A stretch of DNA of 64,000 bases from a virus: IMG/VR virus record IMGVR_UViG_3300009702_000001, positions 1 to 64,000 of that record; one strand, given 5' to 3'. The notes beneath the pieces were generated by a model. The model searched no databases. It saw only the letters and a program-made list of their open reading frames with translations, and was not told the origin of the DNA. Positions within the stretch are counted from its first letter, which is position 1; every line of letters begins with the position of its first letter. Shown here piece by piece: positions 1-64,000 of the stretch. The position numbers were made by a program, and so were the translations under genes.

Positions 1-1629
1 CATTTCGGTAGGAGCAACAACTTGGGCATTTTGCGCCAACGCAAACGTAAGGGAATAAGGTTGGTCAAGGTTGATATTTTCGGGAAGTGGTCCCAATTCC
101 CCTTCAAAAATATCTTCCATTAAAGTGTTAGCCCGGCGCGGAGTCATTGCTCCGGACTTTTCAGCGGCAACCATAGCCTTTGACAAAACTTCATTGTCCG
201 TAATATTCGGAGTCCGGGACCGGAAGAAATGCCAACGGATTTTTTGGTCAAGCATAATCCGGTTCATTTGGGAATCAACAACTTCCCTTTCCGGATTGAA
301 AATCTGTTCATCCCCCATACGCAAAGACGCTTGCGCGGTTGCCCGGGTATAATCTTCGGCGCGTCCAATCAACAAAGGAGGAAGCCGGAATGCTTGCCTT
401 ACTTTGTTCTGATTGTTTGCATCATAGCTTTGGAACATTTCGTCCGTTTTTTGACTCTTAGGTTCATACATGGAAAGTTTTGCATTGGTCATTTGACCGG
501 CAAAATTTTCCGCGTCCCCGTTTTCCGCTTCCAAGATTACAATCTTGGAATAGTTGGGGTCCGAACCAACTTGACTTTCAATCAACTCGGTAAGACGTTC
601 AACGCTTGCCGGGGTCAACGCTCCGTTTTCAACCATGATGAACATGGAAGGAACGTAATTGTTGGACAGGGTAAAGAAGTTGACTTCTTCGGAACGTCTT
701 GACCCGATGATTGAAACGTAACGGCCGATATACCGAGGAATACCATAAACAGAACGCGCCGAATAAATCTTGAAATGGATGATTTCGGTTGCTTCATCCG
801 TAACCGCGTCAACGTTCCCAACCTTGCCCGTCTTTTTGTTGATGGTTCGGGGGTCCCCAAATTCCTTGAAATAGACTCCGGGTTGACCTTTGGAATTCAA
901 TTGGACGAAACGCCGGAAGCGGCGCATTTTTTCAATCTGTTTAATCTGATAGTCATCTTCCGGTGAAATAACCGGAACAGTGTAGGGGGTTGCTTCCGCG
1001 TCCAATTTGGTAAGACGCATCCGATGGGAAGCAACATGATTGATTTCTATAATGACCCCTGCCGAGTCCCGGACAATTTCCCAATATCCGTTCCCGGTCA
1101 ATTCAAGGTCCCGGCGCATTTGCTTCCGGGTTTGGATGAAAGAAGTTTCGGGACAAAGAACGCCCAACCAACCTTGAAGTTTGATTGCTTCAAGGTCAAT
1201 TTCTGATTGATGTTTGTTCTTTGCGTCTTCTTCTAGCTTGCGGGGTCTGAATGTATTTCCGAAACCTTCAATGTTGGTAACCATTGAATCAATACATTCC
1301 CGCAAGATGTTTGATTCTTCTTCCAACAAAACCAAAGCGAATTGGTCATAAGGGGCTTCAATTATATCCTTATATGTTGCGTTGCTATCTTCAAGGGGGG
1401 TAATGTTGGACGTTGCTTGCCCTTGTTGAGTCTGCCGTTTGATAGCTTCCCGCGCCGGCTCGGGCGCCGGTTCCGAGCCCCGTTCCGTTCGGGCTTTCGC
1501 TTGCGCGGCCCTTTTACTTTGAACGGAAATAACCCGGACGTTCATTCTTTGGTTAGAAACCGAACCATCCTTACCAACGATTTCCGCGTTGAAAGGTGTA
1601 TTGACTACTTGTGCGCTCGGTTCATTCAT
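1..1629 (-). CDS. phage portal protein (partial; 3' end beyond window edge, 543 codons visible)
   Basis: Hand translation: ATG at 1629 (MNEPSAQVVNTPF...) stays open to nt 1, so there is no in-window stop and it is absent from the ORF track. Portal-like stretches LTGNGYWEIVRD and YSARSVYGIPRYIGR. Lies just downstream of the large terminase. Confidence 0.8.
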   Translation of the reverse strand, partial: MNEPSAQVVNTPFNAEIVGKDGSVSNQRMNVRVISVQSKRAAQAKARTERGSEPAPEPAREAIKRQTQQGQATSNITPLEDSNATYKDIIEAPYDQFALVLLEEESNILRECIDSMVTNIEGFGNTFRPRKLEEDAKNKHQSEIDLEAIKLQGWLGVLCPETSFIQTRKQMRRDLELTGNGYWEIVRDSAGVIIEINHVASHRMRLTKLDAEATPYTVPVISPEDDYQIKQIEKMRRFRRFVQLNSKGQPGVYFKEFGDPRTINKKTGKVGNVDAVTDEATEIIHFKIYSARSVYGIPRYIGRYVSIIGSRRSEEVNFFTLSNNYVPSMFIMVENGALTPASVERLTELIESQVGSDPNYSKIVILEAENGDAENFAGQMTNAKLSMYEPKSQKTDEMFQSYDANNQNKVRQAFRLPPLLIGRAEDYTRATAQASLRMGDEQIFNPEREVVDSQMNRIMLDQKIRWHFFRSRTPNITDNEVLSKAMVAAEKSGAMTPRRANTLMEDIFEGELGPLPENINLDQPYSLTFALAQNAQVVAPTEM

Positions 1630-1662
1630 TTATCAACCCGGTCTTTTATGGTTACTTTCAAC

Positions 1663-1698
1663 GGGACTCCCGGCGCCAACAAGGGAACCGGGAGTCCC
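1663..1698 (-). repeat. 11-bp inverted repeat (GGGACTCCCGG N14 CCGGGAGTCCC) between the small gene and portal
   Basis: Perfect 11-bp stem read directly. No T-run follows, so it is more likely an RNA structure or processing site than a terminator. Confidence 0.5.
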
Positions 1699-1714
1699 GA
1701 GCAAGGGTCAAATC

Positions 1715-2065
1715 CTATTCATGGGCTTCCCATTGGATTTCTTCCCCAACCGCGTTGATATCGGCATCCGTTCCAATCAGGAAACCGCGTCCGGGGTCCT
1801 GGGGGGTCCCGCCAACGGGCGGGGAAAGAACGTCTTGATATACAAGGGTAACGCCCCCCGTGGTAACCAAAGCGCCGGTTCCCGCCGCAACCCGCTTGAA
1901 ACCTTCCCCCGCGTTCATCGTATCGACAAACACCAATTCATCCCCGGAATCCACGTTCCGAAGAACAACCTTCCGGGGGGTAAAATCAGGCATAGCAACC
2001 TTGATTTCCGCCCCGGTTCCCGTAACCTTGCCGGTTTCCATCCGACTTCCAACTGTGCTTCCCAT
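1715..2065 (-). CDS. hypothetical protein between terminase and portal
   Basis: ORF track 1715..2101 starts at TTG. The internal ATG at 2065 is preceded by AACGAAAGGAAAAGAAAC (SD-like). Stop is TAG. Confidence 0.55.
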   Translation of the reverse strand: MGSTVGSRMETGKVTGTGAEIKVAMPDFTPRKVVLRNVDSGDELVFVDTMNAGEGFKRVAAGTGALVTTGGVTLVYQDVLSPPVGGTPQDPGRGFLIGTDADINAVGEEIQWEAHE

Positions 2066-2082
2066 GTTTCTTTTCCTTTCGT

Positions 2083-3558
2083 TCAATGACGTTTGCGCCA
2101 ACGTTTGCGGCCAGGAGTTATCAATCCGGGTTCGCTTCCCCGAGCCCGTTTCTTTTTCTTCCGTTTCAACGCGGTTCGGATAGCAATATCCAATGCGTCA
2201 AGTAAATCCTTGTAAGCCCCGTTCGGGAAATTTAGCAACTGTTCTTCCAACTCCCCGTTTTTCTCTGAAGTATGGAAGAAAATTTCCCCCCGTTCAAACC
2301 GAACCGAAAGCCGGTCCATACGGGTATTTTTATCTTTGTCCGTAAAGACGGGAATTGCCGGAAGGTGACTAGTCCGCTTTTCCGCTTTCAGGCTTTGAAC
2401 CTTGCTTGCCTGGAATGCGTTTGCTTCAATTCCGATTGCAATGGGTTCATGGGTATTATAATGCTTTTCAATTTGGTCATCTTGTTGTTTCAGGGACAAC
2501 TTGTTGTGATAGTAATCAAGGATATAAATGTTGAACGTCCGGGGGTCAATGCCGATGGTTACGATTGCGAATTTTGCATTTTCCTTTTTCTGTCCAATCG
2601 CAAGGTCAACCCCGGTGAATACAACTAACTTCTTCGGGAATGAATCAACGTAACGGAAAAACTTATCATCAAAAACGTAACCCTGAATTCCGGCCGCGTT
2701 TTGATTCATTTGGGCATTGAAATAAATGCGCCCCATTGATTCCCGCAAGGCATGTAATTCGTCCGTTGTCCAACGCTCGGGAAGGTTGGTCGAATCATCC
2801 TTGGGCTTGATTGCGGGAATGATTTGCGCCGAATCCTTGAAGTATGGGTCATGGGTAAGAAGATGGTTGTATAAATCATCCGGATGATACCGTGTTCCCA
2901 ATACCCTGATTTCGGTATTGGCATCCGTAACGCAAGGCATAAGCGTTGTATAAAACCATTGTTTAACTTTATGCCGGCCTCCCTCGGTTCGGGCGTTCTT
3001 CAAGGTAACCAAGTCATCACAGTAAATAATATCAAAATGCGCGGACGTAATGCTTGAATCAACGCCCGTTGTCATAACGGTATTTTCTTTGCGCGGAAGC
3101 GTTCTTCCCGCTACGTTGATAGCATCTTCATTCCAAATTTCCCCTTGTTGGTTTCCGAAGATTTCAACCGTTCGGGGATGCGTCAAGCATTCCTTCAATT
3201 CGGAAAGGAACCCTTGGGCATGGGTTACGATATCGGACGCAAACAAAATTCGGATATTGGGGTCCCGAAGGATTTTGACAAGGGCAGACCCAACGGTCCC
3301 AACGGTTGACTTCCCGCAACCCCGAGGGGCAAGTTGAAGGGTCTTGGTATGCTGGCATTGATGCCAAATTAGGATTTCATGGATTGGGTCAAAGACATAG
3401 CCCAATTCTTCAAGTAATAGGTCATACCTTCCTTCATTCATTACCGAGTCATAAACAACCCGATTCCTGATATCCCGCAATTGACGGAATGAACGCAAAT
3501 TTTCATTCCGCTTTTGACGTACCGAAAGATTCTTATGTTTGGCAACGCCTAACTGCAC
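2083..3558 (-). CDS. terL: terminase large subunit
   Basis: 491 aa with a GTG start. Walker A-like LAPRGCGKST, Walker B-like FDIIYCDD, C-terminal RNaseH-like nuclease part (GVDLAIG..., GIEANAFQ). Confidence 0.9.
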   Translation of the reverse strand: MQLGVAKHKNLSVRQKRNENLRSFRQLRDIRNRVVYDSVMNEGRYDLLLEELGYVFDPIHEILIWHQCQHTKTLQLAPRGCGKSTVGTVGSALVKILRDPNIRILFASDIVTHAQGFLSELKECLTHPRTVEIFGNQQGEIWNEDAINVAGRTLPRKENTVMTTGVDSSITSAHFDIIYCDDLVTLKNARTEGGRHKVKQWFYTTLMPCVTDANTEIRVLGTRYHPDDLYNHLLTHDPYFKDSAQIIPAIKPKDDSTNLPERWTTDELHALRESMGRIYFNAQMNQNAAGIQGYVFDDKFFRYVDSFPKKLVVFTGVDLAIGQKKENAKFAIVTIGIDPRTFNIYILDYYHNKLSLKQQDDQIEKHYNTHEPIAIGIEANAFQASKVQSLKAEKRTSHLPAIPVFTDKDKNTRMDRLSVRFERGEIFFHTSEKNGELEEQLLNFPNGAYKDLLDALDIAIRTALKRKKKKRARGSEPGLITPGRKRWRKRH

Positions 3559-3689
3559 CGTCTATTGGCTTTCCCGTTGCGCGGCAAGACCGGGGAAACT
3601 AATAACTTGACCGGAACGCTTATTTCCACTTGTTCCCCGCTTAGCAACCATTCCTCTAATTTGTTCCATTTCCTTCATTATGGTAAGTT

Positions 3690-4145
3690 CTAATTGTCGG
3701 AATCCATTTCCCGAGCATCTTTGCCCCCAACCAACAACAACTGTTCGGGAGTCTTGATAATTAATCCCAAGTCTTGACCCAACTTAACCAAGGAATCAAC
3801 CATATCAGATTGTGTCTTAACCGCCGCTACATAGGCTTGGGCATTTTTCCATTTCATTGCCTTCAAGGCATCCTTCAAATCTTCCAAATCTCTAATCAGT
3901 TGTTGTTTCCTCCCAACAACTTCCGAGAAAATCCGAAGGGGAGTTTTGCTTTGTTGTTCTGATTCCGCTTCTTCGTAGTATTTATTGAACAGGGACTCGA
4001 ACTGATTCGTATTAAGCCCCATTGCTTCAATGATTTCTTCCCGAGTTTTGCCCTTGTTTAGAAGCAAGATGAATTGCGCCAATTGAAGCCGTTGTTGGGA
4101 AACGGTCTTCTTCTTCAACTTCTTCTTCTTTGGCGTCTTATTCAT
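3690..4145 (-). CDS. putative small terminase / DNA-binding protein
   Basis: 151 aa immediately upstream of terL. Basic N-terminus (KTPKKKKLKKK), HTH-like segment (KTREEIIEAMGLNTNQ) and a coiled-coil. The call is from position and composition only. Confidence 0.4.
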   Translation of the reverse strand: MNKTPKKKKLKKKTVSQQRLQLAQFILLLNKGKTREEIIEAMGLNTNQFESLFNKYYEEAESEQQSKTPLRIFSEVVGRKQQLIRDLEDLKDALKAMKWKNAQAYVAAVKTQSDMVDSLVKLGQDLGLIIKTPEQLLLVGGKDAREMDSDN

Positions 4146-4365
4146 CGGGATTGAAATCCAACTTATAAAAGCGGTCCGTTTCTTGTGGGGTTGTCATTAC
4201 GTCAACCGTGTCCGCTCGGAATACAACAACCCCCAGGGCTTCAAGCCCTTCCGTAAAAACGTAACTGTCCGGGTCCAAGCAAGACGGCTCCCCGATAACG
4301 GGCGCGTCAAATTGGACCCGGACAAGCGTTTCCGAAACTGCCCGGATTTGCCGGACTGCCGGCAT
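4138..4365 (-). CDS. hypothetical protein
   Basis: 75-aa ORF with an ATG start, overlapping the downstream gene by 8 nt (coupling). Confidence 0.5.
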   Translation of the reverse strand: MPAVRQIRAVSETLVRVQFDAPVIGEPSCLDPDSYVFTEGLEALGVVVFRADTVDVMTTPQETDRFYKLDFNPDE

Positions 4366-4371
4366 TGCGAC

Positions 4372-4773
4372 TTACTGCCCCAATACGTTGGACCAAAGGG
4401 TCCCGCGCCGGACCATTTCAACCGGGAAGAAATCCCCGGCCGGCTCGGGCGCCGCGTCCCCTTCGGAACGTGCAACGGGTTCATCGGCCGGAACCCATTG
4501 ACGCCGGACCTTTTCGATTTTTGAAAAGGAAACGTTGCCGTCTTCATCGGTCGCAATCGCGGCCCGGGTATAAACACGGGACTTGTGATTGTAGACAACA
4601 ACCGATGAAAGGGAAACTTCTTCGGGGAAGATATCAAACTTTTCTTCCGCGCCGAAAAGTTGGAAGTTTCGCATGATTGATTCATATACCGCGTCAAGGA
4701 AACGCGGCAAGTCAACGCTTGCGTCTTCCATCGTTTGCCGTTCAACTTGAACCTTGATTTTCTCACTATTCAT
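4372..4773 (-). CDS. hypothetical protein
   Basis: ORF track 4372..4857. The internal ATG at 4773 (MNSEKIKV...) follows GAAAGG. The longer N-terminus reads into the intergenic region. Confidence 0.55.
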   Translation of the reverse strand: MNSEKIKVQVERQTMEDASVDLPRFLDAVYESIMRNFQLFGAEEKFDIFPEEVSLSSVVVYNHKSRVYTRAAIATDEDGNVSFSKIEKVRRQWVPADEPVARSEGDAAPEPAGDFFPVEMVRRGTLWSNVLGQ

Positions 4774-5040
4774 CGTTGACCTTTCGGGCGCCGGACCTTC
4801 GGGGATATGGCGCGTTTTTCTCGCATTTGATTCAGACCTTGCTTCAAGGGATAGCATACGGGGAAAAGCGTATCAAACAATTCCCCTGATACTTCCGGGC
4901 GAAACGTGCTAAAGTAAACAGATTCCCGGCCGGAAATCCTAGCCTATGAAGCTAGACCCTAGTGATTCCGATACCATAAGAAAATGTTACGGTTCCGGGT
5001 AGTTTCTTACAATATCCCATTACCGAAGGAAAGGAAGCCA

Positions 5041-5385
5041 ATGCCTAATAAACCAGAAAAACCGGAAGTTGTTACCCATATACTTGGGTTGTTTCACCTT
5101 GATAAACTATGCCCAAAATGCCAGGGACCAATTGAAATCAATAACACGGTTTCATGCAATGCTTGTGATTTGAAGTTGCATTTGAAGGTTCATATTGACT
5201 TTATTGAAACGGGTTGTATGAACATTAGGTATTGCTCGGGACTCGGAAGAAAACCTATTTTGAACCAACGGCAACAACAACTTCAACAAGCCGAATCAAA
5301 ACCGAAGAAGAAACCCGCTCCGAAAAAGCGCAAGACAACCCCGAAGAAAAAAGCAACTCCAAAGAAACGAAAGAAACAAAAATGA
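5041..5385 (+). CDS. zinc-ribbon protein with lysine-rich (histone H1-like) tail
   Basis: ATG at 5041 follows GAAGGAAAGGAAG. Contains CPKC...CNAC and the tail KPKKKPAPKKRKTTPKKKATPKKRKKQK. Confidence 0.55.
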   Translation: MPNKPEKPEVVTHILGLFHLDKLCPKCQGPIEINNTVSCNACDLKLHLKVHIDFIETGCMNIRYCSGLGRKPILNQRQQQLQQAESKPKKKPAPKKRKTTPKKKATPKKRKKQK

Positions 5386-5558
5386 AAACCGCGTTGCGCG
5401 TCTTGGGTATCCTTATAACTGCCGGGGTCATTTGCCTACCGTCCCCGGTCTATGCCCGAGCAATAACAGGGGGACACAAAATGCTTGACGCGGCAATTGT
5501 ATCCTTGTTTTATTTGCTCGGGGTTCTAATCATCGGACATTTGATTCCAAAGGACTGA
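5382..5558 (+). CDS. small membrane protein (58 aa, two hydrophobic segments)
   Basis: ATGA overlap with the upstream stop. Sequence MKTALRVLGILITAGVICLPSP...SLFYLLGVLIIGHLI. Confidence 0.5.
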   Translation: MKTALRVLGILITAGVICLPSPVYARAITGGHKMLDAAIVSLFYLLGVLIIGHLIPKD

Positions 5559-5565
5559 AACGAAA

Positions 5566-6126
5566 ATGGGAAAAACGGCAATCTTCATTGATGGGGCATA
5601 CCTTGACAAAATCCTTGAATACGGATTTGGCCGAACCCGAATTGACTTTGAACGTTTCGTTGCGGAAATCGGGGACGGTTCAATGCTCCGGTCATATTAC
5701 TATCATTGTCGCCCATATGTTTCCCAGGAACCAACGCCGGAAGAAACACAACGCTTTGAAGCAAAAGAACGCTTCTTCCGAGCCCTGGGAAATATCCCCC
5801 GCTTTCAAGTCCGTTTGGGCCGACTTGTGTTCCGAGGAAACAACGAAAACGGGCGCCCAATTTTCATTCAAAAACTGGTTGACGTTATGCTTTCAGTGGA
5901 TATGGTCCAACTATCCGCAACGCGCCAAATCAACCGCGTCATTCTTGTTGCCGGGGATAATGATTTTCTTCCGGCAATAGAGGCAACCAAGCGGCTTGGG
6001 GTATTGGTTTCGTTGTTGCATGGACCCCCTATCAACGGCTTTTCTTCAAGTCACAATGACCTTTGGCAAGCGTCCGATGAACGTAAGGAAATCGGACAAC
6101 AACTGATTCAACGGATAAAACGATGA
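5566..6126 (+). CDS. NYN-domain (LabA/DUF88-like) putative ribonuclease
   Basis: TAIFIDGAYL, KLVDVMLSVDM and ILVAGDNDFLPAIE reproduce the acidic-residue pattern of NYN/PIN-like nucleases. Confidence 0.8.
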   Translation: MGKTAIFIDGAYLDKILEYGFGRTRIDFERFVAEIGDGSMLRSYYYHCRPYVSQEPTPEETQRFEAKERFFRALGNIPRFQVRLGRLVFRGNNENGRPIFIQKLVDVMLSVDMVQLSATRQINRVILVAGDNDFLPAIEATKRLGVLVSLLHGPPINGFSSSHNDLWQASDERKEIGQQLIQRIKR

Positions 6127-6151
6127 AGAAGAACGGGGGGGACCGGCAAGA

Positions 6152-6772
6152 ATGAAGGAATGCGAAATTTGTGGGGACAACGATTGGTTAATAGTTGACT
6201 CCAATTGGGTAAGGTGTAACCGTTGCGGCCGGCTTGAATCTCGGACCCCGAAACGGGTTTGTATATGTTGCGGAAAAACCATTGGAAAATATGCGAAAGC
6301 AACACAGCAAACTTGTATAAAATGCAAAGAAGCAAACGTCCCCTTTGAATCACAAATCCCGTGCAAAACTCCGGCTTGCGGTAATAGGTTGGGTAAAAGG
6401 GCAGACCCAAGCGGATTTTGCCGTCAATGCTTGCGGGAAAAGGATTATTGGGAAGTTGAAGACGGGCATTTATGGAAACCATTTGCCCTGTCCATGATGG
6501 GAAAACCAACCGGTCGAAACGTTCTATTGAAGCGACTTCGGAAACAGTATCCAGACATAACCGAGAACACGTTGTTCAATTGGTTGTTGCGGCAAACAAA
6601 AGCCGGGGTCTTGAAGCGGGTTGGTCATGGGAAATACCAAGCGTTGACCAACGGGAGCCCGAGCCCGAGCCCGAGCCCCGAGGAAAGCCCAACGTCAATT
6701 CGGCTTGACCCGGACTGTTCCTCGGGTTGGGGGCCGTTCCGCTTGATTCGGAATCGGGCTCCCGATGATTGA
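6152..6772 (+). CDS. multi-zinc-ribbon protein with C-terminal winged-helix-like domain
   Basis: CEICG..CNRCG, CICCG..CIKCK and CRQC motifs, then LFNWLLRQTKAGVLKRVGHGKYQAL (wHTH signature G-x-L-x-R-V-x-x-G-x-Y) and an SPSPSPSP tail. Confidence 0.6.
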   Translation: MKECEICGDNDWLIVDSNWVRCNRCGRLESRTPKRVCICCGKTIGKYAKATQQTCIKCKEANVPFESQIPCKTPACGNRLGKRADPSGFCRQCLREKDYWEVEDGHLWKPFALSMMGKPTGRNVLLKRLRKQYPDITENTLFNWLLRQTKAGVLKRVGHGKYQALTNGSPSPSPSPEESPTSIRLDPDCSSGWGPFRLIRNRAPDD

Positions 6773-7016
6773 CAAAAAATCCCGCAACTAATTGATAATA
6801 TATAATAATCACTTGCATTTCATTCCGAATCATCCCGAAAAAGATTCCAGGAAATCAGGGAAACAATCGGTAAATATTACGTTTTCCCTGAATAGTCTTA
6901 CAATTGGGCCGGTTTGTGACAATTTGCCCCCCAGGTTTATCCGGCGCCGCTCGGACAAAACGGAAACGCCCGGAACCCCGAACCCCAACTTTTTCGGGGA
7001 CTGCCGAAAAAAAATG

Positions 7017-7046
7017 TTTACAAGACCCGGGGAATTCCGGTAATAC
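7017..7046 (+). promoter_or_regulatory. sigma70-like promoter (TTTACA N18 TAATAC)
   Basis: Read directly, about 64 nt upstream of ATG 7110. The spacer contains the near-palindrome CCGGGGAATTCCGG. Confidence 0.45.
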
Positions 7047-7109
7047 TGTCCCGTTGGCAACCAATGGGCAATCAAGCCCGAAAAACAGAACCGAAAGGAA
7101 GGCTTCATT

Positions 7110-7508
7110 ATGGCAAAGAAAATCAAAGGCGAAAGCAATCCCGGCGCCGGAGTTTCCACGGGACACAAGCGCAAGCGCAAAGCCGGCAAGGATATTGTCC
7201 CCCGGTTGAAGGTCATTGACGGGGCAAGCTATATCCTTATGGCTTCTTCCCGGGGCAAGTCGCTTCAAACCGCGTTGCTTTGGGCTCCGGCGCCGAAGGA
7301 ACCGAAACGCCCCTTCCTGTTCCTTTTTGACCTTCCGGACGGTCAAGGCGGAACCATGATGATTTCCGTCCCCATGGAAACGGTCCAAGCCCAAGCGGTT
7401 TATGCCGCGCATCCCCGGCGCGTCCCCAAGGATGAAATGCCCCCCGAGTGTCCGCTTGAAGATATCCCCGAAGAAGAACCGGCCCCCGAGCCGGCCCCCA
7501 AGGGTTAG
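7110..7508 (+). CDS. hypothetical protein (basic N-terminus, acidic PEP tail)
   Basis: 132-aa ORF. GAAAGGAAGG lies 7 nt upstream of the ATG and a terminator follows. Confidence 0.55.
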   Translation: MAKKIKGESNPGAGVSTGHKRKRKAGKDIVPRLKVIDGASYILMASSRGKSLQTALLWAPAPKEPKRPFLFLFDLPDGQGGTMMISVPMETVQAQAVYAAHPRRVPKDEMPPECPLEDIPEEEPAPEPAPKG

Positions 7509-7518
7509 TCAACCCCAA

Positions 7519-7546
7519 AGCCCCCAGGGGAGCCCTGGGGGCTTTT
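7519..7546 (+). terminator. intrinsic terminator (AGCCCCCAGGG GAG CCCTGGGGGCT TTT)
   Basis: 11-bp GC stem plus T-run, 10 nt after the stop of 7110..7508. Confidence 0.6.
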
Positions 7547-7579
7547 CCCTGCCCGATACCCCAATCATACCCCGTCAAT

Positions 7580-7604
7580 AAAAAAAGGCGCCCCTGGGGG
7601 CGCC
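7580..7604 (-). terminator. intrinsic terminator (GGCGCCCC..GGGGCGCC + T7 on minus strand)
   Basis: GC stem followed by a T-run on the minus strand, 27 nt after the stop of 7631..7882. Convergent with the plus-strand terminator. Confidence 0.6.
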
Positions 7605-7630
7605 CATGCCTTCCCAGGGCATTACTAGGG

Positions 7631-7882
7631 TCAACCGTCTTCAATGTCCCGAGAAACGCGCCCAACTTCCCGGAGCGCATCCCGCATTGACGTAAGGGCC
7701 GGCTTCAACGGTTCCAATTCGCTTTGACTAGCGATATAGGCGTCAAGGGCCGCTTCAACAAATTCCCCAACGGAAACCCGCGTTGCCCGAGCGCAAAATC
7801 CGGCCGCTGTATGATAATACTCTTGAACCCAAAGGGCAGACTTCCGGGGAACGGTTGCGCCCCCTTTCAATTTCTTCGGCAT
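7631..7882 (-). CDS. ribbon-helix-helix-like small DNA-binding protein
   Basis: Internal ATG at 7882 (MPKKLKGGATVPRK...) follows GGAAGGGAAG. SALWVQEYYHTAAGFCARATRVSVGEFVEAAL resembles a CopG/Arc RHH. Confidence 0.5.
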   Translation of the reverse strand: MPKKLKGGATVPRKSALWVQEYYHTAAGFCARATRVSVGEFVEAALDAYIASQSELEPLKPALTSMRDALREVGRVSRDIEDG

Positions 7883-7898
7883 GGTTCTTCCCTTCCTA

Positions 7899-8138
7899 TC
7901 AGTTTGAAGATTCAACGTCCCAACGCATTGAAATCGGGTTGAAATAGATTCGGCAGGGACAACAAGCATTGAACCGGACTTCCGGGATAATTTGACTGTT
8001 CCCATTCCGCCATTTTTCAACGTCCCTTTCAACGGACTTCCAAAGGGGGTCCGAAATGAAAAATTCCCCGTTCCGCTCGGACAGGTCCAAACGGACGGTT
8101 CGGGTTCCGAATTTCAATTGAATGAATGATGCTTCCAT
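7899..8138 (-). CDS. hypothetical protein
   Basis: 79-aa ORF. AACAACGGGAG SD region and a consensus promoter lie upstream. Confidence 0.5.
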   Translation of the reverse strand: MEASFIQLKFGTRTVRLDLSERNGEFFISDPLWKSVERDVEKWRNGNSQIIPEVRFNACCPCRIYFNPISMRWDVESSN

Positions 8139-8167
8139 TGTTCTGTTTCTCCCGTTGTTGCCCTAGA

Positions 8168-8196
8168 AATATAACCTAGATTTCCAGCATAGTCAA
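8168..8196 (-). promoter_or_regulatory. sigma70-like promoter TTGACT N17 TATATT
   Basis: Read on the minus strand: -35 at 8196..8191, -10 at 8173..8168. Confidence 0.55.
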
Positions 8197-8243
8197 GGGG
8201 CAATTCGGGAAGGGTTCCCGAATAGGGGATGTAAGTTGTCCAA

Positions 8244-8660
8244 TTAGTCTGAATCTAATTTCCCGGGGAAGGTCCCGGGCTCCCCGTCCGGCTCCGGTTC
8301 GGCTTCTTCGGACTCGGGCTCCCCGTCCCCTGGGGGGTACAAAACAAGATTGCCGCGCCGGCCGATGAATCCCCCGTTGAAGGGCTCCCCGTCTTCTTCT
8401 TCGGGCTCCCCCTCGGGGTCCGAACCCCGGTCTTCAACAAACAGGGGCAAGACGGGCATATCAAGGTCTGATTCCGTTGCTTCAATGAAAAGCAAAACTT
8501 GGGATTCAAGCAACGCCTTTTGAACCCTTGCATAATGCCCAAGGGTTGCGGCAATACGTTCCGCTTCTTCCCCTCGGTAAACCAACGCTTTCGTTGTCAA
8601 GGTATCAATGACTTCCGCAATCTTTTCAAGTTGCGCGTTGATTCGGCTTATGCTTGGCAT
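8244..8660 (-). CDS. hypothetical protein with acidic PEP-rich tail
   Basis: ORF-track start 8678 is TTG. ATG 8660 (MPSISRINAQ...) is preferred. Confidence 0.55.
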   Translation of the reverse strand: MPSISRINAQLEKIAEVIDTLTTKALVYRGEEAERIAATLGHYARVQKALLESQVLLFIEATESDLDMPVLPLFVEDRGSDPEGEPEEEDGEPFNGGFIGRRGNLVLYPPGDGEPESEEAEPEPDGEPGTFPGKLDSD

Positions 8661-8911
8661 GAAACTTCCCAATGACAAAGGGTTTCAAGGTCATGGTTCA
8701 AGTCAACGTAAATAATGCGCCCAACCGTCTTGATATTAACCCTGAAATGGGTAATAAATTGGGGGTCAACATATATTTCAAGGTTATCATGGACAATTGA
8801 CCGGATGGTTTCAAACGCGCCTTTTAGGTCCGCTCGGATGAAGTAAGACTTTTCAAGCGGTCCTTCAACTAACCGCGTAAAAGATTCCCAATCAACTTGT
8901 TTCGTTGTCAT
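8648..8911 (-). CDS. hypothetical protein
   Basis: Internal ATG 8911 (MTTKQVDW...) is preceded by AACGGGAG. Confidence 0.55.
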   Translation of the reverse strand: MTTKQVDWESFTRLVEGPLEKSYFIRADLKGAFETIRSIVHDNLEIYVDPQFITHFRVNIKTVGRIIYVDLNHDLETLCHWEVSCQA

Positions 8912-9122
8912 CTTCTTTACTCCCGTTGTCCCTTGCCAGGAATACAAGACAATATCCAAACCCGATAGTTGCCAAGCATCCGGCCCAATACCAAGCCGGG
9001 ACAAAGCCCGGCCCCAAATTGAAACGATATGCAACCCCGAGCCCGAGCAATACCGCGCCCCCCAGGGCTCCGGACGCTAGACATATAAGGCAAAACCCAA
9101 GGGCTCGGACTAGGCTAGACAT
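8892..9122 (-). CDS. small membrane protein (76 aa, 2 predicted TM)
   Basis: MSSLVRALGFCLICLASGALGGAVLLGLGV...WAGCLATIGFGYCLVFL. No clear SD. Confidence 0.4.
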   Translation of the reverse strand: MSSLVRALGFCLICLASGALGGAVLLGLGVAYRFNLGPGFVPAWYWAGCLATIGFGYCLVFLARDNGSKEDDNETS

Positions 9123-9317
9123 TAGGGGAAGATTACCATGACAGGGGCAGAAATGTAAGAATTTTTTTCTTCCGTCTTGTCCCCCTGCCGGGCGGTTGGG
9201 ACTCCCCGCCTTGAAGCCGTCAAACGGCCCTGGGGGCTCGGAAAAGGAAGCAAGGGGGAAAGACCCCCTTGCTTGCGGCTTGCGCCGCTTACGTGTCCCC
9301 TGGGGGCTTCCTGCTAT

Positions 9318-9345
9318 AAAAAAAGGGGCGCCGCTCGGGCGCCCC
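9318..9345 (-). terminator. intrinsic terminator (GGGGCGCC CGAGC GGCGCCCC + T7)
   Basis: 8-bp GC stem plus T7 on the minus strand, downstream of 9406..9696. Confidence 0.6.
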
Positions 9346-9405
9346 TGGGGGCAATATCCTGTCCGGCATGGACAGGGCTTGACTTGACTTTGATAGTTGG
9401 GTTGT

Positions 9406-9696
9406 TCATGCTTTGAAAAGTGGTTCCGTTCCATATACCGAAACGGTCCCGGACGGGGTTATCATCTTGGGCCGGAATTCACCTATATCCGGCAACTCGG
9501 AAGCAACCTTCAAAACGTTCTTCAACATTGATTCCGGAAGTTGTTGCATTTCCGCTTTGACGTGGATTGCTTCAATTAGTTTCCCCTTGCTCGGGGTTCC
9601 TGTAAAGCAACCAATGAATTTGTCCGGCAGTCCGGACAAACGCAACTTTTCATCCTTTACAATGATTGTAACCGTTGTGAAAAGCGAAACCCTCAA
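9406..9696 (-). CDS. hypothetical protein
   Basis: 96 aa with a TTG start overlapping the upstream TGA (TTGA coupling). Confidence 0.5.
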   Translation of the reverse strand: MRVSLFTTVTIIVKDEKLRLSGLPDKFIGCFTGTPSKGKLIEAIHVKAEMQQLPESMLKNVLKVASELPDIGEFRPKMITPSGTVSVYGTEPLFKA

Positions 9697-10328
9697 TTGC
9701 TTTTTCCTTTACCCTTCGGGTTGCAATTCTGGCAATCAGGGTCCCCGCAACCGTCCCCGTCCGGCCCAATGCCTTGCATCATTGCGGCAACCATCAAATT
9801 TTCAAGGGCTCGGTTTGCTACGGATTGCCGGGCAGAATGTCGGATGCGTTCAAAGAAGATTCTGATTGCTTCTTCTTCGGACAGGGCAACAACAAAGAAC
9901 GGAACGTCTTTGCTTCCGACAATATGCAATTCTAAGCCGGACGGCTTGGGGGTTGCGTCCAACATGGAAACAACCTTGATTCCCCCAATCACTTCTTTTA
10001 ACATTTGCTTCAACGGGTCCCCGTCAAAGAAAACGTCAAGGTTGATTTCAATCACGTCAACGGCTTCAAGCCGGACCTTTCCGAGGAAGATGCCTTGCCG
10101 GCCGAAAATCGACATTACACAAGACATATAGGCAAAGCCTTTGTCCGAAGCAAAGTAATTGCCTTTCACGTCAAGCCCGGGGTCATTATGGGGGACTTCC
10201 ATCAACCCGTGTTCATCGGGGCTCGGGTTCGCAAGATATACCTTTCCGGAGTCCCAATCAAAACCGCATTCCGTCAAGGCTTCCCGAATATTGTTTGCGC
10301 CTTCCTTCATTCCCTTTGTCCCTTTCAT
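9693..10328 (-). CDS. hypothetical protein
   Basis: 211-aa ORF with ATGA coupling to the upstream gene and a Cys-rich C-terminal end (CGDPDCQNC). Confidence 0.6.
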   Translation of the reverse strand: MKGTKGMKEGANNIREALTECGFDWDSGKVYLANPSPDEHGLMEVPHNDPGLDVKGNYFASDKGFAYMSCVMSIFGRQGIFLGKVRLEAVDVIEINLDVFFDGDPLKQMLKEVIGGIKVVSMLDATPKPSGLELHIVGSKDVPFFVVALSEEEAIRIFFERIRHSARQSVANRALENLMVAAMMQGIGPDGDGCGDPDCQNCNPKGKGKSN

Positions 10329-10816
10329 TTATAACGTTCCCGCAACCGTTTGTTTCTAGCGTCCCAAGACGCTTCCGTTGTGAACCAAATTTCCGGGGCT
10401 CCGGACTCCCCAGGGCAATCGTGAAAAAGAACGTTCCCGTATTTTCCATGAACCTTGTAAACGGGCAACTTTCGACACAAGGGGCAAGCGTCCAACCGTC
10501 CCCCCCGTCCGGGACTCGGTTTCCTTGGACCAGCCCCCGAAAGGACAGGATGAAGGTCAACCGTTACCAAATGGACACAATCCCCGGAAGGGTCATATTG
10601 GGCATGGTTCGGGGCAGGAACCCCAAGCCGCTTGACCGCTTGTATGAACAAATCGGGGGGCGCAAGTCTGAAGACCCGAGCAACCCCCCGCTTGTGATTG
10701 ATTGCGGCAACAACGTCTTGAATTTCCGGGCGCCCGTAAAACAAGGCATTGAAGGAAATGTTGCCGGCCCTTCCCAGGGCAACCCGGACTTCATAAATTT
10801 CAACAACCGTTTGCAT
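10325..10816 (-). CDS. hypothetical protein; C-terminus tentatively Lar-like (restriction alleviation family)
   Basis: ACPLCRKLPVYKV...HDCPG...EASWDARNKR resembles the CPxCG...WNxR pattern of Lar-family proteins. The second Cys pair is incomplete, so the call is weak. Confidence 0.5.
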   Translation of the reverse strand: MQTVVEIYEVRVALGRAGNISFNALFYGRPEIQDVVAAINHKRGVARVFRLAPPDLFIQAVKRLGVPAPNHAQYDPSGDCVHLVTVDLHPVLSGAGPRKPSPGRGGRLDACPLCRKLPVYKVHGKYGNVLFHDCPGESGAPEIWFTTEASWDARNKRLRERYK

Positions 10817-11205
10817 CAATGAAGGTTCCTTTTCGGGGGCTCGGGGTCCGCGTCTTCTTCTTCATCGCAATCCCCGCAACCGTTACAAGTATGCCCGTCT
10901 TCAACGCCTTGAAGCATTGCCTGAAACGCGGGACAAAGACCGGCCAATCTTTCGGCAATGTTGATTGTCCCAACAAGGTTCCGTTGAAACCGGATGCCGG
11001 CAAACAACCAATCATTCATTTCGGTTTTCTTGACTAGGCTATGCTCCCCGCAATTCGGACAAATCCAAGCGGGAACAACTCCGGCAATCAGGGTTTCCCC
11101 GTCTTCATCCGGCTCGGTAAATTCATGGGCCGGATATAGTCCGGTTATGAATTGGCTTCCGCAATCGCAAACCTTTACGTTGGTTTGAACAACCTTGACG
11201 GTCAT
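10816..11205 (-). CDS. zinc-ribbon protein
   Basis: CDCG...CPNCG and CNGCGDC motifs with ATGA coupling. Confidence 0.6.
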   Translation of the reverse strand: MTVKVVQTNVKVCDCGSQFITGLYPAHEFTEPDEDGETLIAGVVPAWICPNCGEHSLVKKTEMNDWLFAGIRFQRNLVGTINIAERLAGLCPAFQAMLQGVEDGHTCNGCGDCDEEEDADPEPPKRNLH

Positions 11206-11537
11206 TTCCCGGAATCCTTCAAGCGCATATGCCCGGTTACAATCAACGCGCCTTCAAGCCTACCCTGAAGCCGGACGCATCGGGTCATCAACTCGGCAAT
11301 AGTCAACCGACATTGTTTCAACGCTTCTTCAAGTTGCATCTTGTCCGCTTTAAGGGAATGAACCTTCCCCCGGGTTTCCCGGTGTTCATCCTTTTCTTCT
11401 TCAAAGCGTCGGACCCAATTGTCCCTTTCCCGTTGTTTGAAGCAAGCCGCTTCCCGTTTTTCCTGCAACATCTTTTGAAGTTGCGCGTTGACAGCTTCCA
11501 ACTCCGAAACCCGTTCTTCCAATTCCTGCTTTGTCAT
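11202..11537 (-). CDS. coiled-coil protein
   Basis: 111 aa with heptad-like, charge-rich sequence (ELEERVSELEAVNAQLQKMLQEKRE...). Confidence 0.6.
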   Translation of the reverse strand: MTKQELEERVSELEAVNAQLQKMLQEKREAACFKQRERDNWVRRFEEEKDEHRETRGKVHSLKADKMQLEEALKQCRLTIAELMTRCVRLQGRLEGALIVTGHMRLKDSGK

Positions 11538-11623
11538 ACCATTCCCTTCCGTTGCTTTGACTCGACAATCAATCCCGCAATGTAAAGTTTTGTTTCGGGT
11601 GGTATGATATCAAAATATTTCAT
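11534..11623 (-). CDS. micro-ORF (29 aa, MKYFDIIPPETKLYIAGLIVESKQRKGMV)
   Basis: Below the ORF-track cutoff. Its stop overlaps the next ATG (GTATGACA). Confidence 0.35.
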   Translation of the reverse strand: MKYFDIIPPETKLYIAGLIVESKQRKGMV

Positions 11624-11631
11624 TGCGAAAT

Positions 11632-11733
11632 TCAGGTAAATCGGATAAACCAATTCATCCGGTTGTAAAACGGAAGCAAACTCCCGTTTTTCATCTTCTT
11701 CCCAAAGATGACTTCCGCTTCTTCAATCTTCAT
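11632..11733 (-). CDS. micro-ORF (33 aa, MKIEEAEVIFGKKMKNGSLLPFYNRMNWFIRFT)
   Basis: Its start overlaps the end of the upstream 45-aa ORF (ATGAAGATTGA). Confidence 0.35.
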   Translation of the reverse strand: MKIEEAEVIFGKKMKNGSLLPFYNRMNWFIRFT

Positions 11734-11860
11734 TGCTGTTACTCCGAAACCACCTTGACGGAAACCCGCGCCCCCTTCCATCCGGCTTGTCCCCCCGCAA
11801 GGTGGATTTCATAACAGGATTGTTGCAGTCTTTGAACGCGCATTTGGGGCGCCTATTCAT
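11723..11860 (-). CDS. small protein (45 aa, MNRRPKCAFKDCNNPV...)
   Basis: Strong SD GGAGGGAAGG 7 nt upstream of ATG 11860. First gene after the 1.85-kb ORF-free block. Confidence 0.5.
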   Translation of the reverse strand: MNRRPKCAFKDCNNPVMKSTLRGDKPDGRGRGFPSRWFRSNSNED

Positions 11861-12849
11861 CGGGACCTTCCCTCCAGTGTAATGGGCTCGGGGGCCAGCT
11901 CGGACGTTCCCATGGACGCGCCTAAAAAGGTTCCTTTCAATCCGAGGAAAACAACCGGCCCCCGAGCCCATGACCCAACCTTACCCGGTCCGCTTCCCCT
12001 CAGTAACAGTTTTTTTCCCTTATGGAAGGGTTGACCCGGGAAGCCCTTTTCAGGTCAACGGTCATAGAAGCCTAAGGGGTTTCGGCCGGCTCCCCGTAGG
12101 GGCTCGGACGTTCCCCCTAGTATTCTTCTTTTACCGTTGGCGGTTGAAGGTCCGGCAGGGTTCCCCGAGCAAAGCGAGGGGGAAGGGCAACGGAACCCGT
12201 TGGGACCCCAGGGACGGCCGTTGAAGCGGGGGGGGGCTCGGGTCCCAACGCTTACCAATTTAGCAGGATTTTTCAGGGGGACCCCTGGGATTAACGGTCA
12301 AGTGTAGGTTGATGTAGGTGCGACTTCCCCAAAATGATGCGCGCATCCCTTGCGGGCGAACCCCACGGGGGGGGTAGGCACACCACCCACACTATCCTAC
12401 ACCCCCCCACCCCCTCCTACATATGGGTATATTGGCTCTGGTGTAGGTATAGGTAGGTACCAGGTTCCCTTGTTCAATCATCCCATTGTCACCCCGGAAG
12501 ACTTCCTTTCAATCTTGGTTATGGTCCGTAGATATGCCCTTGGGTTGACTGGAGTCTTTTTCTTCCCATGGTTGCCCCCATGTTTGGGACTCGACTTGTT
12601 CCCCCCGGCTTCTTTCCGGCCTTTATCACGCCAGACAGTAACAAGATTGCTTCAACTTCTCCTCATTATTTATCAACCGAAGTCCTGATTTTCTTCTTCA
12701 ATTCTAGTTATGTACCCATCGTCAATATAATAATTGTTTTTTTTCTTCCTTCCCTTGAATTGTTCCTCTATGTGTGCGCCGGCATCCCCCGAAGAAAAGC
12801 GATACATAGGAAAGGAATCTGTCCCGCTACCGAACCCAACCGGGACAAC

Positions 12850-12930
12850 GGCTGGAGCTCCTCGGGAGCTCGGCAGTCCCGAAGGGCTGGAGCTCCTCGG
12901 AAGCTCGGCAGTCACGAAGGGCTGGAGCCC
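12850..12930. repeat. 35-bp tandem repeat, about 2.3 copies (GGCTGGAGCTCCTCGGRAGCTCGGCAGTCMCGAAG)
   Basis: Units at 12850-12884, 12885-12919 and partial 12920-12930, with 2 mismatches. The unit length is not a multiple of 3. Confidence 0.85.
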
Positions 12931-13522
12931 TAGCAATCCCTTCCCGGGCTCTGGAATAATACACGGGGGGCATGTAGGCAAATGTAGGGAAAGCGGCGAC
13001 AAAAATCAGAGGAAAAAGGTCCGAAAAAAAATGGCTTGCCTATCAACCCGTCCCCTTCCGTTTCTCACATTAGGAACCCCAGGTCAACAGGCAACCGGCA
13101 GGATAGAGGGCCAAGGGGGCCGGCATGGGTCTGGGGGAAGCAATGGGGGAACGTGGGGGCTCGGGGGTTGATGGAGGGCAATGACGGGCAGGGGGGACGG
13201 TATCGGGCTTGCTATGGAGCTCCTCTTGTCTTTCCCCTTGCTTCTTCTTTAATCTGTTTCCGTTTTGATTGCTAACGCCTTGATATTGAAAGGTTGTTGC
13301 GCTTTTATGTAAGACTTTCCCGTTGATTCCCTTGGGGCTTTCCGTGTTCTGCTTCAATTGTGAGAAACGATAGGATACCGCTAAAATCCTGTAAGTAATT
13401 GGAATGATGAAGGGAAGGGTTGCAAAAACCCGATGGAAGGCGAAATGTAAGACAAACGGCAGGGATACCTGAAAAATCCTTGAAGGAAAAGGAATCATTG
13501 AACAATCGGTTGCAATCGGTTC

Positions 13523-13550
13523 TTACAAAAACTAGACCGTTACCTATAAT
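13523..13550 (+). promoter_or_regulatory. sigma70-like promoter TTACAA N16 TATAAT on the plus strand
   Basis: Read directly. It points toward the stop end of the minus-strand lipoprotein gene. Confidence 0.4.
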
Positions 13551-13820
13551 TGACGTTCTTATCCCGTTGATGTAAGACCCCAAAAAGGTATTTTGGTTCA
13601 AGGAGTTAAAATGTAAGAAACAGGGGGCAACCCCGTAGGGGTTGAAGGGGCCGCAAGCGGCCCGTCAAGGGCTCGGGCTTGACTGTAGCGTTAGCGGAAG
13701 GCATCCCGAGGGGGCATCCCCTCGGGCTATGGTTCTAGGGCTCGGGGTCTATGCTTCTAACTTGATAGCCTAGCAGGGGGGACAGGGGCTCGGGGGGAAG
13801 AGCTCCGGGCTTCTAGGGCA

Positions 13821-14306
13821 TCAACCGCCTAGGGGCTCGGGCTCGGCAATAACAACCCGGCATTCCCGCAAAACTCCGGGGGCAAAGTAGAGTGAAGGAA
13901 CCGGAAGGGAAGGGGCAAAGTCCGGGGGCTCGGTATAGACAACCGGGGAGCAAAACCCGTCCGTTACCTTCCGCCAATATGAAGCCCCAACAACAAAAAC
14001 CCTTTCAAACGCTTGGAAGGTTGACCCGGGGCTTCCCCAATGGGGGACAGAGATGAACGCGGAAGCGTCAACCGTCGTTTGGATATCCTCGGTTCGGAAG
14101 CGTTGGCAACTCGGACAAGGGGGCTCGGGCTCGGGGCAGACAACGCAAGGGTCCGCGCCGGCATCCCCGTCCGGAGCTCCCCCGTCAAGGGAAGGTCCCG
14201 CGTCTTGGGCTCCGGCATCCGGCATCCCTCGGGAAGCCGCGCTACAATAGAAAATCAGGGACGCAACGGTCCCCAGGGCCAGGGCTCTGGCAACGTTCTT
14301 CATCAT
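13821..14306 (-). CDS. putative secreted protein / lipoprotein
   Basis: Start moved to ATGATG 14306 after GGAAAGGA. Signal-like MMKNVARALALGTVASLIFYCSAAS, then an Asp/Gly/Pro-rich linker and a Cys-rich segment. Confidence 0.6.
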   Translation of the reverse strand: MMKNVARALALGTVASLIFYCSAASRGMPDAGAQDAGPSLDGGAPDGDAGADPCVVCPEPEPPCPSCQRFRTEDIQTTVDASAFISVPHWGSPGSTFQAFERVFVVGASYWRKVTDGFCSPVVYTEPPDFAPSLPVPSLYFAPGVLRECRVVIAEPEPLGG

Positions 14307-14397
14307 GGTCTTTTCATCCTTTCCGTTTGTCATGCGTTTTCACAAGCGCAACAATTCCAGGTATTCGGGGGGGAACAGTCCCTCCCCCTGCTAGGGG

Positions 14398-14649
14398 TTA
14401 TTGCCTGGGGGTCAATCGAGAAGCGTTGATAATCAAATCCCAATCATCAACCGTATCTCCCCGGCAAACCTTGTAATCCCCGGCCGCGTCAAGTTTTTTG
14501 ACCACGGTATAGGGTCCAACATAACCGTCCGACACATATTCACCGTTCCCGTGGTAGACCGGCCCCACAGTGACCTTATCACCGGTCCGATACCAAGTCG
14601 AAATTCTCCGATTCAAATTCATGTTTCCGTATGCTTCTTCTTCTGTCAT
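14398..14649 (-). CDS. small orphan protein (83 aa from the SD-led ATG; 94 aa if the upstream in-frame ATG 14682 is used)
   Basis: GGAG lies 8 nt upstream of ATG 14649, with a consensus promoter upstream. Confidence 0.6.
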   Translation of the reverse strand: MTEEEAYGNMNLNRRISTWYRTGDKVTVGPVYHGNGEYVSDGYVGPYTVVKKLDAAGDYKVCRGDTVDDWDLIINASRLTPRQ

Positions 14650-14689
14650 TGTCTCGACTCCGTTTGTTGTTGCGTTGTTCATGGTTATA

Positions 14690-14717
14690 AATATAGCACG
14701 GGGGCTCGGTTTGTCAA
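14690..14717 (-). promoter_or_regulatory. strong sigma70-like promoter TTGACA N16 TATATT
   Basis: -35 at 14717..14712 and -10 at 14695..14690. ATG 14682 lies 7 nt after the -10. Confidence 0.65.
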
Positions 14718-14793
14718 CAAGAAAACGCAACTTTTTTCAAAAAAAGTGATAACTACCCTGTATCATAAGGGAAAAAGATGATTTTTTTTCATT

Positions 14794-14893
14794 CGGGGCC
14801 GGGAAGGGGGCTCGGGGAGCTCCGCTCGGGGCCGGGAAGGGGGGGGCGCGGGGAGCGCCGCCCGGGGCCGGGGAGGGGGGGGCGCGGAGCCGT
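14794..14893. repeat. G-rich 33-36-bp tandem repeat x3 (CGGGGCCGGGRAGGGGG..CGGGGAGCKCCGC)
   Basis: Units start at 14794, 14827 and 14863. Intergenic, lying between a terminator and the next promoter. Confidence 0.7.
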
Positions 14894-14916
14894 CAACCCC
14901 TTTCGGAAAAAAAGTC

Positions 14917-14949
14917 AAAAAAAAAGCCCCCAGGGGCTTCCTGGGGGCT
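14917..14949 (-). terminator. intrinsic terminator (AGCCCCCAGG AAGCC CCTGGGGGCT + T9)
   Basis: 10-bp stem plus a long T-run on the minus strand, downstream of 15012..15293. Confidence 0.65.
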
Positions 14950-15011
14950 CGGGGCAAGGTAAGGGGACCCCCGGACAAGCAAAATCCCCCAGGGGCTTAG
15001 GGGGGGGCAAG

Positions 15012-15293
15012 TCAACGCCGGTCTTCAAACCAGACTTCGCATGACCCGTCTGGGTTTTCCTGATAGCGAAAAATTATATACGGATTGTCCGGGTCCGGTT
15101 TAGGTTGCTGTCCCCGTTCGCCAAGGGGGCCAGAGCACGAACAATTAAGCATTCCGCAAAGGGCATTTTTTGCCCTTTTAACCTGCCGGGGGGACAAATA
15201 ATATCCATTGCGGCCGGAATGCGGCTTCAGGTTGACTTCCGTGCCGTGAAAGTCATTTGTAAGCGTGACAAGCCCAAGGTCCGATTTTGTCAT
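15012..15293 (-). CDS. small orphan protein (93 aa from the SD-led ATG)
   Basis: The leader is identical to that of 14398..14649, with GGAG 8 nt upstream of ATG 15293. Contains CGMLNCSC. Confidence 0.6.
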   Translation of the reverse strand: MTKSDLGLVTLTNDFHGTEVNLKPHSGRNGYYLSPRQVKRAKNALCGMLNCSCSGPLGERGQQPKPDPDNPYIIFRYQENPDGSCEVWFEDRR

Positions 15294-15333
15294 TGTCTCG
15301 ACTCCGTTTGTTGTTGCGTTGTTCATACCTATA

Positions 15334-15362
15334 TTTATAACGCGGCTTTTCCGTACTGTCAA
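15334..15362 (-). promoter_or_regulatory. strong sigma70-like promoter TTGACA N17 TATAAA
   Basis: -35 at 15362..15357 and -10 at 15339..15334. ATG 15326 lies 7 nt after the -10. Confidence 0.65.
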
Positions 15363-15401
15363 CCCTTTTCGGAAACTTTTTTCATTTTTTTCAAATTCCC
15401 T

Positions 15402-15740
15402 TTACCTGTTTACGATTCGAAAACCAAAGAAAACATGCTCGGGATATCGGTCGCAATAGGTGTAACGGAAAATTTTGTTCCCGCGTCCGCGAAGATTGAT
15501 AACCTTGCGGTCCGCGAAACGGTCTTGATTCTCTACGTACCAGTCAATCAGGGCCGTCCGGGCAGTCTTTACGGGGGCAAGTCCCTTTTTGTAAAAGTCT
15601 TTCGCCGTAACGAATAATTCCGAAGGTTCAGGGTCCAAGTTGCCCCGATAATCCGCCTTGGTTCGTAGACTTACCTTTACGGGAAGGTCTAAGGCTTCAA
15701 CGATTGATTTCATGGTTTCCAGGATTTCGGTATTGGTCAT
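15402..15740 (-). CDS. small orphan protein (112 aa)
   Basis: GGAG lies 9 nt upstream of ATG 15740, with a consensus promoter upstream. Confidence 0.6.
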   Translation of the reverse strand: MTNTEILETMKSIVEALDLPVKVSLRTKADYRGNLDPEPSELFVTAKDFYKKGLAPVKTARTALIDWYVENQDRFADRKVINLRGRGNKIFRYTYCDRYPEHVFFGFRIVNR

Positions 15741-15767
15741 TTTGTTTTCTCCGTTGTTCATGATATA

Positions 15768-15795
15768 AATATAGCATCGTTCCCGAAGAAGTCAA
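15768..15795 (-). promoter_or_regulatory. strong sigma70-like promoter TTGACT N16 TATATT with A-tract UP-like element (to about 15827)
   Basis: -35 at 15795..15790 and -10 at 15773..15768. On the minus strand, AAAAAAAAGTAAAAAAAAATAAAAAA lies immediately upstream. Confidence 0.65.
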
Positions 15796-15847
15796 CCCCC
15801 TTTTTTATTTTTTTTTACTTTTTTTTGACAGGGACTCGAACGGCTTA

Positions 15848-16300
15848 TTATCGTTGCCAATAGACACAATCCTCGCGGATTTTGAAACTGAAAGAGAATG
15901 CGTCAATTACCGACTCAATCCAACCTTCAACGGTCTTGAAGGGGCGCCGGTAATCAACCATCGCGGCTTCAATGTCGAGTCCGTATTGCCGAATCAAAGC
16001 TACTCTTTCGGATTCTGTCTTGGGAGATGGTACGCTTTCAAGGTCAACCCTGGCAAACTGCAATAACCACTTGCTATCAAAAATTTCCGGCTCGCTTTTC
16101 AATGACTCGAACAACGATATTTCAGCATATTCAACGGCTGTTTCCATGTTTTCGGCTACGCCGTAACACTCGTCCAACGGTCCGACGGTAAACAGAACCA
16201 CCCCGGCATACGGTTTTGAAACCTTGGTAATCTCATATTCCCATTTGTCCCGAATCTTGAAAATTGAACGCAGGGCAACAGTTATCAACGGGTCAATCAT
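15848..16300 (-). CDS. hypothetical protein
   Basis: 150-aa ORF with GGGAGGGAACAAC upstream of the ATG. Directly downstream of the recombinase gene. Confidence 0.6.
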   Translation of the reverse strand: MIDPLITVALRSIFKIRDKWEYEITKVSKPYAGVVLFTVGPLDECYGVAENMETAVEYAEISLFESLKSEPEIFDSKWLLQFARVDLESVPSPKTESERVALIRQYGLDIEAAMVDYRRPFKTVEGWIESVIDAFSFSFKIREDCVYWQR

Positions 16301-16319
16301 GTTGTTCCCTCCCTATCGT

Positions 16320-17027
16320 CTAACGAGCCAGTAAACGGCCAACGGCTGATTTTGTCCAAGGCTTACCTCTATTAGTGTAACCAATGGCGTTCATTCCCCC
16401 GGCAATACTTCGCACAGAGTAGCCTTCCCGCTTGAAGTACCTTATACGGTCAAGACAAGCCATTTCACCAGGACAGTCTTCAAGAGTCTTGCCGTTCGAG
16501 CCCAACCGCTTCCCAAACGGAACACGTCCGACCCTTTCCCCCCGGGACTTCTTTACACCCATTCCAGCCTTGGTACGTTCTGATATCAAAGTCCGTTCCA
16601 TTTCGGCAAATGCGGCGGACATTGTAAGAAACATTTTCCCCATTGCCGAAGAAGTGTCAAGGGCATTCCCCCCCATATCAACAATATGGAGAAAAATCCC
16701 GCTTCGTTCCCAGGATTCCACGTTGACCAAACAGTCAAGAGCATTGCGGAAGGCCCGGTCAAGTTTCAGGATGATAACCGCGCCGGCGCCAGACCGCTTC
16801 AAGGCGTCAAGCATATCCCGACCGGCCGGCCGCTTAGCAATGGGCTTCCCGGCCGAAACGCCTTCATCCCGGAAGGTCCCAACAATTTTCAAACCTTTCA
16901 TCTTGCAATAGGCTTCACAACGCTCCGTTTGGTCTTGAAGCCCGAGTCCGGAAACAGCTTGCTTTTCCGACGAAACCCTAATATAAACAACGGCTTTGTT
17001 CTGGTCACGTTTGATTTTCTTTGCCAT
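16320..17027 (-). CDS. small serine recombinase (resolvase/invertase family)
   Basis: AVVYIRVSSEKQ (catalytic Ser region), ILKLDRAFRN, FAEMERTLISERTKAG and a C-terminal HTH (GYSVRSIAGGMNAIG...). Confidence 0.85.
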   Translation of the reverse strand: MAKKIKRDQNKAVVYIRVSSEKQAVSGLGLQDQTERCEAYCKMKGLKIVGTFRDEGVSAGKPIAKRPAGRDMLDALKRSGAGAVIILKLDRAFRNALDCLVNVESWERSGIFLHIVDMGGNALDTSSAMGKMFLTMSAAFAEMERTLISERTKAGMGVKKSRGERVGRVPFGKRLGSNGKTLEDCPGEMACLDRIRYFKREGYSVRSIAGGMNAIGYTNRGKPWTKSAVGRLLAR

Positions 17028-17282
17028 GATTCAACCCTTCTTTGCCGGAAGCAAATCAACAACGTGTGCAACCGCGCCGGCTCGGAAACTGATTCCGGGA
17101 TTCACCTTGACGGTCCAAGACCGGCCGCAACCCTGGCATTTTCGTTGATAGAAAAACGTTGCCGAGTCTCCACCTTCAACCGGCTTCAGGGACCGGCCAC
17201 AACAACATTTTGGGGGTTAGCTTGTAAATCATGGTTTTTTTTCGTGTTCCTCGGGGAGCCCCGAAAGACCCCAAGAGGGTCC

Positions 17283-17480
17283 CTAATCAACTTCTGTGTG
17301 AAGGTCTGACTGGATACTCCAAACGGTTCGGGCGAAACGTCGAACAGTCTTTCCTTTACGGGTAAGAATGACGGAAAGATGACCGTGAAACGTAATAGTG
17401 TTTCCAGACTCGGAAATCTTTTTGATACCATAAATAATCATTCCGTCTTGAGAACCATTGACCTTATAGGTTTTTGTCAT
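17283..17480 (-). CDS. small orphan protein (65 aa from the SD-led ATG)
   Basis: GGAG lies 9 nt upstream of ATG 17480, with a consensus promoter upstream. Confidence 0.55.
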   Translation of the reverse strand: MTKTYKVNGSQDGMIIYGIKKISESGNTITFHGHLSVILTRKGKTVRRFARTVWSIQSDLHTEVD

Positions 17481-17535
17481 TTTCTTTGCTCCGTTTTCGG
17501 GGTTGGTATTTCGTTTCGCGTTGTTCATGTATATA

Positions 17536-17564
17536 TATATAGGGGCAGACCCCTAGATTGTCAA
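17536..17564 (-). promoter_or_regulatory. strong sigma70-like promoter TTGACA N17 TATATA
   Basis: -35 at 17564..17559 and -10 at 17541..17536. ATG 17528 lies 7 nt after the -10. Confidence 0.65.
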
Positions 17565-17692
17565 CAGGTTTTTCAAAAAAAAGTAATCTTTTTTTCAAGT
17601 CCCCGAAACAACAACGCTTTTTCAACAAATGTAAGAACAGATTTCGGACGGAAAGGGGCTCGGAAGGTAGGTTCCGGGAACTCCGGGCAAAG

Positions 17693-17722
17693 AAAAAGCC
17701 CCGAGGGGGCTTCCCTCGGGGC
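17693..17722 (-). terminator. intrinsic terminator (GCCCCGAGGG AAGCC CCCTCGGGGC + T-run)
   Basis: 10-bp stem plus TTTTTCT on the minus strand, 22 nt after the stop of 17745..18248. Confidence 0.65.
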
Positions 17723-17744
17723 TCGGGTTGGGCTCGGGGCCGGC

Positions 17745-18248
17745 TTAGGCTACCGAGTAACGGGAATCCCGCTTGCTTCCGGTCCGCTTGACGGTCCCGG
17801 CCGAAACCAAGTCCCCCAGGGCTCGGGCAACGGGGCGCCGGTCCAAACCGGCCGCGTCCGCGATTTCCCGAGCGGACATGGGCTTGCCCTTGGACCCGGA
17901 CAGAACCTTCATTGCGGCTTTCCGGGCTTCTTCGGAAGCCCCCCGCTTGCGCCGCGCCTTGCCCTTGCTCGGAGCCGCGTTCCCCTGAAGGGTCCCCAGG
18001 GTCATGGACCGGAGCAACGCGCCCCAACCCTCGGAATCGGCCGCGTCAAGGGCTTCCGCCAAGGTCATACGCTTGGGCATGGACCTGAACCGCTCCCCGG
18101 CAAACGCCTTGATTGCCGCTTCCTGTCCCCCCGCTTGGGTCAAAAGGAAATTGTAAAGGGCATCCCCGTTGACGGGGGCCGCGTCCGCGTTCTTCTTCGG
18201 GGCCGTCTTGGTCTTCTTCGGGCTCGGCTTGTTGGTCTTCTTCGGCAT
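17745..18248 (-). CDS. DNA-binding protein: basic N-terminus plus C-terminal winged-helix
   Basis: MPKKTNKPSPKKTKTAPKK..., with C-terminal MSAREIADAAGLDRRPVARALGDLVSAGTVKRTG (MarR/ArsR-like wHTH). Confidence 0.6.
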   Translation of the reverse strand: MPKKTNKPSPKKTKTAPKKNADAAPVNGDALYNFLLTQAGGQEAAIKAFAGERFRSMPKRMTLAEALDAADSEGWGALLRSMTLGTLQGNAAPSKGKARRKRGASEEARKAAMKVLSGSKGKPMSAREIADAAGLDRRPVARALGDLVSAGTVKRTGSKRDSRYSVA

Positions 18249-18377
18249 GGTTTTTTTCCTTCCGTTGTTCGGGAGCGTTCAACGCTCCGGGTTGTTGCCG
18301 CTTGAACCTTCCGTTTACCGTTGTCCTTTATCTGTTCCCGGAAGTCAAGCGTAAAATGAAAAAAGTTGTTCCCGCAA

Positions 18378-18399
18378 GGGGAGCCCTTCGGGGCTCCCC
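18378..18399. repeat. GGGGAGCCC-N4-GGGCTCCCC hairpin element (copy 1, inverted relative to the others)
   Basis: Perfect 9-bp stem with loop TTCG on the plus strand, followed by GTTTTT. Confidence 0.7.
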
Positions 18400-18550
18400 G
18401 TTTTTACCGTTAGCTAATCCGGGTAAGGGTTTCGGATTTGGTCAACCAAATGGTCCCGAGGATTTCCCGGTCAAACTTCCGAGCGTAACACTTCAGGGTA
18501 GAAACGCAAACGGCAAGGGTTGTTCCGGCAGGGGCATCCTTAAAAAAGTG

Positions 18551-18580
18551 AAAAAAAACCCGAGGGGGCAAACCCTCGGG
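18551..18580 (-). terminator. intrinsic terminator (CCCGAGGG TTTGCC CCCTCGGG + T8)
   Basis: 8-bp stem plus T8 on the minus strand. Confidence 0.55.
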
Positions 18581-18974
18581 GCAGGGGGGACAACGGGGGG
18601 GCCGAAGAAAACCCGCCCGTCATGGCGCCAAATCACCGGACCCGGGACGAAACCAAGGGACCGGGGGTAAGTCAAAAATCGGGGTCCGGACTCGGGGAAC
18701 CGGATACCAAGAGCTCGGCTTCCCGGGATTGTTACCGGGTCGCAATCACGGCCCGGCGCCGAACCGGAGCCCCGAGGAACAGTCCGGCCGGGATTGGGGG
18801 CCGGGGTCCCTGGGGGCGCGTTTCGTATCCGGGCCGGAGCCCGGACCCCTTAAACAACGGGAGTCTTCACTATCCGTCAACGGGGCTCGGAAGTCAACCC
18901 TTTTATTGCTCGGAAAACTGATTGACTAACAGGTCAACAACCATGACACAAAGACAAGGGCCGTTCATCATTGG

Positions 18975-19100
18975 TCAATTCCTCGGGGGTAAATACCGCG
19001 CCCGGTTGCGCCGGACTTCAACCCGCTTGACAATCAGTCTGAAAGCATCAACGGTCAAAAGTCTCGCAACGTAAGCAAGAAAAATATACATTTCATTCAT
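18975..19100 (-). CDS. micro-ORF (41 aa, hydrophobic N-terminus MNEMYIFLAYVARLLTV...)
   Basis: ATG lies 1 nt after the upstream TAG stop (coupling). Below the ORF-track cutoff. Confidence 0.35.
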   Translation of the reverse strand: MNEMYIFLAYVARLLTVDAFRLIVKRVEVRRNRARYLPPRN

Positions 19101-19101
19101 C

Positions 19102-19317
19102 CTATGCGTCCGGGATATCTGCCGGCTTGTTACCATCTTCCGGGCTCGGGTTTTCTGCCGGGGTCAAATCCCGTTCTTCGGAAATTCGTTGGGCCGTCAA
19201 CCCCGCGTTGACGAACAATTCATAACCTCGGACGGCTTCCGCCCCATCCGGGACGGATTGCAACGCGGCAATCAATTCCGAGTAACCGTCCGCGTCAAAG
19301 GCAATAACCGAAACCAT
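19102..19317 (-). CDS. hypothetical protein
   Basis: 71-aa ORF with an ATG start. Confidence 0.55.
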   Translation of the reverse strand: MVSVIAFDADGYSELIAALQSVPDGAEAVRGYELFVNAGLTAQRISEERDLTPAENPSPEDGNKPADIPDA

Positions 19318-19326
19318 TTCAGCGGC

Positions 19327-19428
19327 TTAATATTTGCAAGCGGCTTCCGTTGTGTTTTCGCTCGGGGCTCCGGCAATCCGTAGCAATTCGGCTTCAACCG
19401 CGTCTTGCATTTCCTGATTGGTAGGCAT
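19327..19428 (-). CDS. micro-ORF (33 aa, MPTNQEMQDAVEAELLRIAGAPSENTTEAACKY)
   Basis: AACGAAAGGGGAAG lies upstream of ATG 19428. Below the ORF-track cutoff. Confidence 0.45.
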   Translation of the reverse strand: MPTNQEMQDAVEAELLRIAGAPSENTTEAACKY

Positions 19429-19488
19429 GGGGCTTCCCCTTTCGTTGGGCTCGGGGGAATAATACCCGAAAGGGGGGCGCGTTGTAAC

Positions 19489-19517
19489 AAAAAGCCCCCA
19501 GGGGCTTCCTGGGGGCT
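19489..19517 (-). terminator. intrinsic terminator, 33-bp identical to the one at 14921-14953
   Basis: AGCCCCCAGG AAGCC CCTGGGGGCT plus T5 on the minus strand, after the stop of 19543..19824. Confidence 0.65.
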
Positions 19518-19542
19518 CGGGCAGGGTTCCGGGTCCCCTTGC

Positions 19543-19824
19543 CTAGTCCGGGACAGAAACGGGGCACGGGCGCCGGCTCCGGGCTTCCTTGACCATGATT
19601 TTATCAAGGGGGGCTTCTTCCCCCATGTAATCACGGATGCAACGTTGGGCCGCTTCCTTTATCCCTCGAATATCCATTCCCCGAGCAACGGCAACGGTCA
19701 ATTCAAAGGGACGGTTTGAAGCCGGCTCGGTATCAACCCGTAAAACCCAATCCGTTGCAGGTCCCATCGGCCCTTGATATTGGGCGCCGCGTTCCGCGAA
19801 TACTGCGATTACCTTGAAGGGCAT
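19543..19824 (-). CDS. hypothetical protein
   Basis: ORF-track start 19863 would translate the hairpin element. ATG 19824 (MPFKVIAVF...) follows GGACAACGGGAA. Confidence 0.55.
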   Translation of the reverse strand: MPFKVIAVFAERGAQYQGPMGPATDWVLRVDTEPASNRPFELTVAVARGMDIRGIKEAAQRCIRDYMGEEAPLDKIMVKEARSRRPCPVSVPD

Positions 19825-19840
19825 TTCCCGTTGTCCTTTC

Positions 19841-19860
19841 GGGAGCCCAGAAGGGCTCCC
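19841..19860. repeat. GGGAGCCC-N4-GGGCTCCC hairpin element (copy 2, variant)
   Basis: 8-bp stem, intergenic once the start of the downstream gene is corrected. Confidence 0.6.
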
Positions 19861-19869
19861 CATTAATGG

Positions 19870-20643
19870 TTATCGGGGCAAGGATTTCCGGCCGGGTCCA
19901 ATGCTTCCATTGTCCGAGCCCCCCAGGTTCAAACGCTTGCCGGCATCCCGCCCGGCGCGGTATCCGTCCGCGTCCGTTGCTCGCATTGACGTATTGACCT
20001 TGTACGTTTTCATGTTGTCCCGGACCCAATCTTGCGCGGCTTGGGCTTCCCTGTCAAATAAAACAAGGGCCGTTCCCGCTTCCTGCCGGGACCGCTTTTT
20101 CTGTTCCCGCAAACGCCGGATGATTGAATCAACCGCGCCGGCTCGGAACGCATTACCGAAAGCCTTTCCTCCCTTCCTGTATGCCGTCCGGTTGTATTCC
20201 CGAAGGGCAATCCCTGAAAGCCTTTCGATTTCCCGGCAAAGGTATTGAAAAACATACCGGCAAGCGGCAACGTTTTCTTCCGTCCCGATGATAAACATTT
20301 TTGCAGGGTAAAGGATGCGCGTTCCCGTCATGGCATCCCAACGGTATGACCCCGCTTGACTTACCCCCTTACAGTTGTTCGCTCGGGCAAGCTCAAAAGC
20401 AAGGTTCAACCGCCAACGGGCAAACCGCTTGCCTTCCTCGGAATAGAATTCATGTTGGTCCGTTTCGTGCTCCCCGTCCGAGTCAACGTCAAGCAACTCG
20501 GCTTGCGCGATTTTGTAACGGTCAATCAATTGTTGCATCCGAGCCCCGGCAAGGGCTGCTTCTTCCTGACTCTGGTTGTTGGTCGCAAGGGCTTTCAGTT
20601 TCGCAATCAAGGCAAGGATTTTTTCTTTTTTTTCTTGCGTCAT
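19870..20643 (-). CDS. DUF2786-like protein
   Basis: The N-terminal KILALIAKLKALATNNQSQEEAALAGARMQQLIDRYKI matches the pattern I recall for DUF2786. By-eye call. Confidence 0.6.
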   Translation of the reverse strand: MTQEKKEKILALIAKLKALATNNQSQEEAALAGARMQQLIDRYKIAQAELLDVDSDGEHETDQHEFYSEEGKRFARWRLNLAFELARANNCKGVSQAGSYRWDAMTGTRILYPAKMFIIGTEENVAACRYVFQYLCREIERLSGIALREYNRTAYRKGGKAFGNAFRAGAVDSIIRRLREQKKRSRQEAGTALVLFDREAQAAQDWVRDNMKTYKVNTSMRATDADGYRAGRDAGKRLNLGGSDNGSIGPGRKSLPR

Positions 20644-20684
20644 TGCTCGGGGTCCTTTCCGTTGTCCGTTGTTCCTGTCCTATA

Positions 20685-20714
20685 TCTATAACATACCTGG
20701 GGGGCCGTTGTCAA
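20685..20714 (-). promoter_or_regulatory. sigma70-like promoter TTGACA N18 TATAGA
   Basis: -35 at 20714..20709 and -10 at 20690..20685. The leader carries GAACAACGG but no TSS-proximal ATG. Confidence 0.55.
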
Positions 20715-20736
20715 GGGGAGCCCCGAAGGGCTCCCC
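20715..20736. repeat. GGGGAGCCC-N4-GGGCTCCCC hairpin element (copy 3)
   Basis: Perfect 9-bp stem with a UUCG loop on the minus-strand transcript. It abuts the -35 of the next promoter. Confidence 0.7.
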
Positions 20737-20744
20737 GTTCCCCG

Positions 20745-21050
20745 TTACTCGGCTTCCGCTTCCGAGCCCTTGGGGAACGTGCAACGGGTCAAGACGGTTT
20801 GCTTGTTGCCGTCCCTGTCCGTTCCATGACGCTTGACCGTTGCCTTGACCTTGAAGGTTTCTCCGGTCCGATAGTCTTTGGCGCCGCAAGCGAACCAAAC
20901 CGCGTTGTTGCCGTCTTCATCCGTCATGGAAACGGCAGTCTTGGTTTCGGGATGGTAGGGGTAGGCATATCCGTCAACTTCAAACTGCCGGCAAGCCTTG
21001 ACGGTAAGATTGTCAATCAGTTGGGGAATGATGAAAACTGTTTTGTTCAT
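20745..21050 (-). CDS. small orphan protein (101 aa from the SD-led ATG)
   Basis: GGAG lies 9 nt upstream of ATG 21050, with a consensus promoter upstream. Confidence 0.6.
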   Translation of the reverse strand: MNKTVFIIPQLIDNLTVKACRQFEVDGYAYPYHPETKTAVSMTDEDGNNAVWFACGAKDYRTGETFKVKATVKRHGTDRDGNKQTVLTRCTFPKGSEAEAE

Positions 21051-21093
21051 GTTGCCGGCTCCGTTGTTTTGTTTCGCGTTGTTCATGTCTATA

Positions 21094-21122
21094 TTTATAG
21101 CGCGGCAACGCTAGACCGTCAA
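21094..21122 (-). promoter_or_regulatory. strong sigma70-like promoter TTGACG N17 TATAAA
   Basis: -35 at 21122..21117 and -10 at 21099..21094. ATG 21086 lies 7 nt after the -10. Confidence 0.65.
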
Positions 21123-21144
21123 CCCCCTTTTTCTCACATTTTCT

Positions 21145-21187
21145 AAAAAAGTTTGAACCCCCTGAAACTGTTTAGTTTTTTTCAGGG
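21145..21187 (-). terminator. putative terminator (CCCTGAAA N13 TTTCAGGG, then T6)
   Basis: The stem overlaps the stop of 21182..21376. The T-run lies 9 nt after the stem. Confidence 0.45.
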
Positions 21188-21376
21188 CAAATAGATTTGA
21201 CTTGCCGGGATTCCAGGGACCCGAACCCCCCGGAAGCAAACGTCCGCAACGCTCCGGGCTTGCTCGGGGTTGACAGTATGTTCAACCCGAAGGATTCGGA
21301 CCGGGACAGCAACACCCGGCCGGAGCAACCAAAGGGCCATTTTATCGGAACGGATTCGCGGGTTGAATTCTGTCAT
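21182..21376 (-). CDS. hypothetical protein
   Basis: 64 aa from ATG 21376. The conserved GCTATAAATATA -10 block is upstream, but there is no good -35. Confidence 0.45.
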   Translation of the reverse strand: MTEFNPRIRSDKMALWLLRPGVAVPVRILRVEHTVNPEQARSVADVCFRGVRVPGIPASQIYLP

Positions 21377-21422
21377 CAAACTTGCTACCTTATATTTATA
21401 GCAGAAACCATGCCAACCCTAA

Positions 21423-22448
21423 TCATTCCCCGTCAAGGGGCAATTCGGATTGTTCGGGCTCGGGCTCGGTTGCCGGTTCGGGTTCCTCGGGGTAGGATTC
21501 CAGAGCATCAAACAAGTCCCGTCCGCGCAACCGCGCCGGTATCTTATGCGCCCGGCAAACCCGGTCCAACCAAGAAACAACGTCTTGATACTCGGGCGCC
21601 CCTTGCAACGCTTCAACCGTGTCCGGGATAATCCGCCCCCCCGCTTCAACCCCAAGATAACCGTTCATCCGGGTAACCCCCGCCCGAGTCTTGGGGCCGG
21701 TCATGCCGTCAATTTCAAGGGGCTCCGGGTATCCATCGGGCAACGGGTCCGGGGCTCGGGCTTTGTCCATTTCATTGACAACGATTTGAACCGTTCCAAT
21801 CCCCGTCCGGTCAATGTTCCCCGCCCAACCAAACAAGGAACCGATTTCCCATTGACGGGGCAGATACAACCCGGACCCAAGGGTTTCATACCAAGGGACT
21901 TGAAATCCGAGGGTTTCCCGAGCCCAAGGGACAATTGCTTCATAGACTGCCGAACCCGGGTCCCCCTGCCGTTGGTCGCTTCCCTGCCGATGACAAACTA
22001 GGTTGGTAAACCCGCCCCCAAGGGCAACGCCTTGTCCGACCAACCAAAGAAGAAGATTCTTGACCCCTTGGATTTGTTCGGGGGTCAAGTCATGGGTCCG
22101 ACCCCCACCTTTCCAAATAGTCCGCTTGTCCCCTTCAATACCGGCAAAATGCCCGTCAATTTCAATCCCAACACTGAAATTGTTGAAGCCGTTTCCATGC
22201 CAAACGTAATGCTTCAAGTTATTGACGTATAAAACGGTTCCATCATACAAAACCGCGCAATGACAGGCAACATCATAATACCTTTCGGGCTTCAATCCCA
22301 AGCGGCAAGCCGTTTGATGAAGCATGATATGGGAAACCTTACCCATATCCCTTTCACGGGTTGACCCTTTGTTCAATTCATGTTCCCCGGTTATGTTCCT
22401 GAATTTGTCCGGGTCAACAAACGGGAATAGGACTTCCGCTTCCGTCAT
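21423..22448 (-). CDS. N-acetylmuramoyl-L-alanine amidase endolysin with PG-binding repeat
   Basis: Amidase_2/PGRP-like HIMLHQTAC, WHGNGFNNFSVGIEIDG and LVCHRQ. C-terminal IDGMTGPKTRAGVTRMNGYLGV (PG_binding_1-like). Confidence 0.85.
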   Translation of the reverse strand: MTEAEVLFPFVDPDKFRNITGEHELNKGSTRERDMGKVSHIMLHQTACRLGLKPERYYDVACHCAVLYDGTVLYVNNLKHYVWHGNGFNNFSVGIEIDGHFAGIEGDKRTIWKGGGRTHDLTPEQIQGVKNLLLWLVGQGVALGGGFTNLVCHRQGSDQRQGDPGSAVYEAIVPWARETLGFQVPWYETLGSGLYLPRQWEIGSLFGWAGNIDRTGIGTVQIVVNEMDKARAPDPLPDGYPEPLEIDGMTGPKTRAGVTRMNGYLGVEAGGRIIPDTVEALQGAPEYQDVVSWLDRVCRAHKIPARLRGRDLFDALESYPEEPEPATEPEPEQSELPLDGE

Positions 22449-22453
22449 GGTTT

Positions 22454-22729
22454 TTACCCCTTCCTTTCGGATTGTCGGATGATATTTTGCGCGTTTTCAA
22501 GCAACGCCTTTTCACATTTCGGACAAAACAAAATTTCCCGGGCTTCCTTTCCCCCAACAAGGTCAACGCTCCAATACCGGAGCCCTTCCGGGAACACAAC
22601 CCGAACCCGCTTCCGGCCGCAAAAGTAGCAACGCCCGAGCGGGCCGGCCGCAATACCCCAAGCAAGGCGCCCCGATGCAATAGCAAGGTTCCCTATGGAT
22701 TCCCCTAGCGTCTTGAATCTGTCAAGCAT
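22454..22729 (-). CDS. hypothetical protein (hydrophobic N-terminal segment plus zinc ribbon)
   Basis: ATG 22729 follows AAGGGGGA. Contains CYFCG...CPKC. Lies directly upstream of the endolysin, but a holin role is unproven. Confidence 0.5.
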   Translation of the reverse strand: MLDRFKTLGESIGNLAIASGRLAWGIAAGPLGRCYFCGRKRVRVVFPEGLRYWSVDLVGGKEAREILFCPKCEKALLENAQNIIRQSERKG

Positions 22730-22941
22730 ACATCCCCCTTCGGGAGTAACCAAAGTGTTTCACCTTCAACGGATAGATATGCCCTACCCGACTCTTCAAG
22801 GGCAAATAACGCCCCAAGAATTTCGACTAGCGGAAATCCCTGTTTGACGAACGCTTCCGCTGTAATAGGTCTTCCCCCGCTTCTTAGCTGCCGTTCGATT
22901 TGTCCAAGAATTCGGGGACTTACTTTCAAATTGGTAATCAT
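22705..22941 (-). CDS. hypothetical protein, wHTH-like
   Basis: 78-aa ORF. The wHTH assignment is by eye only. Confidence 0.5.
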   Translation of the reverse strand: MITNLKVSPRILGQIERQLRSGGRPITAEAFVKQGFPLVEILGALFALEESGRAYLSVEGETLWLLPKGDVCLTDSRR

Positions 22942-23084
22942 GGTTCCCCGTCCCCCTTCCGCCCGTCAAGACCATGACTGAAAAATCCAGTAAGCAACCG
23001 CTTTCACTTCCGTTTTGTTTGCATCTTATCCGCGTCAAAGTCCGGTCTTTTCAGGGTGCGTTTGCAAAGCCTTTCCGTTGCTTT

Positions 23085-23516
23085 TCAAAACGTTATGCCT
23101 TCCCCGTTGCCGAATCTTACATTTATGCGCCCATGTTCATCAATGTCAACCTTGCTATGAACAACCGTCATTGACCCCGAGCCCCAATCAACCGCGTTGA
23201 AATGACGGTTGACCCGAGCCCGGCGCCGCTCCCGTCTTGAAACGCGCCGCAACGCCTTCCCCCTTGCGCGGACATAGGCTCGGGTCAAATCCCCCTCGGG
23301 GTCCGGGAACGCTTCCCCCATACGTTGCCGGAAAGCGGCTTCAACTGTCCCCTGGGAAGCGTTCCGTTCTATCCCGAGGGTTTGCCAGGGGTCGGACGTA
23401 AGGCGCCGCAACGCCCGTTTCCGGGCGTTTATGATGGGGCATTCATCTTCCGCCATTTCCCAAAGCAAATCCGCGCAACGGGTCCGACAATAGGCATGTT
23501 GGGGGGGCGCGTTCAA
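23085..23516 (-). CDS. J-domain-like protein (HPD replaced by FPD)
   Basis: DPWQTLGIERNASQGTVEAAFRQRMGEAFPDPEGD aligns by eye with DnaJ D.Y..LGV...AS..EIKKAYRKLA..YHPD. The start is TTG (an alternative ATG is at 23456). Confidence 0.45.
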   Translation of the reverse strand: MNAPPQHAYCRTRCADLLWEMAEDECPIINARKRALRRLTSDPWQTLGIERNASQGTVEAAFRQRMGEAFPDPEGDLTRAYVRARGKALRRVSRRERRRARVNRHFNAVDWGSGSMTVVHSKVDIDEHGRINVRFGNGEGITF

Positions 23517-23519
23517 CCG

Positions 23520-23744
23520 TCAAACCCCTGCCGGAATTCCCGGAACGGCAAAACGTTCCCGGATTGCTCGGACTTCATCCATATCTTCAAGCAAGACTTC
23601 CCCGGTTGTGTAAACCGAATCCCCTTCAACATCCGCAATGTCAACGTCTTCATAGACCTTGACTTCATAGGGTTCCAAGGTATCGTTTACATGCCCTTCG
23701 AGGGTTACCGTTTTGTCCGTTAGGTTGTTGACCCTGATTGCCAT
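23520..23744 (-). CDS. hypothetical protein
   Basis: 74-aa acidic ORF with an ATG start. Confidence 0.55.
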   Translation of the reverse strand: MAIRVNNLTDKTVTLEGHVNDTLEPYEVKVYEDVDIADVEGDSVYTTGEVLLEDMDEVRAIRERFAVPGIPAGV

Positions 23745-23753
23745 TGTTTGCCC

Positions 23754-25232
23754 CTAGTACAAAGGTCCAAGCGTTCCGCCGAACCCGTCTTGGGAAGGGG
23801 TCAACGAAGCCGGCCAGGACCCCGAAGAAACCCCTTCCTGGGAATAGTCGTTTACCGTTCCGGTCAACGTTGGAAGTTGTTTCAGATACGCGGACGTTCC
23901 CCGCTTCAATTCCAAAACACTTCCGGGAATGCCGGCCGAATTACCGTGCAATCCGTCAATGACCGTTGCCCCCCCCGGGTTGTTCAACCTGATTCCATTG
24001 TCCCCCAATGACTTTTCAATGAACATTTCAACAATGGTATTGTAAGCGTTCCCAAGAATCAATCCTGGGCTATCTGCCGAGTAAAGGTCCAAAGCATCAA
24101 TGTATAAACCCCCAAGATAATGAATCCCGAGCCAAGTTGAAAGCTTTAACAAACAATTTAATTGAAGGTTCACAAAGCCGTCAATGATAAATACCCCGTT
24201 TCTATTTGCCATAGAGTTAATCCGACAATTGCCGGTTATATAAGTGTCCCAACCCGCGTCATCATCCCCAGCAATCAGAAACGAAACGACAAAACCATAA
24301 ATGGCATTATCAAACCCATCCCCTCTATTCACAATCGGGTCAACGTTTATATTGCTATCACTAAACAAAACGCCCCTTCCCCCTGGATTCAATCGGACGC
24401 AACTCATTGTAGCGTTGACGTTTCTAAATTCAATTGCCGTCCCCTGAGAAATCATTGGGACAACATTGATAACCAAGCCCCCCAATGCGACCCTTGCCGG
24501 GTCATCCGAATAGTAGAAAAATGGGACCAATGCGTTCAAATCATCAACCAATTGCGTTTGACCAACCCGACTGAAACTGATTCCCCCGCCCGTCTTTGTG
24601 ATTGAAACGGGGGGTTCAATGATATCAAAATTGACCCCATTTTCCAGGGGGGAAGAACCGATTGAATTCTTGACAAGAATGATTGTATCTTCCGTGTTTT
24701 TGTAAATAGTTGAATACTGCCCGGCTCGGTATGTACTTTTATAGCTAACAAAGTAACCCCGGAATTCATCCGGGGTCCAACCCGCGCCGGCAACCGTTAT
24801 TGTTTCATAGCCCCTTTGCCAATTTGATTCAATGGCAGTTGCGGTAAACGTCCCGTCAATTACGGTATCATCCCCAACCCCTTCAAATAGAAGTTGTCCA
24901 ATGTCTTCATAAGCCCTTTCAACAACTGCCGGGAAATCATCGTATTCCCCTTTTTGGATTCTAATGTGAACGGTATGCCTAACGATGAATGGAACGTCTT
25001 GCAATGCCCTTTTAACTGTCTTGTATGGGTTTACTTCGGAGCCGTCCCCCGCTTCATCATGGCCTTCCGTTGAAACGTAAATATCAATATCTTCCCGCGT
25101 TGCACCTTGAAGCGATATGTTATCAAACATTCCGTTCAAAATCGGTTCAAGATTTTCGGGTCTATCTCCGGTGATATTCGATTGACCGTCAAAATGTCCC
25201 CTGGGAATACGTTCATTGTTTCCGATTGTCAT
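23754..25232 (-). CDS. right-handed beta-helix (pectate-lyase-like) tailspike/depolymerase-like protein
   Basis: ATG 25232 follows GGAG. N-terminal DIYVSTEGHDEAGDGSEVNPYKTVKRAL is typical of pectate-lyase-fold proteins, and the rest is Gly/Asn/Ile-rich and repetitive. Confidence 0.6.
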   Translation of the reverse strand: MTIGNNERIPRGHFDGQSNITGDRPENLEPILNGMFDNISLQGATREDIDIYVSTEGHDEAGDGSEVNPYKTVKRALQDVPFIVRHTVHIRIQKGEYDDFPAVVERAYEDIGQLLFEGVGDDTVIDGTFTATAIESNWQRGYETITVAGAGWTPDEFRGYFVSYKSTYRAGQYSTIYKNTEDTIILVKNSIGSSPLENGVNFDIIEPPVSITKTGGGISFSRVGQTQLVDDLNALVPFFYYSDDPARVALGGLVINVVPMISQGTAIEFRNVNATMSCVRLNPGGRGVLFSDSNINVDPIVNRGDGFDNAIYGFVVSFLIAGDDDAGWDTYITGNCRINSMANRNGVFIIDGFVNLQLNCLLKLSTWLGIHYLGGLYIDALDLYSADSPGLILGNAYNTIVEMFIEKSLGDNGIRLNNPGGATVIDGLHGNSAGIPGSVLELKRGTSAYLKQLPTLTGTVNDYSQEGVSSGSWPASLTPSQDGFGGTLGPLY

Positions 25233-25405
25233 TGTCTTTACTCCGGCCGTTGTTCCGTTTTTCAGGTTCCTAAAGTTGGGACCGGCCGGATTGGACAACC
25301 CGAGCGTTGGGGGAAGGGGGGAAGGTTCGGGCAACCAACGGAAGAACCGTCCCCGGCCGGTCCCGCCTAAAATCTATCGGGTTCCGACTTGCAAAGCTAT
25401 GTTTT

Positions 25406-25915
25406 TCACCCGGGCTCCGGCTCGGGCTCCGGGTCCGCGCCCCTTTGGGCTTTCGCATTTTCCGCCAATTCATGTTGAAGGTCTGCCCGGTCCGGGTCAA
25501 TTCCGTGGCATTGAAATATAGCAACGGAAACGGCAAGACACTTTTGACACATTGCAAGGGCAAACATTTTATCAAGCCGGTCCATTGTAAAGGCTTGTTG
25601 CGCTTTGGTTGTTCCATTGCAAACGGAACAGTTGATATCAAAAGCATGAAACCCCCCGCAATGTCCGCATTGAAACATCTTGGGGGGTTGGTCCGCTTGA
25701 AGCGTCTTGAATAATCCCTTGATTACTTCATCAAAAGCCTTGACCTTTTCGGGGTCAAGATTTTGCAACTGTTCCGCAAGCGTTGAAGCGGTAACGGGAT
25801 TGACCCCTTTAACGGGTTCCTTCGGGGGCTCGGGCAATGCTTCCGTCTTTCCGCTCGGAAGAACCTTGAACCGTTGGACAGTTTGCGGCTTGTTAGTCTT
25901 CTTCTTTTTTGTCAT
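25406..25915 (-). CDS. Cys-rich hypothetical protein
   Basis: Internal ATG 25915 (MTKKKKTNKPQ...). Contains CGHCGG...CSVC...CQKC. Confidence 0.55.
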   Translation of the reverse strand: MTKKKKTNKPQTVQRFKVLPSGKTEALPEPPKEPVKGVNPVTASTLAEQLQNLDPEKVKAFDEVIKGLFKTLQADQPPKMFQCGHCGGFHAFDINCSVCNGTTKAQQAFTMDRLDKMFALAMCQKCLAVSVAIFQCHGIDPDRADLQHELAENAKAQRGADPEPEPEPG

Positions 25916-26201
25916 CGTTTCGCAACTCCGGGGGAACATATCGGGCAACCTTTGTCTTGACCCGTTCAACGGTCTTGAATGACAATTCACCGTCAACGGC
26001 TTCAATGTATGCCGAGCCCGGTTCAACGCCCGTAATGTCCCCGGCAAGGTCAAGGGCTTTTTGCATTGCCCAATTATATGCCGCGTCTCTGTTGTCCCTG
26101 GCAAGGGAAGCAAACGCGGAATTCAGGTCAAAGCAACGGACGCAATCCCCGCCCCCGTCAACCCCGCTATCAAGCGGACATTTACAGGTTAGACAACACA
26201 T
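25893..26201 (-). CDS. Cys-rich hypothetical protein
   Basis: ATG 26201 overlaps the upstream TGA by 1 nt. Begins MCCLTCKCP... Confidence 0.5.
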   Translation of the reverse strand: MCCLTCKCPLDSGVDGGGDCVRCFDLNSAFASLARDNRDAAYNWAMQKALDLAGDITGVEPGSAYIEAVDGELSFKTVERVKTKVARYVPPELRNDDKKEED

Positions 26202-26740
26202 CAATCTTTGACCTTCAACTTTCGCGTTGGGATAGGAACGTCTTGCATCAATTCCAAATAGTCATACTTTCCTTCAAGGGCTTCTTCAACTGAAACCTGA
26301 TTTTCTGAAATCCCAATGCGCTTGTTGTTAAAAAAGAAGATATGGGAAGGGGCCGTTGCCTTTCCTCGGATGAAATCATAACCTTCCCGAGTAGGCTTGA
26401 CAACTGTTTCCCCTTCGGCATCTTCGGCAACGGTAATGAAGTCCCAATATTCTAGGTTCATAAATTGCGGGTTTCTTCCTGCCGGAATATCCGGAACGGG
26501 TCCCCAATCTTTTGATTCGAGATAACGCCCAACCAAGACAATCAATCGGGCAACAATAACCGGGGCAAGTTTCCGATGATAAGCCTTGACCACCCGGCCG
26601 CATAATGGGCAATCGCAACCGTCCCCCATTTCCAGACAATCAACAACGTCTTGTTGCGCGTCCTGAAGGGATTGCCCCTCGGGACATTCCGGAAAACATG
26701 AAAGGTCAACTTCAACCATCTTGATTTTTTTTCTTGGCAT
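26201..26740 (-). CDS. hypothetical protein (zinc ribbon CDCPLCG)
   Basis: Start moved to ATG 26740 (MPRKKIK...), because the ORF-track N-terminus would overlap tRNA-Glu. Confidence 0.55.
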   Translation of the reverse strand: MPRKKIKMVEVDLSCFPECPEGQSLQDAQQDVVDCLEMGDGCDCPLCGRVVKAYHRKLAPVIVARLIVLVGRYLESKDWGPVPDIPAGRNPQFMNLEYWDFITVAEDAEGETVVKPTREGYDFIRGKATAPSHIFFFNNKRIGISENQVSVEEALEGKYDYLELMQDVPIPTRKLKVKD

Positions 26741-26773
26741 TGTTCGGGCTCCAAACTCTCTGGTTTTCAATAA

Positions 26774-26845
26774 TGACCCCAACGGGATTTGAACCCGTAT
26801 CGCCGGCGTGAAAGGCCAGTGTCCTAACCGTTGAACGATGGGGCC
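26774..26845 (-). tRNA. tRNA-Glu (anticodon TTC)
   Basis: Folded by hand: 7-bp acceptor GGCCCCA/TGGGGTC, anticodon stem CTGGC/GCCGG with loop CTTTCAC, T-arm ACGGG TTCAAAT CCCGT. 72 nt. Confidence 0.9.
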
Positions 26846-27001
26846 GAAAGTCCCGACTTGCCCCGCGTCTTGGCATCAACAAGACGGAAGGTTCCCTTTG
26901 ATGCGTCCCGAGCCGGGCAACGGGAAAGGGTCTAGGGGTTCATAAATTTAGCATGGGCTTCCTTCCTTTCGTTGTTGCGGATTACTACCATCCCCACACT
27001 A

Positions 27002-27072
27002 TTCGGGGGCCGGGATTTGAACCCGGGATATCGGAGTCAAAGTCCGAGGTTTTACCGCTAGACTACCCCCGA
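27002..27072 (-). tRNA. tRNA-Gln (anticodon TTG)
   Basis: Acceptor TCGGGGG/CCCCCGA (U1-A72), anticodon stem TCGGA/TCCGA with loop CTTTGAC, T-arm CCGGG TTCAAAT CCCGG. 71 nt, with one D-stem mismatch. Confidence 0.85.
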
Positions 27073-27076
27073 GCGT

Positions 27077-27160
27077 TGCCGGGTCCGGGAGTCGAACCCG
27101 GAAGGTATTTCTACCACTTAATTTTGAGTCAAGTGCGTTTACCGATTTCGCCAACCCGGC
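27077..27160 (-). tRNA. tRNA-Leu (anticodon CAA), class II with long variable arm
   Basis: Acceptor GCCGGGT/ACCCGGC, anticodon loop CTCAAAA, long variable arm, T-arm with GGTTCGACTCC. 84 nt. Confidence 0.9.
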
Positions 27161-27402
27161 TTAAACGTCTTTCGCGTTGATTTAAAATCAAACATATTCA
27201 TCAACACCGTTCGTTGATGAAACCTCAATTCAGCTTTACTAACTGTCTTGCCGTATGCCAACGCGCCGCAACGGCAACGAAGCTTGACCAGTTTGCAAAC
27301 CTCTTTTGTTCCGTCGTTGAACTCCAATAGATGAAACCCTTTGGAGTACATAGGGCGCCGGCCGCAAACTTGACAAACGATTCTTACATTAACCCCGGCC
27401 AT
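27139..27402 (-). CDS. zinc-ribbon protein
   Basis: ATG 27402. Contains CQVCG...CRCG. Its 3' end overlaps tRNA-Leu by 22 nt. Confidence 0.5.
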   Translation of the reverse strand: MAGVNVRIVCQVCGRRPMYSKGFHLLEFNDGTKEVCKLVKLRCRCGALAYGKTVSKAELRFHQRTVLMNMFDFKSTRKTFKPGWRNR

Positions 27403-27718
27403 TGTCAACACCTAATATACTAATGTGCCAAGCATCCAATTGTTCCGACTTATCAACGGGCTTGACGTTCGTTTCATATTCGGGCATACTTCGGACCCCT
27501 TCAACGATTGCTTCCCCGAGTTTTTCGAGCAATCGCAAACCGGCATATTGGGCGCCTTCAAGACTCGAATAGACCTTGTCCGATACCCTGGACCCAACCT
27601 TGAATCGGAACCCCCGTCCGCTCGGGTCCGGATAGCAATACAACTGAACCGGCCCGAAGTTGATAAAGGCAACATCATTGACCGGACATTTCCAGGTTTT
27701 CGGCTCTTTTACCTGCAT
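27389..27718 (-). CDS. hypothetical protein
   Basis: 109-aa ORF with an ATG start. Confidence 0.55.
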   Translation of the reverse strand: MQVKEPKTWKCPVNDVAFINFGPVQLYCYPDPSGRGFRFKVGSRVSDKVYSSLEGAQYAGLRLLEKLGEAIVEGVRSMPEYETNVKPVDKSEQLDAWHISILGVDNGRG

Positions 27719-27721
27719 TGC

Positions 27722-27883
27722 TCAATCAAGGATGATTTGGCGCGGGGGCGCCCTAAAAACTTCCCGCAACCTTGGGCGCAAATCCCTTTCAACTTCTTCC
27801 CGGGAGCGTTCAAGTATTCGGTCAACTTCTTCCGGGGTAATAGTTGATTCGCGTTCCTGTTCTTTGTCCCGTTCCTCGGTCAT
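27722..27883 (-). CDS. small charged protein (53 aa, MTEERDKEQERESTITPEEV...)
   Basis: Below the ORF-track cutoff. It sits 3 nt after the upstream stop and 3 nt before the next ATG. Confidence 0.45.
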   Translation of the reverse strand: MTEERDKEQERESTITPEEVDRILERSREEVERDLRPRLREVFRAPPRQIILD

Positions 27884-27886
27884 TGT

Positions 27887-28063
27887 TCAAGCCGCTTTCA
27901 TCGGAAGCATTACCACGGCATACCGCGTCCGGCCGCGCCGGTCAATCCGAACGGGGCGCGTTGGTTCCAACCCGCGCCGCGCCGCGTCCCGGAGGAAACG
28001 CCTTGCCCGATGACTCGGCAGGATAAAGACCCGTTCATCCGACTTCTTTGCTAGGTTTTCCAT
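27887..28063 (-). CDS. small basic protein (58 aa, MENLAKKSDERVFILPSHRARRFLRDAARRG...)
   Basis: Below the ORF-track cutoff. Its ATG overlaps the end of the upstream gene by 13 nt. Confidence 0.45.
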   Translation of the reverse strand: MENLAKKSDERVFILPSHRARRFLRDAARRGLEPTRPVRIDRRGRTRYAVVMLPMKAA

Positions 28064-28347
28064 GATTTCACGGCTTTCGATAATTCCTTATCATATTGGT
28101 CAATATTTAGTGAAACTTCATCGGTTGGGGCTCCCCGGCAGACTGCCCGGATATACTCCCCGGCATGTAATCGGTCCCGGGAGCATAACACAACGGCCGA
28201 AATTTTCCCCCGGGTCCCGTCATAGCGTCCGACAGTAATAGACCAATCGGCGTGAATCCGAGCCCAACGGATGCCGCTTGACATTAGGTATTGGACAGAA
28301 TGCCCGAAGAAATGAAGCCTTCCGGGGTCTAGCGTCCCGTTTGGCAT
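28051..28347 (-). CDS. hypothetical protein
   Basis: The 240-aa ORF-track call overlaps the better 28397..28879 gene. ATG 28347 (MPNGTLDPGRLHFFGH...) was chosen, and a 10-bp hairpin lies just upstream. Confidence 0.45.
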   Translation of the reverse strand: MPNGTLDPGRLHFFGHSVQYLMSSGIRWARIHADWSITVGRYDGTRGKISAVVLCSRDRLHAGEYIRAVCRGAPTDEVSLNIDQYDKELSKAVKSWKT

Positions 28348-28396
28348 GGACCTAATATCCCAGGGGGGCAGGACTTCCGCGCCCCCCTGGGGGCCG

Positions 28397-28879
28397 TTAC
28401 GGGCTTCCTGGGGGGTCTTCTTCGGCGCCTTGCTCCCCGGGCTCGGGGTCGCCTTCAACTTCAACCGTTTCCGTTTCTTCGGCATCGGGTTCAATAATAC
28501 CCTCGGGCTCTGAATCCGTAAGGTATTTTTCAAAAGCCGCGTCCGTTTCCTCGGTTGGCTTCCGGGGGCCGTTTTCATCGGGGTCCGGCAGGGACGCAAG
28601 CCGGACCGCTTCCGCCATTTGAAGCGTTGCCGCTTGCGCTCGGGCTTCTTCAGAGTCTTGCGCCCGGATAGCAACCCCAACAACAAAATTGACAATGCTT
28701 TCATGCAAGACAAAGCGGTAAACAGAACCTTCCGCGTATGGCTCCCCTTCCCAAACAAGGTTTGTCTTGTCAATCATACGCTTCAACCGCACCTTGAATT
28801 CACGGAAGTCTTGCATGACCCTTTTCTTTGGGTTATTGGTCCGGCGTTTCGGTTTCCCTTTTGCGTTCTTCTTTGGCAT
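28397..28879 (-). CDS. hypothetical protein (basic N-terminus, acidic PEP-rich C-terminus)
   Basis: ATG 28879 (MPKKNAKGKPKRR...) overlaps the upstream TAA by 1 nt. Confidence 0.55.
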   Translation of the reverse strand: MPKKNAKGKPKRRTNNPKKRVMQDFREFKVRLKRMIDKTNLVWEGEPYAEGSVYRFVLHESIVNFVVGVAIRAQDSEEARAQAATLQMAEAVRLASLPDPDENGPRKPTEETDAAFEKYLTDSEPEGIIEPDAEETETVEVEGDPEPGEQGAEEDPPGSP

Positions 28880-29355
28880 TACCAATCCCCGTTGTCTTCT
28901 TCCGCGTCCATAATATATTTTGTCTTGACCCCTATATCCCGCAACTGCAGTTCAAGACGGTCCGCGTTTTCCTCGGGGTCCGAGCAACCAACCTTTACAA
29001 TCATACTATTCCCAATGTGGAGCGTCTTGACTTCCCAATTCGGGATTGAAGGGTCAACAACTATTCCAACCGATTCGTTGATGATATAGAAGTCAACCGG
29101 AGTCCGATTCATTTCGGTTTGGTATAGAAAATGATTCCCAACAACCATTCTGAAACCGTTTTCCAATACTCCCCAAACGAATTTATGCGCGTCAACTTCC
29201 GGAGTCCGGACGGGAATTCCGTAACCTTGAAGGGCTCGGACAATGTATTCCGAACCAACGGCAAACGCTTCCGCGCATTCATCAATGGTATTCCAGTCCG
29301 GGGGAAGTTTTGTTGGACCCCAATAAAGGGTTTCCAATTCGGCACGTTTAATCAT
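28879..29355 (-). CDS. hypothetical protein
   Basis: 158-aa ORF with ATGA coupling to UDG. Confidence 0.6.
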   Translation of the reverse strand: MIKRAELETLYWGPTKLPPDWNTIDECAEAFAVGSEYIVRALQGYGIPVRTPEVDAHKFVWGVLENGFRMVVGNHFLYQTEMNRTPVDFYIINESVGIVVDPSIPNWEVKTLHIGNSMIVKVGCSDPEENADRLELQLRDIGVKTKYIMDAEEDNGDW

Positions 29356-29948
29356 CGGCCGGCAATCCTTTTTGCTAGGGCAAGACGGTCAATGGTTGCC
29401 CTGTCCATTGAAGCGGAACGTTGCCGAATAAGATACGCCGGATGATAGACCGGGATAACCCGAGCCGTATGAACGTCCCCCAGGTCCCAACGGAATACCT
29501 TGCTTGACATTGAACGCATTGACTTGTCTGTTTCAAGTAACCATTGCGCCGGAACATTACCCGCGCAAACAATAACGCTTGGTTTTATTATTTCAATTGT
29601 GCGTTGAAGCCGGGGCCAACATGAACGCAACTCGGGCTTCTTCGGGTTCCTGTTTCCTGGGGGTCTACAAAGAACGGTATTGGTAATGAACGCCCGGTCA
29701 ATGCCGGCTTCAATGGCAAGCCGGTTCAACTTTGCGCCGGCCCTTCCTACAAATGGGATTCCCTGTTCATCTTCATCGGCGCCCGGGGCTTCCCCGAGCA
29801 ACATGATTCCCCCCGGGTCCGGGTCCCCTTCCATCCGAAACCATACTTGACTGATTCTAGCCCGGCATAATTCGCAATCCGCGCAACCCGTCCAATCGGA
29901 AACAAGGTCATTCAAATCTTCAAGGATGGTATCAACGTCCGTTGTCAT
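29352..29948 (-). CDS. udg: uracil-DNA glycosylase, family 4
   Basis: [20 protein letters not shown] motif, N-terminal Cys cluster (CADCELC) and HPAYL near the C-terminus. Confidence 0.85.
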
Positions 29949-30148
29949 TTTTTCCGCCTTTGAATCAATAGGTATGCCATACGGCCGGCAACTTCTTCCA
30001 TGCCGAAGAATCCAGTTTCAGAAACGGCATAAATCAAACAAGCGGCATGGGTCCAACGGTCTTCATCGGGGCAGTAAAGAAGCCTTGACCCCGAGTTACC
30101 GCAGAAAACGCAACGCTTCTTCAACAACTTCCTTGAATGCTTTTTCAT
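29945..30148 (-). CDS. small Cys/His-rich protein
   Basis: 67 aa with CVFCG...C...H..C, and ATGA coupling. Confidence 0.5.
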   Translation of the reverse strand: MKKHSRKLLKKRCVFCGNSGSRLLYCPDEDRWTHAACLIYAVSETGFFGMEEVAGRMAYLLIQRRKK

Positions 30149-30390
30149 ACCTTGCGCCCGGCCGAAAAAGTTTCAAACAACGGGTTTGCTATTTCCAACG
30201 CTTCAAGTAATGTCGTGGCAACAAAAACATACCCAAGAATCATAACGGTCCAAGTCCCTTTCCCTTCCTTGGAATAGCAAACTTGAACAGGGTAATCAAT
30301 TCCAACTGAAAAGACCTTCAACAACCGGACGGCTTGCGCCGCTTCAAAAACTTCCCGGGTCAACTCCGGGTCAATCTTCACCGTTGTCAT
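30145..30390 (-). CDS. hypothetical protein
   Basis: 81-aa ORF with ATGA coupling. Confidence 0.5.
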   Translation of the reverse strand: MTTVKIDPELTREVFEAAQAVRLLKVFSVGIDYPVQVCYSKEGKGTWTVMILGYVFVATTLLEALEIANPLFETFSAGRKV

Positions 30391-31340
30391 TTGTGCAACT
30401 TCCTAAGCAAGTCAAGCCGCGTTTCGCATTCATGCAACTCGGCGCGTTCAAGGGCAAGGATGAATTCATCTTCATCATAGTTGCCCCGAAAAAATTTGAC
30501 CGGCCAAACGTCATAGAGTTGGGTCAACTGCCGGGTCTTGTGAACGGTCCAAGGTTCTTCCATTACCCCGCGCAATTTTTTGACGGGTCCCTTTTTCCCC
30601 TCGGGGAAAAATTGGGTTGCTTCTTTTACAACGTTCTTTGAATTGACTTCCGGCAACCAATCGGCAAGGGGAGTTTCATCTTCCCCGAGGATAGCAGGGA
30701 CAAGCCGGGGCCAACGCTTGACCCAATCGCAAGCCGTCTTCATTCCAACCCCTGAGATACCGGGGACCCCATCCCCCGAGCAACCGGCAACCGCCATTGC
30801 TTGCCCGTATTGTTCCGGGGTCAATCCGTATTCCCGTTCAAAACGTTTTGCCGAAAGCAAGACTTCCCCGTCCCGCTTTGAAAGCAACTGATAAATACCC
30901 CGCCCAAGGGCTTGATACATATCATGGTCATTGGAAACAATCAGGGCTTTCCCCTCGGAACGTTTTGCCAGGGTAAACAGAACGTCATCCCCTTCATCCC
31001 CCGGCCGTCTTGCTTGCCGGACTCCGGTTAATTTCAGGAAGAAACGCAAGGTCTGTAAATGGTCAAGGTACAATTCCGCTTCATCCCAATCTTCTTTTTT
31101 GTCCCGCCTTTCGGCTTTGTATTCGGGGTCAATCTTCCGGCGCCTTGTGTTCCCCGCGTCCCAACATACAATGACGGTCCCTTTGTATTCATCTTTCAGG
31201 TTCGCAAGCCCGAGCAAGAAACCATGAGTCAATCCGGTTCGCACAATGCGCCCATCAACATGGGACAATAACTCTTTATGGACGGCAAAAAATTTTCGCG
31301 CCCAATAGTTACCGTCAATCAGTATCCTGTCAAATTCCAT
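30387..31340 (-). CDS. 5'-3' exonuclease / flap endonuclease (PIN plus H3TH)
   Basis: ILIDGNYWARKFF, VCWDAGNTRRRKIDPEYKAERR, LIVSNDHDMYQAL and GDGVPGISGVGMKTA. Confidence 0.85.
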   Translation of the reverse strand: MEFDRILIDGNYWARKFFAVHKELLSHVDGRIVRTGLTHGFLLGLANLKDEYKGTVIVCWDAGNTRRRKIDPEYKAERRDKKEDWDEAELYLDHLQTLRFFLKLTGVRQARRPGDEGDDVLFTLAKRSEGKALIVSNDHDMYQALGRGIYQLLSKRDGEVLLSAKRFEREYGLTPEQYGQAMAVAGCSGDGVPGISGVGMKTACDWVKRWPRLVPAILGEDETPLADWLPEVNSKNVVKEATQFFPEGKKGPVKKLRGVMEEPWTVHKTRQLTQLYDVWPVKFFRGNYDEDEFILALERAELHECETRLDLLRKLHK

Positions 31341-31378
31341 TTATCCATGCTCCCGCAATCAAAAAAAATGAATGACTT

Positions 31379-31624
31379 TCATTCGTGTTTAGTACCAACC
31401 GAAAAATCCCTTTTTGAAATTGTAATTGACCCATATAGCAACGGGCAAAAATCGGGCGTTCTTACATATTCCGAATCTGCCCCTATCTTAGAAGCAAGTA
31501 TAACTTCTTCATCAACGGCAGGATGAAGACATACCATGAACCCTCCAATGCCTCTATACAAGGGGCATTCAACGCAATTGTCGTCTTCAAGAATAAGATT
31601 GAAACTTGCCGACAAATTTTCCAT
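31379..31624 (-). CDS. hypothetical Cys-containing protein
   Basis: 81-aa ORF with an ATG start. Confidence 0.5.
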   Translation of the reverse strand: MENLSASFNLILEDDNCVECPLYRGIGGFMVCLHPAVDEEVILASKIGADSEYVRTPDFCPLLYGSITISKRDFSVGTKHE

Positions 31625-31669
31625 TTTCTTACCTCCTTGTCCGAGACCCCAAGCGAAAAACTTGAATGT

Positions 31670-31891
31670 TCATATTCTGTTCCAAAGTGATTCAAGTTTG
31701 TCAAACTGTTTCGGACTTAGGAACGCGGACCCGTGTTCCTTCCGCGCCCGTTCAAAGTGTTCATCAATGTCAAGGATGAAGTTGCGTTCCCAATCGTTGA
31801 AGCCCGGTCCCCCGCGTTCCTTGGCAATGGTCAAGACATTAACGCAATCATCCAACATGGACCGGACGGTTTCTTCATTCTGTTCCGTCAA
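31670..31891 (-). CDS. hypothetical protein
   Basis: 73 aa with a TTG start overlapping the RuvC-like stop (TTGA). An alternative ATG is at 31858. Confidence 0.45.
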   Translation of the reverse strand: MTEQNEETVRSMLDDCVNVLTIAKERGGPGFNDWERNFILDIDEHFERARKEHGSAFLSPKQFDKLESLWNRI

Positions 31892-32595
31892 CGTTCTTCC
31901 CTTTCCATGAACGGCCGGTCAATCAGACAAACCGGCATAGAATCCGTTACCCTGTTAAAGACTCGGACAATATGTTCCGGGGCTTCATTCAACAACCATT
32001 TGCCTTGACGGAAACGGATTTCTTCCCGGAGCAAGGAACCGATTGCCAGGGCATCCGAAACGGCTTCCTGATAGACCTTTGCCATTTTGCGAAACTCGGC
32101 AAGCATAGGGCTTCCGGTTTCTTCCATGACCGCAACTGCCCGTTCAATCATATCATCCTTTTCGGCATCCCCGCGCCCGGTCCAAAACAGTTTGACCGAA
32201 CCCGGATGATAGGTCCGGACCTTGTAACCGTGCTCCCAAAGCGCAAGCCGCAAGACACCTCCCAATTCACCTATCTGTAATTGCCCCCCTCCCCTCCCCC
32301 CGCTCCCAAAAGTATAGTCTTCCAATCCTATCATTGACGGATGCCAAGTCCGGCAATGGGACAAAACCATTTCCCGGACAGTATGAAGCCGAACCATCCT
32401 TGCGCTTTCGTCCGCAAGTTTAACCTTGGGAAGAAGCGTTGCCCGAGCAATCTTCTTTGCCGTCCCGGCCGCTTCCGTGCAAACGGCAAAGCCGGTCAAG
32501 ATGCCGTCTTCAATCCGAGCAATACCCGTCCCCTTTGGCGACGGGTCGATAGCAAGAATCCTTCCGGAAATTCTTTTTAGTCTTTTCCTACGCAT
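31888..32595 (-). CDS. RuvC-like Holliday junction resolvase
   Basis: ILAIDPSPKGTGIA and IGLEDYTFG fit the RuvC acidic-residue pattern. ATG 32595 is preferred over TTG 32601. Confidence 0.7.
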   Translation of the reverse strand: MRRKRLKRISGRILAIDPSPKGTGIARIEDGILTGFAVCTEAAGTAKKIARATLLPKVKLADESARMVRLHTVREMVLSHCRTWHPSMIGLEDYTFGSGGRGGGQLQIGELGGVLRLALWEHGYKVRTYHPGSVKLFWTGRGDAEKDDMIERAVAVMEETGSPMLAEFRKMAKVYQEAVSDALAIGSLLREEIRFRQGKWLLNEAPEHIVRVFNRVTDSMPVCLIDRPFMEREER

Positions 32596-33142
32596 TGACA
32601 ATATGCGCCCATTTTTCGCCGCTCATTATTCTACAAACCATACTTGGAGAAATACCATACTTAGAAGCAACCAACTTTTGTTGCGTCCCGCCATTGACCA
32701 GCCTTACAATCTCAATAACGGTCATTTCATCCAATTTATTTCCCCCGCCGTTTTCAGTCCCCCTAGCAACCGTTCCGTGAATCATCTTATCATCATTGTT
32801 TTCTTTCGCCGTTCCCCAACGCAAATTCCTCAATCTATCATCAGAATTAACACCGTTGCCGTGACAAACCTGTAAGTTATCCCGATTGCCACGAAATGCA
32901 ACCAATACCAACCGAGCAACGCGAAACGTCAATTGACTTCCGTTTTTGCATAAACTAACTATGTTATATCCGTCCTTGTCCGAAGCACACTTTAAGACTC
33001 GCCCGTTATGAATTCTAGTCACCCCGGTATTATAAGTAACCTTCCTGTCAAGGCTTCTAACGCGCCCTAAATTTGAAACTTGATATACTCCAATGTACTC
33101 GGAAATATCGCGCCAAACTTCTTTGCTTTTTAATCGTTTCAT
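32588..33142 (-). CDS. HNH homing endonuclease (NUMOD4 plus HNH_3 plus C-terminal HTH)
   Basis: WRDISEYIGVYQVSNLGRVRS (NUMOD4-like), VCHGNGVNSDDRLRNLRWGTAKEN (HNH) and an HTH-like tail. Confidence 0.8.
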   Translation of the reverse strand: MKRLKSKEVWRDISEYIGVYQVSNLGRVRSLDRKVTYNTGVTRIHNGRVLKCASDKDGYNIVSLCKNGSQLTFRVARLVLVAFRGNRDNLQVCHGNGVNSDDRLRNLRWGTAKENNDDKMIHGTVARGTENGGGNKLDEMTVIEIVRLVNGGTQQKLVASKYGISPSMVCRIMSGEKWAHIVNA

Positions 33143-33145
33143 TTA

Positions 33146-33430
33146 TCAATTGCTAGAATCCGGCTCGGATTCTTTTTTAATCGCTTGCGCTTCATAGTTG
33201 GCAATCATTCTTTCGGCATACAATCGGGCCGCTTCAATGTCATCAAATTCTTCCCCGTCTTCATCGGTCATATGGGCAACCCTGTCCCCGTCAAAACAGG
33301 CTTGCAAGACAACCCAACATTCCCCGTCATGGAAAATGAAGATTTCTTCTTCATACCCTTCCCCGAAAAGGGAAAGGTCCATGTAAAGCAAATCGGAACG
33401 GGTCCAAGGAATTTCAATTTTTTCGGTCAT
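33146..33430 (-). CDS. acidic hypothetical protein
   Basis: 94-aa ORF between the two HNH genes, with ATGA coupling. Confidence 0.55.
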   Translation of the reverse strand: MTEKIEIPWTRSDLLYMDLSLFGEGYEEEIFIFHDGECWVVLQACFDGDRVAHMTDEDGEEFDDIEAARLYAERMIANYEAQAIKKESEPDSSN

Positions 33431-33951
33431 GGTTCAACCCAACTTTTGTTATTAACTATCTTGTTAATTACGGAATGCGAAACGCCATATTCAACTGATA
33501 GTTGCTTTTGCGAAACGTTGCCGTCCAAGTAACGTTCTCTGATTTGTTTAACCAAACCCCACGTCAAAACAGACCTTCCGTTTCCTTCTCCCCTTGTATC
33601 GGTTCCATGTATGAACCTATCACCTTGGTTGTTCTTCGGGGTATCCCAACAAAGATTATTCAATCTATTGTTTTTAGGATTGCCGTCTTTGTGCCTTGCT
33701 TCCATCCCATCCGGACAAGGACCAACGAAAGATAAAAGAACCAACCGACAAACGCGGATTGTCATCCGTTCTTTATCAATACAAAGAACAACAACGGGTC
33801 TATCGGACTTGTCTAGTCCGGCTTTCAAAATGCGCGTCTTGGTTTTCGCTACACCCTTTCGCATAACCCAACGCGCAAGACTTTTGACTCTACCAAGATT
33901 TGAAACCTGATAGTAACCTTCATAATCCGGTATATCTTTCCACTGTTCCAT
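33427..33951 (-). CDS. HNH homing endonuclease (paralog of 32588..33142)
   Basis: WKDIPDYEGYYQVSNLGRVKS and ARHKDGNPKNNRLNNLCWDTPKNN. ATG 33951 overlaps the SbcC-like TAA by 1 nt. Confidence 0.8.
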   Translation of the reverse strand: MEQWKDIPDYEGYYQVSNLGRVKSLARWVMRKGVAKTKTRILKAGLDKSDRPVVVLCIDKERMTIRVCRLVLLSFVGPCPDGMEARHKDGNPKNNRLNNLCWDTPKNNQGDRFIHGTDTRGEGNGRSVLTWGLVKQIRERYLDGNVSQKQLSVEYGVSHSVINKIVNNKSWVEP

Positions 33952-36038
33952 TATATCCAATCAACCGTAGAATATGCGCCTTGCCTAGTTACCGCTATTC
34001 CATTTTCAATCAGGTCAAGAATTTCTGAATTATGCGAAATCCAAAAAATTTGTTTGATGCCGTATTCCTCGGTTAGAATATGCAAGATAACATCAATAAC
34101 GGCTTGCCGGTTTACGGGGTCAAGCATCCCCGCGATTTCATCCAAGACAATCGGGGGGACTTCACCGCTTCCCTGCCGGACCTTGAAGAACAATAGGGCA
34201 AGCCGGACGGCAAATGAAATCAGGGTTTGCCCCCCGCCCGAGTCAAGGGAAAAGTCTGATTGGGTTCCTTCGGCCGCGTCATGGATTATCAAAACAAGTT
34301 GTTCAACCCGCTTCCGTTGCCGGGGTTCTTTGCAGATAGAGCACTTGCGTTCCCTCGGGGAGAATTCCGAACCGCAAGCAAGGCAAGAAGATTCAAAATT
34401 CTTTGTTTCTCGGTATGGCCTAAACTCAATTGACAAGCCACAATTCATCCGGCTCAATATGTAATTGATATCCGATTCAAGCGTTTCGAAAGCCCCCTTG
34501 ATAAATTCGTTTGGAATCCCCCGGTCCCCGAACATGAATTTGCAATATTGCCAAGCTCCCAGGTCAAGCCGCGCCGCTTCAAGCGACTTCCCAATCCGTT
34601 CCTTCCGCTCGGCATAATCCCGCGCCCGTTGCGCCGCGTCTTGAAAAGCTCGGGCCTCTGTTTCATACTGTCCCAACAACCTATTCAATCTTTTGATTTC
34701 TTCTCCGGCATCCATCTTTTCATTGTTGATTATCCCCACGTCCCTTCCCCCGTCAGGAATCTTACTATTGACGGCTTGCAACCAACCGTCAAGCCGGTCA
34801 AGCATTTCTTCAAGCCTTTGGGTATCCGTGTTCCCGAGTCCCCGCATTTTGCCTTCCAGGGCTTGAATGGATGATTCGATTTCTAGGACTTCTTCTTCCT
34901 GCCGTCCCTTTATTTCATCAAATTCTTCCCGCGCCGCTTCATACACTCCCCGCATTTCCCCGGCGCGTTCCTTCAAGCTGTTCGTTTGTTCGGGGTCAAC
35001 CCGTTCGCACGGTTCACTCAATACAGGGCAAACCCCACCCGTTTGTTTCGCCGCTTGGTAACGGTCCCGGGCTTTGTTCCTTGCGTCCCGAACCGTCAAA
35101 TATGCGTCCCGCGCCGCTTGCAACTTCTCCGCTTGCTTAGCCTTGACTTCCTTCAATCGCTTACGTTCGGACCGGACTTCTTCTTCAAGTTGTAACTTCT
35201 TTTCCGCGTTCCTTTCCGCTTCTTCAAGAGCCGCTTCAACTTCCGTGATTTGGTCCGTTAGTTGCTTACGCTCAACCATTGCTTGCGCCGCTTTTATCAC
35301 CTCCCGATACTCGGCTTTCAGGGCTTCAAGTTTTTCTTCCGCTATCTTGATTTCCTCCCGCGTAATTTCGGCCGCGTCTTTGGCTTCTTCGGCTTGGGCT
35401 TCCAATTCTTCCGGGTCCCCTTCTGGCTCCGGCAATGCGTTTAAGGTCCCCGCCAATTGTTGGGCCTTGTTACTCGCCTCCCCCGCCCTTTGTTTGGCAA
35501 ACTCGGACCGGACTTCCCAACGTGTTTGGTCTAACCAATCAAGTAACAGTCCCCGCTTTTCCTTCGGAGTTGAAACCATAAAAGAGTGAATATCCCCTTG
35601 GGAAAAATAAGCCGTATTTTTATATTCCTCATGAGAAAATCCAATCAACTCAGCAATACGTTCGTTGACTTCTGCCCAGCCCGAACCTTCAAAGCCGGTA
35701 ACGGATGCCGTCCCCTTGCCGTCATTAGTCCGGCTCCGGATGATTTCTATTTCCCGCCCGTCTTGCAAGACATAGATTCCCCGAACCTTCATTCCTTCCC
35801 CGGCCGCTCGGGCAGTCCGATTAATTAGCTTGCCATGATGCCGCGTCCGCGCCTTACCGAATAACAAGTATTCAATTGCTTCGACAAAGGTTGATTTGCC
35901 TGCCCTATTGCTCCGGCCAGAATCTTCTTCGGCTTCATAGCGTCCAACCAAACCGACAACCGGATTGGACTCGGGGAAAAGCAAATGCGCTTCCCGGATG
36001 ATTCCGAAATTCTGGATTTCAATTTCCCTTAGAAACAT
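33951..36038 (-). CDS. sbcC: SbcC/Rad50-family ATPase
   Basis: Walker A SNRAGKSTF, a long coiled-coil, signature-like SLDSGGGQTL, Walker B PPIVLDEIAGMLD, and Cys pairs in the coil (CPVLSEPC). Confidence 0.85.
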   Translation of the reverse strand: MFLREIEIQNFGIIREAHLLFPESNPVVGLVGRYEAEEDSGRSNRAGKSTFVEAIEYLLFGKARTRHHGKLINRTARAAGEGMKVRGIYVLQDGREIEIIRSRTNDGKGTASVTGFEGSGWAEVNERIAELIGFSHEEYKNTAYFSQGDIHSFMVSTPKEKRGLLLDWLDQTRWEVRSEFAKQRAGEASNKAQQLAGTLNALPEPEGDPEELEAQAEEAKDAAEITREEIKIAEEKLEALKAEYREVIKAAQAMVERKQLTDQITEVEAALEEAERNAEKKLQLEEEVRSERKRLKEVKAKQAEKLQAARDAYLTVRDARNKARDRYQAAKQTGGVCPVLSEPCERVDPEQTNSLKERAGEMRGVYEAAREEFDEIKGRQEEEVLEIESSIQALEGKMRGLGNTDTQRLEEMLDRLDGWLQAVNSKIPDGGRDVGIINNEKMDAGEEIKRLNRLLGQYETEARAFQDAAQRARDYAERKERIGKSLEAARLDLGAWQYCKFMFGDRGIPNEFIKGAFETLESDINYILSRMNCGLSIEFRPYRETKNFESSCLACGSEFSPRERKCSICKEPRQRKRVEQLVLIIHDAAEGTQSDFSLDSGGGQTLISFAVRLALLFFKVRQGSGEVPPIVLDEIAGMLDPVNRQAVIDVILHILTEEYGIKQIFWISHNSEILDLIENGIAVTRQGAYSTVDWI

Positions 36039-36041
36039 GAT

Positions 36042-36413
36042 TCAAAATTGGCGCCCGTGTTTGTAGGAACGGCCCTTGTTATATTCAACTTTCGTCACTA
36101 TCGCGCCGGCAACGTTCAATCCCCTTCCGGCTGCGAAGTCGAAAATGCGTATAATGGTATCGGCTAATTCTTCTTCAACTTGACTATATCCCCGCGCTTT
36201 TTCGGATTGGGGATTACCATCCCGCAATGCTTCAAGTGTCTCTGATAACTCGCTGTGCATAAGCGCAATCATTTCAGCGTCATTTCGCTTTTGACCTTCC
36301 AATTCAGAATCCCAAAATCCATGACTGATATTGATATCATGTATATACTTTTGAACCCTCATTGTGTGTTCAGTCCATTTAATCAATTCATCTTGAGTCA
36401 TTTCATTATCCAT
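36042..36413 (-). CDS. MazG-like nucleoside triphosphate pyrophosphohydrolase
   Basis: MHSELSETLEALR...EEELADTIIRIFDFA (EExxE/D pattern). ATG 36413 follows AAAGGGGAG. Confidence 0.7.
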   Translation of the reverse strand: MDNEMTQDELIKWTEHTMRVQKYIHDINISHGFWDSELEGQKRNDAEMIALMHSELSETLEALRDGNPQSEKARGYSQVEEELADTIIRIFDFAAGRGLNVAGAIVTKVEYNKGRSYKHGRQF

Positions 36414-36426
36414 TTCAACTCCCCTT

Positions 36427-37551
36427 TCAAATCGCTTCTTCAAGGGCTCGGAACGCCCGTTCAATTACCGCGTCCGAGTTGCTCGGCTTGCGGACCTTGA
36501 CCCAATGCTTTACCGCCTCCTTGTCCGACATAGAAGCCGAAACCAAAACGGCTTCTTTTTCATCTCGCCTAACAATTGTTGGGGTTATCTTCCTAACAAA
36601 TTTGGCGCCGGCTTCAACAAGGGCAATGTTAAAATCTTCAAGGTCAACAGTTTCTTGTTGGTCTTGAGTCATTCTGATTTTCACTTTGACCCCCGCCCCT
36701 TCAATATCCTCGGGGTCAAAGTCGAAAGTAATCGGGCCGTCATGGTCAACAAAATCATATTCAAGTTGGACAAGCGGCATTGCCCCCGAGGGATGGGGGG
36801 TAACCGTCAAGTCATCTTCCCCAACGTCAATCAACAAGAAACGCTTATCCCGAATATCTCCGAAGTCCGTAACGACCGGAGCCCCAACAATCCAATGCCC
36901 CGGGTTCTTCCGGACCTTTTGCGGACGGTGAATATGCCCCGAGAAAACCCCCATTATGTCCGCTTTGAAAAGACTGTCCGGGACCTTTGCTTCAACGGGT
37001 CGCAAGATAAAATCATCATGGACTTCCGCGCCGCTCGGATTCAAATGTGTAAAGGCAATCGCGTTCCCCCGGGCTTCTTCAAATTGGTCCCCGAGTCCGG
37101 AAACGAAACCGTCAAGGTATTCGTCAATTGAAACCTTCCCCGGGATATTGGACCGGGACAGGAACGGAAGGTAAACAACCAAACTGTCATCAATCCAATC
37201 ATAGTCCGGAGCAACAACCGGCTTGACTTTAGATAGGTTCAATTCCGCCAACGGGGCAAGGCTTCCATATGGGTTCCCTTCCCGGTGTATTGCATCATGG
37301 TTCCCGAGCAAAAAACGTGATTCAAACCCCGCGCCTTCCAACTTCAAAAACAGGTCAACCCAAAGACCATGAATATAACTTGAAGGGTTTGAAGTATGCC
37401 CAAGGTCCCCGCCATGAATGAAACAGTCAACCCCCTTCCCGATAGCAAAGTTGACCGCTTCATTCATTATGGAATGAATTTCGGGAGTCCGGTCAAAGCC
37501 CCCCGATTTCAAACCATAGTGGGCATCCGATATAAAAAGAATCCGCGCCAT
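36427..37551 (-). CDS. sbcD: SbcD/Mre11-family nuclease
   Basis: Calcineurin-like phosphoesterase motifs ILFISDAHYG, HGGDLGH, LGNHD, FTHL and SGHIH. Confidence 0.85.
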   Translation of the reverse strand: MARILFISDAHYGLKSGGFDRTPEIHSIMNEAVNFAIGKGVDCFIHGGDLGHTSNPSSYIHGLWVDLFLKLEGAGFESRFLLGNHDAIHREGNPYGSLAPLAELNLSKVKPVVAPDYDWIDDSLVVYLPFLSRSNIPGKVSIDEYLDGFVSGLGDQFEEARGNAIAFTHLNPSGAEVHDDFILRPVEAKVPDSLFKADIMGVFSGHIHRPQKVRKNPGHWIVGAPVVTDFGDIRDKRFLLIDVGEDDLTVTPHPSGAMPLVQLEYDFVDHDGPITFDFDPEDIEGAGVKVKIRMTQDQQETVDLEDFNIALVEAGAKFVRKITPTIVRRDEKEAVLVSASMSDKEAVKHWVKVRKPSNSDAVIERAFRALEEAI

Positions 37552-37553
37552 GA

Positions 37554-37847
37554 TTACAACCCCAACAACGCTTCAAGCGTTTCCCGTTCACTCGGGTTCA
37601 ACGTCCGCGTCCCAACTTCCAACGTCCGGATTTCTTCTATTACAGCGGCAACGGCAAGCTGAAAATGAAACCGGATTACCGGATCCCATACCGTTGTGGA
37701 AACCCCCAGGTCCCGAAGAAATACGTTGACCCGTTGGATATCCCCGGGGGAAAGCGTATTGAAGACCCGTTCAAGGGCTTCGTTATTCGTCCGAGTCTTC
37801 ATCTTCTTCCGAGTCATCGGAAACAACGGCTTCAATCGCCGTATCAT
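37554..37847 (-). CDS. hypothetical protein (start uncertain: ATG at 37847, 37817 or 37802)
   Basis: The ORF overlaps the 3' end of the RecA-like gene. Confidence 0.4.
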   Translation of the reverse strand: MIRRLKPLFPMTRKKMKTRTNNEALERVFNTLSPGDIQRVNVFLRDLGVSTTVWDPVIRFHFQLAVAAVIEEIRTLEVGTRTLNPSERETLEALLGL

Positions 37848-39078
37848 TCAATTCGGCAATCATTGAATCAACCGCTTCCGGTCGTGTTCGCAACCAATCA
37901 ACGAAAGCCGCGTCCCCTTTAATACGACCGTCCGGCAAAAGGTTATGCCGCCAAATTCCCCCGGTCCCCCGAACAATCGGGGAGTTTTCCCCGCGCAACT
38001 TTGCTTCTTCTATGATTTGCTCGGCATAGTCAAAACCGATTGGGTAACCCCCGCGTCCCTGCCCCATGACGAAACGGAAGCGGTCCGCGCAAACCCCAAC
38101 CTTGTTTTTTTCAATGATGCCTTGACAGATTTGAGCAACAACAACCTTTTTGCCGGAAACGGTCCGCTTCTTTGTTCCAACAACTTGAACGCGGATTACC
38201 ATCGTTGAATCATAAATCAAAGACTCCCCGCCTTTGACCCGGTATTTCTTTTCAAAGATACCGGCATCCAACTTGACCTTTTCATGGGCAAGAACAACGA
38301 ACAGAATCGGAAGGCTTCCAACAATAGGGGTAAGTCTATCCATCCAAACCGTGTTCATCAACGCCCGGAGCGGATAGCCCTTCCCGACTTCGGACAATTC
38401 CTTCAATTCATTTTCGGGGACAAGTTTGTTGATTGAATCAACGACGAAAAGAAGACAACGGTTCGGATGAATGTTGCCCTTGTCCCTGCCGGCCCGAAAG
38501 TTGTTGATGTATTTTTCAACCTTGGAAGTTGTTTCTTCATACGTCAACGGGGCAACATATTCCATTTGCTCGGGGTCAACCCCACAATGGGAAACAAAGG
38601 TCTTGTCAAGCGTATGTTCGGCATCAATGTAAACCCCGAAATGCGCTTGAAGTTGAAAGGAACGCATAAGCCCCAAGCAAAAAGCAGTCTTGCCCCCCTT
38701 GCTCGGACCGTGAATTGCGGCGATGCAATTCATCGGGGCGCCCCCCGTTCGGATTGCCCGATTGAATCCCGGAAGGATGGTTGGGACAATGATTGAATCC
38801 GCCTTGTCTACAAAGCGAATTGCCCCCGTTCCCTTCCCGAGTATATCCAATTCAGACTTGATATCCGGGATTGCTCCCCCTGGCAACGCGGCCCCGGACC
38901 ATGACTCGGATTCCTTCCGCTCGGGCTCGGGCTTACTCCGGGGCTCCGGGCTCGGGGTCCCTGCCGGGGCTTTGGTCTTCTTCACCTTGCGGACCTTCCG
39001 GACTTTGGGCTTGGGCTTTTCGGGCTCGGGGTCAAGGTCATTGATAGAAGACCCCTTGGTAATGTTGAAATCGGGCAT
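37783..39078 (-). CDS. RecA-family recombinase with basic N-terminal extension and acidic tail
   Basis: Walker A GPSKGGKTAF, YIDAEHTLDKTF (compare RecA FIDAEHALD), Walker B LLFVVDSI. Confidence 0.8.
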   Translation of the reverse strand: MPDFNITKGSSINDLDPEPEKPKPKVRKVRKVKKTKAPAGTPSPEPRSKPEPERKESESWSGAALPGGAIPDIKSELDILGKGTGAIRFVDKADSIIVPTILPGFNRAIRTGGAPMNCIAAIHGPSKGGKTAFCLGLMRSFQLQAHFGVYIDAEHTLDKTFVSHCGVDPEQMEYVAPLTYEETTSKVEKYINNFRAGRDKGNIHPNRCLLFVVDSINKLVPENELKELSEVGKGYPLRALMNTVWMDRLTPIVGSLPILFVVLAHEKVKLDAGIFEKKYRVKGGESLIYDSTMVIRVQVVGTKKRTVSGKKVVVAQICQGIIEKNKVGVCADRFRFVMGQGRGGYPIGFDYAEQIIEEAKLRGENSPIVRGTGGIWRHNLLPDGRIKGDAAFVDWLRTRPEAVDSMIAELNDTAIEAVVSDDSEEDEDSDE

Positions 39079-39105
39079 ACGGGCTTCCTTCCGTTGGTTG
39101 GGATA

Positions 39106-39127
39106 GGGGAGCCCCGAAGGGCTCCCC
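39106..39127. repeat. GGGGAGCCC-N4-GGGCTCCCC hairpin element (copy 4)
   Basis: Perfect 9-bp stem with a UUCG loop on the minus transcript, between the SSB extension and the RecA-like RBS. Confidence 0.7.
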
Positions 39128-39169
39128 GCGTCCCCTGGGGGCCGTTATGGGGCTTCCGGCGCATCCCCA

Positions 39170-39379
39170 TCAAAAGGGGACTTCATCTTCATCTTCTTCA
39201 AATTCCGCGCCGCAATGGGGGCATTCCGTAGCATCGGAAGCAACCAACTTTTCACAAGCCGGGCATTCTTCCATTTCATTCCCGTCTTCATCCCCGTCTT
39301 CACCTTCATCGGACTCGGGCTCCGGAGCCGTCTTCTTCTTCGGCTTGGTTTGTTTGCTTGCCGATTTCTTTGCTTTGGG
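39170..39379 (-). CDS. 69-codon frame continuing the SSB ORF past its TAG (K/P/E linker, CPAC-N10-CPHC ribbon, tail EEDEDEVPF); alternatively a 34-aa ORF from ATG 39274
   Basis: Codon-by-codon hand translation. It is in the same frame as 39380..40765 and ends at TGA 39172..39170. Confidence 0.4.
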   Translation of the reverse strand, partial: PKAKKSASKQTKPKKKTAPEPESDEGEDGDEDGNEMEECPACEKLVASDATECPHCGAEFEEDEDEVPF

Positions 39380-40765
39380 CTACAATGGGTCCGCGCCGGA
39401 AGCGGTTTCATCTTCCGAAACCAATTCATCCCCGTCCAAGAAAACCCGTTCCCCGTCCGAGTCCGAGAAAACACCTTTTTCCTTTGTATGGTTGTAACGG
39501 ACAAAAGTTAGTTTGTCCCCATCTTGGGTAAAGTATTCCTTCCCCTTGACGCAATCAGTTACCTTTGTCGGTTCGGGCGCCGCGTCCGGCGCGTCTTCAT
39601 CCCCGTCTTCTTCGGGCTCGGGCTCGGCAGTCCCGGCCGGCATGATTTCTTCCCCGGCAGGAATCTTGACCTTCAACCCGTCTTCATCCTTGGCAATGCC
39701 GATTTTCTTTTTGCCGTCCCATTTAACGAATTCAACGGTTTCATCTTCATAGATGTAAGACTCCCCAGGTTCCGCGTCTTCAACGTCAACCGGGGCCGGC
39801 TTGCTTGACTTCTTCTTCGGGGCTTTCGGTTTGCTCGGGGGCTTGGGCTTGGACTTCTTCGGGGGCTCGGGCTTGGACTTCTTCGGGGGCTCGGGCTCGG
39901 GCTCGGGGGCCGGCTTGGGTTTCTTGGAATTCTTGACCTCGGGCTTGCTTGCCGTCTTCTTTTTGGTCTTCTTCGGCTTACTCGGTTCCTCGGTTTCAAC
40001 GTCCGTTCCAAGCAACGGGCAGTCAACAACGCACATTGCCCGGAGCAAATCGGTTGACGTTCCCGCATCCAAGTCTTGCGCGGAACCCGGGTCCGTATAT
40101 TGCGTCATATCAACCGCTTCTTCATCAAACAGGTCCCGGACGGCTTCCGTCAACGGACGCTTGACCGTTCCGGCCCCATACATATCGGTTCCCCGTTCAT
40201 CCTTGTCAAAGGTAACTTTGCAAGCATATGGGTTTTGCCAGGGGTCGCCTTCATCTTCCCCCAATTCTTCAATTTCTTCATCCCAAACCTTGTTTAATTT
40301 CTTGCCGGCCGAATACGGCAAAACCAAGACTTCGGGACCCTTCGGTTTCTCCCCCTTTTCGGTAACGTTGATGATACAGAAAAGGTATTCAGTCCGGGGA
40401 CGCATCAACCGCTTGCGCCAATCATACCCCTTCATTCCCAACAATTCCCCCTTCAAGTATTCTTCTTCATCCCCCCCGGCAGTCTTCAAGCGCAAAACAA
40501 CGTCATCCGGGTCAATGTCCGGAGTGTCATTCTTCAACCAAAGAATGAATTGATTGGTAATGTCCGAGTCCCCTTCATAGAAACGACGGATGCCCTTGAT
40601 TTCTTCTTCACCGTCATCATTTTCAACAACGCGCCGGAGCGTAACGGTAACCCGCTTTTCAATCTCGGACTTCGGATGAACAAAGAAAATAACCTTTCCA
40701 TCCTTGCGCCAATCCGTAAACGCGGCCCCCCGCTTTGTATCCGCTCCAAATTGCTTCCTGTCCAT
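39380..40765 (-). CDS. gp32-like single-stranded DNA-binding protein
   Basis: By-eye similarity to T4 gp32: GKVIFFVHPKS, EYLFCIINVTEKGEKPKGPEVLVLPYSAGKKLNKVW and GDPWQNPYACKVTF. Long K/P/E linker. Adjacent to the RecA-like gene. Confidence 0.6.
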   Translation of the reverse strand: MDRKQFGADTKRGAAFTDWRKDGKVIFFVHPKSEIEKRVTVTLRRVVENDDGEEEIKGIRRFYEGDSDITNQFILWLKNDTPDIDPDDVVLRLKTAGGDEEEYLKGELLGMKGYDWRKRLMRPRTEYLFCIINVTEKGEKPKGPEVLVLPYSAGKKLNKVWDEEIEELGEDEGDPWQNPYACKVTFDKDERGTDMYGAGTVKRPLTEAVRDLFDEEAVDMTQYTDPGSAQDLDAGTSTDLLRAMCVVDCPLLGTDVETEEPSKPKKTKKKTASKPEVKNSKKPKPAPEPEPEPPKKSKPEPPKKSKPKPPSKPKAPKKKSSKPAPVDVEDAEPGESYIYEDETVEFVKWDGKKKIGIAKDEDGLKVKIPAGEEIMPAGTAEPEPEEDGDEDAPDAAPEPTKVTDCVKGKEYFTQDGDKLTFVRYNHTKEKGVFSDSDGERVFLDGDELVSEDETASGADPL

Positions 40766-40791
40766 GATTCTTTTTCCTTCCGTTGGTTGGT

Positions 40792-41388
40792 TTACTTGTC
40801 GCGGCTTCCGTGCCTTTGTTCAACGAAAAGCCCCTTGCGTTTCTGAATCAACTTGCCGTAACTTTGCAAGCTGGAAAGTCTACCTTCATAGGCTTCAAAC
40901 AATCGCCTTGCCGCGTCCCGCAATCGTTGGGACTTCCGCAAAACTTCCCGCGCCGCTTTATGCTCGGGGATATGTCCGGCAACCCAACGTTCAACGTCCG
41001 CAGTATAAACCCCGCCTTCCCATTTTTTATTCTTCTTCAACGTTGCGATTTCTTGCCGCGCCCGAGTAACCCAAATTCCCATCAATGCTTCATAGTCATC
41101 TTTGACCCGTTCATAATCCTCGGAAGCAACCGCGTAAATAAATCCGGCAAGGCGCATATCTTCCGGCGCGTCCCCAATCAGTTGACGCAAAACAGATTCC
41201 CCGGAAGTTTTCAAGTCCGTTTGTAATCGCTCCAATAATTTGGGGTAGACTTCCGCTATTGCCAAATGATTCAATTCATCATTCAAAACACTGTAACGGG
41301 TAGGATGGGGAGGGGCAATGGGCGCCGGCTTTTCCGGCGCGTCTTGTTGCTTCAACTTCTTCCGAATCTTTTTCAGTTTCTTGGGCAT
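40792..41388 (-). CDS. hypothetical protein
   Basis: ATG 41388 (MPKKLKKIRKK...) overlaps the dnaE TGA by 1 nt. Confidence 0.6.
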   Translation of the reverse strand: MPKKLKKIRKKLKQQDAPEKPAPIAPPHPTRYSVLNDELNHLAIAEVYPKLLERLQTDLKTSGESVLRQLIGDAPEDMRLAGFIYAVASEDYERVKDDYEALMGIWVTRARQEIATLKKNKKWEGGVYTADVERWVAGHIPEHKAAREVLRKSQRLRDAARRLFEAYEGRLSSLQSYGKLIQKRKGLFVEQRHGSRDK

Positions 41389-44300
41389 CAATCATCCCCC
41401 TCGGTATTCGCTTGATAATAGCGTTCAAAGGACATGACAGGACTTTTGCCGGATGAAGTATTCAAAAAATATCGGCGCGTCTTACCGTGTTCAACGCGGC
41501 TTTTCAAATGAAGAAGCGTCAAGGTCCCGGGCTTAATTCGCTTTGCATATGTTGTGTAATCGCTTGGCCACAATACAACGTCCCGAAAGGCGCCGGTCCA
41601 ATCCTGGCAACAAATGGTCATCATACGTTGACGCTTTTTTGTCAACCTTGTTTCCGCCGAAACGATAAAAACGCAAGTCCGAAACTTCCGCTTACCCTGT
41701 TCAAAATTCTTGATTGCTTCCCTGTTTTCCAACCATGAACGGAACCCGGCAAAGGGGTCCCGCATAATAAAGGCTTCCGGGGTCCCGGGCTCGGGGCGCG
41801 TTGCTCCGGGTTCCATCAACGCCCCCAGGTCAACAACTTCCCCGGCCCCGAGTTTCCAGAATCCTATGCTATGTCCAACAACGGCAAGCAATTTTCCAAC
41901 CGCAAGATTCCCGGCGCCAATGCGCCCAAGTTGGGCAACGGAAGTCCGTAGCGTTAGGGCTCCCGTGTCATCTTCAAGAATTACCTTTCCAATTCTGTTT
42001 TCGTAAGAATTTCCGTCTTCATCTTCCGAGCCCGGACCTTGGGCGCCCGGCCGGGATTCCTGATAGAATTTTACCTTTGTTACCGTCCCAACGAAGGCAT
42101 GATAAATTGAAGAAAACTCCCCATCAAACAGGGATTCAAACCGGCCGATTGGTTGAAAGGTTATATGTTCGCAACGTTCCGTCAACCAATCAACGGCTTT
42201 ACGGGCCGGATGAATACTCGGGGGAAGTGATACCAATTCAAGTTGATATTTTTCCCGTTCTTCCCCCGTGTATTGTCCCGCGTTCAAGTCTGCCGTCAAG
42301 GCATCTTCGGGGACCTTCAACAAGCCTTCATCTTCTACCTTGCTCCAATACTTGTCTTTAAGATGGGGCTTCTTCCGCGTCCGAATTTTCAGGATATCAA
42401 TGACGTTTGCTTCAACGTGTTTCGGGTCTTCAACAAGACGGTCAAGGGCTCCGATTCTTAGGAAGGCAACAACGGCCGTTCGGTTGGCGCCGCTCCGGTC
42501 AATGAAGTCCCGAAAGGATTTGTAAGGGGCGCCGGCAACAATCTTGTCAACCGTTTTTGCCCCAACCCCTTTCACGTCAACCAAGCCGGCCCGGATGGTA
42601 TTGGGCAAGTCCGGGTCAATGACGTAACTGAAACCTGAAATATTAACGTCCGGAGCCGTAACCGTTAGCCCGAGCCGTTTTGCTTCCCGGATATATAGGC
42701 GCCGCTTTTCCGCGTCCGATTCGGCTTCCAATGCCGAAGTCATAAATTCAAGGGGGTAATGAATTTTCAGATACATTGTCCAATATGAAAGGATTGAATA
42801 CCCCGTTGCATGGGCTCGGTTGAAACCATATTGTCCAAACTCGGCAATCTGATTCCATAGTTTTGAAGCGGTCCGTTCGGGGACTTCAAACCGCGCCGCG
42901 CCTTCAACGAAACGGTCAAGGTAAGTCCGGCGCAAATATTCAACGCCTTTTTTCTTCCCAATGTCCTTTCGGATTCTGTCCGCTTCCCCCCAGGTAAATC
43001 CCCCAATGTCGTGAACAATTTTGATAACATCTTCCTGATAAACCATTAACCCATGGGTTGCGTCAAGGATTTCATCAAGCATCGGATGAAGGGACTTGGT
43101 TTTTTCCCCATGGCGCCGCTTGACATATTCGTCTGTTATACCAGCATTCTGGGGGCCGGGTCTAATCAAAGAAGTTGTTGCAACCAAATGGTCAAACTTG
43201 TCCGGGCGCAATCGTTTCAACAAACGGATTGCCCCAAACTGATTCATTTGCCAAACCAATTCGGTATTGCCTTCCGCAAAGTTTCGGTAAACTTCCGGGT
43301 CATCTAATTCCCCCCAATCCTCGGGTTCGATTTTCTCCCCCGTCCGTTCTTCAACCAAGTCAATGCAACGCTGGATATATTGCAAACCGTTAATTCCGAG
43401 AATATCCAACTTCAATAAACCGACCGCTTCAACTTGTCGCTTGTCCCATCCAACAAGGTATTCCCCCTTTCCCGCCTTTTGCATTTGAACAGGGACAAGG
43501 TTACGCAACGGTTCATCCGATATGACAAGACCGGCCGCGTGAACCCCGAGTTGCCGGACGTTCCCTTCAAGTTTCACGGCATGATTTACAACATGGGGCC
43601 ATTTCCTTTTATACCATTGCGTTTCAGGAAACTCGGTAAACGTGTCCGCAAGGCATGAAAACGCCCGTTCATCCCCGTCCGGACGTTGAAGAACCAACTT
43701 GGTAACGGACTCCGTTTTCTGCCAAGGAACGTCATGGACCCGGCCAACGTCTTTTAATACAAGCCGGCCCTTCATCCGGCCGAAGGTTGAAATTCCGGCA
43801 ACGCGGGAACGTCCGTAACGCGCTATCAAGTAACGCTTGATTCTGTCCCGCGCCGCGCCGGCAAAGTCAAGGTCAATATCCGGATAGTCAATCCGGTCCG
43901 AGTTGATGAAGCGGGAAAACGGACAAGCATATTTCACAGAATCAAGGGCAGTGATACCTAGAAGAAATGCAACAAGGGAACCCCCAACGCTTCCGCGTCC
44001 CGGCCCAACCCTGATTCCGTTGCGCCGCGCATATTTTACCAAGTCCCAAATGACAAGGAAGTAACGGGAGAAACCCAAACGGGTTATCATATCCATTTCA
44101 AACTTGACCCGTTCCGAATATACTTCCCGCAAGGGGGCTTCCCTCGGGAGCTCCCCGTCAACCCAATCAATGATTCCGGTTTTGCCCTTGCTCTTTTCAT
44201 TGATACCGCGCCATTTCCAACCGTCCCGAACCAACCCCCAAAGTTTCTTGTCCGGCTCCCCGTCATACTTGTCTTCAATCTTCAACAGGGGTAAGACCCC

Positions 44301-45290
44301 TTTTCGGTATTCCAAAACGTCCGGTTCAATGCGTTCCGCAATGTCAACTGTTACGTCAAGGGCTCGGGTCCAAACTGCCGTATCAATTTCCGGATGAAAT
44401 TTCTTGAATGACTTTTCCATTTCCGCCCGGCTTTTCAGATACAACTGATTAGTTGGATACCTGAAACGCTTTTCATCCGTAACCAAAACGGACTTGCCCC
44501 CCTGGGATTCCCGGAGCGCAAGCAAGATATCATGGGTTTCATAATCCTCGGGGTTCAAATAATGAACGTCATTGGTTGCGACCAATCCCGCGCCCGATTC
44601 CCTGGCAAGCCGAATCAACTGGGGATTCATATCAACTTGGGTATCAATGTCATTCGGTTGGATTTCAATGAAAAAGTCCGAACCGAAACAGTCAACCATT
44701 TCTTCGGACCATGACAACGCACCCTTGTAATCCCCCCGCGCAATCAGTTGACCGGGAACACCCCCCAAGCAAGCCGTCAAGACAACAACGTCCGGCGCAA
44801 GTTTTTTTAGGATAGGATAGTCAATCCGAGGGAAGTAATAGAACCCTTCGGCATGGGCCAATTCAACCGCCCGAATCAACTTCCGCCAACCCGCGTTATT
44901 CTTTGCCAAGCAAACAACATGACTCCGGCGCCGGACCCCTTGCAAGTCTTCAAGGGCTTTGACCGCTTGCCTTGCCGTCAACCCCTTATCTTTTGCTCCG
45001 GCTTTGGCAACGGCTTTGTCTTCATCGGACAACCCGCGTTTATGTCTATCGGGAACAATGTAGAATTCACAACCGACAATCGGCTTTACCCCTGCCCCCT
45101 TCAAGTCTTTGACGAAATCAAAAACCCCGTTAATGTTTCCGTGTTCCGTCATGGCATGGGCTCGGAATCCCCGGCGCCGGAGCGTTGCCCCAAGCCCCTT
45201 GACTTTGATTATTGAATCTAGGAATGAATATTCCGAGTGATTATGTAAGTGAATAAAGGGTTGGGTCCGAACCTTCAACTTCTTCGGCAT
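41388..45290 (-). CDS. dnaE: DNA polymerase III alpha subunit (DnaE-type)
   Basis: PHP domain FIHLHNHSEYSFLDS, GPGRGSVGGSLVAFLLGIT, and polymerase core and OB regions. Start moved to ATG 45290 (MPKKLKV...), because the upstream 23 codons cross a hairpin. Confidence 0.9.
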   Translation of the reverse strand: MPKKLKVRTQPFIHLHNHSEYSFLDSIIKVKGLGATLRRRGFRAHAMTEHGNINGVFDFVKDLKGAGVKPIVGCEFYIVPDRHKRGLSDEDKAVAKAGAKDKGLTARQAVKALEDLQGVRRRSHVVCLAKNNAGWRKLIRAVELAHAEGFYYFPRIDYPILKKLAPDVVVLTACLGGVPGQLIARGDYKGALSWSEEMVDCFGSDFFIEIQPNDIDTQVDMNPQLIRLARESGAGLVATNDVHYLNPEDYETHDILLALRESQGGKSVLVTDEKRFRYPTNQLYLKSRAEMEKSFKKFHPEIDTAVWTRALDVTVDIAERIEPDVLEYRKGVLPLLKIEDKYDGEPDKKLWGLVRDGWKWRGINEKSKGKTGIIDWVDGELPREAPLREVYSERVKFEMDMITRLGFSRYFLVIWDLVKYARRNGIRVGPGRGSVGGSLVAFLLGITALDSVKYACPFSRFINSDRIDYPDIDLDFAGAARDRIKRYLIARYGRSRVAGISTFGRMKGRLVLKDVGRVHDVPWQKTESVTKLVLQRPDGDERAFSCLADTFTEFPETQWYKRKWPHVVNHAVKLEGNVRQLGVHAAGLVISDEPLRNLVPVQMQKAGKGEYLVGWDKRQVEAVGLLKLDILGINGLQYIQRCIDLVEERTGEKIEPEDWGELDDPEVYRNFAEGNTELVWQMNQFGAIRLLKRLRPDKFDHLVATTSLIRPGPQNAGITDEYVKRRHGEKTKSLHPMLDEILDATHGLMVYQEDVIKIVHDIGGFTWGEADRIRKDIGKKKGVEYLRRTYLDRFVEGAARFEVPERTASKLWNQIAEFGQYGFNRAHATGYSILSYWTMYLKIHYPLEFMTSALEAESDAEKRRLYIREAKRLGLTVTAPDVNISGFSYVIDPDLPNTIRAGLVDVKGVGAKTVDKIVAGAPYKSFRDFIDRSGANRTAVVAFLRIGALDRLVEDPKHVEANVIDILKIRTRKKPHLKDKYWSKVEDEGLLKVPEDALTADLNAGQYTGEEREKYQLELVSLPPSIHPARKAVDWLTERCEHITFQPIGRFESLFDGEFSSIYHAFVGTVTKVKFYQESRPGAQGPGSEDEDGNSYENRIGKVILEDDTGALTLRTSVAQLGRIGAGNLAVGKLLAVVGHSIGFWKLGAGEVVDLGALMEPGATRPEPGTPEAFIMRDPFAGFRSWLENREAIKNFEQGKRKFRTCVFIVSAETRLTKKRQRMMTICCQDWTGAFRDVVLWPSDYTTYAKRIKPGTLTLLHLKSRVEHGKTRRYFLNTSSGKSPVMSFERYYQANTEGDD

Positions 45291-45389
45291 AGCGTCCCTG
45301 TAATGCCCATGACGGGCCGCAAGGGGCCGGGGGTCACAATCCCCCGGCCCCGGGGTCAAACGCTTCCCAGGGCTCCCCTGGGGGACGTG

Positions 45390-46538
45390 CTAGGACAATT
45401 TCAGGGATTGCAGGATATCGGCCCCGGCTTCCTTATGGAAATCCTCGGGGGTCGGTTCCCTATCCGGCATACTCGGGGCATCAATCCCAACGTTAAAGTC
45501 CCGAGCAAGATGAAGGGTCCGGCCGTTGACCATACCTTCCCCCGTGGCATCCGTCATCCGGCGCCTTTCAACGGCCGTCCAATACTTAGACCATGAACAA
45601 CGCGCCCGGTATTGGGCAAGCATAACAAGCCGGGCAATGTTGTCCGGGGCTCGGTTCCAAAGGTCATGTATAACGTTTCTGTTTACCGCTTTCCTTTCGT
45701 CCCCCCTGCCGGCCGTCTTGCCCCCAGCATTATCCCAATGGGACTTCAACTCGGCATAAGGAACCCAAGACCCAAGGAAGCGGTCCCAACGTTCCCCGGT
45801 AAACAACTCCCGGAGTTTGGGAGAATCCGTCCCTTCGGAGTTGCGCCAAAACGGCTTGTTACTCGGGGAGTAAAGCCCCCCGTTTTGAACAACGGTATCA
45901 ACGGCAAGTAACATCAACCGTTGAAAAGGAATGCCCCTTGTATCCCAGGAATCAACGCCCGGAAGGTCCATAACGATTCGCTTGGCAATGGACCAAATAA
46001 CCTTGTCAAAATATTTGCACTGGGCTTGAATTCCGTAAGGGGAACCAAACCATTTTGCAATTTCTTCATCAATGGTCATTTTGTCCGACTTGTAATACTT
46101 ATCCGCAAGTTTCTTGTTACCCCCTAGTTTCAGGATTCGCAAACAAGACCCATGACGGTTTGCTTGCATAACCCCATAGTTTGCCCCTGCACCGTCCGCA
46201 ATCTTTGAAGCCCGGCCGAAGGCATTATGGGAACCCGCGATTTCATAGAACGCAATAACTTCCATGATTCGCTTTTTCAAACCCGGTTCCCATCCTTGCG
46301 CGGTTGCTTGTGTCAACAACTCGGTTGACGTTTCCGGACCAATGATTCCGTCCGGTCTTGAATTGAAGTTGTCTTGAAAGTTTTTGACTGCCGTTGCCGA
46401 GCCCTTCCCATATATGCCGTCAATACGCTTGTCATAGTAACCCAATTCCTTCAAGCCAAGTTGATAGGAAAATACGGCCGGGCGCCGCGTCCAAACTTCC
46501 ATCCATACCGGGGACAACATAGAAACTTCCCGCGCCAT
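45390..46538 (-). CDS. PG-binding domain plus GH46(chitosanase)-like putative cell-wall hydrolase
   Basis: LKELGYYDKRIDGIYGKGSATAVKNFQ (PG_binding_1). AFYEIAGS...IADGAGANYGVMQ resembles the GH46 E...DIGDGRGYT core. By-eye call. Confidence 0.55.
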   Translation of the reverse strand: MAREVSMLSPVWMEVWTRRPAVFSYQLGLKELGYYDKRIDGIYGKGSATAVKNFQDNFNSRPDGIIGPETSTELLTQATAQGWEPGLKKRIMEVIAFYEIAGSHNAFGRASKIADGAGANYGVMQANRHGSCLRILKLGGNKKLADKYYKSDKMTIDEEIAKWFGSPYGIQAQCKYFDKVIWSIAKRIVMDLPGVDSWDTRGIPFQRLMLLAVDTVVQNGGLYSPSNKPFWRNSEGTDSPKLRELFTGERWDRFLGSWVPYAELKSHWDNAGGKTAGRGDERKAVNRNVIHDLWNRAPDNIARLVMLAQYRARCSWSKYWTAVERRRMTDATGEGMVNGRTLHLARDFNVGIDAPSMPDREPTPEDFHKEAGADILQSLKLS

Positions 46539-46577
46539 GATTCAAGCCCTTCCTGCCGGGTCATTCCCGGCCGTTGG

Positions 46578-47156
46578 TCAATTGGGTTCAACCCCGTTTT
46601 CTTCCAACCAATTCAAGACCCAAGCGGCAACGTCATTGACGGAAGCCCCTTGGACAACAGTTTCAGAAATGCTTTCCATTACGGAAACTACAAGGTCAAC
46701 ATGGGATTGATTCAACCCGTAGTAAAGCAATGAAGCCGCCCGAGTTGGAATATCGTACAATTCCCCCGTTAGGAAGTAATTGATTTCCATATCGGCCGCG
46801 TATGCTTTCGCTTCAAAGTCTGCCCGAGCGGACCGGCTTACAACGTAATCAACGCAGAATTCAACCGGCCCGTCTTCATACTGTTCACAATGTACCAATT
46901 CATGCGTCAAAATCATTACCTGGGATTCAAGGTCCCAACCCCCATCTTCAACGCCAATGTCAAAGGGCCGGTAAATGGTCCGGCCGATTGTTGTCGTGAA
47001 CCGTTCAAGGAAGTCTTCTTTGTCTAGGACTCCGATACCGTCAAGGAATCCCCCAACCGCTTCCATGAAATCCGAATCTTCTTTGTCAACGGACTTTGCC
47101 CCGAAATGGTCAAGGGCTTCCGCCCATAACTTGCGGACTAATTCAGGGGTAATCAT
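46578..47156 (-). CDS. putative zinc metallopeptidase (HExxH)
   Basis: ILTHELVHCEQYEDG. ATG 47156 forms an ATGA overlap with the upstream stop. Confidence 0.5.
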   Translation of the reverse strand: MITPELVRKLWAEALDHFGAKSVDKEDSDFMEAVGGFLDGIGVLDKEDFLERFTTTIGRTIYRPFDIGVEDGGWDLESQVMILTHELVHCEQYEDGPVEFCVDYVVSRSARADFEAKAYAADMEINYFLTGELYDIPTRAASLLYYGLNQSHVDLVVSVMESISETVVQGASVNDVAAWVLNWLEENGVEPN

Positions 47157-47389
47157 TTCTTCACCGTTGCCTTGCAACCGCATTTGACCTTCCCGCCTTC
47201 AAGACGGCAACAACAATTGAACGGTGTTTTTGTCCGCTTCAACTTGGAACAGTCTTGAACCCGAGTCCATTTCTTATCCGGTCTGCAAATTTCAACGGTC
47301 ATTCCGTTGCACCGTTGCGCCCCCGGCCGGCATGGATTACAAGCGGCAAGCAACGCGGTTGTCCCCAGGGCAATCAATAGGGCTTTCAT
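47153..47389 (-). CDS. small Cys-rich lipoprotein
   Basis: MKALLIALGTTALLAAC has a lipobox (LAAC). The mature part contains 11 Cys. Confidence 0.55.
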   Translation of the reverse strand: MKALLIALGTTALLAACNPCRPGAQRCNGMTVEICRPDKKWTRVQDCSKLKRTKTPFNCCCRLEGGKVKCGCKATVKK

Positions 47390-48195
47390 CGGCTCCCCCC
47401 TTTCGTTGTTGCAACCGTCCGAGTCCGAGGAACAGGGGCCGGAGTCCGAGGCCGGATAGCAAGGGCTCGGACCTTTGCATCAAAGGCTTTCGTTTGTCTT
47501 TGAACAATGCCATATCTTCGGCATAGGCGTTTGACGTAATACGTCAAGGGTCGCTTTGAACCCGTATTGTAATGACCGTATTGATACAATTTCAATTGCG
47601 TTTCCCGTGGTAACTTACAACCCGGAATCAATCGGGGCTTGATTCCTCGCTTGTTTGCGTTATTGATATGGGCTCGGATTTCATAAGCGGCAACATATGT
47701 CCCAAGGATATAGTCCCGCAATTCGGGAATTGAAAACCGACCAATCTTCCGGCGCCGGTCTGCAATGCTTTGGTCTTGACAGGTCCCCCGCTTCATTCCG
47801 CGCAACCAACGGGAACGCAACCAACGGGGAAGCATCTTCGGGGGCTTGCATCCCCGCAACGATTTCCGCGCCGCAATGACAGGACTATCCAGGGGAATCA
47901 ATTGCCAAACCCCAACTTCCGCTGCCCGTCTTGTCCCCGGAATTCCCTTTGCCCATGGTAGGAAGTTGCTTTCTGTCCAAGCAACGGCAACCAAAGCAAT
48001 CGGGTCTAACTTGCGCCGCTTTGCTTCAATCAGAATTCGGGAAGCATACCAACGGGCAAACTCCCCCCGGAAGGAAACGCGCCGAAACTTGGGGGCAATG
48101 CGTTGAATTGAAGCCGCCAACGCGGCTTCGCTCGGGACGTGGTTTGAAACGGTTTGCCCTTGAAGGGCAATCAAAAGAGTCATTACTTGCAGCAT
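47386..48195 (-). CDS. lytic transglycosylase (SLT domain)
   Basis: VAVAWTESNF (catalytic Glu), GVWQLIP and YGHYNTG. Confidence 0.75.
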   Translation of the reverse strand: MLQVMTLLIALQGQTVSNHVPSEAALAASIQRIAPKFRRVSFRGEFARWYASRILIEAKRRKLDPIALVAVAWTESNFLPWAKGIPGTRRAAEVGVWQLIPLDSPVIAARKSLRGCKPPKMLPRWLRSRWLRGMKRGTCQDQSIADRRRKIGRFSIPELRDYILGTYVAAYEIRAHINNANKRGIKPRLIPGCKLPRETQLKLYQYGHYNTGSKRPLTYYVKRLCRRYGIVQRQTKAFDAKVRALAIRPRTPAPVPRTRTVATTKGGSR

Positions 48196-48210
48196 TCCTT
48201 TTTCCTTTCG

Positions 48211-48582
48211 TTACAGGTCTAACTTGCCCATGACTTCCCGCAAAAGGTCCGGCAGGGTTTCGGCTTCATCGGTCAAGAATTCATTGACCATTGCCGGAAG
48301 GGCTTGCCGCGCCGCTCGGACTTCTTCTAGGTAGCATGGAAGTATGACCGTAACGTTTACCCTGGCAATCAAAAATTTTGCAAGTTGAATCGGCAATGAT
48401 TTTTCAAGACCAATTCGCGCCGGCTCGGTAATGAATTCATGGATAGCTATCAAGTCCGTTGCAATATCCCCGCCCAATTCTTTCCCACGTTCTTCAATCG
48501 TCCGAGTAACCCAAACCCGGGCTTCCCTTTTGATTGGTTTTGCTTCGGGCTTTGCCCCCTTGGTTTTCAGTTTCTTAGGCAT
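48211..48582 (-). CDS. hypothetical protein
   Basis: 123 aa beginning MPKKLKTKGAKPE... Confidence 0.55.
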   Translation of the reverse strand: MPKKLKTKGAKPEAKPIKREARVWVTRTIEERGKELGGDIATDLIAIHEFITEPARIGLEKSLPIQLAKFLIARVNVTVILPCYLEEVRAARQALPAMVNEFLTDEAETLPDLLREVMGKLDL

Positions 48583-49348
48583 TGCGCGGTTTCCTCGGTT
48601 TGCTCGGTTTGCTCGGGGGCTTTGGCTTTTCCTTTTGTCGTTTAGGTTTTGACTCGACTTTTGACTTTATCTTGGATACTTGCTTTTTCTTCTTCTTTGA
48701 ATCGGACTGTTCCCGTTTTAGAATAACGGTCTGTTTCAGTATCCCAACAACTTCTTCAACTTCATCCAATGATTCAAGCGCAAGACGGCTTTTCATGTTT
48801 TTGATTGGGGCTTCAAGGTCAATAACAATTCCGTTGGGGTCTTCATAATCCCCCGCTTCAAACGGCAAATGAATCCGAACGGAAAAGGTCCCGAGAAAAC
48901 AACGGGCAAACATCCCCCAATGACACCATAAAGAAGTGACCGATTTCTTATAACGGATATAATCTTGTGATATCCCCAGAACCCCAACCATCCGGGCTAA
49001 AAGTTTGGTTCCCGCAATTCTGATTTCATCCTTGGGCAACCGGCCGCGCCGCGCCCCTCGGTATAACTCCCCCGGAATTCCCTTTGCCTTGTTGGTCAAA
49101 TCGGGTTCGGGTTCTTCTTCATCGGACAAAACCGCGCCGCAAAAGGGACAAAAATCTATATCCGGAAGGTCCCCCCCGCAAGACTCACATTCAAATTCAA
49201 TTTCCAATCCGTCAACTGCAAACCGTTCATGTATTGCAGCAACGGCTTCTTCTTTGTCATCAACCGAATCAGGGTCCAAACCAAGCCGAACCATTGACCG
49301 GGCAAGCGTTTTGAATTTTAACTTTTGCAAAAACTCGGACGTTCCCAT
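48575..49348 (-). CDS. hypothetical protein with zinc ribbon and lysine-rich tail
   Basis: CESCGG...CPFCG. Tail KKKKKQVSKIKSKVESKPKRQKEKPKPPSKPSKPRKPRN. Confidence 0.55.
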   Translation of the reverse strand: MGTSEFLQKLKFKTLARSMVRLGLDPDSVDDKEEAVAAIHERFAVDGLEIEFECESCGGDLPDIDFCPFCGAVLSDEEEPEPDLTNKAKGIPGELYRGARRGRLPKDEIRIAGTKLLARMVGVLGISQDYIRYKKSVTSLWCHWGMFARCFLGTFSVRIHLPFEAGDYEDPNGIVIDLEAPIKNMKSRLALESLDEVEEVVGILKQTVILKREQSDSKKKKKQVSKIKSKVESKPKRQKEKPKPPSKPSKPRKPRNA

Positions 49349-49349
49349 T

Positions 49350-50231
49350 TCATCCCGCCAATACTTCCCGGTATTTCTTAAAAGCCCGGGTCCGTTGTTT
49401 CAACTGATAGATTGTTACCCGGGCAGATTCAGGGGAAGCGGCAAGCCCCCTTTGACTGATTCCGGAGTATGCTTCCCGAGCCGTTGCCCCTTCAAGAATG
49501 CGCCCAACAAACTCCCTGATTTTTTCGTTGCGCTCCCGGTCAAGACAAGTCCGGACCCGTTCAACCGCTTCTTTTGAGGCAACCAACGTTTCAGGGTTCG
49601 GGTTTGCCGCGTCAACAAAAACCGGGGACTTGTCCGATTCTAAGAAGTCGGAAGCATGAATTACGGCAAGGGGGGTCCGCTTCAATTGGAATTGATGCCG
49701 CAAGAAATTCAACATATAACCCCGGATAATACCGGATAAGAATGACCGGATATCCTGCAACGGTTCCATCAAATAACCGTGTTCCCCCCGGCAATGTTCC
49801 GAGTATGGATTGACCCTTTCAAATCGCTCCCCGCAATCAGGGCAGATATAACGGTATTTCGGCAAGTATTCAACAACCGCAATCAAACCTTCCTGAATAA
49901 AATCATTCATATCAATAGTTGTGAACGGATAGTTACTTGCCAACTTTCCGGCATACGGCCGAAGGTCAACTTGAAGTTTCGCGCATAGCCTGTTTATATC
50001 CCTTTGCCTTCCGCTTGTATGCGCTCGGACTAATTCCGGATATGAAGTATGAAAAAAATTGTTCCCGTTGTTCTTCCGCATTTCAATCCCGATTGCACGG
50101 ATTAACCCGTGGTAAACGCTTGTATTTTCTGAATCCGATTGAACCCCTAACGCTCGGACAGGATAGCATAAGGGGTCCCGAATTGTAAGAATTTTTTGCA
50201 TGGGGTCCGTATCCACAAATTCAGTATTCAT
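49350..50231 (-). CDS. sigma-70 family RNA polymerase sigma factor
   Basis: Region 2-like DFIQEGLIAVVEYLPKY...FLSGIIRGYMLNFLR. Region 4-like FVGRILEGATAREAYSGISQRGLAASPESARVTIYQLKQR. Confidence 0.65.
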   Translation of the reverse strand: MNTEFVDTDPMQKILTIRDPLCYPVRALGVQSDSENTSVYHGLIRAIGIEMRKNNGNNFFHTSYPELVRAHTSGRQRDINRLCAKLQVDLRPYAGKLASNYPFTTIDMNDFIQEGLIAVVEYLPKYRYICPDCGERFERVNPYSEHCRGEHGYLMEPLQDIRSFLSGIIRGYMLNFLRHQFQLKRTPLAVIHASDFLESDKSPVFVDAANPNPETLVASKEAVERVRTCLDRERNEKIREFVGRILEGATAREAYSGISQRGLAASPESARVTIYQLKQRTRAFKKYREVLAG

Positions 50232-50232
50232 T

Positions 50233-51342
50233 TCAACGCCTTATAGTGTAATTGACCCGTGTAAGAATGCGGCTTTTATGTAGGGGCTCCGGCGCCCGTA
50301 GTGACTCCCCGGCCGCGTCCGGGTCTGCCCGTCCCCAATCGTCAAGGTCCATACCCCTCGGGGGCTCGGCAATCAAAAGCCGATGGTTCCGCAACAATTC
50401 CTTTGCAGTTGGAACCAATGAACGCGCCTTACCTTTCATATCCGGAACAATCACAACGGTTTGAAAGGGACGCAATAACAGGGCTTGCGCTTTGTGAACA
50501 ATCGGACCGTCCGTTGCGAAAATATTACGGCTTTCAGGGACGTTGTAAGAATCCAACAAACGTTCCCCCGTTAGCGCGTCAAAGATTCCTTCAACCAAAT
50601 AACACAAGTCATATAATTTGTTAGCTTTTTCCAAACCCCAAAGCGTTGTTGCAATGGTTCCTTTTTTCCTAGCATAAAGCCCCTTCGGTTCCCGATTACC
50701 TATACTTCTAGCATAAAAATTCACAATGGACAATCCGGAGCGTATTGGGAACACAACGCGCCCCCGGTATCGGTCCCGGCCCATACGGACCCCCCGCGCC
50801 GCTATTTGCTCGGGCAAGACCCCCCGGCCGGTCAAGTATCGGAAACCGGCCGTATCGGGTTTCAGGGGCTTCATACGGGCATATAAAGCGGCCGGGTCTT
50901 CTTCCCCCTTGTCCCGGACTCCGGACCCCCCGCGCCGCAATAGGCGCCGCTTGACGGTCAATTCAAGGGCCGCTTCTTCGGTTGCTTCAACCCCGGCAAA
51001 CTGTTCCAACCATCCCAGGGCTTCCCCGTAGCGTTGAAGCCCGAGCATATCCCGGGTCAAAGTGACAACGTTGCCCGAGCCCCCTTCCCCGGACTCCCGG
51101 CAAACAAAGCAAGAATGAAGCCCCCAACGCCCCCCGTCCGGGTCCGTATTGATAGACCAATGACGTTTACTGTCATCATGGAACGGACAAGCGGCCCATA
51201 TTTCCGAACCTTGAACGGACAGGTTTTTGACCCCCAATTCCCCCAACAAATCTTCAACGTCCAAGACTTCCCGTAACGCTTCAATTCTAACTTCCGGGTC
51301 AAGCCCGAATAAAACGCGCCGCTTTTCCGCCTTGCTAGTCAT
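50233..51342 (-). CDS. DnaG-type primase (CHC2 zinc finger plus Toprim)
   Basis: CPFHDDSKRHWSINT...CFVCRESG and YLVEGIFDAL (Toprim Glu). ATG 51342 overlaps the dnaB stop by 8 nt. Confidence 0.8.
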   Translation of the reverse strand: MTSKAEKRRVLFGLDPEVRIEALREVLDVEDLLGELGVKNLSVQGSEIWAACPFHDDSKRHWSINTDPDGGRWGLHSCFVCRESGEGGSGNVVTLTRDMLGLQRYGEALGWLEQFAGVEATEEAALELTVKRRLLRRGGSGVRDKGEEDPAALYARMKPLKPDTAGFRYLTGRGVLPEQIAARGVRMGRDRYRGRVVFPIRSGLSIVNFYARSIGNREPKGLYARKKGTIATTLWGLEKANKLYDLCYLVEGIFDALTGERLLDSYNVPESRNIFATDGPIVHKAQALLLRPFQTVVIVPDMKGKARSLVPTAKELLRNHRLLIAEPPRGMDLDDWGRADPDAAGESLRAPEPLHKSRILTRVNYTIRR

Positions 51343-52675
51343 AGTCTTCAACGCCCGTCCAATTCCGCAATTCTTCCCCAACGCGCCCAATATGACCTTC
51401 AAACTTGAAGTAATGCCAATTCAAACGCCCCCCGCGTCTTTGCTTCATAATCCCTACTTCTAAAACATCTTCAGGCATTTCGGGATTGTAATAACATTCC
51501 CTGTATAAACCAACGCACAAATCCGCAACTTCTTCATATGCTCCCGAGTTTTTCAAATCTTCCAACGTTGGTCTTTTGTCCTGCCGCTTTTCAACCCCCC
51601 GCTTGGTTTGATGTATCAACATTGCATGGGTATCACAATCCTTGGCAAGTTGTTGGGTCTTGTCCAAGTATGCCGCAATAACCTTTTGTTCCTTTTCGGG
51701 GCATAGCTTTTCCCAAAGGTCAAAGATGCAAACCGCGTAACCCCCTTCATTGATTATCCGGGGCAGTTGTTCAAATGTGAATCCCTCGGTATAGAAGCAA
51801 AGCCTTTCATTTTCGGTAATGGCAAAAGCCGCGTCATTGACTTGTTCCAATTCATCCCGGGTCATTTCATGGGGGGACTTGATAAGCCGGTCAAGATGAA
51901 TTCCTGTCCGAAGGGAAACCATCCCATCCATTGTTGATACTTCCCCCATTTCAATCGGCAGATACAAAACCGGGATTCCGTATCGGTTGGCAACCCTGTC
52001 CGCTATGTTCCAAGCAAAGGTTGACTTCCCGATTGAAGGTCTTGCCGTCCAAACGGATAACTTCTTCCGGGCAAGCCCTTCCGTCAAGGATTCGTCAAGC
52101 CAATTGTACCCCGTAGGAACAAAGTTGCTTGCCTTCCTTCGGGCTTTCAAGTCTGCTAGGTAATGCCTATAAAGTTGGTATCCACTTTTGACACCCCCCC
52201 GAACCTTCCGGGCAACTTCCCGTTGAACGGCTTGGGCAACTTCCGAAATTTGGTCAAGGCTTGCGCTCGGGTCTTCACTCAAATCAACCAAGTCTTGAAG
52301 CGGCCCAACCCGAAGGGCAAACTTGACCGAATCCTGCCGGAGCCGTTCAAGGTGAAATTCAAGATTCTTCGGGGGCTCGGCATAGGCTTCCAACAACTCG
52401 GAAACATAACGCCTTCCCCCGTATTCCTTGCGCCGGCCCAACTGTTCCAAGACTTCAAGGTCAAAGTTCAACCGTTGGAATGCCATATCCCGAAGGATGC
52501 CGAACAAAGTTTGATGCCGTTTACCTATGAAAATATCAGGGTCCAACGCGGAAGCAAGGTCCCGCATGATAACCCGGTCATTCATCATTGACGCAATTAT
52601 CAATTGTTCATTTGCAACGTTGACCGGGACTTCAACGGTTGCCCGTCCGACCGGCTTTGAATCCTGTTTAGTCAT
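51335..52675 (-). CDS. dnaB: replicative DNA helicase DnaB
   Basis: N-terminal NEQLIIASMMND, Walker A ARPSIGKSTFAWNIA and LIHQTKRG. Start moved to ATG 52675. Confidence 0.9.
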   Translation of the reverse strand: MTKQDSKPVGRATVEVPVNVANEQLIIASMMNDRVIMRDLASALDPDIFIGKRHQTLFGILRDMAFQRLNFDLEVLEQLGRRKEYGGRRYVSELLEAYAEPPKNLEFHLERLRQDSVKFALRVGPLQDLVDLSEDPSASLDQISEVAQAVQREVARKVRGGVKSGYQLYRHYLADLKARRKASNFVPTGYNWLDESLTEGLARKKLSVWTARPSIGKSTFAWNIADRVANRYGIPVLYLPIEMGEVSTMDGMVSLRTGIHLDRLIKSPHEMTRDELEQVNDAAFAITENERLCFYTEGFTFEQLPRIINEGGYAVCIFDLWEKLCPEKEQKVIAAYLDKTQQLAKDCDTHAMLIHQTKRGVEKRQDKRPTLEDLKNSGAYEEVADLCVGLYRECYYNPEMPEDVLEVGIMKQRRGGRLNWHYFKFEGHIGRVGEELRNWTGVEDYD

Positions 52676-53915
52676 CGTAAGAATACCCCCAGGGATGCCA
52701 TTTCCCTTTTTGCTTCTTCTTCCCCTTTGCCGGCTTGACATTCCGAACCTTGAATTTGTCAAGGAAAAAATTGCCGGTTACTCGGAAGATTTGGTTTGCT
52801 GAAATTGGGGTATCCATCCAACCCGCGTTTTCCGGAAGAAAAGTCCCGAACAACCAATCAATATATTCTTTTAACTGAATCCCGTTGCCCTTAAACGTCC
52901 GGCCCGAGTCCCGGAAGCGTTCCATTTGAAACCCCGTTGTCCAATAGATATCAAGCCCCCCCTTAGTCCGCTCCCGGGACTTTGCAATTGTTCTGTGTAA
53001 AGTTTGGTCAACAAAGTTGGGGTCTTCTTCGTCATAAAATTCCCGCCAATTGTGCAACCAATAACCAACCCAATCAAGCGGTCCCCAACGGTTCGGCTTT
53101 GGTTTCTGTTTCCAATCCATGACACCCGGATTTTCACTAGGATTTTTCAGGTAAGTCTTGTATCTGCCCCCGTGCCCATACCGGCGTTTTGTTTCGGCCG
53201 TCAAATCATCGGACAGGGAAGCCCGGGGACTCGGTTTCGCTTCTAGTTTTTTTCCGTTGCCGTCCGTTGCCAGTTTTACTTTCAGTTTTTTTCGGCGCCG
53301 CTTGGCAACCCGAGGGGTCGGAAGGGCTTGGGGCTCGGCAGTCCCGGCCGCAATTGTAAGACTTTCGGCCGGTAAGATTCCCCCGTTTCCCGGCAAGCCT
53401 TCCAAATCGCTTTGTTTTCCATTGCAACCGGACCCCTTCAACTTTTTGACTTTCGATTTATGAACGGTCTTATTATCCCGGCTTTCAATTGATTGATTGT
53501 CACCGGATGAAGTATTATAAATCCCTTCGGGATTTATTAGTCTACTCTGATTCTCTTTACTATCTTCCTTCCCTTCCTTTTCATCCTTGCCCTTGCCATG
53601 GGGTATGGGTAGGACGGGGAACCAACGGGAAGGTTCACCCGGAAGCCCCGAGGGTTCTTCCCTGGCAAGGTCCCGCGCCGCAAGGCGTTCAAGCGTATTT
53701 TCGCAACTAATAACCCCAAGCCCGGTCAACTCCCGTAATTCAACAAGGTTCAAACCCATTGGGCCGGACGCAACCAACCAAGTTGGGACTGCTAGAAACT
53801 TGGGCCGGATATGCTCGGCACAAGACAAAACAAAGCGGATTTCCCGGGGAAGGTCCGGGTTCTCCCGGATGCTATCCCTTTGGACGTATTTTTTTCCGCT
53901 TGCGCGTCTTGGCAT
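52668..53915 (-). CDS. hypothetical protein upstream of dnaB (possible replication-associated wHTH protein; start uncertain)
   Basis: The ORF-track N-terminus overlaps the helicase gene. ATG 53915 (MPRRASGKK...) was chosen. LVELRELTGLGVISCENTLERLAARDL is wHTH-like. Confidence 0.45.
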   Translation of the reverse strand: MPRRASGKKYVQRDSIRENPDLPREIRFVLSCAEHIRPKFLAVPTWLVASGPMGLNLVELRELTGLGVISCENTLERLAARDLAREEPSGLPGEPSRWFPVLPIPHGKGKDEKEGKEDSKENQSRLINPEGIYNTSSGDNQSIESRDNKTVHKSKVKKLKGSGCNGKQSDLEGLPGNGGILPAESLTIAAGTAEPQALPTPRVAKRRRKKLKVKLATDGNGKKLEAKPSPRASLSDDLTAETKRRYGHGGRYKTYLKNPSENPGVMDWKQKPKPNRWGPLDWVGYWLHNWREFYDEEDPNFVDQTLHRTIAKSRERTKGGLDIYWTTGFQMERFRDSGRTFKGNGIQLKEYIDWLFGTFLPENAGWMDTPISANQIFRVTGNFFLDKFKVRNVKPAKGKKKQKGKWHPWGYSYDD

Positions 53916-55398
53916 GGATAACAACTTTGTTGAATCGCTTTGACAAGGAACGTTCATCCTTGGTAAATGCGTCAATGTTTGTGTCGTGAAAGTAGTATAA
54001 TCTTCCGATTTCCTTTCCGGTAAACAACCGCGCCAAACGTCCCGCTTGTTGTTCAAGTTGTCCGGGGTTCCCCGCGTTTCTATAGGTAATGAACCCGGCA
54101 TCAACGGCCGGCATGTTGATTCCCTCATCCAAGACCGTTCCAATTGCAATCCGGACCTTCCTTGCTTTCAATCTTTGAAGGTCCCTTTTGATTCGCTTTG
54201 CTTCCCCGGCTTTGCCTTTTGTTCCCCAGAAAACAACGCATTCCAAACCAATTTTTTTCAAGCGTTCCGCCCAAAGTTGGCAATGCTCCCGACGCTTTGC
54301 AAAAATAATACACGTTGAACCCTTGTTATATTCGCGCCGAACCCAACTATAAATCAGGTTGTTCCTGTCCGAGTCCCCCGCAATTGCATCAAGATACTCG
54401 GGGAAATCCTTGCGTTCCATTTCCAATTCATCGGCCGCTTCCCGCCTTTCCTTTGCTGTCAAATCATCATAGTCTGTAAAAGATGTTTCATAATAATCCC
54501 TTAAAGCCGCTTCATTCCTATAATCATAGTTGAAGTCCGTATGAACAACATGCAATTCAATTTCTGTTGTGTATCCAAGGTCAACCAATTCTTGCCGGCC
54601 AATACTGAAAACGATTTCCCCGAATAGGTCATGGGTCAAAAAGTGTTTCAGGTCTTGCCGCTTGATTGTTGCAGATACCCCAACGCGGAAACGTGCATCA
54701 AATGAATCAACGCATTCAAGGAAGGTCCGCGCCGCGTAATGATGGACTTCATCGGCCGCAAGGAAATCAAAATAATCCTTCAATTGGTCTATCTTGTTTC
54801 GGGCCGTTTGTTGCATCATAACAGTAATACGCGGACCCAACTTGAATTTGCCGAGTCCAACGCGCCCAATTTCCTTGGACGGAATATGAAGGCTTGATTG
54901 TATCCTTTCAACCCATTGGTTAAATAGGTTCCGGTCATGGACTAGAACCCCGGCGCGTCCCCCCGCCCGAGCAATAGCGCAACAAAGAATTTCAGTTTTG
55001 CCGGAAGCCGGAGCCCCTTGAATCAAGCAAGTTTCCGCTTGAAGGATTTTTGAAACGGCTTCTTCCTGATACGGCCGGAGCGAAAATCCCGGGTTAAAGT
55101 TGAAGTCAACCGGGTTCGCTTCAAGGCGCCGGTCAATAACTTTATATTCCGCGCCAAACTCCCCCAGGATATCAACCAACTTTTGCAACCCGCCCCTTGG
55201 GACAGTTAGGAACCGGCCGTTTTCTTCAACCCGGAAGGTCCCGATGACTCGGGGAATGTTCCCGGTATAGTACCCCATATTACGCTTCCGGAAATAATCC
55301 GGGTTGTTGTATCGGAAAGCCGCTTTTATCGGGGTCAACGCCCCTTTGGGTAACTTGGACTTAACAAGCCGAATCCGACTATCAACAATCAAACGCAT
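53872..55398 (-). CDS. superfamily 2 DNA helicase (DEAH-type)
   Basis: RPYQEEAV, GAPASGKTE, LAADEVHHY, VSAT and QQAGRLAR. Confidence 0.8.
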   Translation of the reverse strand: MRLIVDSRIRLVKSKLPKGALTPIKAAFRYNNPDYFRKRNMGYYTGNIPRVIGTFRVEENGRFLTVPRGGLQKLVDILGEFGAEYKVIDRRLEANPVDFNFNPGFSLRPYQEEAVSKILQAETCLIQGAPASGKTEILCCAIARAGGRAGVLVHDRNLFNQWVERIQSSLHIPSKEIGRVGLGKFKLGPRITVMMQQTARNKIDQLKDYFDFLAADEVHHYAARTFLECVDSFDARFRVGVSATIKRQDLKHFLTHDLFGEIVFSIGRQELVDLGYTTEIELHVVHTDFNYDYRNEAALRDYYETSFTDYDDLTAKERREAADELEMERKDFPEYLDAIAGDSDRNNLIYSWVRREYNKGSTCIIFAKRREHCQLWAERLKKIGLECVVFWGTKGKAGEAKRIKRDLQRLKARKVRIAIGTVLDEGINMPAVDAGFITYRNAGNPGQLEQQAGRLARLFTGKEIGRLYYFHDTNIDAFTKDERSLSKRFNKVVIHAKTRKRKKIRPKG

Positions 55399-55443
55399 TG
55401 CGGACGCACCTATCCGGTTGACTCCCCGAGTCCCGGCCCTTCC

Positions 55444-55896
55444 CTAGTCGGATTCAGGCTTTGGGTTTTTGTCCCCGTCCGGCTCCCCCCTGGGGGCTTC
55501 TTCGGCCGTTTCGGGCTCGGAAGGGGTAGGGGTCCCCGGTTCGGCTTCCGCGTCCCCAGGGGCTTCCTGGGGACTCCCCTCGGGGCTCGGGACGGGGGCA
55601 AGGTTCGCAACTGCCCCCGGGACTTCCGGAATGGGGGCTTGCCTCTGGGATTGCATATAGGCAAGGTAAGTCCGGGCCGTTGCCTGGAATGCCCCAACGT
55701 CTTGGGTCAAGGCGTCTTGGGCTTCCGCAAGGTCCGCTTTCAAGCGGTCAACCCTGCTTTGGGTTTGTTCGATACCCATTGACAAACGCCCGATTTCACT
55801 ACGGATATGGGAAGAAAAAGGGTCCAATTCTGCCGGCTTTGACTGCCCCAAGACAAGCAACGCGGCCCTTTCCTTTTCAGACAATTGCGGTTTCAT
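55444..55896 (-). CDS. coiled-coil protein with PEP-rich tail
   Basis: ATG 55896 follows GAGGAAAG. ORF-track start 55932 is TTG. Confidence 0.55.
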   Translation of the reverse strand: MKPQLSEKERAALLVLGQSKPAELDPFSSHIRSEIGRLSMGIEQTQSRVDRLKADLAEAQDALTQDVGAFQATARTYLAYMQSQRQAPIPEVPGAVANLAPVPSPEGSPQEAPGDAEAEPGTPTPSEPETAEEAPRGEPDGDKNPKPESD

Positions 55897-55962
55897 TTGT
55901 TCACTTTCCTCGGTTGTTGACGGATAGCCCAACGTTATCCGGCAGGGTTCCCCCCGGTAACA

Positions 55963-56454
55963 CTATTTGGAAACGCTTTGCCAAGCGTAAACGGAAAGCC
56001 CCGTAATCAAAGCACAAATCAGAAAACCCATAGAAAACGTGAATATGGGTTGCCGACACCAAGGGGTTTTATTTGCCCGGTTTAATTGCCCGAGTAGGAA
56101 GGTCCGTTGTTGTTCCTTTGCTTGGGTTTCTAATTGTAATTTTGCCCGAGCCGTTTGAAGGTCAATCTTATAGGTCCGGGTTTCTTGTTGGCATTGAAGT
56201 TGCATCTTGCGCTTCAAGAAATCCAATTCAACCGTAAGCCTTGCTTGAAACGCTTTGGTCCGAGCAACAAGCAAGGCATGGGCTTGGATATCATAAATTA
56301 CCCCGTCAAAAGGCGCCGCTTGCCCCTTGCGGATTTGCTGAATCTGTCCCGCGTTACTCGGGGCCGGGGCCGCTCGGGCTATCATCGGAGCCAATACCAA
56401 GCAAGCCGCGCATATAATCGACCCCGCTTGAAGGGTCTTGCTTTGCTTTTTCAT
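55963..56454 (-). CDS. exported coiled-coil protein with N-terminal signal and C-terminal TM
   Basis: MKKQSKTLQAGSIICAACLVLAPMIARA-AP..., with C-terminal PIFTFSMGFLICALITGLSVYAW. Confidence 0.55.
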   Translation of the reverse strand: MKKQSKTLQAGSIICAACLVLAPMIARAAPAPSNAGQIQQIRKGQAAPFDGVIYDIQAHALLVARTKAFQARLTVELDFLKRKMQLQCQQETRTYKIDLQTARAKLQLETQAKEQQRTFLLGQLNRANKTPWCRQPIFTFSMGFLICALITGLSVYAWQSVSK

Positions 56455-56737
56455 ACGCTTCTTTTTCCTTTCCCTTCAACGCTTCAAGTTGTTCCTTGTG
56501 CGTTGCTTCAAGCAACTTCATTTCAGTTACCACTTTTGCCGCTTCCGCATTCTTCCTGGCAACCGCTTCTTCAACGGCTTTCGCTTTCGCTTTTCGCAAT
56601 TCATCTTCCATATCCCGCAAGCGCAACTTTGCTTCCGCCAAATTCGCGGGTTGCTTCTTCCGGACAAGGAAGTAAATTAGGATGCCAACCATTGCGACAA
56701 ACATAAGAATCCATCCGAGCCAACTATACCACGGCAT
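56354..56737 (-). CDS. N-terminal TM plus coiled-coil protein (i-spanin-like topology)
   Basis: MPWYSWLGWILMFVAMVGILIYFLV followed by a coiled-coil. Its 3' end overlaps the next gene by 101 nt in another frame. Confidence 0.55.
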   Translation of the reverse strand: MPWYSWLGWILMFVAMVGILIYFLVRKKQPANLAEAKLRLRDMEDELRKAKAKAVEEAVARKNAEAAKVVTEMKLLEATHKEQLEALKGKEKEAYEKAKQDPSSGVDYMRGLLGIGSDDSPSGPGPE

Positions 56738-56782
56738 AGACTTATCCCCTTTTCGGTTGTTGGAAATTGTGAAAGGTAGGAA

Positions 56783-57340
56783 TCAAACCCTTTGCCCAAG
56801 CAACTCGGACAACAGGTTTTTCATTTGCGTCAAGACGTAAAGTTGCCGGTTCGGACTATCCGGAACAACCGCGTTGGGATTGTCGCAAGCATATTGACTT
56901 GCCAACGCAAGGAATGTTTCAATCTTCTTTCGGTATTTTTCCGGTAACCAAGTTGCTAGTTTGGTCAACAAGCAAACGCCTTTTTTGATTGGCGTGATAT
57001 AGTCAACGGGTTGACCGGCTTGTTTCTGTTCTTCCGCCTTGACTGCCGATGAAGCAAGGGAAAGGGCTTCTTCAAGTTGCGGTTTCAACTTGTCAACCGC
57101 TTCAACCATTTCTGCCGTCTTGGCGTAACACTTTTTGAAGGCTTCCGAAGTTTCCGGCCCGAGTTTCAAGCAAGCCGCTTTGTTTTCCCTTTCGATTTTC
57201 GCAACGATGACTTCAAGGGAATTGACCCCCGTTTGCAAAACCGAAATTGTAATCTTGGCAATTTCCGTTTTCGGAAGTCCGGGACAACCAAGGAACGAAA
57301 GGGCAACCGTCAAGGCAAGAATGGTTTGAAAACGCTTCAT
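56783..57340 (-). CDS. lipoprotein
   Basis: MKRFQTILALTVALSFLGC has a lipobox (FLGC). Confidence 0.6.
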   Translation of the reverse strand: MKRFQTILALTVALSFLGCPGLPKTEIAKITISVLQTGVNSLEVIVAKIERENKAACLKLGPETSEAFKKCYAKTAEMVEAVDKLKPQLEEALSLASSAVKAEEQKQAGQPVDYITPIKKGVCLLTKLATWLPEKYRKKIETFLALASQYACDNPNAVVPDSPNRQLYVLTQMKNLLSELLGQRV

Positions 57341-57981
57341 TTTTCTTCCCCGTTGCCGTTCTTCTTTTCGGATTGTTGCTTGCGTTCTTCAATGACGGCT
57401 TTGACCTTTGCTTCCTGTTCCGGGGACAACTCCCCGAACCGAGCAACAACGGCTTTCAAGGCTTGAGCCAATGCGTCATCCCAAAGGGCAGGGGTCTTTT
57501 CGGCATATGCTTCAAAACCGTTGGCAACCTTGTCCGCAATAACCAAGATTCCCTTTTCCTTCATCCATTTTGCCCAAGACTGTTTGAACCAACCGAGCCC
57601 CAATACAAACAACAGAACCGGCAACGCAACTTCAGAAATCCAGAATGAAGCGGTTTTCCATTTCGGGGCCGGGGTTGCCGTCTTGGGCTTGTCCGGGACA
57701 GGGACGGGCGCCATTGCGGCCGGGGTAGGTTTGGCCGTTGCCGGGGCTTCCGAGCCCATAGCGGCCGGCATGGGCGCCGGAGCCGGGGTCATAGCGGCCG
57801 GCATCGGAGCCGGAACGGGGCTCGGGGTCATTGTAGGGACAACGGCCGGCATAGGCGCCGGCATTGCGGCCGGAGCCGGAGTCATAGCAGGGGCCGGCAT
57901 TGGCGCCGGTTGCGCGTTTACCGGAACCGCGCCGAAGATGAACGCGGCAACCAAGATGAATCCGAAAATGTGTCTTTTCAT
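57337..57981 (-). CDS. membrane protein with signal peptide, Pro/Ala/Met-rich repeat region and one TM
   Basis: ATG 57981 follows AACGGAAGGAAGGGAAG. MKRHIFGFILVAAFIFGAVPVNA, PAPMPAPAM repeats and a later TM (VALPVLLFVLGLGWF). Confidence 0.55.
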   Translation of the reverse strand: MKRHIFGFILVAAFIFGAVPVNAQPAPMPAPAMTPAPAAMPAPMPAVVPTMTPSPVPAPMPAAMTPAPAPMPAAMGSEAPATAKPTPAAMAPVPVPDKPKTATPAPKWKTASFWISEVALPVLLFVLGLGWFKQSWAKWMKEKGILVIADKVANGFEAYAEKTPALWDDALAQALKAVVARFGELSPEQEAKVKAVIEERKQQSEKKNGNGEEK

Positions 57982-58007
57982 TTCTTCCCTTCCTTCCGTT
58001 TGTTGGC

Positions 58008-61000
58008 CTATCGGCCGTAAAGCAAGCAATTTCCAAGGGCAGTCACATCCATTACGCTTGAAGCCCAATATACCCTGTCCGTTCCGGTTGCGCCGGTTGG
58101 GGATGAAGATTCCAGTTTAACAAAATAGTCATAACTGCCATTGTAAATTGTATTGTCTACCGTGCAATTATAGAAAGGGGTTTGGGTTACACCATCGCCC
58201 CCGGACCAACGGACGGCCGGACCCCCAAGCAACGTTGCACTTGAACCGGACATATGGGATTGACGGTAAACGGCAAAGCCCATTGATGCGCTGCTATTTA
58301 ACCCAACCATCGGCTTCCCGCGTATAAAAACGCCTTCAAGCGTAACCCCGTCCGGAAGGTCAAGCGGGAATTGCCAATACTCCCGTTGTCCGGTTGTAAC
58401 GGTACACTCAATTCCGCGATTGTCGGAAGTGTTAATCTTCCAAGCGGAAGTGAAACTTGCATGGGTAAAAGAAGCATGACCGGCAACAAGGCTTTGGGCT
58501 CGGTTCGTTCCCGTAATCGGACCGGATTGGGGGTAAATAAAGTTTCCTGGGAATGCCCCTTCAACTTCAATCTTTCGCGTCCCGCCAATAACTGAAAGAA
58601 CGTCAATCTTGGCAAGGTCCCCCGTGTAAAGGGATGTATCAATTTGGTCCCATTGAACAAGGTTACCGAGGGTAAAGGGGGACTTGGTTGTCAATGCTCG
58701 GGCAAAGGTAACGCCCCCGTCCCGAATTGCAAACATGGGTTCGTCAACATTGGTAAACCATGCCGCAAAATTCCAATCTGTTGAACCTATTAAATCGTCC
58801 GTATGGTGGGCATATCTGATTCCCCCCATCCGTTTTTGTGGGGAAAGCAAATTGACAAGGAAAGCGTCCGAAGAACCAACGAAACTATCGTTATTGATTG
58901 CCCCTTGGAAAACCCCACCATAAAAACGGCATTTGCCAGTAATACCAGGGTTGAAAATCGGAACCGTTCCATCAACTTTTTCAAATCTGATTCGGTTGGT
59001 TGAAACCTTTTGCGTTGCGAAATAAACCCCCGAGTTGTATTCAAACGGAGCATCAACTTCAATTTCACAAAGAACGGTATTCGGATTTGACGAAACCTGA
59101 AAGGGCATATTGGTATTGTCAAAACCGACCCTTGTAAATTCTAGGGTATCCGCTCCCGTGTAATAAATGAAGTCTTCTTCGAACTCGAAATCACCGGACG
59201 AATCCCAAAGCGGAATTCTGTAAGTGAACCCAAGTTGGAAAGGCGGAATATCCGCGCCCGTTTTCCCCCAATGCGCTCCCCGATAATCAAAACCCCATTC
59301 TGTTCGGGTTTCTGCCGGGGTCCAATCGGAACCGAAGTTACCTGTTAGTTTGTCGGAAGTCCATTGGGCATGACCAATTGTATCAGTTTGCCCGGTTCTA
59401 GTATAAGAACCCTTGATACCGCCCCCCATCAACCGGAATCTTCCCGCGTAAAACTCCCCCCAGGAATTTTGATTCCCGGAATCATCCCGGTTTGTAAATT
59501 GAATATACTTTGTTCTTCCGGGGTCAACGATTTCACCATAAGCGTTAATGCTAAAACCATTGGCCCAAGCCGGGAATCCGAAGAAATGCGCCCCCAAATC
59601 CCCATAACTTCCGGACCCAATCCAATCGGGTTGGAATGACCCAACTAGGGGCGCCACAATTTGAATATTTCCCCCTGTTCCTGCCGGAAAAACAACAGGG
59701 GAAAAATCAGCATTCATAATATCAAACGTGTTTACTGTTACGCCGGAGCCCGAAGCATAATACCAACCGTCAAGGGCTCCCCCCGTTGTTCCGGTAATCT
59801 TGCAAAGAATCCCGTCCCCAGTGAACCAAGGGGTAAATTTGGTTAATAGGTCAACTCCGACCCTAGTCAATTGAACCGTTGCCGTTCCGGACAATCCGGT
59901 AAACGCTTCCGTTGCCTCAAGGTCCCCGCCCGTTCCATCTGTCAATGAAAGGTAATGACTCCAACCCCCGGAAAGTCCGGCCCCCCCGTGGTAACCGGAA
60001 AGCACGGTTGCCCCCTTGGAAAAGAACGCGCCCCCTTGACTCAATTGGTCAATACGGAAGGCTTCATTGATTGAATCTTCCGCGCCGGAAACGGTTGCGC
60101 TTTGCTTGAAGCGGACCGCTTCCTTGTCCGCAAAAATTGTCCGGCCCGGGGCAGGGTCATCCGGGCTATTCGCTCGGTATGCCCGGTCAAGGGAAATCAG
60201 GAACACGGGACGTTGACCGGAAATGTCAAAAACAGTTGGGGCCGTTCCCGCGCCGGCTCCGATTACCTTTCCGATAAAGGCATAGTTGTTGTCCGTTGAA
60301 ATGTCCGTATTCCGGAACCAAGAAACGCCCGGAATCAAAACCTGATAATCCAGGGCATCCAAGGAAATCGTAAACTCGGGCGCGGTTTGTCCAAGCGGAC
60401 CTTGACTCGGGGAGTATGGGATATCAACATAATTGATTCCGGCCGCATACCCTACGGTTCCCGTATAATAGGCAATGGAATCATCCGGGGAAACCGGGTT
60501 GTTCAACCAAACGATTGCCGGACCCCTGCTATGGTCAACCCCGTTTTCAAGGATGCCGTCAATTTCAAGACGGATATACGTTCCGTTATCCGTAACGTTG
60601 TCCGGCGTTCCCTTTTCCCCAATTGTGTCTTGGAACCAAGGGTATTCGGGTTCCGAAGAACGCGGGTTGCGTTCAACGTCATCCGGCTTTTCTTGATACC
60701 GAATCCCAACGTAATAATCAACGCCCAAAGCATTTTCAAAATACGCGGTAATCGGGGAACCGAAAAGGGAAGCGTAAACCCCAAGGTCAATGATATGCCC
60801 GAAACCATCCATGACCCTATCTTCAAGGGTCAAGTCAAGTCCGAAAACGTCTTGCCCTGGAAATGGTCCGGTCAACCCAATGGTTTCGTCCCCGAGGATT
60901 CCCGATTGCAGGAAAGCGGCCTGGGTTGTATCATTGATTTTGTCATCTAAAAAGCGGAAGAAGTGAAGGTCCCATGCCTCTTGTGGCATGTTCCGCTTGT

Positions 61001-61034
61001 TATAGATATTCGCTCTTTTGTCACCCGTAGGCAT
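58008..61034 (-). CDS. tail fibre protein (1008 aa)
   Basis: Large Gly/Thr/Asn/Asp-rich ORF directly after baseplate-like genes. The call is from size, composition and position. Confidence 0.65.
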   Translation of the reverse strand: MPTGDKRANIYNKRNMPQEAWDLHFFRFLDDKINDTTQAAFLQSGILGDETIGLTGPFPGQDVFGLDLTLEDRVMDGFGHIIDLGVYASLFGSPITAYFENALGVDYYVGIRYQEKPDDVERNPRSSEPEYPWFQDTIGEKGTPDNVTDNGTYIRLEIDGILENGVDHSRGPAIVWLNNPVSPDDSIAYYTGTVGYAAGINYVDIPYSPSQGPLGQTAPEFTISLDALDYQVLIPGVSWFRNTDISTDNNYAFIGKVIGAGAGTAPTVFDISGQRPVFLISLDRAYRANSPDDPAPGRTIFADKEAVRFKQSATVSGAEDSINEAFRIDQLSQGGAFFSKGATVLSGYHGGAGLSGGWSHYLSLTDGTGGDLEATEAFTGLSGTATVQLTRVGVDLLTKFTPWFTGDGILCKITGTTGGALDGWYYASGSGVTVNTFDIMNADFSPVVFPAGTGGNIQIVAPLVGSFQPDWIGSGSYGDLGAHFFGFPAWANGFSINAYGEIVDPGRTKYIQFTNRDDSGNQNSWGEFYAGRFRLMGGGIKGSYTRTGQTDTIGHAQWTSDKLTGNFGSDWTPAETRTEWGFDYRGAHWGKTGADIPPFQLGFTYRIPLWDSSGDFEFEEDFIYYTGADTLEFTRVGFDNTNMPFQVSSNPNTVLCEIEVDAPFEYNSGVYFATQKVSTNRIRFEKVDGTVPIFNPGITGKCRFYGGVFQGAINNDSFVGSSDAFLVNLLSPQKRMGGIRYAHHTDDLIGSTDWNFAAWFTNVDEPMFAIRDGGVTFARALTTKSPFTLGNLVQWDQIDTSLYTGDLAKIDVLSVIGGTRKIEVEGAFPGNFIYPQSGPITGTNRAQSLVAGHASFTHASFTSAWKINTSDNRGIECTVTTGQREYWQFPLDLPDGVTLEGVFIRGKPMVGLNSSASMGFAVYRQSHMSGSSATLLGGPAVRWSGGDGVTQTPFYNCTVDNTIYNGSYDYFVKLESSSPTGATGTDRVYWASSVMDVTALGNCLLYGR

Positions 61035-61049
61035 TGCGTTTGCTCCGTT

Positions 61050-62750
61050 CTATGGGTTGGGACCAACCCGGGAAATGTCCAAGGGGTATTCCCATAACTC
61101 GGTTTCTTCAATCCAGACTTCGGAATTGGGACCGGAAGCAAGGGCAATGTTGCCGCTTGTAAATCCCGGCCCAACAATTGTTCCATCAATAAATAAATTA
61201 CCGTCAACAAAAACCCGGACCCTTACGTCCCCCGAAGTATGGTTGTACGTTTCAACCATATAGCTCCAATACGTTTCCGGGTTCAATGACGGATGCGTGG
61301 CAACTCCGATGGTTGTTAATACCCCGCCAATGATACTATGCAACGTAACTATCCCCGTCCCGAATCCAGTGTATTGGATTGCAATTTGAAAATAATTGTT
61401 TTCATCTTGCCAGTAAAACGGAAAAGCAAAATCCCCGGTTGCCGAACCCAACGCGGCTTTAACCTTCCATTGGAACGTTTCCCAATCGGCCGTTGGTCTT
61501 GTGCAAATCAAACCGCCCCATTGCGCCGAAGAAGTAAGGGTCAACTTTCCGTCCGCAACAATCGCGGAATCAAGCGAAAACGGGGACGCGGTTATTTCTT
61601 CCCATTGCCCCAAGTCATTCGGGGTTTGGAATAGGTCCATGAAATCGACATAAACAACGTTGAAGCGTTCACTTGACGGCCGTTGAAGGTCAAGCAACTT
61701 TTCAAGCAACTCCCGGTCAAGTTCCCCTTGTCCTGTTTTTTCGTCAACAACTCGGACTTCCGTTAGGTATTCATCATAAGGGAATGCAATGAACCATGAA
61801 AGGGAATTGTCCCCCCTGGGGAACCAATCCCCAATATCAACATACCAAATTTCCGCGTTGATATCCACGTCAACAATTTCATAAAGTCCGTTCAAACTCG
61901 GACTTCCCGTGTCATCAAAGATAACAATGAATCCCCCAATATCATCCGTCTTGGGAAGTTGGGACAAACTTGAAAACGTATAAGGGGTAGAATCAAACCG
62001 CGTAATTCCGTCAAACCCGGAGCGGAAGAAGTTGCGGGTTTTCACGGAAATCATGTTGGGGTCTGTATTCCGCAAGTCTTCTTCAATGCGCGTTTCCCCA
62101 ACGATAAAACGGAAGTCAAAAAAGTCCCGAACCTTGAAGCGGTTGCCGGTTACCATTCGGATTGCGGCTTCAACGCCGGAGTCCAACCAACGTTTCCGCC
62201 AGAATTCAATTGCCCTGGAAATGATGCGCCGCAATTGTTCTTCGGTTGCCGTCCCAAGAATATCAATCAGGTCCGAACCGAACCCAACCAACCGGGCAAG
62301 GGAACGCAGGTAAGGTTCTTCGATTTCCTCGGGGTCATATAGGGTATTCAGGTTTGACCCTGCCCTATACATATTGAACCAAACTTCTTCCGGCCCGAGC
62401 AAGAAACGTTCAAGCAACCGCGTCCCGCCGATTGCCCTGTTTTGGTCCCGGTCCCGCAACGCCCGAATGATGAAGCGGTAAATGATGAACGGGAAATTCT
62501 CAAGGTCCCCGGCCGTTGGCCGATACCCCAGGAAGGCGTCAACAATCGGGGTCAATTCCCCATATTGATATCCAGGGTCCCCGACCCCCGGACTCGGACC
62601 CGGGGGGTTGACAGGGGGAACAATGGGGGGAGTAGGGGAAAACGGATTCCCGAACCAATACCAAAGGGAGATATCCCCGAAATCATCTTGGGCCGCAAGG
62701 TTACCCCCGGCATTGTAGGGGTCAAGAATAATTGCGGGATAGTCTGCCAT
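61050..62750 (-). CDS. baseplate/tail-fibre connector protein (N-terminus resembles P2 gpI-type tail protein)
   Basis: LNTLYDPEEIEEPYLRSLARLVGF resembles the gpI-family 'l.dp...p..fL.wLA.w.G' motif. The C-terminal half is beta-rich and lectin-like by composition. Confidence 0.55.
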   Translation of the reverse strand: MADYPAIILDPYNAGGNLAAQDDFGDISLWYWFGNPFSPTPPIVPPVNPPGPSPGVGDPGYQYGELTPIVDAFLGYRPTAGDLENFPFIIYRFIIRALRDRDQNRAIGGTRLLERFLLGPEEVWFNMYRAGSNLNTLYDPEEIEEPYLRSLARLVGFGSDLIDILGTATEEQLRRIISRAIEFWRKRWLDSGVEAAIRMVTGNRFKVRDFFDFRFIVGETRIEEDLRNTDPNMISVKTRNFFRSGFDGITRFDSTPYTFSSLSQLPKTDDIGGFIVIFDDTGSPSLNGLYEIVDVDINAEIWYVDIGDWFPRGDNSLSWFIAFPYDEYLTEVRVVDEKTGQGELDRELLEKLLDLQRPSSERFNVVYVDFMDLFQTPNDLGQWEEITASPFSLDSAIVADGKLTLTSSAQWGGLICTRPTADWETFQWKVKAALGSATGDFAFPFYWQDENNYFQIAIQYTGFGTGIVTLHSIIGGVLTTIGVATHPSLNPETYWSYMVETYNHTSGDVRVRVFVDGNLFIDGTIVGPGFTSGNIALASGPNSEVWIEETELWEYPLDISRVGPNP

Positions 62751-62781
62751 TTTTTACGCTCCGGGCTCGGTTCGCTTCTTC

Positions 62782-63714
62782 TTACAATAGGGGGTCAACC
62801 GCCGAACCCCAAGGGACCCCCATTTCCCCGATTACCATAAGGTCCCCGCCTTCCAATGTGTCCCCCGTTGAACGGTTGCCAGGGACCCGAAGGATACCGG
62901 GCAAGCCCCCTTTTACGTGTTTATAAGGTGCCGTGATAGAAACGGCAATCATGCCCAAGGTTTGTTGTTTCCCGGCATAGGGGTCCGCTGGCATATCATC
63001 CATGAAATAGGTATTGCCGGCATTGGGGTCCGCAATCAGGTATTCAATCCCCGCGCCGGCCCCCGGATGAAAACAACGCCTTGTCCCGGCATTGGAAGAT
63101 GATTGCCAAGTTGACATATCCCAAGGGGTATCATTTTGAGCGCAACTGAAAAACCCCAAGTATGGTTCGGTATCGGCCGCGTCCGCGTTCATTTTCAAGA
63201 AACAAAGATTGAATGCGTTATTGACACCGTTGATTCCAAACATGATAAATGACAAGCCCGAGTCATCAACTGCAACGCTTTTATAATGCGCCGCGTTTTG
63301 CCCAACGTCATCATTGCTAGGGGCTTGATAAACATACGTTGCCGGATTGTTGCTTGACCCCGGGGTTGTGTCTACATCGGCATCGGAAGCCGGCAACCCG
63401 ATTTCGAATCCACCTTGCGCGGCCCAACTGAAAACGAAGTTGGTTCCCGAAACTTGAACAACGATTTGGGCGCCCCCGGCATTTTCCAAACAGAACCAAG
63501 CAAGGTCATTGACTCCCGTGATACTCGGGAACGATGGAAGCAAATCGGTCCCCGCCATATCATAAGAACCCCCGGTCCCCGTTCCGGTTCCAACAACCGT
63601 CCAAGGAACGGTTGCCGCTTTCAAAAGGTCTTTTAGCAAGACAAGCGTTTGCCGAGCCCGGTCATTTCCGGACGCTCCGTTGATATGATTGTTGCGGGAA
63701 GTTGTCCAAGTCAT
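62782..63714 (-). CDS. structural (baseplate/fibre-associated) hypothetical protein
   Basis: 310-aa ORF within the baseplate/fibre block. Confidence 0.5.
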   Translation of the reverse strand: MTWTTSRNNHINGASGNDRARQTLVLLKDLLKAATVPWTVVGTGTGTGGSYDMAGTDLLPSFPSITGVNDLAWFCLENAGGAQIVVQVSGTNFVFSWAAQGGFEIGLPASDADVDTTPGSSNNPATYVYQAPSNDDVGQNAAHYKSVAVDDSGLSFIMFGINGVNNAFNLCFLKMNADAADTEPYLGFFSCAQNDTPWDMSTWQSSSNAGTRRCFHPGAGAGIEYLIADPNAGNTYFMDDMPADPYAGKQQTLGMIAVSITAPYKHVKGGLPGILRVPGNRSTGDTLEGGDLMVIGEMGVPWGSAVDPLL

Positions 63715-63762
63715 TTGTTGCTTCCTTCCATCCTTGGAACCCTACGGGTTGAAGGTCCGCAA

Positions 63763-64000
63763 TCATCGGGTCAAGGGTAAATACGTCCGTTGAAAAGTTG
63801 AATTGGTTTGCATCAATGCCCCGGTAATGAAACCCCATGTTTCATCAAACAAGGAACCTTGACCCCCGAACATGAAATTTTGTTTCAGCCGCGCCCCAAC
63901 TTGTCCCATCATATTGTTGAACGCCCGTAATATAACTCGGGTCATCCAATTCCCCAGGGGCGCCCCATCCCCCAAAGGAAATAACCCTAGACTGCCCCGG
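63763..64000 (-). CDS. C-terminal part of a protein whose start probably lies beyond the right window edge
   Basis: The frame ending at 63763 stays open up to nt 64000, and the ORF-track start at 63975 is TTG. Confidence 0.4.
   Translation of the reverse strand, partial: RGSLGLFPLGDGAPLGNWMTRVILRAFNNMMGQVGARLKQNFMFGGQGSLFDETWGFITGALMQTNSTFQRTYLPLTR

Follow-up and report, generated by a model that had tools for sequence, protein, structure and literature searches.

An in-frame TAG in a predicted phage single-stranded-DNA-binding protein gene is very probably a private nonsense mutation or consensus error rather than programmed read-through

The window, i.e., the whole stretch of 64,000 nucleotides analysed here (positions 1 to 64,000 of the IMG/VR record IMGVR_UViG_3300009702_000001), carries an SSB-like open reading frame at 39380..40765(-), which, as read from the letters, runs from ATG 40765 to TAG 39382..39380 over 461 codons. 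A further 69 in-frame sense codons follow the TAG up to TGA 39172..39170(-). The peptide they encode has CxxC at its residues 39-42 and, after ten residues, a second CxxC at 53-56, and its last residues are EEDEDEVPF; ATG 39274 is its residue 36. A second reading of the letters confirmed what the initial annotation had described here: the in-frame TAG, the 69 codons to the TGA, the peptide, its zinc ribbon and its tip. The gene lies in a replication/recombination module with PolIII-alpha-like, RecA/UvsX-like and Mre11/SbcD-like genes as flanks, and the gene order around it was the same in the loci L001, L005 and L018. The features of the locus are as follows.

39383..40765, minus strand: SSB body, codons 1-461, up to the premature stop; identical to P0001 (JGI assembly), with homologues 48-75% identical over the full length
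40001..40765, minus strand: gp32-like core, about residues 1-255, with predicted ssDNA binding (AF2 model and Foldseek)
39635..39784, minus strand: predicted SH3/Tudor-like beta-barrel 1, about residues 328-377, past a K/P-rich linker (AF2 and weak Foldseek matches)
39410..39574, minus strand: predicted SH3/Tudor-like beta-barrel 2, about residues 398-452, a tandem duplicate of barrel 1 (AF2 and Foldseek)
39380..39382, minus strand: premature TAG, codon 462, derived from GAG (Glu) by one coding-strand G-to-T change (sibling comparison)
39173..39379, minus strand: the 69 codons severed by the TAG, an ancestral C-terminal module of linker, zinc ribbon and acidic tip (homologues; residues 463-531 of P0016)
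39278..39280, minus strand: codon AAT (Asn496), derived from GAT (Asp) by a further private substitution, 102 nt past the TAG (sibling comparison)
39212..39265, minus strand: zinc ribbon CxxC-N10-CxxC (Pfam Zn_ribbon_3)
39173..39199, minus strand: acidic tip EEDEDEVPF, resembling the bacterial SSB tip (motif and family endings)
39170..39172, minus strand: TGA, true stop of the ancestral 531-codon gene (reading of the letters; P0016)
39106..39127, minus strand: stable hairpin GGGGAGCCC-UUCG-GGGCUCCCC, about 40 nt past the TGA (folding z-score)

An AF2 model of residues 1-262 had a mean pLDDT of 86.1, and its top five Foldseek matches against the PDB were gp32 of T4 (1gpc, 8gme_A/B) and of RB69 (2a1k_A/B), with E-values of 1.5e-4 to 2.5e-3, probabilities of 0.98-1.0 and TM-scores of 0.37-0.53; the first match other than gp32 fell to a probability of 0.06. 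Annotated phage SSBs were among the structural matches in BFVD. As modelled, the N-terminal core of the SSB is a gp32 fold, and the TM-scores of the model indicate that the relationship to gp32 is distant. The gp32-like label, originally given from the letters, thus gained support at the level of the fold, though no Pfam or PHROG family was found for the 461-aa body (E up to 0.1, the window's protein being the one family member scanned). The window's protein had no match to the Pfam family of bacterial SSB (PF00436) either, and a profile search against PDB sequences returned zinc-ribbon noise only. Among GenBank phages, nothing matched the gene by blastn or the core by tblastn; in IMG/VR, a search with the single protein found nothing, and one with the family alignment found only distant relatives. 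The first-barrel block was modelled with a pLDDT above 90. In Foldseek, the barrels weakly matched SH3-like domains and tandem Tudor domains (E about 2e-3), and barrel 1 is 30% identical to barrel 2. Overall, the SSB family comprised 901 representatives at 50% identity.

A random stretch of 69 codons would stay open past a stop with a chance of about 4% ((61/64)^69, own arithmetic). Judged by its sequence, the extension is not such a chance frame, since it matches Pfam Zn_ribbon_3 above the gathering score (29.7 bits, the cut-off being 27; E 4.2e-7) and aligns in full length with the C-termini of homologues. The zinc ribbon was kept in 9 of 11 first-round homologues and in 138 of the 166 family members examined, of which 94 have a C-terminal F and 72 end in PF. 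The commonest last four residues in these 166 proteins were DIPF, with EIPF and DVPF also among the most frequent, which bears out the initial annotation's comparison with the bacterial SSB tip. By motif (an acidic run, then hydrophobic-Pro-Phe at the extreme C-terminus), the tail in the window is an SSB-Ct-type tip, and the same motif points to a role in recruiting partners. The family joins a gp32-like core and a zinc ribbon to a tip almost identical to that of bacterial SSB (DIPF), which suggests that such phages might plug their own SSB into SSB-Ct-binding partners, either host proteins or their own DnaE-type replisome. Past the TGA, a 101-nt stretch with the hairpin folded at -48 kcal/mol (z -2.1), and L001 has a near-identical stem in the same place. 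The hairpin lacks a T-run and is a putative terminator at most; its position puts the true 3' end of the gene unit after the TGA and not after the TAG, as expected if the TAG is a recent interruption.

The initial annotation had proposed a search for homologues with a continuous frame across the TAG, and all complete close homologues proved to be continuous. Proteins P0002-P0010 (500-525 aa, 48-75% identical) have E, A, S or D where the window has the TAG, with the alignment running on past it, and each finishes with the zinc ribbon and an acidic tip that has F, or F then D, at its end. A stop codon at 462 was absent from all complete homologues, each having a sense codon there (GAA, GAG, GCA, AGT or GCG); at the DNA level, the site reads TTG-GAA-CCG in L001, CTG-GAG-CCC in L002 and TTG-TAG-CCC in the window. 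The distant IMG/VR relatives L006, L008, L010 and L011 are likewise continuous across the site and have a -PF end. The same phage is also present in two further public assemblies (ENA and Logan), which are 99.97% identical to the window and have GAG (Glu) and a 531-aa protein: P0016, found in both, is the read-through sequence with Glu462 and Asp496. On the plus strand, base 39382 is A in the window and C in these sibling assemblies. The Logan contig differed from window positions 29170..50765 by 6 mismatches without gaps, and ENA and Logan were concordant at every difference covered by both. Residue 496 is acidic (D or E) in the close homologues.

Across the 49 kb compared, the window has 15 private substitutions, the TAG among them, and no indels. 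Besides 39382, the positions with a private allele include 39280, 40826, 43391, 44620 and 46191. Fourteen of the 15 change G:C to A:T or T:A, as cytosine deamination and guanine oxidation do. The 13 in-gene changes comprise 9 missense, 1 nonsense and 3 synonymous ones, whereas the changes accumulated over the long term on the window's branch are 71 synonymous and 39 non-synonymous. At all five polarisable sites, the derived state was in the window and the sibling had the conserved residue; elsewhere, private changes fell on conserved residues of unrelated genes (Pol D634N, S188F). Overall, the private differences look unselected. Their distribution was uneven: three neighbour gaps were under 110 nt, against about 0.46 expected, and two of the 15 changes (E462* and D496N) fall within the 210 nt of the tail module. 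Chance alone does not account for such clustering.

Given the continuous relatives, the GAG of the sibling assemblies and this substitution spectrum, the TAG is very probably an ordinary nonsense mutation or a consensus error private to this assembly and not a programmed read-through site, which agrees with the second of the three readings offered in the initial annotation (a recent nonsense mutation or sequencing error). Accepting this, 39170..40765(-) would be one gene for a 531-residue phage single-stranded-DNA-binding protein, predicted to consist, in this order, of the gp32-like core, a Lys/Pro-rich linker, two SH3/Tudor-like barrels, a second linker, the zinc ribbon and the acidic -VPF tip. 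One G-to-T change within the last linker would have turned Glu462 (GAG) into TAG, as one of about 15 fresh, contig-private single-base differences, and ribosomes would be expected to terminate there as at the other TAGs of the genome. The product would be a 461-residue SSB, presumably still able to coat ssDNA, without the ribbon and the partner-binding tip; full-length protein would come from background read-through only. Truncation would entail a loss of function, and the allele, if real, would be young and probably deleterious. The extension itself is fully intact (four Cys, acidic run, -PF), which fits a recent origin of the stop but also ongoing translation. A caution for annotation follows: what appears as a 461-aa 'SSB' and a 300-nt 'spacer' would be one 531-codon gene with a private base change and should not be taken for recoding.

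Within this preferred explanation, the T of the stop codon may be absent from the phage DNA, having entered at 39382 as a consensus, read-correction or damage artefact; we regard this as a substantial minority possibility. Two independent re-assemblies (the ENA k141 contig and Logan) both have GAG, 14 of the 15 private differences belong to damage-type classes, the differences are clustered, and all the polarisable ones are derived in the window only. However, 15 substitutions without indels over 49 kb of an 87-kb contig make a rate of 3e-4, which by our own estimate far exceeds the consensus error of a well-covered short-read assembly, and for this reason we lean modestly toward a real allele. 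Moreover, very young real mutations show just such a G:C-to-A:T bias and a majority of non-synonymous changes. As a weak control, the JGI and ENA sequences of a different family member were identical over 4,190 nt, a stretch too short to calibrate the difference rate.

Could the TAG simply be translated? Reassignment of TAG to an amino acid, with the gene continuous under a recoded-stop code, has in its favor the single in-frame TAG and nothing more, and its probability appears close to negligible. TAG terminates 14 of 82 long ORFs in the window; beyond most of them, a further stop or the start of the next gene comes within a few codons, and the next genes past TAG ends carry their own SD-like sequence. 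Long genes (1323, 1008 and 695 aa) have no in-frame TAG, the gene calls of the sibling assemblies have the same lengths, and relatives end this same SSB gene with TAG. Neither a suppressor tRNA nor a tRNA(CUA) was found in the window or in the examined sibling stretches.

The third reading of the initial annotation, an independent zinc-ribbon micro-gene of 34 codons starting at ATG 39274, has also lost ground and seems very improbable. A purine-rich stretch precedes the ATG, and the Met is conserved in P0002-P0007; in every relative, however, this Met is internal to the long ORF, and none has a ribbon gene with a start of its own. The DNA upstream of the ATG is not conserved: the SD-like stretch singled out earlier differs in L001 and L002 and is one base off in the sibling. 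On the coding strand between the TAG and ATG 39274, no promoter-like or terminator-like site was found, and the collection searched contains no called protein identical to the 34-aa peptide.

A separate observation concerns a sister clade of the family, in which the same tail module is reached by changing to the -1 frame at a conserved A9 run. The clade was seen as DNA for three of its eight members, i.e., three loci from three samples with 47-51% protein identity to P0011. L024 and L025 read GTA AAA AAA AAG TAG and L023 reads AAA AAA AAA GCG TAG, so that in all three the 0-frame stop lies 0-1 codon past the A9 run; all eight called proteins end with KKK, KKKA or KKKE. The peptides encoded in the -1 frame have the ribbon in common, as well as an acidic tip that terminates in F or in F then D. 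Downstream hairpins are present in L024 and L025 (z -1.1 to -2.0) and absent from L023, Rfam assigned no family to these loci, and no further sister-clade DNA was found in IMG/VR or GTDB genomes. The arrangement looks like genuine recoding. No report of programmed recoding in an SSB gene was found in a literature search; if confirmed, this would be such a case, parallel to dnaX tau/gamma, likewise a replication protein made in two forms, one of which lacks the partner-binding end. In the window, a candidate frameshift bypass of the TAG was rejected, as there is no slippery run at CCATTGTAGCCC, and the sequence at the stop (CCATTG TAG CCCAAA) has no A-run.

Programmed or functionally used UAG read-through, with most ribosomes stopping at the TAG and two SSB isoforms made, was the first reading of the initial annotation. 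It is compatible with an extension that is intact and in frame and with a TAG located in an interdomain linker, and the sister clade sets the same tail module apart from the body by its A9 run and -1 frame change in an equivalent linker. The extension is conserved, in frame and coding-like, which is equally explained by a gene that had been continuous until very recently. Against read-through, the stop is missing in the 99.97%-identical genome and in every homologue, and the TAG arose with other apparently unselected changes. No stimulatory RNA structure was detected in the 121-nt stretch of the TAG and about 100 nt downstream (z +0.49 vs. shuffled sequences). The C after the TAG, which had been put forward as a weak termination context, is indeed there, but it is not distinctive, since C also follows 6 of the 13 other TAG-terminated ORFs of the window. 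The tRNA-Gln(UUG) once considered as a possible reader of UAG exists at 27002..27072(-), its link to the TAG being as speculative as the initial annotation said, and the lack of a suppressor tRNA noted above applies here as well. Read-through as a programmed device is, on this evidence, quite unlikely.

The sister clade bears on the consequences of truncation in another way. It appears to make both tail-less and tailed isoforms, and a tail-less product is thus not necessarily dead, which counts to some degree against a purely deleterious stop. Along this line, the amber allele might be a viable variant in a family that controls the attachment of its tail, yielding mostly tail-less SSB and a trickle of long protein by leaky UAG-C; we consider this unlikely. 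Selection may even have favoured the truncation, e.g., by letting the phage evade a host defence that senses its SSB. About 0.06 would be expected for two private changes in the 69-codon module (own arithmetic), where E462* and D496N are both found, and tail-less products appear to occur naturally in the sister clade. Phage SSBs are known triggers of defence systems, as stated in the available text of two reports (PMC10732053; bioRxiv 10.64898/2026.02.22.705581), of which the first, the AbpAB paper, mentions no truncation or nonsense escape alleles of gp32 in that text. The tail is nonetheless kept across most family members examined, and Pol D634N and S188F resemble mutational load and not targeted adaptation; a favoured truncation is accordingly improbable. 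An ordinary nonsense mutation or consensus error, with the sister clade as a related but distinct case, therefore remains the preferred reading.

Gp32 of T4 and RB69 gave the best structural matches of the first 262 residues, and, like the window's protein, it has an acidic C-terminal region of the partner-recruiting kind. As with gp32, the gene in the window adjoins a UvsX/RecA-like recombinase in a replication module. The domain layout of T4 gp32 includes neither barrels, nor a separate C-terminal zinc ribbon, nor a -PF tip; the window's SSB, in contrast, is predicted to have all three, including two barrels of the SH3/Tudor-like kind. The two proteins also share no sequence similarity detectable with Pfam, PHROG or PDB sequences, at TM-scores of 0.37-0.53. 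In gp32, the acidic C-terminal region recruits partners, as described in the available text of a published account (PMC11551737).

E. coli SSB engages its partner proteins through a conserved hexapeptide, DDDIPF, according to the available text of PMC5872125. The bacterial SSB-Ct and the window's tail have in common an acidic run, a hydrophobic residue, Pro and Phe at the end, all after a flexible linker. The cores differ, the window's being gp32-like and not an OB domain (no PF00436 match), and in the window a zinc ribbon precedes the tip. The acidic tail of T7 gp2.5 contacts replisome proteins and modulates ssDNA binding, and truncated gp2.5 (delta-21C) binds ssDNA more stably and loses this regulation (PMC10359462). 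By analogy, the 461-residue product might behave as gp2.5 delta-21C does. Gp2.5 nevertheless belongs to another fold family and has no zinc ribbon, and its truncation was an engineered deletion, whereas that in the window is a natural nonsense change.

The coat/A1 pair of Qbeta, made by UGA read-through, exemplifies programmed stop-codon read-through. Similar to such systems, the window has an in-frame stop followed by an in-frame extension, whose function is here predicted. In the read-through cases known to us, the stop is conserved among relatives, in contrast to the window's stop, which is absent even from a 99.97%-identical genome. For dnaX tau/gamma, E. coli uses a -1 frameshift at A AAA AAG and Thermus uses transcriptional slippage (PMC3290774). 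This system resembles the sister clade and not the window: the frame taken decides whether a replication protein carries its partner-binding C-terminal module, as predicted for the sister clade from the A9 run and the 0-frame stop past it. The window's gene, unlike dnaX, has neither an A-run nor a frame change, but only a stop codon. A shift of frame yields the shorter of the two dnaX products, whereas in the sister clade it would yield the longer one.

The reading frame of the SSB gene is interrupted by a TAG and then stays open up to a TGA.

ATG 40765 to TAG 39382..39380, minus strand: SSB ORF up to the premature stop, 461 codons
After the TAG to TGA 39172..39170, minus strand: in-frame extension, 69 sense codons

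The peptide encoded by the extension runs from a Lys/Pro/Glu-rich stretch through CxxC-N10-CxxC to EEDEDEVPF. Both the interrupted frame and this peptide are as read in the initial annotation, and a Pfam match to Zn_ribbon_3 above the gathering threshold (29.7 bits, E 4e-7) supports the zinc ribbon. The open frame beyond the TAG is not due to chance. About 40 nt 3' of the TGA lies a strong hairpin, GGGGAGCCC-UUCG-GGGCUCCCC, which is kept in the relative's locus L001; its place and conservation fit a gene end at 39170.

A search with the read-through fusion of body and extension returned nine proteins of 500-525 residues covering 89-100% of the query by profile or BLAST alignment. The proposed check for a continuous ORF gave a uniform answer: all nine are uninterrupted, as are the distant IMG/VR relatives (L006, L008, L010 and L011, each one ORF with -SPF or -FPF at its end). 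The alignment column of the TAG holds E, A, S or D within the motif DPL[E/A]P; at the DNA level, CCATTG-TAG-CCC of the window stands against TTG-GAA-CCG in L001 and CTG-GAG-CCC in another relative, L002. In 9 of 9 homologues the C-terminus consists of a zinc ribbon and an acidic tip whose last residue is F, or D after F. Exhaustive profile searching with an E cut-off of 1e-3 brought the family to 901 representatives. Among the 166 members inspected, the ribbon lies within the last 110 residues in 138; 94 of the 166 end in F and 72 in PF. The commonest endings among these 166, DIPF (21), EIPF (9) and DVPF (5), match the bacterial SSB-Ct motif DDDIPF (PMC5872125), so the likeness of the tail to a bacterial SSB tip holds for the family. 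Given the continuity of the homologues and their shared ribbon and tip, these alignments identify the 69 codons as a conserved C-terminal module of the SSB and no add-on.

Clustered at 90% identity, the 461-aa product is joined by a single further protein, P0016, which has 531 residues and comes from the sibling assemblies (Logan and ENA). Its contig measures 87,436 nt; the window's contig has 87,621 nt. P0016 reproduces the read-through sequence, with position 462 occupied by Glu and position 496 by Asp in place of Asn; at the TAG site the sibling assemblies carry GAG. The ancestral gene was one unit of 531 codons, whose codon 462 was hit by a G-to-T change private to the window. Among the explanations initially offered, a nonsense mutation or error in a once-continuous gene is thus the one borne out by the continuous homologues, the sibling GAG and the private TAG.

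Over window positions 29170..50765, the Logan contig differs by 6 mismatches and 0 gaps (99.97% identity). The comparison with the ENA and Logan stretches was extended to 14793..64000, and the two agree at all differences covered by both. Close to the end of the ENA contig (within about 100 nt), at window 14848-14884, repetitive C-rich sequence holds five further mismatches; these are probably a contig-end artefact and were excluded. The two ~87.5-kb assemblies end at different points, suggesting that the map is circular or permuted. Over the 49 kb this leaves a private set of 15 substitutions, without a single indel.

Private sites in the window: 17879, 18495, 19064, 20468, 20557, 20573, 24262, 39280, 39382, 40826, 43391, 44620, 46191, 56057, 57466
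Polarised private changes: Pol R224Q, Pol D634N, S188F (199-aa protein), E462*, D496N

Taking the sibling as the starting state and the coding strand as reference, the changes are G>A (six), C>T (two), G>T (three), C>A (three) and A>G (one); 14 of the 15 thus turn G:C into A:T or T:A. Ten of the 13 genic changes alter the protein (9 missense, 1 nonsense, the TAG itself), the other 3 being synonymous. Wherever homologues polarise a site, the conserved residue is in the sibling and the derived one in the window. In contrast, the long-term changes in the SSB gene on the window's branch are 71 synonymous versus 39 non-synonymous. By this spectrum, direction and protein-altering excess, the private set, the TAG included, has the look of mutation or error not yet filtered by selection. 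The changes also cluster: a stretch of 106 nt (20468-20573) holds three of them, and one of 103 nt in the SSB tail holds two. Candidate causes of the private differences are young mutations, damage and strain mixture.

A sense meaning of TAG throughout the genome was rejected: long genes lack internal TAGs, TAG-ended ORFs are immediately followed by other stops or the next gene, and relatives use TAG to end the SSB gene itself. The window encodes only three tRNAs, none of them a suppressor, and the sibling stretches carry the same three.

26774-27160, minus strand: cluster of the phage tRNAs Glu(UUC), Gln(UUG) and Leu(CAA), identical content in the sibling

Programmed UAG read-through, which would yield short and long SSB isoforms from the frame left open, does not fit, because the stop codon lacks the conservation that defines such read-through. 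It gains nothing from the missing suppressor, from the RNA fold after the TAG, no better than shuffles (z +0.49), or from the C directly after the TAG, which also follows 6 of 13 other TAG ends in the window. The suggestion of an independent 34-aa ribbon gene likewise finds no support: relatives have no such gene, the stretch upstream of its start is not conserved, and no promoter-like site precedes this ORF on the coding strand. The TAG is, very probably, not programmed.

Sequence searches with the 461-residue body matched no Pfam family, no PHROG family and no solved structure, so that the label 'gp32-like' was, until then, not proven. For residues 1-262, an AlphaFold2 model (alignment of 15 homologues, mean pLDDT 86) has gp32 as its five best PDB matches (T4 1gpc and 8gme, RB69 2a1k; probability 0.98-1.0, E 1.5e-4 to 2.5e-3, TM 0.37-0.53), the first non-gp32 match dropping to a probability of 0.06; a BFVD search with the model returned annotated phage SSBs. 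One flank of the gene holds a DnaE-type PolIII alpha and a 199-aa ORF, the other a RecA/UvsX-like recombinase and an SbcD-like nuclease, an order kept in relatives. Model, structural matches and this replication-gene neighbourhood identify the core as a distant gp32-type SSB, predicted to bind ssDNA. The label is borne out at the fold level only; by sequence the protein falls outside the gp32 group. Residues ~328-377 and ~398-452 form a tandem duplicate (30% identical) of small beta-barrels, both modelled at pLDDT >90 and weakly resembling tandem Tudor or SH3-like domains. We know of no SSB with such barrels between core and tail.

39410-39784, minus strand: tandem SH3/Tudor-like beta-barrel pair between the gp32-like core and the tail

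A 17-nt motif recurs in the region:

40774-40790, minus strand: exact copy of CCAACCAACGGAAGGAA, directly 5' of the SSB-like start codon
39085-39101, minus strand: exact copy of CCAACCAACGGAAGGAA, directly 5' of the RecA-like start codon
57990-58006, minus strand: copy of CCAACCAACGGAAGGAA with one mismatch

Matches with up to 3 mismatches number 7 against 0.38 expected, and both L001 and L004 have the core AACGGAAGG 5' of their SSB gene, too. The motif is an extended ribosome-binding region or, possibly, a shared translational operator. At L004:2755-2770 (TTTTAATG) and at L023:5464-5478 (TTC TAG ATG, the stop being in the -1 frame), the stop of the long SSB frame directly adjoins or overlaps the start of the RecA-like gene. 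In some relatives this points to a recombinase that is translationally coupled to the tailed SSB isoform.

In a sister clade, P0011 and P0012 seemed naturally tail-less, but the DNA shows the tail open in the -1 frame behind an A9 run.

L023:5327-5472, L024:1530-1664 and L025:4302-4456, outside the window: A9 run and -1 frame regions

The gene ends in ...CCT AAA AAA AAA GCG TAG in L023 and ...GTA AAA AAA AAG TAG in L024 and L025, the run is exactly nine A's long in each, and a stop in frame 0 comes 0-1 codon after it. The -1 frame encodes the ribbon and an acidic tip (...DDENDSEF, ...EDGEDSIF, ...SEDDPLFD) up to the RecA-like gene. Each of these three loci is from a different sample. Relative to P0011, protein identity is 51% for P0012 and 47% for P0022, and every one of the clade's eight called proteins terminates in KKK, KKKA or KKKE. 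Hairpins follow the run in L024 and L025, not in L023. From these three DNA examples, the clade looks to have genuine recoding that would give tail-less and tailed SSB, probably by programmed -1 frameshifting or transcriptional slippage.

In the window, termination at the TAG would leave a 461-residue SSB that keeps core and both barrels but lacks ribbon and tip. Going by T7 gp2.5 delta-21C (PMC10359462), such a protein should retain ssDNA binding, which might be tighter, and lose the recruitment of partners. If not programmed, the TAG is a young deleterious variant or an assembly artefact; we lean slightly towards a real allele, which might be carried by complementation or have been sampled before purging. 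The sister clade keeps alive the quite improbable reading that the phage tolerates, or even profits from, an SSB that is mostly tail-less with traces of read-through. Overall, the window holds an ordinary finding, a known kind of protein with a nonsense change; further interest lies in the uncharacterised architecture of the family and the probable recoding site of the sister clade. In dnaX the slippery heptamer reads A AAA AAG, and A9 is the tract of Thermus dnaX slippage; the sister clade resembles both, a likeness that does not concern the window gene. E. coli dnaX uses frameshifting and Thermus dnaX transcriptional slippage (PMC3290774). The window protein itself would work like gp32 or T7 gp2.5, with a tip in the style of bacterial SSB.
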